A stretch of 64,000 nt of DNA, from NCBI GenBank assembly GCA_964057225.1, contig OZ059896.1, forward strand, positions 15,128,001 through 15,192,000, read 5' to 3'. Numbering within the stretch: position 1 is the first letter of the stretch; every line of letters begins with the position of its first letter. The stretch comes from Auanema rhodensis. Its lineage: Eukaryota; Animalia; Nematoda. Shown here one piece after another: positions 1 to 64,000 of the stretch. A model generated the notes under the pieces. The model searched no databases. It was not told the origin of the DNA and saw nothing but the letters and a program-made list of their open reading frames with translations. The translations under genes and the position numbers were made by a program.

Positions 1-38
1 TCTACAGTCCTCCGCTCTACCAACTGAGCTATCGACGG
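1..38 (-). tRNA. tRNA-Tyr(GUA), 5' part only (cut by window edge)
   Basis: Reverse complement reads CCGTCGATAGCTCAGTTGGTAGAGCGGAGGACTGTAGA. Confidence 0.85.
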
Positions 39-77
39 AACGAATCTGTTGTTTTCAGAGGTTATTGTCAATAACTG

Positions 78-126
78 ATATCTACACTTCTACAATCCTC
101 CGCTCTACCAACTGAGCTATCGACGG
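78..126 (-). pseudogene. tRNA-Tyr 5' half plus intron; 3' exon and terminator deleted; C32>T
   Basis: CCGTCG...GGATTGTAGAAGTGTAGATAT joins directly to spacer CAGTTATTGAC. Confidence 0.9.
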
Positions 127-205
127 AACGAAGCTGTTGTTTTCAGAGGTTATTGTCAATAACTGCTATAATCAATATTTTAAATGGAACAAAAAGAAAA
201 GAAAC

Positions 206-288
206 TCCGTCGAGCCGGATTCGAACCAGCGACCTAAGGATATCTACACTTCTACAGTCCTCCGCTCTACCAACTGAGCTATCGACGG
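206..288 (-). tRNA. tRNA-Tyr(GUA) with 10-nt intron
   Basis: A box TAGCTCAGTTGG, anticodon GTA, intron AAGTGTAGAT after G37, B box GGTTCGAATCC, T-rich terminator. Confidence 0.97.
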
Positions 289-367
289 AACGAATCTGTT
301 GTTTTCAGAGGTTATTGTCAATAACTGCTATAATCCATATTTTAAATGGAACAAAAAGAAAAGAAAC

Positions 368-450
368 TCCGTCGAGCCGGATTCGAACCAGCGACCTAAG
401 GATATCTACACTTCTACAGTCTTCCGCTCTACCAACTGAGCTATCGACGG
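368..450 (-). tRNA. tRNA-Tyr(GUA) with 10-nt intron, anticodon-stem variant
   Basis: Same as the other copies except GAGGA>GAAGA, which gives an A29-C41 mismatch. Confidence 0.9.
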
Positions 451-529
451 AACGAATCTGTTGTTTTCAGAGGTTATTGTCAATAACTGCTATAATCAAT
501 ATTTTAAATGGAAGAAAAAGAAAAGAAAC

Positions 530-612
530 TCCGTCGAGCCGGATTCGAACCAGCGACCTAAGGATATCTACACTTCTACAGTCCTCCGCTCTACCAACTG
601 AGCTATCGACGG
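530..612 (-). tRNA. tRNA-Tyr(GUA) with 10-nt intron
   Basis: Identical to 206-288. Confidence 0.97.
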
Positions 613-651
613 AACGAATCTGTTGTTTTCAGAGGTTATTGTCAATAACTG

Positions 652-700
652 ATATCTACACTTCTACAATCCTCCGCTCTACCAACTGAGCTATCGACGG
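652..700 (-). pseudogene. tRNA-Tyr 5' half plus intron; 3' exon and terminator deleted; C32>T
   Basis: Identical to 78-126, with the same deletion junction and the same substitution. Confidence 0.9.
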
Positions 701-779
701 AACGAAGCTGTTGTTTTCAGAGGTTATTGTCAATAACTGCTATAATCAATATTTTAAACGGAAGAAAAAGAAAAGAAAC

Positions 780-802
780 TCCGTCGAGCCGGATTCGAAC
801 CA
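780..802 (-). pseudogene. tRNA-Tyr 3' fragment (B box plus 3' acceptor strand) at the array edge
   Basis: TGGTTCGAATCCGGCTCGACGGA; homology stops abruptly after 802. Confidence 0.88.
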
Positions 803-1108
803 CAGACCCAAACAAGATAGCGATTTATAAAACTTGAATTTCTAGCATGAACGATTTTGGAAGCTGCGGAAGAAAATGACCAACCTGTTGAATTTAGTTC
901 ACTTGATCATAATAGTCGCATGTTATGATTGTAATTGTTTTGTATACAACTAGTAATAGAAAATCTATTTATAAACAATTAATTATTATTCATCATGATG
1001 TGAATTAAGAACACTAGGTTTCTAATAGAATCACAAGGAAATATTCAAGAATACAACTGAAACAGCCTGATTGTGTTTTAGCAGTTAAGATTAATATTAT
1101 ATTATACA

Positions 1109-2947
1109 TTAAAGAGCTGTCCGCATGCCAGCGTGGGGCAGTCCGATTTCGACATAGAATTCGTCCATTATAGAGGTGTAGATTTTCTGAATATATCGAT
1201 GAATACGGTACCGCTCAGACTCAGATACCTCATTGATTTTAGCCAAATACGCCGCAAGACCTTCAATATAGTATATTCTGTGTATGATCTTCATTAGTTG
1301 AAGTGTAGGAAAGTGTATGAAATGTTCATAAGTATTTTTCAAACTGAAGTCTCTTGTAGAATTAGGAATAATCTTTAAGAATGTTAAACGATCGGAAATA
1401 GAACCCATAGATCGAAACTAACCGTGTTTGGTACTTTCATGGGAGTAACATAATGAGTAAAATCACTTAAGCAATATTCAGAAATTAAATATAATACGTG
1501 AACGAGCTTACATTGTAACTGTGTCTGTATCATCGAAATTCAAGTAACTTACAGTGAAATATTCATTCGTGAGTGCTAAGATATCTTGAGTGAATTCGTG
1601 AAGATTATTCTCCAGCTCAGTTACACTACTCGAGGATCGAGAAATGTGAATGATTTGTTTTGTGATCAATATTTTCACATCTAGTAGGATATGCATACGT
1701 TTGTCAAGGATTTCAACAAGGTTTTCAGTAAAACGTTTCATATACTGAAAATATTATCAGATATTACTCAAATTTCAAAGCTTACATTTTCAATATATTT
1801 ACCACCATTAAATGCTTGACCGGTAGTAGGATCACTTTCTAAATCTCAAAATAAATATTTTGTAAGCTAAAAAATATAAAATTACCTGAACATAATATTG
1901 TTTTATCTAGAGTGACAACTGGAAGGACTTCGCTAAAACATGTGTTACAGTCCATACCTTGCCCATCTACGAATAAAATACGCTAGATAGGTGGAAAGAC
2001 ATTACCTTCCAATGTATTTTGAGTAAATGATACATTTGTAAATTCTGAATTAATTCGAGAAAATGATGATTCGGAGACAGTAGATAACTCGGCAACAAGC
2101 TCCTCCGTATTTTGTTTATTATGATTATTTCTACCCGGAGACAATTGAGAACCAGACAAAGAGACAAGACTTGAACGACGCATCGCATTCTTATCCATTC
2201 TATTTCGGCATTTTTGCAATGTTTTGTATACTTCATCTAAAAGATCTAAATATAAAAGTCAATATCAGATTAATATATCAAACTGTTGGTATCAACAACA
2301 AGTATTTCGACAGGAGAAGTTGCGGATTGAAAAAATAATGCTTCTTTTGGTATTGATTCTATCATAGTAACGACAGCTGTCGCTGAAGCAGCTGTTTTCA
2401 TGCTCCCCTTCTCTTTGGAATCATTATTGATACCTTCTTCAAATCCAAAATTAAAGTAGTATTACACAATTCATGAAGTACTTTTGTTTATATCATTAAA
2501 TTGATCAAAAAAATCCAATTTCCCTTCAAATTCGCAACGGTATTTGAAGCTGAAATCATTATTCGAACTTTTGCACTAAAACTAACTTAGTGATATTGAA
2601 GTCAACGATATCAAGTTTATTATAAATGAGAATAATATCTTCAACAGCTATCTCTGCTTCAGCCAATCTGGATAACATTTTCTTCCTGAAACTGAATAAA
2701 AACGTGAACTTTCATGCTAAGAAGAAATGTCTACTGCGATGATAAATTTGTAGCTGTACGGACTGAATCGATTTCATCAACATATTTCTGCCAAATACTT
2801 ATACCTTTAACTGATGTTTCACCTCTTTGCAAGCAGCTAAAAACAAATACTAAGATTGTTTAATAGCAAAAATAAATAAGCTAACTCCTTCACATATATC
2901 CACATACGACTTTCTTCCTCTAAGGTGAACTTATTTCGATAAGACAT
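1109..2947 (-). CDS. Multi-exon protein (about 400 aa) with an N-terminal Rap1/TEBP(DTN)-type Myb/homeodomain-like domain
   Basis: Spliced N-terminus: MSYRNKFTLEEESRMWIYVKD|CLQRGETSVKGISIWQKYVDEIDSVRTATNLSSH|FRKKML. This fits the Rap1-Myb pattern FTxEE...W...KG..IW......RT...L..HFRK. Downstream exons join in phase through track ORFs 1983-2219, 1508-1741 and 1109-1408. The gene is well supported; the family call is an inference. Confidence 0.65.
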
Positions 2948-3865
2948 GAAACAGCCTACCAAATTAGTAAACATGGAAAAGATTTGTAATTGTTTTAAAA
3001 AATGCACAACTATATAACAAGAAAATACACAACAACTGAACATTGCAAACTTTACGGGTAAGACAACAATGAAAAATTAAGCGTCAACATAAAAATACAG
3101 ATTTTATTAGCATATTCAAAATATCGAATACCACGAATTTCAAGCATCCTTCGATCCAACTGGGAGCGGAACATTGCTCGACTAGCTAGATCGAACGGGA
3201 TTGTGTACTCTCACCGTGATATGGTTGTAAACGAATACCTTCTTTTGTCACTGGAATTTGTACAAAGTTCAACCGTTCATTTCAGTTTGTTATTGAGAAA
3301 TGACGTCATTTCACGTAGAATATTCTTCTATAATATTCATCGAGAGGCATATCGGGAAGCTTCCAATGCCTCATCATCGCAACTTTGGATCTGTAACCTC
3401 AATCCAGCTTTGGTTCATCTGGTGTTCGGTTCTCCACCTTATTTCCTCCTTATTTCTTACTGATTCTATGTAAGTCGAATACTCACCCCCTTCTTCGATA
3501 ATGCAAGATTCTATCCCACCTCCTAGAAAATACTGCGCTGACCTTTCAGGCCAACCTGCTCCACATCATCTGGCGTCCGATCTAGTAGTCTGAAATAATG
3601 ACTTGATATTATTTAATTCCGGGTTTTATAATGAAAACAAGGCGAAAATTACAAAGAGAAGAAAGAAAAAAATATCTGCTTTGTTCTTGAAGCATTTCAA
3701 ATACTTGAAATGCACTAATTTTGAACGATGACAGCCTCTCGTTTAAAAAGTTAAGGATTTTGACTTGCTGCCTAGCCTAAAGGGAGATCAGAGGAATGAA
3801 ATATAATATATGTTTCAAGCACCTCTGTGTTTTGAATCTTTTCTCACTTATTAACTAAAAGAATT

Positions 3866-4397
3866 ATGAATTGCAAATCGTTTGAATTGAACAGCAAAGA
3901 GACGTTAGTTTTCAGTTTTGTTCATATTACCTTTTCTTCATTTTAATATTGGCCCTTTTTTTAATAATTTGTGCCTGCTATTTCAGACGGGAGTCTCATT
4001 TATGGAGGAATAATTCTCAAAACAATCTCACAAAAGAAGATGTAATAGTAAAATCTTCAACCGTAGGTGAAGAAAAGAATACTAAAGTACAAATGAAACT
4101 TTAATGATTTATATGCTTTTATGTTATATGTTTATGCTTATAGGTGATTCACTTTTTGGAATTAGCTCTTGAAACTTGTGGAATTGAAAATGAAATAGCA
4201 ACTTTCATCAAACGAAATTGTGATGAAGCATTTGGTATTCACTTAGTTTGTTCAATTTTTCTTGAATGTTTCAATACCTTTCAGGAATGAATTGGCAAGT
4301 TATTGTTGGAAGAAATTTCGGATCTCATTTAGATTGTATAGAATATATACATTTAACTATATCTAAAATATCAGTATTGATTTTTCGCTGTATGTGA
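3866..4397 (+). CDS. Divergent dynein light chain (LC8 family), 4 exons
   Basis: MNCKSFELNSKET|RESHLWRNN...KNTK|VIHFLELALETCGIENEIATFIKRNCDEAF|GMNWQVIVGRNFGSHLDCIEYIHLTISKISVLIFRCM*. Contains an LC8-type W..IVGRNFGS motif. Missed by the ORF track. Confidence 0.9.
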
Positions 4398-6118
4398 AGT
4401 TAATCTTTTCAACATACTAATGCTGCTTCAAGAGGTCTTCATTTCAATATATATAATTCAGAAAAATAATTACGATGTATTAAGTATTGGTTTTTTTTGA
4501 TCATTTCGATATCTTCACATCTGGTATCTAGACTGTCTGTTGTATTCTATCCGATCCATCTTTAACTCCAGGAATGTTCTCTAGTTTAACCAGCGAGGTG
4601 CTTGCTTTGGCTCCACAAGGGCGTGGGTTCATCCATTTTCCTTATGGCTTCGCATATCACCTGAGAATGCTTTAGTTATTTTGTTTACATGTCTGTAGGA
4701 TACTTAACAGGCCCAAGCAGGTATTGTATTAACTACAAACACACTACGCATTTAAGTGATTATTAGAAGACTGAAAATTTTCTTTTTTAATTTTCTTCGG
4801 CTATGAAAGGGAATAAATATAAAATATAAACATATTGCATACATGCTAAAAGTTTAACCTATTTTACCTTAGTTTTTCAGGCCCCATTCTTGTATATTGT
4901 TGATCAATTCATAAACTTGAAAATTGCTCTGTTAAGATAATTAGTTTTATTGAGCGTTCTCGAAAAATCCGTCGTTTTTCCACATTTCAGTAGATTTTAC
5001 TGGCTATTTTCATCTTTTTTTGTGATGTCATTATGAGCTGTCCAATGAAAACTTAAAAACCAATAACAAATGCTCTCAATTATTAGTTAAAGAAAAAAAT
5101 TCTTTTTCCCTCCAGTTTATATAAATTTTTAAAAATTTCTTTTTGATTTATTATTTTGTTTTACATAACTGTTAATGATGACATAATGAATGTAAATTAA
5201 CTTTTAATATTATTGACTTCACTAGACTAATTCTTCAGATTGTTCTTTAGACTTCGTTCTTTCCCATCAAACTAAATTCAATTGTTATTTTTTCTCTTTA
5301 TACTCTTTTAGATCACTTATTTTCTATTCAAAATGTACAAGTGGAGAAAAAGACAGAGTGAAATGAAATAGACAACTCAAAAGAATACAAAGATGAGACA
5401 TTGCTTGCTGCTTCTAACTACTGGCAACAAAAAAACAGAAAAGAAGTTAAAGCCTAACAGCTACTTCTCGATATTAAAAAAGGTTTTAAAGCATTTCTTT
5501 CCTTTCAATCCAGAACGTTTGGAATTACTTGTTCGTCACTGATTGCTCATTTTCGAGTTTTAAAACCAATGTATTTCAACTCTATTTCTGTTGGCAAGAG
5601 GAATGATATTTTCTGCTTGAAAATTCAAGTATTTTCTACGTCGTTTTCTTCTTCTTCCCGTAATTTTCTGGGTTTTCAACTGCAATTCCTTTGCGGTTTC
5701 TCTCAAATAGATAGCTCGATGAAATGATGTTAACGTCCGTCAAATGCTCTGTCTGTTAAGGAGCTTGGAACTGCATGTGTGATCTGCAGCTAAATCCATG
5801 CTGCAGTTCCTTCGCATTCAGCTATTTTGTGATTTACATTTAACATTTCATCCACTCTCGTCTTTACTCTACTGTAGATAATATATATATATTTTTTTTT
5901 TGAATATGAATTGAACAACATATAGCATGTAATATGATAATACACAATCTTACTTTTCCGAATTTAATGTGTTCTTCCTTATTAACATATTACTGTTTAT
6001 CCATAAAACATTATCAGTCTAATCCAATTTATCATTTTACACTTCAAGCTACTAACTAGTTAAGTAACAAAATGCATGTCCTTACAAAGAAGGGCATCAG
6101 CCTAAGTCCTCATCGCCG

Positions 6119-6335
<217 letters not shown>

Positions 6336-8166
6336 TTTTTTTTTATCTTTGTCGTCTCCTCTGCTACTCTTCCTGTTTCTCCTCTCTCGGTCGTTTGCAG
6401 TCTATCTATCTCTATCTCTATCTCTATCCCTCTCTATACTAGTGTTACTGCTAAGGCTGCCGCAACTACTGCTCCTCCCATCTCATCACTTCAACCTCCT
6501 TTCGTTGCCTTCTGCCCTCCTCCAATCTGCTCACTTTTCCAGAAATCTAACCTTTCCTTCTGCCATTCGTTCAATACGAATGTTTCACATATCATCTCAT
6601 CCTATCTTTCACTTCATTCGTCTTTCTTTCTTATTACTTCATCGATATTTACGACGCTGGGATGCCGAGACAAGATATGAAAACGGGGCAGAAGTTTTAC
6701 GTGAATGGCATCTCATAATCATTTTGATTTCGCTGAACGTTGAAACCGGTTGCTTCTCTATTCCATCGTTCTTTCTTCGCTTATACTTTCCACAAACTTT
6801 TTTTCGTATGTATATCACTTATACTCTATTGTTTCTTATTTATCACAGATTCCTTATGCTGTCTCTTGATTTGCTTCATGACCCCGCCCGCTATATTCTG
6901 ACATCCCTTCTCATATTCTTTATTCTCGCTCGAACTTCTAGTTTTATATCCCATTTCTCACTGGATTCTTCCGTCTTGTTAGTAATGTTCCTATGGCATT
7001 CCATGTACGGCGGACGAATGAGTGCAGTCATTCATCATGATTTGTATGCTTCAAAAATAGAATGAAAGAATGCTAATATATTGATTGTTTCTTCTTTCTC
7101 TTTACTTTAGAAGTAAAAGTTTCTGTATTTTCGTCTCGATATTTTCTCATTGAACTCTTATAAGGCATTTCTCGCTTTTTCTTTCCTTTTCTTCTCCTCT
7201 CTTTTCTCTATCTTTTTAAATTTTATTTCTGTAACTTCTCTCTTTATGCCTCCTTATATTCGTCTTTTTTCCAAAAAAGCTGTTTCTGATGTAGAAAATA
7301 AGTATTTACAAGTTTCTTCCGTTGGAAATTCTCTCTGTATGAAAACAAGGTCAACCAAAAATACATGATTGATGTGAAATGATGGAATAGTGTCATGGTT
7401 GTTACCGAGTTTTTTGGATATTTTTAAAAGAGGAAAAGTAATGAAACCAGAAATAAAATTTGAAAGAATCTCTGATAATCCTTAAACGAAAATATCTTGA
7501 TAATTTTTCACTTTTTCTTCAATAGTTATTGATTTCTTGATGATGATGACTTCTATTTCATCTGGTTATATTAGAACAATGAACAGAGCTGCTACGAATG
7601 AATGAAAGTCTTTGGAAAAAACAGAGCGAAAGAGAGAGAGACCGAGAAAGAGAGAGAGACTGAGAGAAAGAAAGAGAGAGAGAAACAGACCTATGCAAAG
7701 CTTGGCAATGAAAGAAGAACTTTCCCTAATGGAAACATACAAAAGTATTTTCAACTATCAAACAGCTTTTGCAAAGCACATCTACCAAATAAGAAAAAAG
7801 TACTTAACTCTCTTCTGGAGGTTCCAAAAGCTTCATATGTACATATCGATTTCCCCTCCTTTTTAAAAAGTCTACTATTCAGTTTTTCTTACTTTCGTTC
7901 ATCTCCAATGCTATTCTCAACTTATGTGCCACACCAGAGCTTCTCTGACGTTCCCTCTCTATTCCATTCCTCCCCAAACCCTCTCTATCTTCATTCGTTC
8001 CACTCTCAACTATCTTCTTCTTCTGCATCTTCAGCTTTCCCGAGTTCAGACATAAACATGAAATGAGTGTATGTATGTGTGTGAGCCTCATCCATAAGCA
8101 TGCGTAGCAATAGGATTTGGTTTATTCGCCATTCATGCTTTTTTTATTTTTCTCTCTGCTTTGAAA

Positions 8167-8171
<5 letters not shown>

Positions 8172-8231
<60 letters not shown>
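8172..8231. repeat. Compound (TA)n(TG)n microsatellite
   Basis: Directly visible in the sequence. Confidence 0.95.
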
Positions 8232-8232
<1 letters not shown>

Positions 8233-10547
8233 AGTTGGATAGCTGGATAGACGAATATGATAGAGAAATCAAGCGAATCATGAATATTCTACATGCGTAC
8301 CCCCAGAGAAAGAAAGAGAAATATTGGAACAGAAGGTAAAATTCAAAGAAAGGGGATATACTCTAAAGTCAAAGAGTAGGCAGATTCCTACAAAGATAAA
8401 ACCAAGAAAAAAAGAGTTACAAGAAAAAGAGAAAGAGAGAAAGATAAGGGGGAGAGATTGAACGAAGAAGAGATAGAGAGAGATTTTGTCATCATGTATC
8501 AATTTCACCAACAAATGTTCGAATTTTCATCTTGTAATATTGATTGCTATGTTCCCATCGTTTATCATATTAACAATAGAGTATTATTATTCGTAAAATT
8601 GCCAAGGAAACAACCTGTTTCCTGTCCTTGCCCCCACCCTCTAATGAGATTTCTCTTTTCTGTCTCACATACATACATTCAACTGCCCTGGTCCTCCTTT
8701 CTCCATTTATTGTTGTTCTTTTCGATCACTCTATCTATTGTCTCTGTATTTAGCCTAAACAAGCCAGATAGCATGACAATATGTGAGAGTAAGTATCTAG
8801 CATGCAAGACAGCAGATGTACGTTGTCAAGTAACGGCACCAAAAGCAGAGTAAGCCTGTTAATGCTCGAAACCCTACCACGAACATTTCCTTTTATTCAT
8901 TTTCATCGTTTTCTCTTCACCGATCTTAATTGCCTCTTTCAGTTGTTTAAATGTTTTTCGTTATAGGAAAATCTGCTCTTTTATATATAAAGTTGTATAT
9001 GTGCGTATATGATCAAGCTATTTCTATGTCTTCACTTACAATTCAAATATTCGTTATTCACGACCTCATATCGATCTGCTTTGCTCAGCTCCCGCTGATA
9101 ATTTATGGTTTACTTATGACTCTCCAGATGTATTTATAACACCAATTCTATTGACCCAAAAAAAAAACGTTTCAGATAACTTTTCCTCAGAAAATGATTT
9201 CTCGCTCTGCTCTTCACTCTTTTACTTTTCTTTCTTTCCAATTCTCTTCACACCTTTGCACTCTCTCCTCTCCTTGTTCTCTCGCACCGTCTCTGTGTTT
9301 CTGTTATTTTTCTCTTCTCTCTCGTTTTATACATAGCAACTCATGTGTTCCAACTTTTGCTTCATTCTCACCCTGTTTCTCTACATAGCGCATTTATTCT
9401 TCAAAATTCTGTTTTAGAATCTATTTTTCGTAAACTTAATCAAGCATATTCGAACAGGCTCTTTAGCCCCCTCAATTGCCTCCTGAGCATTTTATTCAAA
9501 ATTTCCATATTAATTTAATTGTTTTTCTATTTTTTCTTTTGATTTGCGATATAAAGTGACATCTTTTTCCATTTTTCCCTTACTTTTTGACCTTGTATTC
9601 TTATAATTGTATCTTTGATTTCTCCCGATATGAGATACAATAGACATGAGGGAAGAGGGTATCGAGTTTGACAATGGCAGTTCCGCTCATCAATTTTTCC
9701 AACAGAAAATCTTTACACCTTTTTTTCTCTTTTTTTCATAGCCTAATTCATATATATATATATGACATTAAAAAAATTTAAAAGTTTTTCATATAAGATC
9801 AACAGAAAACTCTCTGGGCTTTTGATGTAATTTTTGATAAAACTCTACCATATAATGATATATTTCTGTTTTGATCTACTATACTTCGCTCTAGATCAGC
9901 CGGAACTTATACCTTCTATTTACATCCCATTATTTACAATCATTAATCTTGAATACATACATAGTTAGTAGAAATAAATATATTGGCTTAAATCCAACTT
10001 TTATTATAAATATATTTATTTTCCGATCAAATCGATTAACTTATATTTTTCTTCCTTTCTCTTTCTTTTACCCTCCATCATCTCTCTCTCTCTCTCAATT
10101 TTTGTTTTTCTGCTCCCAATCTTTAGCAGGAGTTTTCGCCATCTAGCCGTCGCCCAAAATTTTAACATTGTCCGCTTCAACTTTGGCCATTCACTTTCCT
10201 TTCTTGACATAAAAAAGTTACTTCGACAATCTCAAAACAAAACAAAGTCAATATAGAGTTTGGCATGTCAGTCAGTTACTGTTTGCGTTATATTTCTCTT
10301 CGCAAGTAAATACTTTTGTGAAATTCTGTTTGGGAAAAACATAGTCCCGTCGTCTCTTCTCCTTTTCCCATTTATTGTGCTTTCTAGCGAATTTTTTTTT
10401 GTTCATGTTAGTCCTTTGCGTGAGAATTGGTGAAAAATTTTCCACACATTTGTCCTAACACACCTTGGTATTCTCTTGTTTGAAACATTTTTTGCTTTTT
10501 ATTTCTGCTATTACCATCTTAGATATATTAATTATTTTCTAGAAAAC

Positions 10548-11260
10548 ATGAGGTTACTTGTTGTATCTGCTGTCATCTTATCTATTATTGTCAGTACTAC
10601 TGCTTTGAAATGCTATACGTGTAACTCGTTAACTAATAAAAATTGTCTGGATAAGTATGAAAAGTTAATTGTGGTAAGAATTTGTTTTAGTTTTGTTTTT
10701 GATTCTACGGCCTAGTTTTAGTAAATAATATGAATATATTCCAGAAATGCGTTCCACGTAAATTTGGTGGATCAACTACATCTGTTGCTCCCACTGGATG
10801 CCGAAAAATAACTCAATACGCTAATGGTAATTAATTTTTCTTTATAATTCTGGATTTTATTTTCGAAAATCTTACGAATTTTTTTGTTTTTTGTTGTGTT
10901 GTTAAACTTCTATGTCTTTGCGTGTTTTTTTTTGAAAATCCCAATATCACATACACATATTGTAGGAGAATCATCTGTCATCAGAGAGTGTGCTTATCTC
11001 GGAGAAGCAGAAGATAAATCACAAAAGGTCAGCCTTGTTTTTGCATCTTTCTTCTTCCTCTAAATCTATTGCTTTTCTTTTTTATTTTCATTTTTGTTTG
11101 AGTATATGCTTAGAATATCCTCTACATATTTCCGTTTTAGGGATCGTTGGGAGTTAGCAGAACTTATCATCAATGTACATCAGATCTTTGCAATTCTGCT
11201 GTATCTTACAACATTTTATTAGTTCCAGCTTTTATCATGGTTATATACAATATGTTATGA
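10548..11260 (+). CDS. Ly6/uPAR (three-finger, quiver-like) secreted, probably GPI-anchored protein, 4 exons
   Basis: Signal peptide MRLLVVSAVILSIIVSTTA, then LKCYTCNS...C...|KC...GCRKITQ|...VIRECAY...|...QCTSDLCNS and a hydrophobic tail. Confidence 0.92.
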
Positions 11261-11791
11261 TTCTGAAAAACAAAAATCTCTTTAATTTCGATTCTTTATT
11301 TTTAAATTTAGAAAATATTCGATAATAGGTAAATTGTTTTTTTTCAGAGCTTTTTTGTTTAGTTTTCTGTATGCTATATACATATATTATGAATTAGAAT
11401 ACAATTTTTATATACTAAACTACTGATAAGACATTTTGAAAATTAAGCAAAAAATGCCTAAAACAAAATATTAATTAGTCGTTTACGTGCATTTCAAGTA
11501 TTTTTGGCTCTCTCGCGCTTCAATATATTGATTAACCTTTGTAGGTGGTTAAAATAATAAATTGTCTTATAATAGCATTTTCTTTGTGAAATAATTTTCA
11601 ACAAACTTAGTTCAAACATAATATTTTAATTAAAACTTGAAAAAATGATAAATTATGTACATTGGTGCCTATTAACTGAATATAGTTGTCTTGGAAGTTC
11701 TTATAAATTCTATTTTGGTGTACGAAAAAAGATACAAAAAGTAAAATGTATTAGTACAATCAGAAGGAGATAGGAAGAAAGACAAAAAATG

Positions 11792-12580
11792 CTATAATTC
11801 TGTTGCAAACGGTTTCTTTTTTCCGCAACAGACGCAATAACGTAAAATTGTATAGATCAAAATTATAACACATGATAACAGGACACAGATGATAGCGAAG
11901 CTGAAAAGATCATTAATATTTTGAAAAATAATTAGACGGCTCATCCAAAACTTACAGGAGCCATATGCGAACATATGCACAGCATTTATTTCTTTCAGTT
12001 ATATCTACATCACAACATTGATAATAGAAGAACATTGATTCCCTCGGACATCTAAAAACAATGTGTTGAATTTCAATTGTCATCATTTTAAAAAATCAGC
12101 GTATAGGACTGGTTAAACTTTAATTTCTTCCAATTATTCTCAAAAAAATGTAATGCTATATTATTGTGTTCTGCTCAATTTAAAAAAATCGGACGAGGTT
12201 AACTCACAGAACATTAGGACTGAAAGGTTCGAGTGGTTCCTTACAATAGCTAACAGATCCCTTTGTATTTCCTTGTAAGCTATTGATTATGGCAGCAGCT
12301 ACGGAGGCTATTAACTAAATATTAAATTGTTTCAATACATGTTATTACCTATTGAACACAAACCAGAAAAGTAACAACTGCACTCAATAAGCGTAGAGTT
12401 GATGGCAGCACACAGAGAGTGTCAGGTTCGTCAATCATGAACTAGAAAAATAAAATGTTTATAACGAACACAATTGCTTACCTGTCCTGGCAAAACTCTA
12501 GTACCACTACGGACTGACCTCAAAGACGGATGCCTAGACCATACAACAACAGGAGATTCAGTTTCTATTACTTTTGACAT
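11792..12580 (-). CDS. Small two-TM protein with a Cys-rich loop (nematode CX/Shisa-like), 5 exons
   Basis: MSKVIETESP...PGQ|FMIDEPD...VVTFL|LIASVAAAIINS...YCKEPLEPFSPNVL|CPRESMFFYYQCCDVDITERNKCCAYVRIWLL|FAIICVLLSCVIILIYTILRYCVCCGKKKPFATEL*. All introns are GT-AG and in phase. Confidence 0.82.
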
Positions 12581-12774
12581 TCTTGTCTCCTATAAATCAA
12601 CCAAGTACTTAAAATATAGCTGTTAAAGAAAAAGAGATAGAAAAACTGTGAAGACCGAAATAATATCATACAATTACGATATTCAAGATTTATAGAAAGT
12701 TGTTCAGCAGAACCAGTTGTATAATCTTCGGAAAACAGTTATTGACAATAGCCTTAGAAAATATCAGATTCGTT

Positions 12775-12857
12775 CCGTCGATAGCTCAGTTGGTAGAGCG
12801 GAGGACTGTAGAAGTGTAGATATCCTTAGGTCGCTGGTTCGAATCCGGCTCGACGGA
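12775..12857 (+). tRNA. tRNA-Tyr(GUA), 10-nt intron, copy 1
   Basis: CCGTCGATAGCTCAGTTGGTAGAGCGGAGGACTGTAG[AAGTGTAGAT]ATCCTTAGGTCGCTGGTTCGAATCCGGCTCGACGGA, followed by a T5 terminator. Confidence 0.97.
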
Positions 12858-12933
12858 GTTCTTTTTCTTTTCTTTCTTACCGATTCAGTTGTAGCAGTTA
12901 TTCACAATCGTCTGAGAAGAACAGGGTTTCGTT

Positions 12934-13016
12934 CCGTCGATAGCTCAGTTGGTAGAGCGGAGGACTGTAGAAGTGTAGATATCCTTAGGTCGCTGGTTCG
13001 AATCCGGCTCGACGGA
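12934..13016 (+). tRNA. tRNA-Tyr(GUA), copy 2
   Basis: Identical to copy 1. Confidence 0.97.
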
Positions 13017-13092
13017 GTTCTTTTTCTTTTCTTTCTTACCAATTCAGTTGTAGCAGTTATTCACAATCGTCTGAGAAGAACAGGGTTTCGTT

Positions 13093-13175
13093 CCGTCGAT
13101 AGCTCAGTTGGTAGAGCGGAGGACTGTAGAAGTGTAGATATCCTTAGGTCGCTGGTTCGAATCCGGCTCGACGGA
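13093..13175 (+). tRNA. tRNA-Tyr(GUA), copy 3
   Basis: Identical to copy 1. Confidence 0.97.
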
Positions 13176-13251
13176 GTTCTTTTTCTTTTCTTTCTTACCA
13201 ATTCAGTTGTAGCAGTTATTCACAATCGTCTGAGAAGAACAGGGTTTCGTT

Positions 13252-13334
13252 CCGTCGATAGCTCAGTTGGTAGAGCGGAGGACTGTAGAAGTGTAGATAT
13301 CCTTAGGTCGCTGGTTCGAATCCGGCTCGACGGA
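13252..13334 (+). tRNA. tRNA-Tyr(GUA), copy 4
   Basis: Identical to copy 1. Confidence 0.97.
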
Positions 13335-13410
13335 GTTCTTTTTCTTTTCTTTCTTACCAATTCAGTTGTAGCAGTTATTCACATTCGTCTGAGAAGAACA
13401 GGGTTTCGTT

Positions 13411-13493
13411 CCGTCGATAGCTCAGTTGGTAGAGCGGAGGACTGTAGAAGTGTAGATATCCTTAGGTCGCTGGTTCGAATCCGGCTCGACGGA
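13411..13493 (+). tRNA. tRNA-Tyr(GUA), copy 5
   Basis: Identical to copy 1. Confidence 0.97.
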
Positions 13494-13569
13494 GTTCTTT
13501 TTCTTTTCTTTCTTACCAATTCAGTTGTAGCAGTTATTCACAATCGTCTGAGAAGAACAGGGTTTCGTT

Positions 13570-13652
13570 CCGTCGATAGCTCAGTTGGTAGAGCGGAGGA
13601 CTGTAGAAGTGTAGATATCCTTAGGTCGCTGGTTCGAATCCGGCTCGACGGA
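13570..13652 (+). tRNA. tRNA-Tyr(GUA), copy 6
   Basis: Identical to copy 1. Confidence 0.97.
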
Positions 13653-13728
13653 GTTCTTTTTCTTTTCTTTCTTACCAATTCAGTTGTAGCAGTTATTCAC
13701 AATCGTCTGAGAAGAACAGGGTTTCGTT

Positions 13729-13811
13729 CCGTCGATAGCTCAGTTGGTAGAGCGGAGGACTGTAGAAGTGTAGATATCCTTAGGTCGCTGGTTCGAATCC
13801 GGCTCGACGGA
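13729..13811 (+). tRNA. tRNA-Tyr(GUA), copy 7
   Basis: Identical to copy 1. Confidence 0.97.
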
Positions 13812-13887
13812 GTTCTTTTTCTTTTCTTTCTTACCAATTCAGTTGTAGCAGTTATTCACAATCGTCTGAGAAGAACAGGGTTTCGTT

Positions 13888-13970
13888 CCGTCGATAGCTC
13901 AGTTGGTAGAGCGGAGGACTGTAGAAGTGTAGATATCCTTAGGTCGCTGGTTCGAATCCGGCTCGACGGA
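13888..13970 (+). tRNA. tRNA-Tyr(GUA), copy 8
   Basis: Identical to copy 1. Confidence 0.97.
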
Positions 13971-14046
13971 GTTCTTTTTCTTTTCTTTCTTACCAATTCA
14001 GTTGTAGCAGTTATTCACAATCGTCTGAGAAGAACAGGGTTTCGTT

Positions 14047-14129
14047 CCGTCGATAGCTCAGTTGGTAGAGCGGAGGACTGTAGAAGTGTAGATATCCTTA
14101 GGTCGCTGGTTCGAATCCGGCTCGACGGA
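14047..14129 (+). tRNA. tRNA-Tyr(GUA), copy 9
   Basis: Identical to copy 1. Confidence 0.97.
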
Positions 14130-14205
14130 GTTCTTTTTCTTTTCTTTCTTACCAATTCAGTTGTAGCAGTTATTCACAATCGTCTGAGAAGAACAGGGTT
14201 TCGTT

Positions 14206-14288
14206 CCGTCGATAGCTCAGTTGGTAGAGCGGAGGACTGTAGAAGTGTAGATATCCTTAGGTCGCTGGTTCGAATCCGGCTCGACGGA
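14206..14288 (+). tRNA. tRNA-Tyr(GUA), copy 10
   Basis: Identical to copy 1. Confidence 0.97.
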
Positions 14289-14364
14289 GTTCTTTTTCTT
14301 TTCTTTCTTACCGATTCAGTTGTAGCAGTTATTCACAATCGTCTGAGAAGAACAGGGTTTCGTT

Positions 14365-14447
14365 CCGTCGATAGCTCAGTTGGTAGAGCGGAGGACTGTA
14401 GAAGTGTAGATATCCTTAGGTCGCTGGTTCGAATCCGGCTCGACGGA
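14365..14447 (+). tRNA. tRNA-Tyr(GUA), copy 11
   Basis: Identical to copy 1. Confidence 0.97.
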
Positions 14448-15731
14448 GTTCTTTTTCTTTTCTTTCTTACCGATTCAGTTGCAGTTATTGACAGCTACAT
14501 CTGCTCAAGACAAGGTTTTGTTTCGTTGAACGTTGGTTGGTGGATCCGAGTTTTTTTCGTTCTGTACAATTTTTTAATCAAAGAATAACAGACAAATTTT
14601 AAAAAAGCTGACAACATTTTTTAAACAAAAAAAATCGAAAAATCGAAGTAGCGAACAAGAAAATCTTTATAGCTTAGTTTAAAGAACTGGCAATGCAGCC
14701 GGATGGTATTCTTGAATAGAATAAATTGTGATTGCATGTTTGAATGATTCAAGAGTAATTAGGCAAAAGATAGAATTTATGTTCTTTCTCAAAAAACCGG
14801 AAGATATACTGTTTCAGTCTTTCTTTTTTAATGAAGACATTTGTTGGATATTTCAGTAGAGTGAAGAAAATTATCCGCAATTAATCAAAATTAACTTCCT
14901 AAAAGTTAAAGAATATTGAAACGGAATATGATATGAAAGAGTAAAAAGAGAATAAAGTATATCCGTCTGAATAATTTAATAGAAGAAAGTTGTTTAGCAA
15001 TGCTTTATCTGAAACGCTACAACTTATGACTTTATTTGGAAAAGTCATAAAATGAGACGAAAAGCAAGCGAAGTATATCATTTCAAATCTCATGAGAATT
15101 AAATTTGAGCTCGTAAGCATGTAAAAATCGAAACTCTAGAGATGAAATTGGTTTAACAAAAAAACTTAAAGATCAAACTAAATTTGAACAGAAAAAATGA
15201 TAAAAATAGTCTCAAACAAAAAAATATGAGCGTAAATGTGTAAAAGAACAACCGTTCCCAATATTATGTTAAAATAATTTACAATGTCATAATGTCATCA
15301 CGTTAATTTACGTGAAATTAGCATACAACATTACAAGAACAACACGTAGTACGAAAGAAAATTAAATCTGGTCTGATGAGAGTGATGATATGACAGAAGC
15401 ATTGAAAGCTATTTTACTCCGTAAAGCAATAAAACTAATACATTCAAAAGAATATAACAACTGAGAAGAGTACATTTTATGCCTCTTGAACCTTATATTG
15501 TTATTCGTCTAAAGCGTTGTGAACATAAAACTCAAATTCAAAAAGAAATCGAAACAGATGCTGCAACTACTGTTGACGGAGTTGACGTAACTTTGAAATA
15601 ACGTTAAAAATATATCATCTGACTTTGAAGTATGCCGACCTATGTTATTAAAGAATATAGTTTTTACTGAAAATTATTTATATTTTATTTCAAATTTACA
15701 TATGAGCATAGCGTATGACAAAGTTTGGTTT

Positions 15732-17139
<1,408 letters not shown>

Positions 17140-18460
17140 TCTGAAAATAAAAAAAAACTTTAAAGTGTAGAGATGAAAATTTCATAGATGCTTCTGAGAA
17201 TGACGAAAGAAGAGTTTAGATAGAGTTTTGAGAGAAAGAGGAGAGAGAATGAGAACTTTTATTGTTATAATAGTGGATATAGAGCATGTATAGCATCTAC
17301 TTCTTATGAACTATTTAAATGACAAACTATGTTATCTAATCAATTCTTTATCGATCTAACCGGTACATTTTCTTTTTTGAATTCTCTTTATTGTTTTGAT
17401 TTGATATGAATGGTACAGATTGATAAGATCTTTACGCATTTTTTGATGAAAGAAATCTGTTTATGTTTATCTTAAGAAATAGAAAAAACATTTGACAATT
17501 TCAATAGAAAGAAGAAGATTTAAAAGCTATAGTAAATTTATTTTTATATTTTATTTATAAAAATTGATACATATTTATTAAATAAATGTTTATTGAAATA
17601 AAAACTAAAAATGAAAACAGTAAAACAATAAAATAATATTAATAAAATATAATATATGAATGTATTTATGACGACGATGAAACAATTTAAATAATTCTTT
17701 TTTTTGTTATATGATATAATATAATAATATTAATAATAATATGTATAAGTATGTATAATACTATCTTCCCAAATAATATTAATTATAATTTCAAAAAGTT
17801 GAAAACCGGATAAAAACAGGATGTCTAATGGAATATAATTGAAATACTTGTTACGATTATCATCATAACATGGGCAATGTAGAAATACTACATAGATTGT
17901 AAGATTCCAGCTTAGTTTTTAATGATTTTTGTATTTTAACAGGGACAACAATAAAAGGTCGAAAAGTATTGGGAGAGAGGAAGCGTAGTGGGGGAGAAGA
18001 TTGAGCAAGATAGAGAGAGGGAGAGAATAACGAATATTTAACCGGATTTCTACAGAAATGTTTAGGAGTTAATACCTTATTTATACAAATATAATGTAAT
18101 CTACACGTAATATGAAAGATAAGAGTTGAATGTAGATATGTTATGTATTTGGAGACGAAGATGAAGACTTCGGAGTCTTCTTGGCTTGTGAAGATGGTTG
18201 TGCTTTATCATATATTTCCATGAGCTCTATTCCGATTCCAAAAAAAAGGAAAATTAAGAAAAATAAAAGATGTTTCTCAAAGCGAAAAAATTTGGAATTG
18301 TAGACAGAGGACATCTAGAAGCTGGGATGAAAGTACTGGCCATTAAGAGGTGGGTTACTGACCTCATCTAGCATTAATACAAGATATATAATCTAGAGAT
18401 ACACGTAAAAAATATAAAAATGTTAGATATAAAGGAGTTTTAGTTTATCTACTTTTCTGA

Positions 18461-21400
18461 TCACATGCCAACTAAACGGAACGAGACACTCTCAGAAGCT
18501 GGATGCTCTACCGTATATTTAACCACAAGATCTTTTTGCTGTCCGGCTGCCAAAACCATTGACCATTCCAGGTTGTGATCTCTATTCAAACGAGCTTCTG
18601 TTCCCTTTGTACGAATATCAGGTGATACAATTGAAATCTAAAAGAGTTTCTATTAAGAACGCTTAGATCTCGTCTGTTTCACCTTAATCTTTTCATCAGC
18701 AGATTTTGGAATTTGCTCTTTCATTGTTATCTGAACAGCTTGAGCAACTTTAGCATTTCTTAGTGTGATACACTGTTCATGAGTCACCACAGTGCTTTTT
18801 GATATTAATCCAACCTATAGAATATGTTTTCATTAAGTTTGTAAAGCTTTTTAACTACTTGTTCATGATATGAAATAGGTGGCTTGTATTCAACCTTGAT
18901 TGAGGGATCCATGCCTAGAGCACATCTAAATTCTTCACCTGGAGCAACAGCACGAAGATGTGTCTAAAACAAACAATATAACAATCATCAATGTATTTAA
19001 CATACTTTTGATACAAAACTATTATTCAAATAAATTGATGCAGGCCCAGGAAGAATGGGATATGTTGAGGTGTTAGTAATCGAAGCCGAAAGGAATGCTG
19101 AGCAACAACGGGATGGAACAGTTTCATGGAAAAATGCTGAGGCAAGGTCCACCATGGCCACAAGGACTTTCTGTTCATGACCATTATATGGAATTGAAAC
19201 GGTTCTTGGAATTGAGAAACAAGTAGACATAACGTTCTCGATGCTCTGAAAACGTTTTGTCCAATTATGTTTTTCGGGAAAATCAACAAATATACTCACC
19301 GGTGTTGATGTGCTGTCTTCGCTGCTTCGACTCATCTGACCATTGTTGTAACGATGCATAGCAGCAGCATCGACAATTTCATTGAAATCGAAAGATCCAA
19401 ATCCCATATCTTCTTCAGAAGCAGCTGACATTGGCTTACGACGAGCAGCAGATGCATGACGAGTTCGGCTGCAGAACAAGCAATATAAGGTGTTAATTCA
19501 ACAATGAGAAACTCACTATCGGCTTGAGCGATGAAGACTAGCGGTAAGAGTAGCTAAGGCAGGAGCTGATCCTCCAACAGAAGGAGAAGCAGTTGACAGC
19601 ACCAATTCCGTGTCTTTCCAATCATCTCCTGTATTTTGTTCTACTAATCCATAATAACAAAGCTGAAATAGGACATATAAACATGATACTATAAGTCTTT
19701 CAGAGTGTGAAGTTTATCAATTGTGTGGAACTTACTTTAACTGACTGTTCGCCCTCACTAGTAGTAGAAGCTCTAATATCATAAGTAGGTTTCCAACTAG
19801 CGCAGTATACCTAAAATAACAAATTTTTTAAGTTTTTGAACTTTATTTGTATATTAAGCATAGTATCTAAAGTTTTTACACAATATTTCCTGTTTCCCCC
19901 TCCCACTTATACATAAAAAGAGCGACTTTGATCGCTTATTCGATCGGTACTTCGACCAAGTTTTATGTTATCTCGTTTGTTTTTTTTTGAAGAAGAGGAA
20001 TTTTTCAGTTTAATTCGATTACATCATTTTCTAACTTACAATATTTTTATAAAGTCAATAACGAAAATAAAAACAAATATGATTACCTGATAACTTAAGT
20101 ATAATTCAACTGGTCCAGCAAAATCCATTTCAACGATAATGCTGATATTTCTAAAAAATTAAAAAATATTCAAAAACTTTATTTAAGAAGTTTTCAGAGA
20201 TTATTTTTAAAAAGTTCAGCTATGTTATTCATGCTCATAATGATAGATCAAGAAGATATTTCCATATCAATACTTGCGAAAGCATGAAATTACCATGTTT
20301 TACTTCGAAGATCAGTTTTATTTTGAAAAAACAAATATTCATGTAAATATCCAGTTACAGCAGCTTTTAAAATAAAAAACTATGGTCCTGATGGACCAGC
20401 AGCATAGATGAAACTGGATGAAGCCATAATTGGATGATCCCAACCTTTTTTTTAGAAGGTTAAAAAGGTGCGCTTATCAAGTTCGCGGACAACTATATAA
20501 ATCCCAGGAAATCAGCAAATGACATCCAACTTTTCCATCCATTTCATTTCAGCTTTTACATTCTTTTCTTCAAACTTCACACTAATTATTTTAAAAACTT
20601 CTTCAGAATGTCTGACGAGAAAAATTTTGAAAACACCGCCTCTGTTAAGCGCTTCGCTTTCTTTGGAGTAGCTGTCTCTACTATTGCTACTTTGACTGCT
20701 ATCATTGCTATTCCAATGCTCTGCCTTTACATGCAGAACATCCAATCTGGACTCCAAGATGAGCTCAACTTCTGCAAAACTCGCACTGAATCTCTCCGTG
20801 GAGAATACACCAAGGTTTCATTTGCACAGCTTTTCTTTATAGCAATTCTGTATTTCAGCTCTCTAGCTACCGTGATGCTGCTGTCGCTTCCCGCAAGAAG
20901 CGTTCTTCCGATAATCAATGCTGTTCTTGCGGAGTTGGACCAGCTGGAGCAATTGGAGCTCCAGGAGAACCAGGCCAAGACGGAAAGGATGGACGTCCAG
21001 GACAGCCAGGAGTTCCAGGGCCTGACGCTGACACCGCCGATGCTCTTCCAAAGCCAGAAGACTTCTGCTTCGATTGCCCAGCAGGACCACCAGGACCACC
21101 AGGAGCTCCAGGACCAAAGGGATCTGACGGACAAACTGGTGCCCCAGGAGAAGATGGACCAGCTGGACGTCAAGGACCACGTGGGCCACCAGGACAACAA
21201 GGACCAGTTGGACAAACCGGAGCTGATGGACAGCCAGGACAACCAGGATCTGCCGGACAAGTCCGCACTCTTCCATCCCCACCAGGAGAGCCAGGACAAC
21301 CAGGAGAGCCAGGACCACAAGGACAACCAGGAACTGATGGACGCCCAGGACATCCAGGACGCGCCGGGCCAATTGGACCTACTGGAGATGCTGGAGCTGA

Positions 21401-23214
21401 CGGAGAAGCCGGAAAGCCAGGAGAGGACGGAGCTCCAGGACTTCCAGGAAAGGACGGACTCAAGGGATCTTGCGACCATTGCCCACCACCACGCACTGCC
21501 CCAGGATATTAAACCAATCCATCAAAAACTGTTATTTTATTTCAATAAATATATCGATGCAAAATATCTTCCATTAATTTATTAAGATACCTTTTAATCG
21601 AGTCGTACTCGAATCCACATCGAAGTTGATCAATTTGTCTTTCGATTGCTTCAATTCGTTCACTGAGTTGATCACTTTCTCTCTGTTTTTTACGCAATTC
21701 AGCTTTCATATCAGCTGTAGTAGTACCTGAAAAACAGAAGAAACATTGAATAACATACGATAGTACTCTTAGTTTACCGTAATAGTTTAAAAACTTTTCT
21801 AAATTATCTAAAGCATCTTCATTCATTAAAAATCCGATAGGGGAATTTCCTAGCAATCCTCCCCCACCTAAAGTCGATGGAACGGTTATAGTATGTCTGA
21901 ATAACAACCAATATATTGAGCTTATAGTTATGACTGAGATATTCTTACCTTCTTGAGAGGTTTGGCTGACTTCCGTATGGGGATGGGTCATTCGCTTGTG
22001 TGGTTGAAGTTGCAGCACTAGCTGGTCCGGAAGCAATCTGTAATTTCCAAAATGCTTGTTACAATAAAAAATTCAGTTGATGTACTTGAGCAGCTACTCC
22101 ATCTAATACATCAATACGCTTCTTTAATGAACCAATTTCATCCTCTACAGCAAACCGCATGTTTTCCAATTTAAGCTTTTGATCTTCAAGATTTTGAACC
22201 TGAACAAGTCAATAACCTAGAATTCAGCCCAAATTTGAAATTCTACCTTTTCATTCTCCGTTTCAGTATCAATGGGCATTTCCTGATATTGTACTTCTTG
22301 TATTAATGCTCCACGTCCATCAACTCGGACTGATTGCCGTTCAATCACAGCTGAGACATTCTACAAAGATACATCTCCATTTTCTCCCTTTTTTCCGATT
22401 TTTTTAAATTTCAAATTTTAATAACATAAGGTTACCTTATCAGCTACGATTATTTATCACTATGAAATAGAAGTATGTTATCTTCAAAACCACTGATCTA
22501 CGTAAAATTCTTCGTTTTTTTTTGTCAAAAATGCATTTTATACTTCGGATATAGAAAGTTAATAATTTATTATTCGCGGGAAAAACGCTCTCAGATTAAA
22601 TATACTATGATAAGATCAATATATTTTATAGTTGGAATATGTATTGATTTCAATGAATTACAATAAATATAATTTACTACATCGTTTTTTATATCTTATT
22701 GATATTCTTCAACTTTCGTGAATTAGAAGAAACTTTCTAATAAGCTTCAATTCCATGGAAAAGCTGGTAGAATGAGGGAGATGCGTGGGTTGCGGTATAA
22801 AACGAAGATCTTTGAGTGGGAAATTGATAATAGCTATTTAACCGTTCATTAACTTCTTATCATATTGATGAAATTTCTTAATAACATAATTTGAAAAAAA
22901 AAGTTTTCCTTCCCTCTAAAAAAGATTTTTAGAGTTTTGATTTCAGTTAACGGTCTTTGTGCTAGAATGCTTCAATCGCAGGCAAGAGAGAAGAGATAGA
23001 TTTTCTTTCTTTTTTTTTTCGAAAAATGAGTTGAAAGATCTATAAAACCTACTTGGATAATGATTTCGTTAGTTCCTTTGTTGAGATTTGCTATAACAAT
23101 CCTCTTAACTTCAGCCCGATCGCAATATACAATGACGTTCTTAGTTGGTAAAGAAGATGCTTCGAATATAAACTGTTGTTGTGGTGTAGGATGATCGTAC
23201 CAAGGCTCTACCAT
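18461..23214 (-). CDS. DUF4140/DUF4139 protein (F37C4.5-like), multi-exon
   Basis: N-terminal [11 protein letters not shown], a coiled coil, LSYQ|[26 protein letters not shown]...[46 protein letters not shown], ending YTVEHP...FRLVGM*. Confidence 0.9.
20473..20501 (+). promoter_or_regulatory. Collagen core promoter: GATA site and TATA box
   Basis: CTTATCA at 20473-20479 and TATATAAA at 20494-20501, about 110 nt upstream of the collagen ATG. Confidence 0.65.
20608..21512 (+). CDS. Nematode cuticle collagen, 2 exons, nested antisense in a DUF4139 intron
   Basis: Col_cuticle_N ([11 protein letters not shown]...FCK), intron 20815-20858, RKKR processing site, CCSCG, Gly-X-Y blocks, FCFDCP, ending [19 protein letters not shown] near 21544. 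Confidence 0.97.
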
Positions 23215-26200
23215 TTTCTATATGAATAATCTGAAAACTTCAAAGAAGTTATAATTACTATGAAAAGATAATCTAAATAAAGTTTTTAATGTTACAAGAT
23301 GAGCAAATGATAAGAAATGACAATGAAAGAACAAAACTTATCAAGTGAATAGTATAGTAAAGTAAACAAAAAAAAACTACAGATAGTAAGTATAGGATAG
23401 TCAGAAACTGTTTTTTCAAAAAAAAATTTTCTCCGAAAATGCTAAGAATACAAACATTTTAATTAAAATTGTATATATAAATATAAATATATATGACAGA
23501 AAGCTAAAAACAAGAAGTAACATGAGGATATAAAGACAATGCAGGAGAATCGGACGACGACGAAAACAATCGTTTACAAACACTTCTTATCTAGTTATCA
23601 TTGCACAATTGTCTGCAAGTTTTGTCTAAGAACAAAAAATTAAAAGAGTGGCGAATGAACGAAATGGGTAAAATTCTTATCTCTCACTTATCATATTTTC
23701 TAAAAAAATATATTAAGAAAACATCTAGAAAATGACCAAGTTGAAAGTATGCTGCTACTAATATAACACCATCAAAGGAGAAAGGGGGATGAATGAAGAA
23801 ATGAGAGATGGAGAAAGAGTGAGGAAAATAAAAAAAAAAGATATGAAAAGGAATAACATCAAATTGAGCAGTGTATAGAAAAATCCTCATGCTATGTCAT
23901 GAGCTACCGCTGAATATGAAAAGGAAGAAAACGGTAATTGATAGCTTGCGAAAATAGTTCATTGGCTTAGAAACAAGTGATATATTACTTACTTTTCTTT
24001 TTATCGTTTTCGATACCGTTTCTTTATTTGTTACTTTCATAGGAGAGACGGTAATAGCAGCTGTTAGTTAAGTGCTAATATAAAGAGAGAGAAAGAGAAA
24101 GGGAAAAGAGGACAGGAGAATGGGAAAGAAGAGAGAACGATTTCTTCGGAATATTATTATTCGTCTTTGATGGAAAGACTCAATTCGACCTGTTATGACT
24201 AATATGAGAAGAGGTATTAATTATAATGATAGAGAAATGGGAGGTCGTAAGTAGCAAATAGAAAAGTGACTGAATTTAATTTATGAAGTACAATAGTACT
24301 TTAATTCTATTATTAATTCATAAAGGATATAGTTAGCGAGGAACTGATAACATCATCATCAGGTTGTCCTATTCCTTTTTCGAATAACAATTCATTTTTT
24401 GTGCTCACAAAATTGAAGCATATGTAAGCAAAAATTAAGAGAAAAAAAGCAAAAAATGAAATTTCCTAAAGATAATCAGAGCTTGTTTGCCTGCTTTTCG
24501 GACCTTTTGGACAAGGCCATCCGAATCCTATTACAATGTCATATCAACATTGGAGCGATGAAGCACACTACTATCTGATTATCAGTTACCATTTGATGTC
24601 CGATTTTCACTGCCAAACGAAACAAGCCTTATGAAACGAGAGGAGAAAAAATTTAGAGAAGATAATTGAAAAATATTTTGTAATCTTTTCGATCATTAAT
24701 AGTTGGACTGAAAAAATAAATATGAGCACACCAACATGAACGTTCAGACGACATATTCAGACGTCGCAGAAAAATAAAATATTCAGAAGCTGTTGAAGGT
24801 GGGTGATCATTTGGTTCAGAATGATGGTGAATGATTGAGGAGACCAAATAACAGAGATTCGACTATCATATATCAGTAGCAAAACAGATGCAAAAATAGC
24901 TTCGTTATCAAATTAGTTCTATAATTGAGTAGTAAATATTTACATGCTTTTTCTTTCGAAAACGAAGCCTTGTTTTGTACCCATTAACTCGTATATATGT
25001 ACTTGTTCGGCTTATCGTCTAGAAAAAAGTAAGAAATCGCCTGGGATATGAGCCACTTGCAAGTGGACAACGACAATAAAGAAAACATAATGCTTCAAGA
25101 AAGTTGTAAAATTGATTTAGCTGACGCATAAAGGACAGGCGTACTAGAAGTAGGATCCTTAATATAGAGTTTAAATGATGAAATATGTAACTATTATTAT
25201 AAGGTTGCAAATACCAACAACTGGAAAGTTCCTCCTGTTTTCTTCCAAACATACTAATAGTAATAAACGTAAAGGTAAGTAATCATGATGTCAAATAAAA
25301 TTACGATGAAAAAGAGGAAGACTTGTCTGGTAAGAATACAAGAAAAGTTTTCATCAATTTTATTCAATGGGTTTCCTCTTATTAAAAAGGATAAAAAGCA
25401 TTTGATAAGAAATAGCTTCTTTTGGTCATTTTCTCTTGATAATGGACAGTGACCATATAAGACTACCCAATACTTATCTATTCATCAAACTATTTAGGAA
25501 TTTAAATAAGACAATAGTGAAGAAAAGGGAAAACTGTAATTACAAGGCAATATAGAAATTCCCACAATAACTAAAGACTTGATGATAAAGCTTGCGGAAT
25601 TCATTTCACTAATAAAGCTTTTACTGAGATAATGCAACCTGAACAGGATCCTCCACTTGGTTGGCACTGGTTACCGATTTGCACAGCGGTCACCGCAATT
25701 TTCAAATGATGTTTAAGCTGAGAGCGGTTGTACGCAACGAATGGAGTAAAACGATGAACGATGCCATAATCATCGTTTAAATGGTAAAAAATAGTCAGAG
25801 CAATAAACAATGTTTGTACTCACCTAAATAATCTGAAACCGTTTGTCCGTTATTTGACAATTAAGCTTCTAAAGAACTGAAATGATAACATTTCTTCTAT
25901 TTATGTTTATGATAGCAAAAGTTTCTATGCAGACTTTGTCTGCTAAACCATTTCAATAAATCAAAAATCCAGCCACGTGTTTCTCACTAACTCAACTAAA
26001 ATAACTTTTTTAAGCGATAAGTCTGAAAGATAAAGACATTTAACAAATTAAACTTCATACAATCCCAAGTGGTAAACCAGAATGTCAGCACAGCAAAACG
26101 GAAGGCTTTCATTTCTTTTCACTGAAACACATTTTGCTTCATCAGCATGGTGTCATAAAAACTACACAATCACCAAATTAGAAATAGTCTCGATGTTGTA

Positions 26201-26841
26201 GAAACCATTTTGTGCTTTATTTTCACCTTTTGTGAACATTTAGAAATAATCTGTTGACTCTGTACTGAAACAAATTGTTCAACAACATCAGATCACCATC
26301 TTAAATCATTAAAAACCTAGGTAAGAGAGCTATCTTCCACTGGTCAAATAACCCAACAAACATTGATCCTTAGCCCCTATCGCTACCAACTAACACGACA
26401 CTCTGGTTCTTGTTTCCTCTTGTCCTCGAGTATGACACTACGATTTTTGATCAGAATACAGCCGATAATTCATAATCTTCCCAGTCTCTAATGGAAAGTT
26501 TAGCAGAAAGCTTTGTAAAGAAACGAAAATGCAGTGCCAGCTCGTGCCAGCGGTCATTTCTTAAGATAAGAAAATTTCTGATCCATCAGCACATCAGCTC
26601 CAAATACTAAACATGGGAGGGCCACTTTATCACAAAGTGGCATTTAAATAGCTGAAGACAAACAGTTGGCTTAATCACCATGTTCACTGTAATATGCCTA
26701 GACGATTGAGTTCTTTGAAATTCTATATTGATATGATAACTTAAAAATGCAGTGTGAAAATAATTTAATTAAGATAAGAGATAACAGTTAAACCGGTTCA
26801 GAATACAGTATGAACTTCTCAGGCTATTCACTGCGCCCATA

Positions 26842-27890
26842 TTATAAAGATCCAATTACAGCATCAAGCTCGACGTTAGATATGCGTTCAAACGTTCCAA
26901 TTTGTCTGCCTGTAAAAAAAATTGATGAACGCAAGTAGCATTATAAATATCTTACCTTTTTCGTCTTCTTTTGGCTTGATTACAACAACTTCAACATTGG
27001 CAGAGTTAAGTTTTTCTTCCATAACTTGTTTAAGAATAGCTAAAGACACCTTGAGAGCTTCATTAAGGCTCATATCCTAAAACAAAAAAAATGCTGACAA
27101 AACACACTGACAAACTAACGTCGTGGTATTGATCCTTCAAGTTTTGTTCAGCTCCGTCACTAGCCGCTCCGATCGACTGAAACTTGGATGTGAAAAAGAT
27201 CGTGTACTAATATCATACCTTAGCTTTGCAGTTAATGAAAGTTCCAGAGGGATCAAGATGGAAGAGTCTTGGCCCCTCTTGGTCAACACCAGCAAACAGC
27301 ATAGCAACTCCAAATGGACGAGACATAGAAGCCTGACAACAATTAAAATAATAAATAATAGAAAAGCAAAAATTACTTTAGCATCATCATCCCCAAATTG
27401 GAGGGCGATGTTAGCAACGGACTGAGTGACATCTTCAACACGAATCTTTCTGGAAAACACCAATTATACTGAAAACGTTTATTGAATACCTGTTGTAAGT
27501 AAACCAAAAGTTTTGAGCCTCAACTTGTGCTCTCTCAACAAGAGTACGAGAGTCAGCAATAAGACCAGCGAAGGTAACACCTTAAACACAGAACATATCA
27601 AGCAATGAACCACACAAATTACCGATATGTTCATCAACTTTACTAATTTTTTCGATAGCATCATTAACCATAAGTTTAGAGGTAGAACGTCTCTCAGCTG
27701 CTAAAAGAACTCCTTCATTTGTTTTAATTCCAATGCTAGTGGATCCCAACTGCAAATGATTTAATAGAAAACGAAAATAAAAGAATGACAAAACCTTAAC
27801 GGCTTCAATAGCATATTCAACTTGGAACAAACGACCTTCTGGAGAGAAAGTGTTAACTCCTCTATCGTATTCACTGCGTGTAAGAAACAT
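26842..27890 (-). CDS. pas-5: Proteasome subunit alpha type-5
   Basis: [32 protein letters not shown]|LGSTSIGI...ALQFGDDD...[14 protein letters not shown]. Confidence 0.97.
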
Positions 27891-28268
27891 ATTTTCTAAA
27901 TTAAGGAACTGAGCAAAGAATTTATTTACTAATAAAAGGTTTTCTAGTTTTGAATGAAAATTGAATGACAAACATACAGTCATCCAGATTACGAATAGAG
28001 CGTCAATTCTAGGTAGGTCAGTTTTTCACCAAATTTGTGTTAAAGAAAATATTCTTAATTGCCGATTTTCTTCAGCAATAGGACTAATATTGCCAAAAAT
28101 ATTTTCTGCACGTGTACTGACGAATATTTTTAGAAGGGAGAGTTTATTCCAATCATTTTTTCTCATTCTACAGATGTTGAGCGTTATTCCTCATCTTATC
28201 TTGCAATGTTTGATTAGTGCCACGAATTGGCATGTTCAACCACACTTAGTTGCTAAATTATAATCAAT

Positions 28269-28810
28269 ATGACTGAGTTTTCTGCATATTACTTAGGACA
28301 TTGCTTTGTCTCTCTTAAATCGAAAAAATCTGAGTTAGGTGAGATCAGATCAAACGAAGAAAGAGTCATCGACCAAATTGAAAATGAGCAAATAGAAGGC
28401 TCAATTCCAAGAGATAGTGAAGAAAAGATCGAGGTTTGAAACATTGTCAAAAACAAATTAATTGGCATTTTCAGAATCTTCTCCGGATTTCCAAGCAAGG
28501 TGTACATATTTTTGATTCGAAAAACAATCATGTTGTATCACGAATCCCATTGCTCCATTTAGTATTTACAGTTTCGTACTACGATGGACATAAAAAGTTA
28601 TTCCTCGTTTCTTTCCTCTACATTATATTCAATTTCAGTTATAATTCAGTAATTGTTGAAAAGGTTCGGGATAAAGATGATATGTGTTGCTGCCATGTTC
28701 TCCAAGTCTCGTCTTCCCAAAATGCCGAAAGAATCTGTGGAATGATAAAATCTCTTTTTGAGGATGTACAATCGGAACACCGTCGTTTTGACGATGAAAA
28801 TGATAGTTAA
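28269..28810 (+). CDS. icap-1: Integrin beta-1-binding protein 1 (ICAP-1) PTB-domain protein, 3 exons
   Basis: MTEFSAYYLG...VIDQIENEQIEGSIP...|NLLRISKQGVHI...RIPLLHLVFTVSYYDG...CHVLQVSSSQNAERICGMIKSLFEDV. Parallels remembered ICAP-1 segments EFRIKYVG, VSKYGIKV, VCYDDG and QCNSLEQAQAIC. Confidence 0.8.
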
Positions 28811-28915
28811 TAAATACTTTTTAGCCGAATTGTTTTTTTTTTGTTAAAAGGTCCAATGCTAAATATACATTTTTTTTTGGTTCATAGTTGTTGTATGTGA
28901 ATACTCTACTCGAAG

Positions 28916-31245
28916 ATGTGGGGAAACCGTTATGTTGCTCTTTTGGCCGCTCCTGCTTCAATTCTTACGCTGAAGCCTGATTCATTTACTCCCAAGTCTG
29001 TGAAACGGGAAAAATATAATAGAATACGAGAAAGAATTAAAGAGAAAGTTGTATCACATATAGTTACTGTTTCAATCGCTGTATGCGTTTACTCACAACA
29101 TTATTTTTAGATTACACAAGGAGTTCCAGGTCTTTCCATAGGAATTACTATAAATGGAAGAAGCTTTTACGCGGCGGGATACGGGTTTGCCAATGTTGAA
29201 ACACGAGCACCATGTACATCTTCAACAGTATTGCGACTTCAAGTTTCATGATTTACTCGTCCCCTTTAGGTGATGAGAGTTGGAAGTATAAGTAAACCAA
29301 TAACCTCCGCTATTGCTGCTCGAGCGGTGCAAAATGAAGTTCTGGATTTGGACAAGCCTATACAAGTAAGAACATTTGAATTACCTTAATTGAAACAGGA
29401 TTTCAGAATTATCTACCTGACTTTCCCGTAAAAGAGTTTAAAAAAAAAGACGTATGCATAACAACTCGTCAATTATTATCTCACATATCAGGAATACGTC
29501 ATTACGAAAAGGTAAGATTCAAAATATTTAATAGTAAACTACCCTCTGAATATACACTTTTGTACACGTAGCCATGAGGACAAACTATTTGAAAACAAAA
29601 ACAGAACAAATTCCAAAGCTTTCAATTACTATGCGTTCTTCTTGGATTGCTTCTTCTTATAATCATTCAAAGCAGCTTGAATGGCATCCTGGGCGAGCAC
29701 TAGAAAGAAAAAAAAACTCAAAATATTGAATAGGTTAACACATACTCGAACAATGCAACTTGACCGGAGGAAGGCAGAGCTCTTTGGCGATTTGGTCATT
29801 CTTGATGTCAGCAGCATATTCAATTGTTTTTCCATTGATCCATTCTGTAGCTAAGCTGCTTGAAGCAATAGCAGAACCACATCCGAATGTTTTGAACTTA
29901 GCATCAATGATTTTTCCATTTTCGTCAACCTATGTCTCTCTATTAGCTACGGAATTAGAAAATTAATACCTTGATTTGAAGTTTCATTACATCACCACAA
30001 GCAGGAGCACCTACAATTCCGGTGCCAACCGATGGGTCATTTTTATCCAAAGATCCAACATTTCTTGGGTTTTCGTAATGATCGATTACCTTTAAATACA
30101 CTTAAGATTGCCTAGAAATGAATTCATGTATACCTTTTCATGGTATCTTGCTACAGAAGAAGTAACAGGATTAAAAGCTTTATTAGTTAAACGGGCGGAT
30201 TGAAAAGCTAGTTTATACATTGCTTGAATAATCTTATTCAGAACTCAATATAAGCAGACGGTTATGTTATACGCTATCGCGTTTTTTATCACGAGAGCTT
30301 GTAAACAACGTGCTGGTTGTAAACGTCGTACACATTACAGAAGAAACGTGAAGGTGATCTTGAAGAATCTACGAGTACTCAACAACCGGAGTTTTTCCTG
30401 AACAAAAAATTTAAAAAGGTTTCCGATGCTCTGGAGCTATTCAAAAATGATGAATTGTTAGCTGAGCCTGGAAAAGAATTTAAGTAAGTTTGTTAAGTAA
30501 AAAAAGCTATATTCTTATTTTATTCAGTTACACTACCCACGGGTTTACTATTGTTAGCGCAATATTGGAGAAGGCTTATGGTTTGGAATTTCCTAAATTG
30601 ATTAAACAATTCTGTCAAAACCTGGGACTACATAATACTTTTCTTGATGATAACAAAAAAGTGATTCCTAATAGAACTAGGTAGTGGTTACAATTGTTTC
30701 TAACTGTGATTGCTCGTTCAGTTACTATGTTCGTTCAAAACGTGTCTTAGAGAATTGTCCTGAAGTAGATAACTCCTACAAATGGGCTGGTGGAGGACTT
30801 CTTTCTAATGTACGCGATTTGCTTGTTTTCGGAAATGCTATGATGTACAGGTATATTCATATCCATGTTTCTGTTTATTTCCTAACGTTTTAGTTTTCAA
30901 TGTGACTCTCGCCAGTCTTTCATTCGAAAGCATGTGCTAGACGAATTTTGGAAGGGGGACATTGATGTAGATAATCAAACGAAAGCAGCTTTAGGATGGA
31001 TGAAAATTGAAAAGGAATTGGTGTGTGGAATCGATGATAAAGATTCATCACCTATATGGTATCATACTGGTGCTGCTGTTGGGGCCTCATCTGTTCTCCT
31101 CATCAGCCCCAATAGAGCCCATTTAGAACCTCAAAACTCAAAAAATCCTGATGGTATTTGTATTGTTATGCTATGTAATCTGCAGGATAATTCATTACTT
31201 GCCTTAGCTCGCGATATTGAAAGTATACTACGTGATGAAATGTAA
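28916..31245 (+). CDS. LACTB: Serine beta-lactamase-like protein, LACTB type
   Basis: [10 protein letters not shown] (SxxK), [51 protein letters not shown]. An 829-nt intron lies at 29512-30340. Confidence 0.92.
29629..30220 (-). CDS. iscu-1: Mitochondrial Fe-S cluster scaffold ISCU, 4 exons, nested antisense in a LACTB intron
   Basis: [11 protein letters not shown]...YHEK|[13 protein letters not shown]...[14 protein letters not shown]|...[14 protein letters not shown]...LPPVKLHCS|...[11 protein letters not shown]. Confidence 0.97.
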
Positions 31246-31356
31246 TGAAAACTTTATTAAGACTTGCAAACAAACACTTACGAACATGTATATGCAATAC
31301 AGAATTATTTGAGATATCTCAGATGAATAGAAAGTTCAGGATGTAGCGAATGCAGA

Positions 31357-34300
31357 TTATTGAACTTCTTGTTTACCTTCCAATTCGATAATCTAAAACA
31401 TAGTAGGACTATGAGATATAACGCAAGATGTTTACTTTTTCACGGATTTTCTCGAACTGGTAGGACAGATTTGGGTATAAGAATGGACGGTGATCATTTC
31501 TATGATCGTCAGGGCTGTATTCCACGGCATGATAAGCTATAATTACACATAATAATGAACTACGAGGGAACGAACATACCTGGGGTAGCAACGGTTGCCT
31601 TATGCCGATTAACTCGATAACGCCAAAAGAAACGGGAGACCTTCTCTTCAATCTGTTACGAAGGAAAAACTGATTCAGATGTTTGGAAGCTAACCTTTTT
31701 ATAGCTATAGTTTGGGTGCCAAAGAGAGACCAAGCGTAGAAACATCATGTAAGGGCCCATTCCGCCTGGGCGCCTCAATGTACCAAGGAGAGAAAGCTCG
31801 TCATAGGTTAAGCCAATCTCTTCCTGAATTTTTAATTTGCGGATAGCAAACACAAAAAAGACAGAATACCTCATCATGCTGAGCAATCTGCCCTTCCACT
31901 AGTGGACGAAGTTCGGCTGTCGGGAGAGAGTCAATAATGCTATATAAGCAACTTATAAGATATACATCTCTCTAAACATACGGTTGTAGTGAAGAAATTC
32001 CATGTTCTTTTTTAGCTGTAGCTAAGAATGCTCGTAGATCTTTTTTACTGATTGAACCAATAGGATTTATGTCAGCGGATGAACAATCATACTTGGTGGC
32101 GTATCCAACTAAGCTGAATTGTTTTCGATATGTTTCAATATTACAGTATAAATAAAAACCATTCGTCAACATTCGATGTTCCCAAAACCAAGAGAGATCC
32201 TGGCCGATTTTTAGCTACTAGTATCAATTGAGCAAACAAGTAAGATAAAACCATTCTGATTCTGGCTTGTAAATTTTGAATGGCCAAATGCTCACGAGTA
32301 TCAGAGCTCTGAAGTTTGAACTTTGAGGCTTGGTTTTGCTTTTATTAATTTTTCATAGTGCAAAAAAAAATTGTTATGAAATAGGGAATTTTTTTTTTGA
32401 AATTTCATAAAAAGTGAGTTCACCTCGAAACTAGGCAACAGCCCCAATGCAAGTCGTAGTAAAGTCAAACAGGCGGCAACAACCATATCAATACCAATGC
32501 TAATTAGACAAACGTATAATAATTTCTTTAACTCAAGAAAAACCTGAAGTGGAAAGAGTTGATTTCTTTAGCAAGATTATTAGCACACTGTTTAGTATGT
32601 TCTGATGAATGCTCAGAAAACAGATAGCAAGTGAAGAGAATCTGGAAAATAGTTTTATTTATGTTTGAACTTCTAACTAACTTGGTTGCATAATTCTTCA
32701 GGATCCTCTCCCACTTTCTTATTATGCAAATAATATGCAGGGTCATCTTCTGGAAATATATTTATTTTAATCCTTAAAAAACTACTTTGACTAACTTTGT
32801 TCCAAACGACTTTTCTTCACTGATTCACAAACTTTGTTACACATTAATCGGACCATAGTAGCTACTGAAGCACTATCCTGACCCCCCGACAGAGGAATAA
32901 AAAATCCTCCCTAAAACCTTTCAAATTATTATTTAATTTGATTTTATCAAACCATCCCACTGCGTCGTAAATAATGCCAGAGCCAAGCAGGTGGTCCTTT
33001 GCATAGTTCGTCAGTCGGAGAAAGTTGCAACTTTTCCACATATTTAATTGGTTGAGATAATGGCTCTAACAAAAGGGATTCATCGACCATGTTACCAGAT
33101 GAACGCACTATGCAGTCTACCTCTGGCATTTTCGCACTCTGTAACCCAAAAAAGTGGCATAAACAATTCTCGTAAACTTTGTTATACGTCATAACAAGAG
33201 CTGGATTTCTTGTGCCGAAATGTTAGGGTGGCATTAAAATCAACAATAGCGGTCTCCACACACTGAAAGAGAGTCAAACCAAGATTCTTTGCTTCTTTTA
33301 TACCGTGTCTTCTATATCAAACTGATTAATTTGAGCTAAAAGTTGTCCATTCTGGGCAATAGATGATGCTCCATCGTAATAGACACGATCTCCATCACAT
33401 CCTCGATGATTACTGTATAAATATACACCTCCAGTCTTTATATAGAATAGAACTTGAAGTTTAACATTAAAGTAGAAGTAACCTTTTGACTACTCCCAAC
33501 GATTAGCTGATTAATTCTATAATTAGACTTTCCAAGTATATGATGACTTCCGCTGCTGTTGCAAATAATGTCCACTCCAAGCAGAGCTAAAGAAGTATGA
33601 GGTCTACAAGGTTTACCAATTAGTTGTTTAATGTTTCTGAGTTCTCACGATGCTGTTGTCCATAATTCTTCACAAATTTCAAAACCAACTTTGACACCAT
33701 CGGCAGAAACAATTATTCCATCACCAAAAGGAACAATTTTCTATCAGAAAAATTTATTGTAATATTACGGTTTATCTATAAAACCTGAGTAAAACCGAAA
33801 TTTTGGTTCAAATGAAACGTTGTCAATGTAAGTGGTTGCGACCATCGTGAAAACCACCTTGACTCTCGATATACATCATCATCACACAAAGACATCTTTG
33901 GGCGAATGAGAAGAATTTGACTAAAACTGCTTGTCAAACAAAATTTCTAAGATAAACTATTATTACCCATTCTGAACAGAAACCATGCAATTATATAAAA
34001 TCATTCTGTGTCTAATTGGCATTCCCGTCACAATTAACAGATTTGGCCACTAAACAACTTGTTTACAACTAGCTTCAACTCAATTTTATCTACCTCAATC
34101 GATTTCGAAACAATTTTTTGCAGACATTCCCAAGCATGAAGCTCTGTATCAAGTTCGAAGAAGTGATCTGCACAACCATAACCAGTAATTTCTAACTCTG
34201 GACCCAAACGAATAACTGCTCCAGCTTGAGCAGCTTGTTCACAAGCTAAACAATAAGTTTAACATGCTAAGCTTACATTAGGTTATACTTTTTAATATTC

Positions 34301-34382
34301 GTAGAATATTTCCATTGAAGTCTAATGCCCAGTTATTGACAGTGCAAACAGCAAGTTTACTTTTCCGCACCCAGCCTGACAT
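31357..34382 (-). CDS. qns-1: Glutamine-dependent NAD+ synthetase
   Basis: [92 protein letters not shown]. Confidence 0.96.
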
Positions 34383-34841
34383 TCCCTATTTTCATAATTA
34401 GAAACAGAGAAACCGGAAAAACCAATAATATACAAGAGTTATTCAACTATAAGAAAAATAACGAATGAAAGAGAAAATTTATTGAAAGAGAATAAATAAA
34501 ATATAAAAAAACTAAAAAAATAAATTACTACTGATGTATAAGTTTCATCATGAATCAAGGAAAACCCCGTTAGGAAAAGAAATACGAATAATCGAAGCGA
34601 GAAAGGTGCAGGTTTGGGTTTAGTGCATACATCTCCCTAACATTACTAAGTCAAGCGAAAAAAATTCAACAACCTTAATCTAAAAGTAGTTTAAAATGCG
34701 AATTGAAAACAGTAGCTGTCATACTTACAATCACAAAGCATAACGATTTTATCGACCACAGGCCCAAAGGATAGAAATTGTATAAATTAAAAGCTTAGGA
34801 GCTCGCATTAGAGTAGGAATAAAACTGTTAACAAATAAAAC

Positions 34842-36423
34842 TTAATTCTTCTTCTTAGTCTTCAATGAAACATCAACAGTTTCATCTTCCTGAAAAATAA
34901 GAATTACCTCAAATTAAATCAAAAAATTTCTTACAGAGTCTTCCTGTTTAGCTTTCTTAAGAGGCTTAGTAGCTAGAGTAGGCTTTTTCTTCTCAACCTT
35001 CTTACGGCTGTTATCCCTAGAACAACAATTTAAGAACATTGATTGAAAACTTCTTACTTGAATCGTCTGATGTGGAATGAGATAAAGTTCCAAAGTTGAA
35101 GAAGTTGAAGGAAAAGAACGGTGAAGAGACAATTAATTCTATAATAAAAAGGCATAAAGCATTTAAAAAAAACACGTACCTGACATATGTAGTATTATAG
35201 TTACCAGTAGAGACATCGATGTAAGCAGCTTCTGATTGACGAAGTCCATACCAGAAAATAGTTACAGTGAGAACAGTGGAGGCCAATCGAACAGCAACAA
35301 AAAGAATATTCCAGATTTTGAAACTAAATAGTATATATGTGCAAAAAAAACAAAAAAAAGCACTTACGCTGGCTTGGCAATACTTTTCTTTTCAGTGAAA
35401 TAGGCAATTCTGGCGATATGGAAGATAGTTTGAGATATATATTCGAGGAAAAGAAGAACAGTAGCGATACGGAGGAAGCTGAGATTTGAAACATTATTAA
35501 AATTAAAATAATCAATTTTACTTCATGATGTAGGCAGCTCCAATGAATGCAATGTAGATAACAGATATAAAGGTGCGTTGACGCATTTCATCCTTCTTGA
35601 ACTTCTACAACAGCAAGGAATAATGAAAACAATAACTACAGTGTTAAACCTGGAAATAGAATTCAGGGAACTGATGAAGCCAATAAGCGATTTGAAGGAT
35701 GGCGAACAATTTAGCATTAAGAGACATCCATTTGTGATCCTCAGGGTATCCGAGCCAAATTCTATAAACAAAAATCAAACATAAAGCAAAAGGCAAAAAA
35801 AAACTGACCTCTTTATATCAGAATAGGTTTGAATGAATTCCATTATGACGTATGCAGCATGGATAGCAGAATAAGCAGCAAAGATAACATGATGGCCAGA
35901 CTCAGTGAATTTGAAAGTCTTTACTTTGGATAGATGTGCCTTCAAATTGAGAAAATAGATAAGCAGAAATTAAAAATAAATAAAACCTTTCTTTGGAACT
36001 TGTCAAGAATGTATTCTTGAATAACGGCATGCACAACAATCCAGGCAACAGTATAGAAGAAAATGGTACAGAGATCTTTTAAACCATTAACGTAAACAGT
36101 AACATTAGTAGCACCTTAATAACAAAAAATACATAAAGCAAAAAAATAATAATTACGAACCACCCTCAGTATTTACAGAAACAGTTTGGTTGTACTGAGG
36201 AGCGACAAACCAAGCGGATATGGAAGACGTAGCCTGAAATATAATTATAAATATTCGAATACTTATATTAGAGTATTACGGGAAACATAAGCCCAACAAC
36301 AAAGAGCATTAGCACACAGCTCATGATATCTCCATGATTTTGGATAACAAAGTCATGGCTCAAAATTGGAGGAGTAGTCTTTTTTTGGCGTCCGCCAGTT
36401 GTACGCCTGATTTCCGCTCCCAT
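34842..36423 (-). CDS. tram-1: Translocating chain-associated membrane protein (TRAM)
   Basis: PPILSHDFVIQNHGDIMSC, KDLCTIFFY, HAVIQEYILDK, KFTESGH, TIFWYGL, Lys-rich C-terminus KTKKKN*. Probable 5'-UTR intron with donor near 36560. Confidence 0.93.
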
Positions 36424-36723
36424 ACCTGAGTCAATAAAATTAGAACCTGCCTAAAGTGTTTCAGGAATAACTAATACAGTATAACACAAAGGATTAAAAA
36501 TAGAAGCTAACATGATTAAGCATGATTTTTGTTGATTACAAGTGTTGGAATAGAACTCACTTTACCAGAATTGAAAAGATTTGACACTCGGGCACGTACA
36601 CGGAAATTGGTCTCGTAACGACTACGTGTAGTTTGGTACGGTTAGCAAATTGCGGGATTTTAAAAGTAGTTATTTTTATTAGATTTTTTCATCAAAAGAA
36701 TCAAAAATAGCTTAATTATTACT

Positions 36724-37209
36724 ATGGGACCAAAAAAAGATAATTCTGGGAAGCTTCATGTATTAGATTCTCATAAACGAATTAATTTTCTTCACCAGGG
36801 AGCCGCCCATATTTCTCTGCAAAGTTGGTTTAATTTATAAAGCAATTATTATTTCTTTGTTCAGGTTTAAATAATAATGATGGATTTTCAAAAATTTCTA
36901 GATTAATTTGTAAACAAATAAGAGAGGTTTTGAACACAGAAAGAGTTAAAGTCCATCCAGATTTTACTAGAACCATTTGCAAGAAATGTAGACAAATGCT
37001 GATTGCTAAAGTATTACTAAATGTAAATATGCACTTATGGTAAACTATTTCAGATTCCTCGATGTGAGCTAAAATTAATTCAAAAAAAGATAATGCAGAG
37101 GAAATGTCTTCACTGCAATCATACTCAAAATTATGAGATTAATAGAAGTTATTTATCAAGAAACGAGAAGTCATCTTCCGAAAAAAATGAAAATAAAAAT
37201 CAAGAATAA
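36724..37209 (+). CDS. RPP21: RNase P subunit RPP21/Rpr2, 3 exons
   Basis: KRINFLHQGA...FTRTICKKCRQMLI...RKCLHCNHTQ, with two CxxC pairs. Missed by the ORF track. Confidence 0.85.
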
Positions 37210-37329
37210 TAAATGTATATACTTAATAATATAAATATTACAACTTTTAAATCTTTATTACCGTCTGTAGTTTTAACTAAGGATTATCCCATTTTTAATA
37301 ATCAAATATTTTGAGTAAGAGTGTTTAGC

Positions 37330-39711
37330 ATGGCCAACTTGGCGGAGACGGATCTGGAGGTGGAAACCGAAAAGTTAAAATCAGTATGCTTGGTACATGA
37401 ATAAGTTTTGCTAATTTACAAGTCATTTTTCCGTTTTAGAATGATAAGGCAAATGAAGGAATAATAAGAGATGGTACTGCTCCGATAAAAGCTGAATATT
37501 TGCTTCCAGTATTGTGAAATATTAGTAATGGAAATGATTTTTGTTTTTAGCGTGAAGAATGGCCAGTAATGCAAACAGAAGGTAGTAATGATAGGGAGAA
37601 AAAATCGGAAAAAAGAGGAAGGAAGGGAATGAACAAGAATAGAAGGTTTTTTTTTGCCGCTGGCGTAATGAAGGCAAGTTAATTATTAAGAAAAGAAATG
37701 AAGCAAGCAGAAACTATTATTCGAGCTTCGTCTGTTCGTTTGTGCCCGTCTGTGATTCAGCCAGTTCAATGCAAGTAAGTATGCTTTTTCTAAACTATTC
37801 TGAAATAATCAAATAGATATGGAGAGAAATGCACATCTGAGCATGATATTAAGAAGTTCTTGGAGCAAAAGTCTGAGGATATTGCTGATTATTGTCCTCT
37901 CTATGACGCCCGTGGATCATGTCCATTTAGTTATGCTTGTCGTTTTGGATCAGTTCATATGGGGGAAGATGGCTCTCAGTTAGTGAAAGTAAGATGATTG
38001 AATACTAGTTATATTTATGTTGTATAATATATTACGCAACCGGTTACTCGGAAATTTAAAGAGAAAAATGATTAGCATATCTTCGAAAATTTGCAGGAAC
38101 CATCAGAGCCTTATTTAGAGGTTCAAAATACTTCTACAATTCATATCCAGATTGCCTTGAGAAAGCATGCTTATGATTTCAAGTCTGCTGATGAGGTGTG
38201 TATGCTGTATGGAGATCATATAATAATAATGAAGTATAGGCTATGGCTGCAGTTAAAGAAGGAAAAATCGGAAGTATGGAACCGGAAAAACGAAAATTAG
38301 ATATGAAAACCTTGAAAGGCAAGAAATACTTAGCTCCTCTCACTACTGTGGTATGATTTTTTCGCGTTTAAATGAAGTTAATATGTTTTTTCAGGGAAAT
38401 CTACCTTTTAGAAGAATATGTGTTGGTTTAGGCGCTGATATAACTTGTGGTGAGATGGCCTTAGCTACTAGTCTTCTCTCAGGTATAAATCATTGTTTTT
38501 TTTTTTACTATTTGCATGTTCAAGGAGCTGCTTCTGAATATTCTCTTGTGAAGAGACATCCATCAGAAAAAATATTTGGAGTACAACTCACTGGAGGATT
38601 CCCGGACACTATGTCAAAAGCTGCGCAAATTTTAACTAATGAGTTTGAGGTGTGTTGCTTACTTTTTTAATTATTTAATTTTAAAATTTTTAGATTGATT
38701 TCATTGATATTAATATGGGATGTCCTATTGATGTTATTAATGATAAAGGTGGCGGATGTGCTTTAGCCTCTCGTACTAAAAAAATGACTGAAGGTATTCT
38801 TATTTTGGATTCTTTTGATGCTTCACGGATTTTCTAGTTGTAACCGCTATGCGTCATGTTATGAGAGATACACCTTTGACCGTAAAAGTCAGAACAGGCT
38901 TGAAAGAAAATGTTTTAACTGCACACGAAACTATTAAAGCTTTAACAGGACTTGGTACTTTTTCACCTGACTTAATTACTCTGCACCCTCGCAGCAAGTA
39001 TTGTAATATACATTTTAACCTCTTTATTTTTTTTTATTCAGGGAGCAGCGGTACACTCATCTTGCTAGATGGGATTTTGTTCCTACTTGTGCTGAAGCAT
39101 CTGGGGAAGTTCCTCTTTGGGCATGTGGTGATGTTTTGAGCTGGGAAAACTATTATGAAGTAGTGTAATGCGCAGTGGAAAGAGTTCTTTGTTTTTTTCA
39201 GAGGTTAAATGAAAATCAAATTGAAGGAATTATGATTGGAAGAGGTGCTTTGATCAAACCCTGGCTTTTCACTGAAATCGATGAACGAAGAACATGGGAT
39301 ATCTCAGCAACTGAAAGATTTGACATAATCAAAAAGTTTTTAAATATTTTTTATTCTTAAACTTCCTTTTTTCAGATTCGCGGATTATGGTTTAGATCAT
39401 TGGGGGAGTGATGATGCTGGTATTGAAAGAACTCGTCGTTTCCTTTTAGAATGGTTGTCATTTACATGCAGGTATTGTATTTTATATTTCAATTTCATAT
39501 TTATTGTTTCAGATATATACCCGTTGGATTACTAGAAGTATTACCGCAGAAGATGAATGATAGACCACCATATTTCAAGGGAAGAAATGAACTTGAAACA
39601 TTATTGGCAAGTGGTCGTGCTGCTGATTGGATTGAAATATCCCGTCGAGTTTTGGGACCTACACCTGAAGGATTTACCTTCATTCCTAAGCACAAAGCTA
39701 GTTCTTATTGA
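37330..39711 (+). CDS. DUS3L: tRNA-dihydrouridine(47) synthase DUS3L
   Basis: [10 protein letters not shown], two CCCH fingers, YLAPLTTV|[39 protein letters not shown]...[18 protein letters not shown]. Confidence 0.95.
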
Positions 39712-40247
39712 TTTCCTTTGTTGATGTTGTTGATATTGTTCTTTTAAATTTTTAAATATATTTTTATTTTTTCCAAATGTTTTTTTGTTGAACATAAAAG
39801 AAGATACGGTTTAAACAGATTAATAATATAAAACTATTAACTAAAATTATTTTACATTACATATTAAAATAACCTGTAAAATTATGCTTTTGAAAGTCGG
39901 CAAGAGCATAGCTGTATATTATTAAAGAAATTTTTAAATTTTGAATATAGAAATTATAGAACTTTTTACGCGGGTTCAAACGATATATTATTAATTTATA
40001 ATCGATTGATTGAATATTAATGATTAATTATTATTTTTTAATTCATAAAATTCTCCAAAAAGTTTTCAGAAACTCATTTGCTGAACATAGAAATCGAAAT
40101 TGTCAAGTTTTGGGAAAGTCGCAAATAATCGTTAGTCATTTTTATTCAGAAAGCGATTTTTTTTCCAAAATTTTGTTGATGTTTTAGATGTACGTCTTTT
40201 TCGGTTACTTTTGAAAAGTATATAATTTTTTGAGCTTTCTTGCAAAA

Positions 40248-43200
40248 ATGGAGTGGGTATCCAGTAGTGGGGATGGGTACGATCCACGAGCTTTAGCCAC
40301 CACCAATGGATTGGTATGAGCAGCAAGCTACATTCTGTCATTTAACTCTTTGTAGGGCCATCAACCAAATAGAGCCGGACCCTCAACTGACGATATACAG
40401 CAGTCAGGTCCAACAAATGATTGTATTGCTGATATTCGTGTTTTAGCTCAGACCGTAAGTAACGAAGTTGATAGCATTTCCTTGAGCCCCTGTTCCAGGT
40501 TGATATTACAAACATTAACTTCGTCGAAGAGTCATTTAAAGTACACACAGAAATAACAGTTATACCACTATTACCTGATATTACTGTAATACAACTGCAC
40601 TTAGGAAAATGTTAGTATTTTTCAAAATAACGAGCCGTTTCATCAATACTTTCAGATGCTTTACTTCCATCAGAAGTTAGTTATGAGAATATCGGTAAAA
40701 TAACAGTGAACGGTTGTTCTGCTACATACGATAGAAGAGATCCGTATCAAGTATGTTATTTATTTAATTTTTAAAATGATCTGTCGTTTAGAGTAGTTAT
40801 AGAAATGTAAATAACGGAAATATGTCAGATTTGTTCCGGTGTGTTGCTAGTAATATGAGGAATGATGATTGTAAATTTATTAGTGGTACTTTAGTACATG
40901 ACTTTTCTGCTTTTTAGCTCAACTGCATATTATCATTCCTGCCGAGTTATCTTCCAGAGCCAAATCAATGTCTTCCCTAGTTATAGCCATAGATATTTTA
41001 GTTTGCAAGCCAAAAACGGTTAGTTCTTATTGTTGTTTCATTGTACCTTAATTGCTTCAGGGTATTCAATTCTGTTATTCTTTTGGTCGTGACGGAAGTC
41101 TAGAAAAAGGAGCTCATGTATTTACGTACAAAAGTGCTCTTCTTTCTGGTAAGAAGTGTTTTATAATCTAGATCTTAATTTTATACTGTAGCTACTCATG
41201 AATGGTTACCATGTCTGGATGCACCAGACCAACTAGCATTATGGAGATTCAATATTACTTGTGATGCTAATCATACTGCGGTAGCAAGTGCTGAGCTCAT
41301 TGTAAGTATTAGAAAGAACATTACCTGCTTCATAAAAAACTTTCCAGGATGTTGTGTTCTCTTCAGATCTCAAAAAGAAAATTTACCAGTATCAACAGGC
41401 TGTGCCTACAGCTGCATGTAATATGGGGTGGGCAGTAGGCCACTTCATAACCTATGGCCATCCTGATATGACTGAGGTATAAAATGAAGAAATATTATTA
41501 TAATTTTGAATACAGGTTACTAGTTTCTGTTTGCCTGGACTTCTCGCTCTTATGAAGCATGTTATTTCACCTTTAGATAAAATTTTGGAATATTTTGAAG
41601 AACTTTTATCTTGTAGGTATCCATTCCCCTCATATAAGCAAATTTTTGTGGACAAAGTAAGCCTATTTCTAGTTCCTTTCTTCTATAATTGTTTTATTGT
41701 AGGCTCCGGATGAAGTAACATCTTATAGCAGTCTTACCATTTTTTCTGTAAATATTTTGTTTCATAAGAAAATTATTGATGTTGTCCAGGTATTTATTTC
41801 AATTATTCAATATTTTAGAAATTTTATTAGGAAACTAGAGCACATCTCTCCGTAGGCGTAGCACAACAATTTTTTGGTTGTTTCATATCACCAGCGCATT
41901 GGTTAGAGTGGTGGGTTCCCAAGTCTTTATCGAGGTATGCTTTATTTTAATAGCAAAAAAATTTATTTTTCAAAAGATGAAAATTAATAGTTTTGTGTTC
42001 ATCGTTTTTATTTGTGCAATATCTTAATGAAACTTCTCTAGGCTGATCTCTTCATTGTATATAGAAAAAGTGTTCGGAAATAGTGAATTTATGTATCAAA
42101 TTAAAAAATATATGTCTGAAGTCATAGATTTCGAATCTCAATGGGGGAAAGTAAGAGTTCTAAATCATTTTCTATAATAAACTCATTTCTAGATTTTCCT
42201 TCGTTCTCAAAATAATAATGTTCAACGAACGAACCTTCATTGCGATCCAAGATTCGAGACTGCATGCTCACCCTTGTATGCTGAGGCATCTTGGAAAAAA
42301 GGTCTGTTAATTCTCCGAATGCTTCTGAAGCGCATTGGGCATGAACCATTCTTCCAAGTTCTTCATAAAATTCTCACTGTTGGACACCAGAGTAGTGAAC
42401 GACGTGATAAACCTGCCTCTTGGGCTCATATGGTATTATATTTAATCAATATAGCTTATAGTGATACCGTTTCAGGTTTTATCAACTGATACATTTTTCC
42501 GAACTGTCACAAGTGTAACCGGTAATGAGATTCCAACTTTTCTCGAACAATGGATTTGCGCAGGAGGTCACGCTTCTTTTCAGGTTAGATATATAGTTGT
42601 GGAAATAAATAAAAAAAACTTTTTTTTCAGCTTCAATATACCTTCAACCGAAAAAGAAATATGATTGAGTTAGAGGTGAAGCAGGATATAAATGAAGGGA
42701 ATGGCAGATTGCGGTTAGATATTTTTTGATTTTGAAGAAATTAATGTTGAAGTTTAGATATGTTGGGCCATTAATAGTTGTTGTTCAAGAGCTCGATGGA
42801 TCATTCCAACATACAGTACAAATAGATGGAGATATATCTCGATCTGATCTACAATGTCATTCCAAAGGCAGAAGACAAAAACGAGTTTTCTTTTTATTCA
42901 TTTTAAAAATTATTTTAAATTTGTAGAAAAAAGTGCCATTGTATACAGGAGAAGAAGTTGAAGTAGATTTATCGAATATGGATCCTGATTCTCCCGTTCT
43001 TTGGATTAGAGCTGACCCTGAGCACTTATTACTTAGGCAACTTTTGATTCGACAGCCAATTTATCAATGGGAATATATGCTCAAGTATGAAAGAGATGTT
43101 ATTGCTCAATTAACTGTAAGTATCTTGAGTTTTATCATTCAAAATATGTTTTGGAATGAAATAAATTTAGGCGTTAGATCATGTTCAACAATTTCCCAGT

Positions 43201-44717
43201 GCTCAAAGTAGAACAGTATTATTAGAAATTATTTCCGGTGATCACTTCTTTTACAGGTTTGCAATTTGTTTTTACTTCTTATTTCTATAAATTCAATGTT
43301 TAAGAGTTCGGTGCAAATCAGCATATGCGTTGTCTACAGTTCTCAATAGAATGACAGAAACATGGTCCGGACAGCCTGATCTTATTGAAATGTTCAAGTA
43401 AGTATTTTTTTCTCATAATTTTCAAAATGAACCTTAGAAAGCAATATGGATCGAAATCTTGTGCTCATGTACCCAAACCGAACAATTTTGTTGCCACTTC
43501 ACAAAATCTACAACAATATTTCCTTATGCAGGTCCTGAATTTTATGGGCTTTAAAATATATTGTAATGATTTTTTTAGGCTCTGCCTCAAGCAGCTGCTA
43601 ATATGCGCAATCAAGCTGGATCTTGTTTGAGTGATGTCAAGGATTTTATCCTCGATCTTTTGAGATTCAATGATAATTCCACTAATCGGTATTTTCAAAA
43701 CAAATATGAAAATTATATTCAACTGATTTCAGATATGCTGATGATCACTATAAAGCAGCTCTCTTAAAGGCACTAGCAAACACTATTGTCCAATCCCCCA
43801 ATCATGCCCTCCCCACTTCTCCTGGAGATTTAACACCCGATACTATCAGAATTCTTCAAGAGTTAACTCTTGCTTTAAATATGGACACTTTGAAGCCAAG
43901 TTATGGAAGAATAGTAGGAATCACAGCTTTGAATGGAATTTATCAGGTGGCTTCTGCTTTTTTGGCCATTATCACAAATGAGCTTTCAGCTTCAACGTTT
44001 CAACTATTTGCCACAAGATTCAAAGATTTTTTGGATGTTTGCAGTCCCCAAGATATGTGTTCAAGTAGTATCTATATTGTTTTTCTTTGTTGATATATCT
44101 TTGTAGATGAGAATTGCTGCTTTAACAATTCTAATCGAGCGTGTTTCAACGGTAAAAGATCGAACAGCCCATGAGGATTTGGAACGATTGCTAGACACAG
44201 CTGAACATGATCTTGACCCTACTGTTAGATTGTTTATCCCATATCAGTTGACACAGGTTCCTCCTTTTCGGACGAGCAATAAGTATTATTGTTTTGCTGC
44301 TTACATTCCTCCTACACATATTTTTCAGTACCGATTACTCTAGTATTAATCCTTGTAACACTGTGGAAATTGCCGACAAAATTTTCAGACTGATCCAAAG
44401 AGCAGAGGTATATATCATATTTCCTATTTTGCTTACAATGCAACTCTTCCAGGATGTTCGAGCTCGAATGTTGTTTGCGGATGTGTATTTCTCTCTTTAT
44501 GGTTTGGGTATGTTGTCTTACAGTTTCCTACTGATTGCAATCTTTTCTTTCAGCTGTTCCTCCTGTTAAAGGTGGCCCAGCTATTGCTCCTGGACATCAC
44601 CGTTTATATACCGGCAGTAATGCTGTTAGTGGTTTCCTTTCAAGTACATTGGATGATGATAGACCTGATTCTCCATTACGAAATCAAGATTCTCTCATGG
44701 AAGATATGCTGAATTAA
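40248..44717 (+). CDS. taf-2: TFIID subunit 2
   Basis: RVLAQT|VDITNINF, WLPCLD, YFEELLSCRYPFPSYKQIFVD, AQQFFGCFI, FNRKRNMIELEV, QCHSKGRR, PDSPVLWIRADP, ERDVIAQ, LRFNDNS. Confidence 0.95.
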
Positions 44718-44922
44718 AAATTTTGTTGTTTATTGTTATATCTTTTTCATCGGTTCGTATTAACGTACTACTATCAGGTTGCTAGTCAACAGTAAAAATG
44801 GATATTTTTATTTTTATGATAAAAAAGTTTTTACTAGTGTTTGTGTTTTAGACTTAACGTTAACAACAATCGAAATATCTGTTTTTCTAACACCACATTT
44901 GATTTACAAAGTTATTTTGAGA

Positions 44923-45625
44923 ATGGATGACAGCAGTTCTCCAGAAACACCATCGGCTGAAGCTCCCGTGGATAATCAAGAGACTTTTGTGGCAGAAGAC
45001 CTAGAGGTAGTGTCGTAGCAATCTACCTTGAATAAAATGATTATTGAGAATTTATAGGAACGAATACGAGAAAGTTTTCGTATTTCTTCTAGAGCTGAAA
45101 GCAGATCTGAAAATCTCTCGCTTCCTGATCCTACGGTTTGTTCATTTATTTCCTATGCTATTATCTATTAGGGTTCTAATATATAGGTTCTTGCTGATCT
45201 AGAAGTTCATGCACGTGGTATAGCTTCTAATCTTGATAACATGCTACGAGAATTGAGGTTTTACTTGATGAAATCAATGTTTTTTTTAACTTTTCATTAG
45301 GGGATCACTACACGGGATGAGTGACTTAACACTTGAATCAATGGAATGTTACAAAGGAGCTATAAGTGAAGCTTGCGATTCGGCTGATGCAAACGTTCGC
45401 TCAACCTATGCTGTAAGTCGAAAGTAAACAAAAATATCTCAATCAGTATTGCAGATGCTAGCTAAAATGGAAGAAGTAAATCAGGCTATGAGCAATGTTT
45501 CTAAAGTCTCAAGTGACATGTAAGAGTTTATTCCCCGTTGATTATCAAATCTATTTAATTTCAGTAAAGAAATGAGGAGACTAATTGAACTTTTTGAAAC
45601 TTTATTTCAAGGCTCATTGAAATAA
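44923..45625 (+). CDS. BORCS6: BORC subunit 6 (lyspersin/C17orf59)-like coiled-coil protein, 6 exons
   Basis: PDPT|[24 protein letters not shown]|[10 protein letters not shown]...[13 protein letters not shown]|[12 protein letters not shown]...[11 protein letters not shown]. Confidence 0.8.
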
Positions 45626-45731
45626 ATTATTTATAGATTAACACTAAACTTGATCTCATTCTCTGCGGTTAAATCAGTTGTAAATCAGTTAAACTAGTCG
45701 TATAAATTTTATTTTAATTGTAAAATATATT

Positions 45732-46387
45732 TTACTCTTGTTCGAAGTTATCGCCATCTTCTTCAATACTTGAATTATTGTAATGAATGTTTTGTTTATG
45801 ACGACGGCATACTGATCTTGATGCAAATTTTTTTCCACAATTTCTGCATTGGTAGGGAAGAATCTTAAAACTTTAAAAATGAATAAAAAAAAGATTAACA
45901 ATGACTTGTTTATGTTGCCTAACATGAATTTTATATTGCTCACTAATATCAAATCCTGCATTACATTCAGTACATATGAATCTGTAAACGAAAGTGTGAA
46001 CCAATCGTTATGGAAAATTCAAACCTCTTCTTCTCATTGTGTGTTCTTTCATGTTTTCGTAGAGCCGTCAGCGATTTATACGTTTTTTTGCAATTTTCAC
46101 ACTCGAAGCTAAAATGAAAAAAAATCCTCTCAACCATTCTCTAAATTTCTACGTCTTAAGACCGTGTGCGTTTCGAATATGTCTCTTCAGGTGGTCGTTT
46201 GATATAAATGATTTTTCGCAATTTTCTTCTGTGCATACAAAGGTTTTTCTAAATTCGTTGAATTTGTGTTAAACTTCGAAATGTCAACTTACTTCTCTGT
46301 GTGAATCCTGTTATGAATTTGTAAATTTTCTTTTCGCGTAAATAGTAATCCACATTGTTTACATTGCAATGTGCTATCATTTGACAT
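45732..46387 (-). CDS. Small C2H2 zinc-finger protein, 5 fingers in 5 exons (about 165 aa)
   Basis: MSNDSTLQCKQCGLLFTRKENLQIHNRIHTEK|KTFVCTEENCEKSFISNDHLKRHIRNAHGLKT|FECENCKKTYKSLTALRKHERTHNEKKR|FICTECNAGFDISEQYKIHVRQHKQ|ILPYQCRNCGKKFASRSVCRRHKQNIH...EQE*. Four in-phase GT-AG introns. Confidence 0.92.
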
Positions 46388-46400
46388 CCTTTATTTCAGG

Positions 46401-47924
46401 ATGGAAGTTGAAGGAAAATTCTGCAGCGGATCTGGGTGCGATAAACCAGCCAAACTGAGATGTCCTACTTGTATTAAATTGACTTTGGAAGACGCATTTT
46501 TCTGTGATCAGGTACGTGTTTTTCCCTTCGATATATCACACTCACTATCCTCATCTCCAATTTTTATTGAACAACGTTTAGACTTGTTTTAAATCCAATT
46601 GGGCTCATCATAAGTCTGTTCATATTGATCTGAATGCACCATACAATCCATGGCCATATTATTCGGTATGTTCTTTTCTTCCCAAGTTTGTTTCTCTATT
46701 TTTATTGTTTTAGTTTACTGGACCTTTGCGTCCAGCTCGATTGACACCAAAGAGAACAGTTCCAGAGGCTATCCCCAGACCTGATTATGCTCTACACCCA
46801 GAAGGTGTTTCCTTTGAAGAGCGTCACGCCAAAGCTAATAAAGTTGTCAAAGTAAATTAGATATTCATTGTACTGATCATAACAAGTAATATATAGGTTC
46901 TCGACGAAGAGGAAAAGGAAGGTTTACGACTTGCTTGCAAGCTTGGACGAGAAGTTCTTAACGAGGCTGCTATGGCTTGTGCTCCAGGTGTTACAACTGA
47001 TGAGATTGATAGAGTAGTGCATGAAGCATGTATTGAACGCGATTGTTATCCTAGCCCCCTTGGGTATTTTTAGATTATTTAACAGTCCTTATATTTTTTT
47101 TTCAGATACTATAAGTTCCCTAAGAGTTGTTGTACTTCAGTTAATGAAGTTATTTGTCATGGAATTCCTGATCTAAGAAAGCTGGAAGATGGAGACCTTT
47201 GCAATGGTAAAATAGCTAGCTTAACTATTCTTTCTACAATACTATATGTTTAGTGGATGTAACAGTGTATCACAGAGGCTTCCATGGAGATTTAAACGAA
47301 ACTTTCTTTGTTGGCGAAAAAGTTGATGAAGAATCAAGAAAACTTGTCCAAGTAACATATGAATGTCTTTCACAAGCTATTGCTATAGGTTTCAACATTG
47401 TCCAGATTGATTATTCTAACACAAGTAACAATTGCAGTTAAACCAGGAGTAAAATTCCGTGAGATTGGAAATGTTATTCAGAAACATGCAAATGCTCATG
47501 GCTTCTCTGTCGTCAAATCCTATTGTGGACATGGTATTCACCGCTTGTTCCATACCGCTCCCAATGTGCCTCATTATGGAAGTATGTGTAGCGAAAGGAA
47601 TTTTAATGCTTTGCTTTGAACTTTTTTTCAGAAAACACTGCTACAGGTGTTATGAAAGAAGGAAACGCCTTCACTATTGAGCCAATGATCAATGCCGGTT
47701 TATACAACGACTCTCAATGGCCTGATAACTGGACTGCCGTTACTGTACGTTGTTTTTCGTAAAACATCATCATAGTCTTTAATTTGTTGCAGAAAGACGG
47801 AAAACGCTCAGCTCAGTTTGAACAAACGTTGTTAGTCACTGATACAGGTTGCGAAATTCTCACTGCTAGAAAAACTGGACAACCGTGGTTCATGGACCAA
47901 ATCGCAGAAAAATACTCAAAATAA
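46401..47924 (+). CDS. map-1: Methionine aminopeptidase 1
   Basis: N-terminal zinc finger C..GC...AKLRCPTC...FFCDQ|TCFK..W..HK, then [59 protein letters not shown]. Confidence 0.97.
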
Positions 47925-47952
47925 GGATAATATAACAATTTTTAAAAAAAAG

Positions 47953-47983
<31 letters not shown>

Positions 47984-48122
47984 ACGTTGTTGTTGGTTTT
48001 TTCCGTAATAAATTACAGTTTTTATTAAATATTATTCCAGTTGTGTTACAAGCCACATTCTACTTAAACAATTTTTTCAACAATTGCTTCATATTTTTTG
48101 CAGCGTTACAATAAATAACAGC

Positions 48123-51100
48123 ATGAGTAAATGTGCCATCGTACAGAAATTACTTGATGATAATGATTACAAAGGTAGCAACTTGAACATTGAACAAAGA
48201 GTCAAATTTGTCGTTTTATTACAGCATATGAAGACCATCTTAGACGATTTTGTAGTCAGTGCGCCATGACTCAATTGAAAAATAAGTTCAATAGATTTGA
48301 GATATTCCCAGAAGGACCGTCATGGCTCAGTATAGCTAATATCATTTCTATATTCCAATATTACTGTCATTTAGGAAAGGTTGAAAGTTTGGAACAAACG
48401 GAACCTGAAAACATGGAACCAGAAAAAAAAAAGATGAAAAAAAATAAACAAGATGTTTATAAAATCTATTTCTACCTCAAGTATATGTTATCGAATTTAG
48501 ATTATTAAGCGTGTGATCGCTCCAGAAGATGTTGATAACCACTTGGCTCAGTGTGTTATATCAGGAATGAATGAAAATCTCATTCTGCTAGAAATCAGAA
48601 AGCATAAAGGACTAGATAAGTAAGATGATATTAGCTACAAAAAAGTTGTGATTTTTTCTCTAGGGTAGCTGCTCGTGAACTTTCAGTTGAATTGCTGTCA
48701 AAGCATTCAGATGAGAGAAAGAAATGTTTCTTACAATCGAAACAAGCATCTGGAGAACAAATAGAATTACCAAAGAAAGGAAAAGTGTTTAACGTTTGTT
48801 TTCAAGAATAGTTTTTTATTCTAAAAATGTTTTGATTTAAAGGAGAAGTCTAATCTTCCATGGTCTCCATTTCCAAGAATAGGCTTCGAAGAACTTCCTT
48901 CGGTATTTTCATTTTTAACGACTTATAAGTAAAAGATTTCCTTTAGCAATTTAAAGATGATAAGCAAAAACGCTATTTGTCTATTATATCCAGCTTACTA
49001 CAAACGGGCACAACTCGTTTTGAATCTAACAATATGGATTTAAAAGTACAGTATTTATTTACGTATTACCTCAATTATAACATTTTAAGAATTTCAATGC
49101 ATTGGCTGTTGAGGAAAGAAATCAGTTTGCTGCGAAAGTTATTGCTTTTTTCAAGTCTCACTGCGAAAATGCTGTGAAGCCTTATGCAAATCCTTTAGTG
49201 AATCTCTCTCGGGGAGCTCACGATGCTATTCATGTATTTTATCGGACTTGTTAATATTATATATCCATCTTTATGTTATAGAGAAGGCAAAAAAAGCGAT
49301 GGCAACATGATAATTCTATATTCTCGTCTGCTCCTCTTAAGGCTATTCAAAAATTTTTGAACTTTTTGAAAATGTATATTTAAGGAAATTAATTTGGAAG
49401 CAATTCATTATAATCCCGAAGATGTAGATAGTGTTCCTACCCCAACATCTCTATTGATACCTGGCAGAAATGAACAATTTTGTGTTGGCTTTCCCATCAT
49501 TTAATTCTTTAAATTTGACAATTTTAGCTTCCAAATTTACAACTTAAATGTAGTTTAAATATCAGGACTATTGGTGATAATTATCCTCCGATTTGTACTT
49601 ACATGTCTCCGATTTTCGACGATGAGGTACAAGATTTTTTTTTCGTTTTCATTAGCTTCGCTACAGGTAGCATTAAGTCTTTGTCAAGAAAACTTAATTA
49701 AATTTGCTATGGATGCTACAACTGCTTGTCATTTGATGTGTGATTCTTTCACTGGTCTAGACTATAAATATGCTATTCCTGTGAATGTAGTTCGAGAAAT
49801 GTATAAAGGTTTGCATACAAATTCTCAAAATTTATGATATTAGCATGTTTATACAGGCGACTGGCATACATGTATATTTTTGGATAAACCTCGAATCATA
49901 GGAAAAGTTCGGAATTCCTGTATCACTCGTAAACTTCTGAAAGCCACTATGAAAGCTCAATTTGTAAAGCATAACAGGAAAGGTTAACTATTTTGGGAAT
50001 TATTGTTAAATATAGTCATATACGCTTCATTCTAGAACGAGCCAAGATCTCACAGAGGAAAAATAAAAAAGCAGACCAAGAAGTCCAGGGAGGAGAAAAG
50101 AAAAACGAGGACAGCCAGTAGGAATTGATTGATATTTATATCATTTTAAAAGATTTATAGGACTTATAATGATCCCTTCGACAACATAATGTCAGCTATA
50201 ACAGATAAAACCGATAAACACAACAAAATATCATCTGGAACAGGTTTTTGATTCCTAAATATTCCATGAAAAGCAACTGAATTGCCAAAACTTTCAGGGA
50301 AACGATACACGTCATTCGGAATAGGCATGCATCAAGTTATTATAAGGAGTACTCCTCCATATCAAGCAACAGGATGTGCATCAAAGCTCATTCAAGGTCA
50401 CACGATAACAGCTCAGCCATTCCAGGAGATTCTTCCATCTTTCTCCGCGATGGTGAATAATAATGAATAGCAACTCTCTCCCCTTCTTTATATATATATA
50501 TATATATATACAGGAACGTATTCTTACAGGCAGTGGGAAGTGAAGAGTCCCTTTGGAATGAGCTCAAAAAAATTTTCAAACAATCAGATATGAGTGTTCT
50601 TTTACGGATGATGTTGGAAAAGCGTATAACTGAGTAAGAATCATCAAAAAATTATCTTAATCAATTTTTTTCTCAGTAACGACATTCACGTTCTGCAAGT
50701 TCAGCCGAGAATTAATGTATTATCTTCAAATATAGAGGAGGATCATTTCACTATGAAACGATTGTATATTCTCTTTTTTAATTGAACTTAATACGTCTTT
50801 CTAGACTAGCTGAAAGAACTAAACGGATGAAAGTAATATTGTCATCGTTAGAACCTTTGATACCTGGAAGGTTTGTTGTTTAATTTTCAGAAAAAAAAAC
50901 AATAATTCTCTGAATCTAAATCTAAATCAAAATATGCTGGTGCTCGTTGAAGTTTTAACCGATCTGAAGTTCAAAGTACAAAAAAAAATAGTCAGTATTC
51001 CTCATGACACACGTGGAATGCAAAAGGTCACGTATGACTCATTGCCTGAGTCACCAGTGCTTGACCATTAGTGAACTTAATTTAGTAATGCATCGGTGTA

Positions 51101-51824
51101 TTGTCCGAAATATATTTAGTAATTAAAAAGTAATTAAAAAGAAATTGGAAAAAATTATTTTAATAATTATTTATTTTAATTTGATTTTGAAAAAAAATAC
51201 ATCACATGAATATATGATTTGATTTATCTGAACCATACAATATCTATTCTCAGGTATATGATTATCAATGACAGAGATAACAAATTAAAGATACTACAAG
51301 AAACGGACGAAAAAACCAGGTATATCATTTTGTTATTACATCTATATTATTTTATACTACAGCGATACTTTCCCGACATCTCGAGACTATACAACTGGGG
51401 CTGAGCCTCAACATATCGAGGATGTATTTTTAGGTTTTGAAAGGAAAGTACCATTGCAGTGGCAGGTATGACATCGTTACAAACTTTGACTCAATTTTTC
51501 ATTCAGATTATTGGATTTATGGCTCCGGGCTGTTTTTTGAGTGAAACCAAAATAATTAAAGTAGGCGCAGCGGGAAAGAAGATCAATAATGCCAGAAGGG
51601 GCTCTATGGCTAATAATGGTAATAATAATAACGGCAAGGGCGGCAAAGGCAAGCGGAAGAGTATAAAGCAGAATAGAAAGAGCTCAGAATTTTCAATGGC
51701 ACCACATAAGTTTGATGTACTCCTAATCTAATTCTCTAACCATTTTCATTTCAGTGGCGCTTCTCGTGAGCCTTCATTTTCCCCCATTCCACAGGATGAT
51801 GGCCCCCCACCTCCTGTTTTATGA
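48123..51824 (+). CDS. ICE2: ICE2/NARG2-like little elongation complex subunit, multi-exon
   Basis: Hand-spliced segments are collinear with remembered ICE2: SQF...QKRYL; DEVALSL...YAIPVNV...IFLDKP; NARG2_C-like RYTSFGIG..QVIIRS; SEESLWNELK; LSSLEPLIPGRYMI; VPLQWQ|IIGFMAPGCF. Confidence 0.68.
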
Positions 51825-52255
51825 ATATAGTTATCACATCTCTTCCCTCTCTAGATGCCATTATTTATTATTCTTAGTTTTCTTATTTCTCTTCCCTCGG
51901 ATTTATATCGTCATTCTTCCCTCGAAAGTTTTACTGATCTCCTTTATATCATGATGTACCGCTCCTGTCATAAATATTCAGTTATAATACGATTCGAATT
52001 TAGTTAAATTATAAAAATAGATGTATGTATATGGAAAGCCTAGAAATTGCATAAAAACATGATGAAAAATATAAGAACGCAATAACAATATAGCACACCA
52101 TTTCAAAAATACCCATAAATACGAGACGCTTTGCAAACGCATTCGGAAGGGGCACTGAGAAATGAAAGAACACAGGACACGCGACGATGGAGCAAAAAGT
52201 TACCGGCATTCGACAAAGTGTGGGTATGATTGAGAAATAAGAATATATTTCTTGG

Positions 52256-54024
52256 TCATCGTTCGATCGAAGGCATCCATGATGATACACGAGGTTTACT
52301 GCTGTCATCACTAGTTTTGCGTTCTTCTGGTCTCCGCCGGGGATCTCGAACGAGGCTGGTTACCGGCTGAGTGTCGCTTGGAGGACATCCGGAGGCTATT
52401 AATGATGAAACTGCGTCAAATTGACTAGCAATTACACGGCTTTTCCTGGGATCATTAGACCCCGCAGTTGAAGGGTCCACACCGAAATAGGGGGGCTGAG
52501 AAGTCACTGGTATCAATCTCCAGGCCACCTGTGCCTGTTGCGGTATTGAGCAAATGGCTTCATCAGACGCACCACCGTACATAGGAGGGCTAGCAGGGCT
52601 ATCATCCACTAAGTGTTCTCCCGCTATTTGTGCTAACATTTGTGAAATATCAAACTGAGCTGCTCCCGAATTTTTTTCTTCACTTATCTGCTGGGAATGT
52701 GAAGGACCATATCCAGACGGAAGACTTGATGTCTGAAAATTGATAACGTTCGAAGCAAAAATATCTTATCAAACAAACCTGAGATGGTGGATATTGTGTT
52801 GAATGTGACGTGGCTAATGTGGGTACAACGACCGAGGGTGGAGCCAATTGTCCATTACTGACCTGTTGCTGAGGAATGGGTGCGTGAATAATAGGACCAG
52901 AGGGTAGGGAAGGCCCACCAGGAGCAGGTCCTTGTGGCAGTAGAACACGTCGTCGTGGTGGTTGGCCGCCGGCCTTAAAAATAGGCAATACAATTGTCAT
53001 ATAATATTAAGAACTAACCGGGAGGATATAATGAGAGGAAGAAGGTCGAATAACTTCATCCTCTTGTAACATTCGTTCTATAAGGGGGCGAGTATAATCT
53101 GTTAAAGGCTAGAAAAATAGATTAAAATAAAAATTGTTAAAAAAATTAATTACTTGATGACTAAAGTGACACGGCTCCCTAGCACAACCTCCTCGGTGGT
53201 AAGCTCTACATGGAAACTCTCCATGGAGTGCAAGACATGTTAAACCCTTAACCATTCATGCATTACAAAAAATCAAAATTTAAGAGAAATTACCTTTTTA
53301 CAGAAGCCTTGCTGATAAAATCGACATAGTTCAGCTTTCCTAAGAGAATCTTCAGCTTGATGAGAGTAAGCACAACTGTCCCCATCTCGACAATACCCTT
53401 CGCGGAAAAATTTACAAATTAAATGCTCTGTAGCCTTTTTTGGTTTGTGATGGAATGAACGCCATTGCTTTCCAAAAGGGCGCTTGGCACCTCGTTGATC
53501 ATAATCTTCCTCAGTAGGAGAATGACGTCTTCTGCAACATATGTCATTAAGATAGATTTCTAATAAAATAAAATAAACCTTCTTCCAGGTGGTGGCCTGT
53601 AATCACAATCTCTATAACCTTCTTCGTCTAATCGATAATCTCTATCTTCAGCGCTTGAAACTGGGAAATCATTAGAATCGTTTTCATTTGGCCATTCTTT
53701 AGACACTGCTTCCTAAATAGCAAAACGATGTAAAGAGAAGAGAATATGAATAGCTTACTATATCGTCTCCATAACCTCTTGGAGCAGGTTTTCTCGGAGC
53801 TGGAGATCCATGTGCTGGTTGTGGGGCAGTGGGAATCTCTTTGGAGGGACTCGCTTTGCGTTTTCCTTTAAATTTACTAATGTTTTTTCTTCTCCGATGC
53901 AAAATGACATACCAATACTCATTCCCTCTTCTTCATCTTGAATTTCGCCATCCTCTGGCAGTTCACCATCTTCAAAATCCTCCGTTTTGGAAAAGTCTGG
54001 TGATGTAGTCATTACATCTACCAT
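52256..54024 (-). CDS. Tandem CCCH zinc-finger protein, ZC3H4/ZC3H6/su(s)-like
   Basis: N-terminal EDGELPEDGEI. Three CCCH fingers: ICKFFREGYCRDGDSCAYSH, LCRFYQQGFCKK|GLTCLALH, FPCRAYHRGGCAREPCHFSH. Pro-rich region and C-terminal NDPR/RDPR motifs. Confidence 0.85.
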
Positions 54025-55820
54025 AATCTATAAATGCATATCTCAGAAAACAGACTGTTAATCAAAAATTGCAATATGAGAAAACAAGAAACATCATAAA
54101 TACATGTCCCAAAACTCTTCCCAAACTAAATCTCTCTCGCTTATAGGGTCTTCAAATACTGTTATCTTCCAGTTTTTGGTATTTCTGTACAAGAGTGGTG
54201 CTCTCTGAGCTTTGTCAGATTTCTTTGAATTAGATGCTTTCCCTCCACATACCGTAGTCGTCACTTTAAGGGCGGAGTGGTGTGTAAGCTCCGCCCACAC
54301 CACGCCACTCTTGTGATTGTATTAGGTTCCAATTTTTTTTTCTCAGTACAACTTACTTATATATGACCTGAAGGATAATTAGAGTTTTAGCCCAAGTGAA
54401 TGAAAAAGAAGCAAAGAAATATCATGGATAGGCCATAGATAAGAAAAGTGATTGCGGTGGGTAATGAAATAAGAGACGAAACAAGCAAGAAGCTCGTTCC
54501 TAGACAGAAAAAATTTAATATCAAAAAAGCTAATTAGATGAGTATAAGTGCATTATGGAGTATGAACCCGGCTTAGACCTCAGCGACCACGATGACTTAA
54601 AGACAATTGGTGGTAATTATCGTGGGAATTAAGCTTGGAACGGACACTCAGATAGAATAGCTGAAGAAGAGACAAAGAACTGAATATAACTTCAGAAATA
54701 TAAGCTTCATGGATTATTAGATCCAGTCTTGGCATATTCAATAACCTCAGATTTCTTACCATCCTGCATCAGGAGATTCTAGAAACCTGCTGACCATTTA
54801 GCGTTGATGTACAACGCTTCTCCTGCTGACAAGCTTTCGTATTACTCATTCAATATGATGAGTACAATACTATCCTAACAATCCCAAAATGAAGTAGAAA
54901 GAATGTTCGAAAATTCGTGTGGTTGGGACACAGAGCCCTCCTCAAGTGACTATCGCACCGCCTGACGGCCAAAGCGCGGACGAATTGCACTCTAACAATC
55001 TGGGTCTCTTCAATCTATATACTATTTCGTTTATCGATTGCAATGCAGGCCAACAAACTAGCCCGCGATTATAGTCAACATTCAAGGCTGACAATATTGA
55101 TTGCTGGAAATGTTGAATTGCATAGTTGGGATGGTTTTTCTATCTATGACCGACGATGGACGACAATCCACAACGAATTAAGCACATAATTAAATTTGCT
55201 CTGGGACGAAGTAGTGAAATATTTTATCAAAACGGTTTTCTTAAAAAATAACTTAAAAGCACAAAATGTAAGCATCATCGTAGTAATGCTTTCTTCTTCG
55301 GAAATATCACGATTAGAAAAGGGTAGATAGGGAATTTCAAAGGACAAACGATAAAATAACGAATAATCGTTACCACCACTGTGATCCCAATTAGATTGTT
55401 TTCCTCCCTTCGTTTGGGATTTCGATTAGAAAAAGTTTCAAACAAATCAAAATTATTCCAGTTGTATATATATATATAAAATCGAATAAAACCTTCATCA
55501 CGAGGTGAGTTCAACACGGAAGTGCGCGATGCATCGACTCTAGAACAGAAAGACGCGTAGAAATTAGATTCGCAGGTTTCTGGTCTACTGTAAACTAGAA
55601 CTGCCCAGGTCTACATTCTCAATAGAGCTTCATTTGTTATCCTTCTATTTTATAACTGTGAGTTGAGAATACTTTACTCATTTAATTTATACATATATAT
55701 AACTATATATAATTATAAATATCACTGTAACGAAAGAAGGATTACATGATTACAACAAGTAAGAAAAGTTTCAAATTTTTTGAAATTATAGTAAAAATTT
55801 ATCAGGTAAAAGGAAAGGGA

Positions 55821-57973
55821 ATGAACTTTGCAGATGATTCGCATATCCTTTTAAAACTTGGAAGTAAGAAGCCTTCTCTTATTAGTAGTATAAGAAAGCT
55901 TTTTAGTTTTGGAATCAACTGAACCAAGTCCTAAGAGAACAAACTATGAAAATGGAAAAACTACTCAAGGAAATGCGAAACCGTCATCACCCAAAGAAGA
56001 AAAAGAAAAATTCGTGGATGTTAATATTAATGGAGATGTAATCAGTGATAACGACGAAGACTTTTTACTGAATGAGGTAGATTCTAAACCAACCGTTCAA
56101 CATTTTATTTTTTATCAGAATGGTGGATTGGGAGCTTCATCTCGTGGACCATCAAGATCTTTCGCACGAAGAAGAGATTCTGAATCATTCGTTTGTCGTC
56201 TTGTAGTACTCATCTTGATTTATTATGCTCTAGTAAATAAAAATAAGTTTGTGATACACTAATATGTTCTGTTGCAGGGAACATCCATATTCGCGGTATG
56301 CTCACCTTCATTACTAAAAGGAGACACTCTATGTCATTTTACATTTTGCATAGGAGCTTTTTGTAGTATTTTCCTAGGTAAATCATATAAAACAAATAAT
56401 AATTATTGAATACATTATTATGATTATTACAGCTTCCATTTTGATTCGAAGAATGTATTGGGTTCTCATCAGTTTACTTTCTTTTGTGTTAATAACAGTC
56501 ACACTTTGGTCCTTACATACCTTCAAGCACTTAGAATATGTCTCGTTTCTTCTTAATGGAGCTTCTTTTGGCGTTATCTTGTATTGTAAGTTAGAAATAG
56601 GTGACCTTTTACGTTCGAATTTCAGGTGGCCTAGCCGCATGGTTTTCCATTTGGAGAAGATATTGTCGATATATTCTGTCGTTGTCGGCTGTGTTTTCTG
56701 CCGGATTCCGTAAGTTCAGCATAAATCACCCAAGCAAATCAAACTTTTTTTAGTTACTCCACAAATATTATTTTCGAAGTTCGATCAAAGTATTGGTAGC
56801 CCGACATATTTTACCAAAAATGATGTATTAGTTGTTGCTTATCCGATTGCGAACCAAGCTAGGGGAGCTCGTGCAGCCAATATGTCGTTGTAAGTATGGA
56901 TAAGTAAGCGTGCTCATATCTATTATTTAAGAAAAACTCTGATCACACCAGATTTGAGTGATTATCTTATTGGCTCTCCTGCTGCTTCATTTAGTATAGT
57001 TGTTTGTTCACTTGCTATTTTAGTGAAATTGTTAGGATTTTCTCTTTGCTGTTTACGTTTAAGAAGTTCTCCTGACTCAAGAATGGGAAAGGTATATTCA
57101 AAAATTATCATTTTTATATCTTTTTTGAAATTTTCAGTTATTTGATAAATCCACAAGAAAATTGTCTCCTGAAAGTGGCATGCGTTTTATAGCGTTTCAG
57201 GTGTTATGTGGTGTTTCTGAAGGTACGGCTTATATTGAAAATAATATGTAATTTTTTACTTAAAGGTCTTGTTGTCATGACTGCTTCTTCTAAAGGAGCT
57301 GATTACTTGTTACTATATTCCTGTTTTTCTCTTTTGGGAAAAGTTTTTGCTTCCATTATGTTAGTTTTTACATTTAACATCATTTATTCTTTTTAAATTT
57401 TTAGTGGAGCTGGAAGTTGCTCAGTTTATGCTGTTTGGCTCTATTTAATCCTAAATCTATTAGCATCTACTATTTTGTTAATTTTTTCCATTAGCCCTTT
57501 TACTATTATCATAATTAGCTCTCCAATATCTTTACTCGGGTTATGCTGTACTCTGAATATTGAGGTACTGTTCTTCATTTTTTTCTTTTCTGTGACTTCC
57601 TGAACATAATTTAAGAGGAGAATCTCACCAAGAGCTTCTATAATTATAAAATACTATCTATCGGCTAATATGTTTGGCCATCTATTCTCTACTATACTTG
57701 GTACACATTTTGGGAGTTCGGAAAGAATGGTTTTGTTGTTTCTATTTAACATGGCTTTAGTGGGAAGTTTTCTATTATTAAATCGTTGTATTGCAAAGTT
57801 CCAAAGGTATGAATATCTTCATTAGTTTGATCAGCTATAAAAAGTTTAATTTCAGGCTTCAAGAGATATTAGAATATTCTAGTGAGCCTTTGGATACCAA
57901 TGAGGATTACATGGCCCTAACGGAAAATGTATCTGATTTAGAGATGGATGATTTAGATTTTGATATAAACTAA
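55821..57973 (+). CDS. Multi-pass membrane protein, probable MFS-type transporter
   Basis: In-phase exons from MNFADDSHILLKLG| through a hydrophilic N-tail and many hydrophobic helices to an acidic C-tail ...LEMDDLDFDIN*. Family not certain. Confidence 0.7.
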
Positions 57974-58202
57974 AGTTTAAAAAATATCTGGGTAAATTCA
58001 ACGGGATTTCATCATACATATGTACACTTATTCAAATTATATTATTATATATCATCCGGTTTGGAAAACCTTGCTGGTTTAAGGTTATATTTCGTTGTGA
58101 TGAATGCATGGCTATCTGTGATACATATTGCAATCTTTTTTCGCTCTCATCTAAAAAAAATGCATTTTATTTTGTTAAAATTAAATTATTTTTATTAATC
58201 TT

Positions 58203-59547
58203 CTAAAAATCGTATTGAGCAGTATATAGATAGCTGAAAAATGTGTCAAGTATATATCTCATTAGCATATAAAGACAGATGAATTGAATCCAGAACCACT
58301 TGAGAAGATCCATTATACCATTTTGGTATACAAAATTTGAGGTATTAACTATGATATTGAAATTGACTTCCAAAGAATTTCTTGATCTCTTACTTTGCAT
58401 CATCTTGGACATTCTTAATTGAAATATAAAGTTTGCTGCCAAAAAACCGAAACTTTCTACCGTGATAATTTCAGTGTGAGAGGAGAACATGCTAATCTAT
58501 TTAAAACTTCATCAGGCTTATAGTGATCAACATCTCTTCTAGTGTTGTTAATTATTTCCCAACTCTCTTCATTCCGCAAAGGTCTACTTTGATCTGGTGA
58601 CAAGTTACCAAAGATAGTTACTTTTGAAAGATTCCTAGGCAAGATAATGGTATCTACTATTGGTAGTTCAGCCTAAATTTTTTTCCATTTTTCTATATTT
58701 TTCGTGGTATATTACATGGACTATGCTGTGATATTCTAGATTGTATTGGAAATATATGAAATACATAAGAGTTGATACTTCAGCAGAAGTGATTGGCATT
58801 TTGATCGATAAATGAAGCTGAAAAAAACAAATATATTAAAGAAGCTTCTGTACGATCCTACAATTCGATGATCTGTCATATCTTCCCAATGATGTTTTTG
58901 CTCTATAAGTCGGAAATGATCGATATCAGCTCCATTTAGAACAGGAAATGAGCTACTGTATATCTGTAAGCAATTATATGGCAGGTTATAAACCTAATAT
59001 ATCTTACATGATTATTTTCTCCATTAAAAACTACTAAAAAATTTCCTGAAAATTCAACACCTGGCATTTCCATGAATTCACCCGTTTTTCTCCACATTTC
59101 CTGGAAAAAATATCGATACTGTAATCAACATACAAGAAAGATTTAACATTTGTGAACATAACAATGAGTAAAGGAATAAGATATTCCAATATTCGGAAGA
59201 ATGACACAATGAAATAAGGCCATGAAAAAACTGGTGCTCTTCGGTACTGCGGTGCTACCTGAAATATTCCAAATGCTAATTTCGTTAAACAAAAATGCAT
59301 TTGACATTTAATGAAGAAAAATAATAAAAACAACTCATTTTGTAATCTTATTTTTTCAAAAAAAATACAAATGTTCACACATTTCCTCAATTAACAAATT
59401 CAGTCCCACGTAACTAACATGACTTTCAACATTTTAATAATTTCAATGAAATCAATATTTTTCAGTTGATGACAAATATGGAATCTGACTAATTTCAAAT
59501 AAAAAACAAAAACTAACCGGAGGAATTGAAATATTTTCGAATGTCAT
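58203..59547 (-). CDS. tmem-231: Ciliary transition-zone protein TMEM231
   Basis: MTFENISIPP|VAPQYRRAPVFS...IPLLIVMFTN|EMWRKTGEFMEMPGVEF...|IYSSSFPVLN...IFGNLSPDQSRPL...YQNGIMDLLKWFWIQF. Collinear with remembered TMEM231 segments GFWLKRSSYEEQP and YQPGFWEMVKFAWVQY. Confidence 0.85.
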
Positions 59548-59728
59548 TATGAAGATTTTTCAGTATGCTTTTCTTGGAAATACCGATCCAAATAGCGCTG
59601 AGAATTGTGCCAACTCGCAAAAAACAGACAAATTAGAGAAATTATAACCAGAAAAATTGAGAAGGCTCGAAATGACCGCTTGGCAGCTCCTTTAGTCTGC
59701 ATTTGATATCCGTTGCTAGGACTGGTTG

Positions 59729-59742
59729 GTCCTCTTGGCAAC
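59729..59742. promoter_or_regulatory. X-box (RFX/DAF-19 site) upstream of tmem-231
   Basis: GTCCTCTTGGCAAC closely matches GTHNYYATRRNAAC (one mismatch), about 185 nt upstream of a ciliary gene. A second RFX-like half site GTTGCTAG is at 59712. Confidence 0.7.
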
Positions 59743-62700
59743 CATGAAACTAGCGTCCAAACGGACTTGACATCTGTGGTAATCTACTGCAGGCTCAGGG
59801 TGCAATCGCGATATATTATAAAGAATGCATAAAGCAGGAATACTGCAACTGAAATATCTTTTTATTTTTTTAATGCAATCAGAAGTAAGGAGACGTAAAT
59901 TACAGTCCAAAATTGAAATTACACTTATTATTGAGAAATTATAAAACAATCATGTAATTAAAACAGTGTAATATCAAATAGCAAAAAGAAACTATATGTA
60001 TATACACAATACCAATATTCTTTCATCGTTTTTTTTCTTAAAAAAGGTCATGTTTTCAATACACAAGAGATATTCATTATTTTTGTTTTTGTTAAAGGTC
60101 AGTCTATAGACTCATGCGCGTATTGTTTTCAGGGAAAAAAAGAAGAAAAGTGGTTGTAGTACTGTTGAATAAAGGTAGTATGTAGAGAGAAGTAGACTTG
60201 GCGACAAACGACTTTGTCTCTCTTTTCTAAGTTTTTTAGTTAGTTTTCTATTTGTTAGTTCAATTGCATAATGAAAAAGAGATGAAACATAATTATCATA
60301 TTGCTATACCACACAACCACATATTTTACATCGTTTTATCATTTAAGTATCTTATCGCTGATATAAGAGACTTTTATAACTTTTAACGATTTTAGTGTTA
60401 CGAATTTAAGCCTTTAGCTAATTAAATTGAATTGAATTCTAACATAGAATTGTGCTGCGTTACTTGTTCAGAGCAGAAGAAATTACGTTTCGAATGAGTC
60501 ATCTTGAAATAGGTGGAGGCAGAGTGTTGTGTGTCAATTTTGAAGAAAAATATTGTCGAGAATGTAGAAGCTTCTGAATCATCTTCACATATTTTCAATT
60601 TTCATTTGTTCTTATTTTATTTTATCGTGTTCTTCTGTAGAGAAATTTTTCATTCTAATAATAACCTCATATAAAATCCTCGTCACATAATCACAGATTG
60701 GCCTTTCCCTCTTCTTCTTGCCCATTGAATTGATTTGAAAGGGAGTAAGAGAAAGAACGCTCCTCCTCTGCCTGGCTGATGGTCCGTCCGTCCTTCTTCT
60801 GGGTCGAGCTGTTCGAGATCATTCTCTGTCTGGTCTCCTCCTCTTTCATGCCTGACCACTGGTCGAATTGGGTATGCTCTCCTCAAAGAAACCTTCTCTT
60901 ATGTCTCATTGGTTTCTTTATAAGTAATAATATCTAGTGTATTCTCATATGGAAGTAGGCGAAGATGCAGGAAGGACCAGCTTGGTGATGACCATCTTGA
61001 TTTTCCTCCTTCCAAGCCTAGCCGGACTGTTCATTCTCTCTGCTTTTCTTCATCTTTTTCTACAATCTATTTCTGAATTGTCTTTAAATCTTACTCTCTA
61101 TTCGCCCTTCCATCCTTCTTATTATTCTTCTCTCCCTCTCTCTCTTTACTCCTATTATTTCGTCTTCTTATTCTTTTAGCTTGATCATCATCCTGCTTTT
61201 GGGTAGTTAGTCAGCTTACCAGACAGCCAACCAGTCATAGTCCGTCAGTCATTCGGTCATTCTTCAGTTACTGGCCAGATGTCCGTTTAGTTGCGATCGT
61301 TAAATTAGCCGATGTCCATGTGCTGATTCTTCTAACATGACTGACTATTCTTGCTTAGAACCTTATTTGGAGCATAGCTTCCCAAATAGTTATTATGGAT
61401 GTTTATTCTAGAACACGCATCATCATAATCAATTCCAAGTCCTCTTATGTATTATTAATACTAGCATTTCACAATCTTTTTTCAAAAAATAAAATATTCA
61501 AGTCGTCCTGCCTTTGCCTCTCCTTCTTGTAATAATTTGAAGAATGTGGTCGTTTTTTCGAAAATTTATAATTTTTTAAACATACTTATGACTTGCTCTA
61601 ATGCTGTACAGTACCTTATAAGCTACCTTTTTTTTGAATGTTTCATCTTATTCAAAGTTTAAGTTTTTTCCAAATTCCTCATCTTAGCTTAGTTTTTAAC
61701 TAATAATTTGCTTGAAACTTTTTCTATTCGTTTGGTTATATGTTGGGTCGTTTTTTCTCTGAATTTGTGTTGTCTCGAAATATTTGTTGTTCCATTTGTT
61801 AGCCGAAATGCCAACAACGCACACCAACAAGAGATTTCGAAGTAACCGGAGACTTAAGGTCGTCTAACATACTTCTATTTTCTATTGTAGATTTTGTCAT
61901 GTAATTCCTTAAATATCTTGATCATGATGGTGATGATTCAATCTAAAGTCAACTACGTGAACCTGATCGTTATGGACATGTGTATTAATGACTGTCGCTT
62001 AGAGAGTGGGCCGGCCATTTTTGGCAAGTGAAACATGATGACTCACCCACAGCAGTCATCGCTACCCAATAGTCTTACCACCCATTCCTACGTACAACAA
62101 TACATACACACACGTGTCTTTCATGTCTCCTAACTTGGTTCTATTTCTCATATTCTCTCATGCTGCTTGTTGTCAGTTTTTGTTTCCTCCGTATATAGAC
62201 GTGGTGGGCTTAGCGACCATGTTCGATCTAGTCTTGTCAGTCCAAGTCTTTATAGTTCGTCCTGAAGTCTCCTCCTGCGCTATTGTATTCATTTGAGACT
62301 GTATAATTGGTGAGTTAAGTGTGACGAACCGAAGACTTTTGTCTCGTGCTGTTGGTCGAAAGACCTAGAAAGCGGCTTAGAAGGCAGCGATGCGCACTGC
62401 GAATCGAGCGCCCCAACAAATAGTTCTACTAATATCTTTTTATTTTCCTCCTTCGAAAAATGATGCGATAGAACGAACTTCGAGGAATAGATAAGAAAAA
62501 TAAGAACCATTATTCAGGTCTGTTTCTGCCTTACCTCCACAGCGTATTACCATCTCTCCTCTTAACCTTTTCGGTCAATACTATTTATCTGTGCTTATTT
62601 TATAACATATGTTTATGCTTAATCAATTTGAGGTATCATAATATTATTGTTGTTCCCTCATACGCTTGAACTTAACACTCATTCTCTAGCGTGAATTGAG

Positions 62701-63473
62701 GTAGACAAAAGGTCCGTCACCATAGGTTCGCGCGCATTTCATCGATTCCATTTCAAATGACTTGTCGTTTGACAGTCCAATGTGCGTGTGATCACCGTAT
62801 TTCCTCTTCTATTTAGTTTTCTCTACGCAAATAGGTGTATTTGATGCCAAGTTAGCATAAACATATAAGCCAGAAGTATGATGCTTTCCCACGTTAAACT
62901 TAAATAATCTCTTCGGAGGATTTTTTGGCTAGATAAGGATATTTTAAGAAATTTCCATATTTGTCTAGTTTTCAAGCACAATAAATAAAAACCACACACA
63001 TGCAACATTGAACACCACAAATTTCCCCACTTGCAACGCCCTATATGACCGCAATTCGATATATTTGCCACTATTTTATTTTGTGAATATATTGTTTTAT
63101 TCCTATTGTTTTTATTTTTTCTTCCATAATTTATATTTTGCCATCGTTGTTTATACCATCTCGTAATCGCTAATTCAATCTTTCGACGTCTTCATATATG
63201 CAAAAGTGACGTGACTTTCACGCAAGGCATATATGTCCATTTTAGATTTATTGAGTCGTTGCCGCTTGAACTGTTGAAAAATAATTTAGATAGTATTATT
63301 CCATTCATATCTTTTTTTTTTATTTCTCTTCTTCATTATTCTATAGCGATGTTAACATTGAATGTTGACTAATATCCAAGTTTGCTCTATATACATATTA
63401 TACGTACTGTTTTCGTTTGCTTGCTTGTATTCACCAACTTGATTTTTAATCTTCATTTTCTTCAGGTTTTAAA

Positions 63474-64000
63474 ATGCTCACGAGGGAGCAATTAACAGAT
63501 TTAGCTGAGAACTTCCCAACGGTAAGTGTTTTCTGTTTTTGCTTTAATGGTAATAAAAATGTGTTCAAGGTTTCCGCGGATGGCACAGGATTTCTTCCAC
63601 GTTCTGATGTCCAAGGAGCTTTGAAAGTTCTTGGCATTGACATTCCAGGATATAAGGTTAACTACAAATTAATTTTAGTTTATTAAATGTTTTTTTAGAT
63701 GAGAGATCTCATGGATAAGTTTGGGAATGATGCTCAAGTTGAGATGAGCAAATTCACTAATCTTTTTGAAGAATTAGAAGAGGCAAAGCAGAAAGAAGTT
63801 AATCGTTGGAAGGATCGCATCGGGTTCGCTGAGATTTAATAATTCTTTTTATATAAATTGGTATCTGTTAAGCTCTGTTAGCGGAACCTATCAAGTTCAG
63901 AGTGAAAAACAAGAAAACACTGTCCACACAATTCGTGTAGAGGTTTGTGAATAATCTTTGTTGACTTTTAATTGAAATATATTTCTTTATAGGAAGAAGT
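63474..64000 (+). CDS. plst-1: Plastin/fimbrin, 5' part (continues beyond the window)
   Basis: MLTREQLTDLAENFPT|VSADGTGFL...LGIDIPGYK|MRDL...|SVSGTYQVQSEKQENTVHTIRVE|EE. Degenerate EF-hand head with the PGYK and H(T/S)..EEE plastin signatures. Confidence 0.85.

What the first reader, a model, noticed from the sequence alone, without database searches (positions are those of the whole stretch)
1..14447. Two oppositely oriented tRNA-Tyr tandem arrays bracket a 12-kb gene island
Seen: the same intron-containing tRNA-Tyr(GUA) gene is tandemly amplified twice, transcribed away from the island on both sides. There are at least 14 full-length copies. The spacers are homologous but array-specific. 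Known: clustered tRNA genes and TFIIIC sites act as chromatin barriers in yeast and mammals; tRNA arrays have been proposed to have a structural role in Entamoeba; several rhabditids carry out programmed DNA elimination of repeats. Inference: the arrays may be structural elements (domain boundaries, recombination or inversion substrates, or germline-restricted repeats) rather than only tRNA dosage. This is the best candidate for an undescribed system in the window.
Basis: partly seen in the sequence, partly recalled or inferred. Interest (0 to 1): 0.8.

Follow-up and report, generated by a model that had tools for sequence, protein, structure and literature searches.

The report
Inverted tRNA-Tyr gene arrays, nematode
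Two oppositely oriented tandem arrays of an intact, intron-containing tyrosine tRNA gene really do flank 12 kb of nematode DNA, but they look like one local case of a genome-wide habit of amplifying tRNA genes into satellite-like arrays, not a special paired device.

Summary
Eleven identical tRNA-Tyr(GUA) genes lie on the + strand (12775-14447, 159-bp unit). On the - strand (1-808) there are three full copies, two half copies, one 3' relic and one copy cut by the window start.

All copies point away from the 12-kb interval. Spacers are about 82% alike between the arrays and 97-100% alike within each.

New points:
- The left array is a 574-bp higher-order repeat that runs off the window.
- Its spacer type has a word depth 10-90 times single copy per variant contig, and about 1,000-2,000 times when summed. 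It is therefore the edge of a very large tRNA-Tyr family, not a small twin of the right array.
- Its inner edge cuts through a tRNA gene, which suggests a rearrangement breakpoint.
- The right array has older, left-like flanks.
- The interval holds a spliced orphan transcript and a Ly6/QVR-like gene.

Unchecked notes from this scan report arrays of many other isotypes elsewhere in the same genome.

I found no hybrid units, no telomere repeats and no array next to the orthologous genes of two distant relatives. A boundary, inversion or elimination role is untested and unsupported.

Verdict: a new member of a known kind (tandem tRNA gene arrays).

The parts
1..808 (-). Left tRNA-Tyr array. It is a 574-bp higher-order repeat (one half copy plus three full copies), runs off the window start, and its inner edge is at about 808.
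   Evidence: Window 1-228 matches 575-802 at 226/228, and similarity ends at about 808.
1..38 (-). 5' part of a further tRNA-Tyr copy, cut by the window start.
   Evidence: Exact match of the 5' half at 2-38.
77..126 (-). Half tRNA: the 5' 50 nt including the intron, with C32T. There is no B box and no T-run before the next gene.
206..288 (-). Full tRNA-Tyr(GUA) gene.
368..450 (-). Full tRNA-Tyr gene with G29A, an A-C mismatch in the anticodon stem.
   Evidence: Rfam 56 bits against 61 for the others; the difference was located.
530..612 (-). Full tRNA-Tyr(GUA) gene.
651..700 (-). Half tRNA, second copy, in higher-order register with 77-126.
779..808 (-). 3' 30-nt relic of a tRNA-Tyr gene. The array edge cuts through a gene here, so this is a candidate rearrangement breakpoint.
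   Evidence: Single-copy contigs in three DNA runs start at 773 and run on into the interval.
1014..2836 (-). Spliced transcript of 8 exons with 7 GT..AG introns of 41-50 nt. It holds two in-frame ORFs (about 125 and 215 aa) split by a stop, and has no known family.
   Evidence: 1507-nt RNA contig with joints; translation; no significant Pfam hit (none reaches its curated cut-off) or homologue.
6119..6336 (.). (CT)n microsatellite of about 109 units in the non-coding middle of the interval.
   Evidence: Contigs break and depth drops there.
10548..10826 (+). First two predicted exons of a Ly6/uPAR (QVR-family-like) secreted protein gene.
   Evidence: Weak Pfam QVR hit, E 0.017, below the cut-off. 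Splice-aware reading gives MRLL...CYTCNS...C...C...GCRKI. RNA runs hold 30-48% of the words of 9000-12700.
12718..12774 (+). Diverged leader of the first right-hand unit. It is closer to the left-type spacer than to the right-type one.
   Evidence: Unit 12731-12876 is 92-94% complementary to left units, against 88% for inner right units.
12775..14447 (+). Right tRNA-Tyr array: 11 identical 83-nt genes in a 159-bp unit. The 10 inner spacers vary at only 2 sites.
14448..14552 (+). Decayed twelfth unit: a diverged spacer plus a tRNA-like remnant ending in a T run.

Best explanation
These are ordinary RNA polymerase III tRNA-Tyr(GUA) genes that became the repeat unit of tandem arrays, through unequal crossing-over or replication slippage.

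Each array is kept uniform by concerted evolution, so the spacers are array-specific while the gene bodies stay identical. The two arrays share an ancestor unit.

The left one is the visible edge of a very large, satellite-like tRNA-Tyr array family. The right one is a small block of 11 copies in the opposite orientation. It most likely arose by an old inversion with one break inside a tRNA gene of the array, or otherwise from a divergent gene pair.

The pair is a by-product of array dynamics in a genome that, according to this scan's unchecked notes, amplifies tRNA genes of many isotypes. It is not a dedicated device. The copies with intact promoters can supply tRNA-Tyr.

Shown: the anatomy, the intact gene signals, the homogeneity pattern, the high word depth and the left junction. 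Inferred: the amplification mechanism, the inversion, and that the copies are transcribed.
For: - Gene signals are intact: cloverleaf, A and B boxes, an intron at 37/38, and T5 runs within 15 nt after every copy. Rfam scores are 56-61 bits.
- The homogeneity pattern fits concerted evolution. The right array's 10 inner spacers vary at 2 sites, and the G variant occurs only in the edge units 1, 10 and 11. Both flanks are older and diverged.
- The first right unit is 92-94% like left units, against 88% for inner ones, which points to common ancestry.
- Half copies that cannot work as genes are carried along in a 574-bp higher-order repeat that is 99% identical between copies. Amplification is therefore mechanical, not selected copy by copy.
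- Variant contigs of the left-type spacer have word depths of 723-4438 against 47.7 for single copy in X1, and 522-1967 against 53.7 in X5. Summed depths for the 701-900 bin are 50391, 107982 and 18394.
- The left junction is carried by single-copy contigs in three DNA runs.
- The left array's edge cuts a tRNA gene at about 808, as expected of a rearrangement break.
- Scan notes report arrays of Trp, Phe, Ala, His, Ile, Arg, Gly and Pro genes in the same genome (unchecked).
- There is no tRNA within 10 kb of the orthologous DUF4139 gene in Pristionchus fissidentatus or Haemonchus placei, so the arrays are lineage-specific.
Against: - Transcription of the array copies was not measured.
- The tool states that summed word depth is not a copy number, and high-depth units could lie in other arrays rather than directly left of the window.
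- The inversion model predicts a matching 5' gene fragment at the right array's far end. Only a decayed remnant is there, which neither confirms nor refutes it.
- The right junction and the count of 11 copies were not checked against reads.
- The genome-wide pattern rests on unchecked notes.
Confidence: 0.7

Rival explanations
1. The two arrays are chromatin boundary or insulator elements. They load TFIIIC or condensin and isolate the 12-kb interval as its own domain.
For: tRNA genes act as barriers in yeasts and mammals (established knowledge). A human tRNA tandem repeat at 1q23.3 has been proposed as a boundary (PMC4041453). The arrays are divergent and flank expressed genes. Every full copy has intact A and B boxes and could bind TFIIIC.
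Against: There is only this one case. The left array appears to be the edge of a far larger array, not a matched partner. The interval is not an obvious unit: it holds an orphan transcript, about 6 kb of non-coding low-complexity DNA and a Ly6-like gene. No chromatin data are available.
Confidence: 0.1
2. The inverted arrays are substrates for recurrent inversion of the interval, acting as a flip-flop, or for other ongoing recombination.
For: The arrays are inverted repeats 12 kb apart with 83-bp stretches of perfect identity in every unit. The left edge looks like a breakpoint.
Against: Neither array shows a switch from one spacer type to the other, which a recent crossover between them would leave. 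Outside the 83-bp gene the arms are only about 82% alike, with indels. The three DNA runs give the same left junction.
Confidence: 0.07
3. The arrays are germline-restricted repeats, or they mark break sites of programmed DNA elimination.
For: Some rhabditid nematodes eliminate satellite DNA (established knowledge). The left-type unit is a very high-copy repeat.
Against: The unit is very abundant in bulk DNA runs. The interval beside it has even single-copy depth in three runs. None of the listed loose ends is telomere-like. The window holds no TTAGGC runs. The interval's gene is expressed as spliced RNA.
Confidence: 0.05
4. The arrangement, or the copy numbers, are an assembly artefact.
For: Tandem arrays are often mis-assembled. 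The window starts inside the left array. Several of the DNA runs may be the source of this assembly.
Against: Contigs from three runs under three organism labels cover 773 onwards without a difference. The right array has ordered edge variants and diverged flanks, which collapse or artificial expansion would not produce.
Confidence: 0.05

Closest known systems
Arabidopsis thaliana chromosome 1 tRNA-Ser/Tyr/Tyr (SYY) tandem cluster (PMC2886086, PMC7544208, PMC12308677)
   Same: Intron-containing nuclear tRNA-Tyr genes with intact Pol III elements are amplified head to tail into a homogeneous array, in excess of the dispersed copies.
   Different: Each Arabidopsis unit holds three genes of two isotypes and there are 27 units. 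Here each 159-162-bp unit holds one gene, there are two inverted arrays, half-gene units are included, and depth suggests hundreds or more copies. The Arabidopsis cluster is silenced by DNA methylation; the state here is unknown.
Entamoeba tRNA gene arrays (PMC2652664)
   Same: In that genome most tRNA genes sit in tandem arrays, and a structural role has been proposed for them. By this scan's unchecked notes, this nematode also has arrays of many isotypes.
   Different: Entamoeba units carry up to 5 tRNA genes and short tandem repeats in the spacers. These spacers have no such repeats and the units hold a single gene. The organism here is an animal.
Human 1q23.3 tRNA variable-number tandem repeat (PMC4041453)
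   Same: A tandemly repeated tRNA-bearing unit, variable in copy number and proposed as a boundary element.
   Different: The human unit is 7.3 kb, GC-rich and binds CTCF. Here the unit is 0.16 kb. Nematodes of this group lack CTCF (from my own knowledge, not tested).
Homogeneous tRNA gene clusters in eukaryotes in general (survey PMC2888827)
   Same: Same-isotype neighbours, mostly in parallel orientation, arising by local duplication.
   Different: Most surveyed clusters are small. In the Caenorhabditis species surveyed, tRNA genes are largely syntenic. They are dispersed rather than arrayed, as far as I know (not stated in the text I read).

Membership tests
Eukaryotic nuclear tRNA-Tyr(GUA) gene | Cloverleaf with anticodon GUA | tested here: met
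   All cloverleaf pairs are standard in the 73-nt spliced form. Rfam tRNA scores 61 bits.
Eukaryotic nuclear tRNA-Tyr(GUA) gene | C1-G72 pair and A73 (tyrosine identity in eukaryotes) | tested here: met
   The sequence reads CCGTCGA...TCGACGG-A. That these are the identity elements comes from established knowledge.
Eukaryotic nuclear tRNA-Tyr(GUA) gene | Short intron one base 3' of the anticodon (37/38) | tested here: met
   A 10-nt insert, AAGTGTAGAT, sits between G37 and A38.
Eukaryotic nuclear tRNA-Tyr(GUA) gene | Internal A and B boxes and a downstream T-run terminator | tested here: met
   TAGCTCAGTTGG and GGTTCGAATCC. A T5 run lies within 15 nt after each copy.
Eukaryotic nuclear tRNA-Tyr(GUA) gene | Transcribed and processed to mature tRNA | not tested
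They share runs of more than 31 bases with human tRNA-Tyr (from my own knowledge), so I worked beside them.
Tandem tRNA gene array | Head-to-tail units, each with a tRNA gene, nearly identical within the array | tested here: met
   There are 10.8 copies at 99% identity, 3.6 copies at 98%, and variant sites are listed.
Tandem tRNA gene array | Part of a genome-wide arrangement of tRNA genes in arrays (Entamoeba type) | not testable with these tools
   Only this window can be read. Scan notes report many other arrays but are unchecked.
Tandem tRNA gene array | Short tandem repeats inside the spacers (Entamoeba type) | tested here: not met
   The spacers are unique 76-79-nt sequences without internal repeats.
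tDNA chromatin boundary (insulator) | TFIIIC occupancy and a chromatin or expression transition at the element | not testable with these tools
   There are no ChIP or Hi-C data. Only the potential TFIIIC sites (A and B boxes) are shown.
Invertible segment between inverted repeats | Both orientations present, or hybrid repeat units left by crossover | tested here: inconclusive
   The assembled arrays hold no hybrid units. Short contigs cannot span an array.
Programmed DNA elimination site or eliminated satellite | Telomere addition at the edge | tested here: not met
   The window has no TTAGGC runs and no telomere-like loose ends are listed for 701-6700. Only the left side was laid.
Programmed DNA elimination site or eliminated satellite | Depth difference between germline and soma | not testable with these tools
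   No tissue-resolved runs were available.

The most novel reading that the evidence does not exclude
In this clade V nematode, tRNA genes of most isotypes have been turned into satellite-like arrays of hundreds to thousands of copies. These arrays, the tRNA-Tyr pair included, serve as chromosome landmarks (TFIIIC or condensin loading sites, domain boundaries, or recombination hot spots) and shape genome architecture beyond supplying tRNA.
Probability: 0.1. Interest if true: 0.75.

Novelty: new member of a known kind. Interest (0 to 1): 0.4.

Why it matters
Tandem tRNA gene arrays are known from Entamoeba, Arabidopsis and human. From my own knowledge they also occur in Xenopus and zebrafish.

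Seven full-text searches found no description for a nematode. In the well-studied Caenorhabditis species these genes number only dozens per isotype and, from my own knowledge, are dispersed.

A nematode in which tRNA-Tyr alone may reach about a thousand copies would be a tractable animal model. It could address how Pol III genes turn into satellites, whether arrayed copies are silenced as in Arabidopsis, and how tRNA supply is kept balanced.

This single locus adds a clear example of array splitting by rearrangement and of independent homogenisation. On present evidence it does not reveal a new kind of system.

Tried and rejected
- **Leu(tag) call.** ARAGORN's Leu(tag) label comes from its not modelling the intron.
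- **Extending left of the window.** The exact 99-aa ORF is not on record. A homology search with the exon found nothing. The findings search does not accept places before 1.
- **Naming the organism.** Its own proteins are not in the protein collections. The best named relatives are Pristionchus fissidentatus (68-78%), Haemonchus (65%) and Oesophagostomum (79%), so it is a clade V nematode of unknown genus. A 325-aa look-alike ORF (P0008) proved to come from other organisms, with no DNA match to the window.
- **Interval as a transposon.** It has no terminal repeats and no other copy in the window.
- **Synteny.** The orthologous DUF4139 neighbourhoods of P. fissidentatus (beta-lactamase-like, proteasome alpha and DUF4139 genes in the same order) and H. 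placei have no tRNA within 10 kb. These relatives are distant, and the gene next to the array (PhyH-like) is not conserved there.
- **Literature.** Seven full-text searches found no paper on nematode tRNA arrays.
- **Pfam on interval ORFs.** The only relevant hit was a weak, below-threshold QVR match; the other hits were also weak and below their cut-offs.
- **Reads on the tRNA genes.** I did not lay reads on the tRNA letters themselves. They share long exact runs with human tRNA-Tyr, so I used 701-6700 beside them.
Full report
**What is there**

ARAGORN finds 14 genes in the 64-kb window, all in the reported region. Three are on the - strand (205-613) and eleven on the + strand (12774-14448). 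Rfam's tRNA model scores them at 56-61 bits, and nothing else in the window reaches any Rfam threshold.

ARAGORN calls them Leu(tag) because it does not model introns. Exact matching shows one 83-nt sequence. Removing the 10-nt insert AAGTGTAGAT after G37 gives a 73-nt RNA. In it every cloverleaf pair is standard, and it has anticodon GUA, a C1-G72 pair and A73. The A box is TAGCTCAGTTGG and the B box is GGTTCGAATCC. Each copy is followed within 15 nt by a T5 run.

**Right array**

Eleven identical genes sit at 12775+159*i. The ten inner 76-nt spacers differ at two sites only. One of these is a G found only in units 1, 10 and 11, the edge units.

The leader of the first unit (12718-12774) is diverged and resembles the left-type spacer more than the right-type one. 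Unit 12731-12876 is 92-94% complementary to left units, whereas inner units are 88%. After the last gene comes a diverged spacer and a decayed tRNA-like remnant (14448 to about 14552).

This is the usual picture of a homogenised core with older edges.

**Left array**

Read on the - strand from the interval outwards, it consists of:
- a 30-nt 3' relic of a gene (808-779);
- a spacer;
- a 5' half gene (700-651, C32T, no B box);
- three full genes (612-530; 450-368, which carries G29A and so an A-C mismatch in the anticodon stem; 288-206);
- a second half gene (126-77);
- a further copy cut by the window start (38-1).

Window 1-228 matches 575-802 at 226 of 228 positions. The array is therefore a 574-bp higher-order repeat, and the similarity stops at about 808, inside a tRNA gene. 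The inner edge of the left array is thus a cut through a gene, as a rearrangement break would leave, not a natural end of an amplified unit.

**Relation of the two arrays**

The gene bodies are identical. The spacers align at 60 of 73 columns with 9 gap columns, and are 97-100% alike within each array. Two parts are shared by both spacer types and by both diverged flanks: a block about 26-39 nt upstream (CAGTTATT-G/C-ACA) and the last six bases before the gene (TTCGTT). I read these, by inference, as upstream promoter context under constraint.

**Reads**

To stay beside the tRNA letters, which share long exact runs with human tRNA-Tyr, I laid runs on 701-6700.

- Single-copy contigs start at 773 and continue into the interval in three DNA runs: 773-4328 in X1 and X5, and 773-1640 in X9. 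The left junction is therefore real in those data, although some runs may be the source of the assembly.
- Single-copy word depth is 47.7 (X1), 53.7 (X5) and about 12-17 (X9). Contigs of 59-60 nt that match the left-type trailer and spacer have depths of 723, 2783 and 4438 in X1, and 522, 1100 and 1967 in X5.
- The summed depth of the 701-900 bin is 50391, 107982 and 18394. Only about half of that bin is repeat, while 60-nt unitigs overlap by 30 nt, and these two factors roughly cancel. The figures then point to the order of a thousand or more copies. The tool warns that this sum is not a copy number, so I take it as hundreds to a few thousand.
- Either the left array continues far beyond the window, or more arrays of the same type exist elsewhere.
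- None of the listed loose ends looks telomeric.

**The interval**

An RNA contig of 1507 nt maps to 2836-1014 in eight pieces. The seven gaps of 41-50 nt read GT..AG on the - strand. It carries two ORFs in one frame, separated by a stop, and has no significant Pfam match or homologue. Its 3' end lies about 200 bp from the left array.

On the + strand, a signal peptide followed by CYTCNS...C...C...GCRKI over two predicted exons (10548-10673, 10745-10826) looks like a Ly6/QVR-family gene. The Pfam hit is below threshold. RNA runs hold 30-48% of the words of 9000-12700.

The middle of the interval holds a (CT)109 tract and other low-complexity DNA. The interval has no terminal repeats and no second copy in the window, so it is not a transposon.

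**Surroundings and relatives**

To the right of the right array, all on the - strand, lie a PhyH-like gene (about 15-17.2 kb) and a DUF4139 gene (18.4-20 kb). A cuticle collagen gene follows, and further on a proteasome alpha subunit and a beta-lactamase-like gene.

The best named relatives of the DUF4139 exon are Pristionchus fissidentatus (68%) and Haemonchus contortus (65%). The organism is therefore a clade V nematode whose own proteins are not in the collections. In P. fissidentatus the beta-lactamase-like, proteasome and DUF4139 genes keep the same order. Neither that locus nor the Haemonchus placei locus has any tRNA within 10 kb. The arrays are lineage-specific, although both relatives are distant.

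**Context in the same genome**

Notes of this scan, all unchecked, report arrays of Trp (about 143 copies), Phe (64), Ala (75), His (81), Ile, Arg, Gly, Pro and Thr genes on other pieces of this genome. They also report a 33-kb cassette bounded by inverted arms that each hold a tRNA-Glu gene. The scan has thus met the same kind of thing repeatedly on other DNA of this genome. The 574-bp repeat was also noted on this window, and I confirmed it.

**Reading**

The most economical account is mechanical amplification of a working Pol III gene into tandem arrays, with each array homogenised on its own. Two facts argue that copies are not individually selected for dosage: dead half genes are carried along, and the depth is very high.

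The opposite orientation, the cut gene at the left edge and the natural-looking old leader at the right array's inner edge fit an old inversion. That inversion would have taken the inner end of a large array, together with the adjacent 12 kb, and flipped them. The matching fragment expected at the right array's far end is too decayed to confirm this.

For the boundary, inversion-switch and elimination ideas I found no positive evidence. Some weak evidence points against them: no hybrid units, no telomere repeats, and the same junction in three runs. The decisive data, namely chromatin maps, long reads and germline versus soma depth, are out of reach here.

**Comparison with known cases**

Tandem tRNA arrays are well described in Entamoeba (PMC2652664), in Arabidopsis, whose SYY cluster also amplifies intron-containing tRNA-Tyr genes and is epigenetically silenced (PMC2886086, PMC7544208, PMC12308677), and in human 1q23.3 (PMC4041453). 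A survey of eukaryotes found homogeneous clusters in several lineages (PMC2888827). Caenorhabditis species carry hundreds of tRNA genes, with dozens per isotype (PMC13010820). Seven full-text searches found no report of such arrays in a nematode.

I file the locus as a new member of a known kind. Its interest is moderate and comes mainly from the genome-wide pattern it belongs to.

Noticed in passing
window 1-808: The half tRNA genes (5' 50 nt, C32T) are followed by 38 nt of leader and a full gene, with no T run in between. A transcript starting at a half gene could therefore read into the next gene. This was also noted by the scan (s1-379028). I confirmed the 574-bp repeat but did not test transcription.
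   Followed up: partly
window 1014-2836 (- strand): The spliced 1507-nt RNA contig carries two ORFs (about 125 and 215 aa) in the same frame, separated by a single stop in exon 1886-2236. This could be a pseudogene, stop read-through, a two-gene transcript or a non-coding RNA. No homologues were found.
   Followed up: partly
window 5154-6607: In run X5 one contig, at depth 10.7 against about 46, skips 1452 bases that include the (CT)n tract. This may be a deletion allele or an assembly shortcut across the microsatellite.
   Followed up: no
window 4338-4340: A 77-nt contig in X1 and X5 carries A>G and A>T at depth equal to or above single copy. Loose ends and depth bumps occur at about 3100-3500, 3900-4100 and 4300-4500. 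Together these suggest short dispersed repeats inside the interval.
   Followed up: no
window 18400-31300 and L006: The order beta-lactamase-like gene, proteasome alpha subunit, DUF4139 gene is shared with Pristionchus fissidentatus (68% identity in the DUF4139 exon). In this window a cuticle collagen gene lies between the proteasome and DUF4139 genes.
   Followed up: partly
window 12717-14588 (+) and 153-689 (+): The 159-bp unit is a multiple of three, so the right array reads as a 623-aa open frame. Automatic gene callers could report it as a repetitive 'protein'.
   Followed up: no
L005 (Logan contig, 1078 bases): A short contig from another public run encodes a DUF4139 fragment 86% identical to the window's. 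It is the closest relative seen, and a candidate for a synteny test of the arrays.
   Followed up: no
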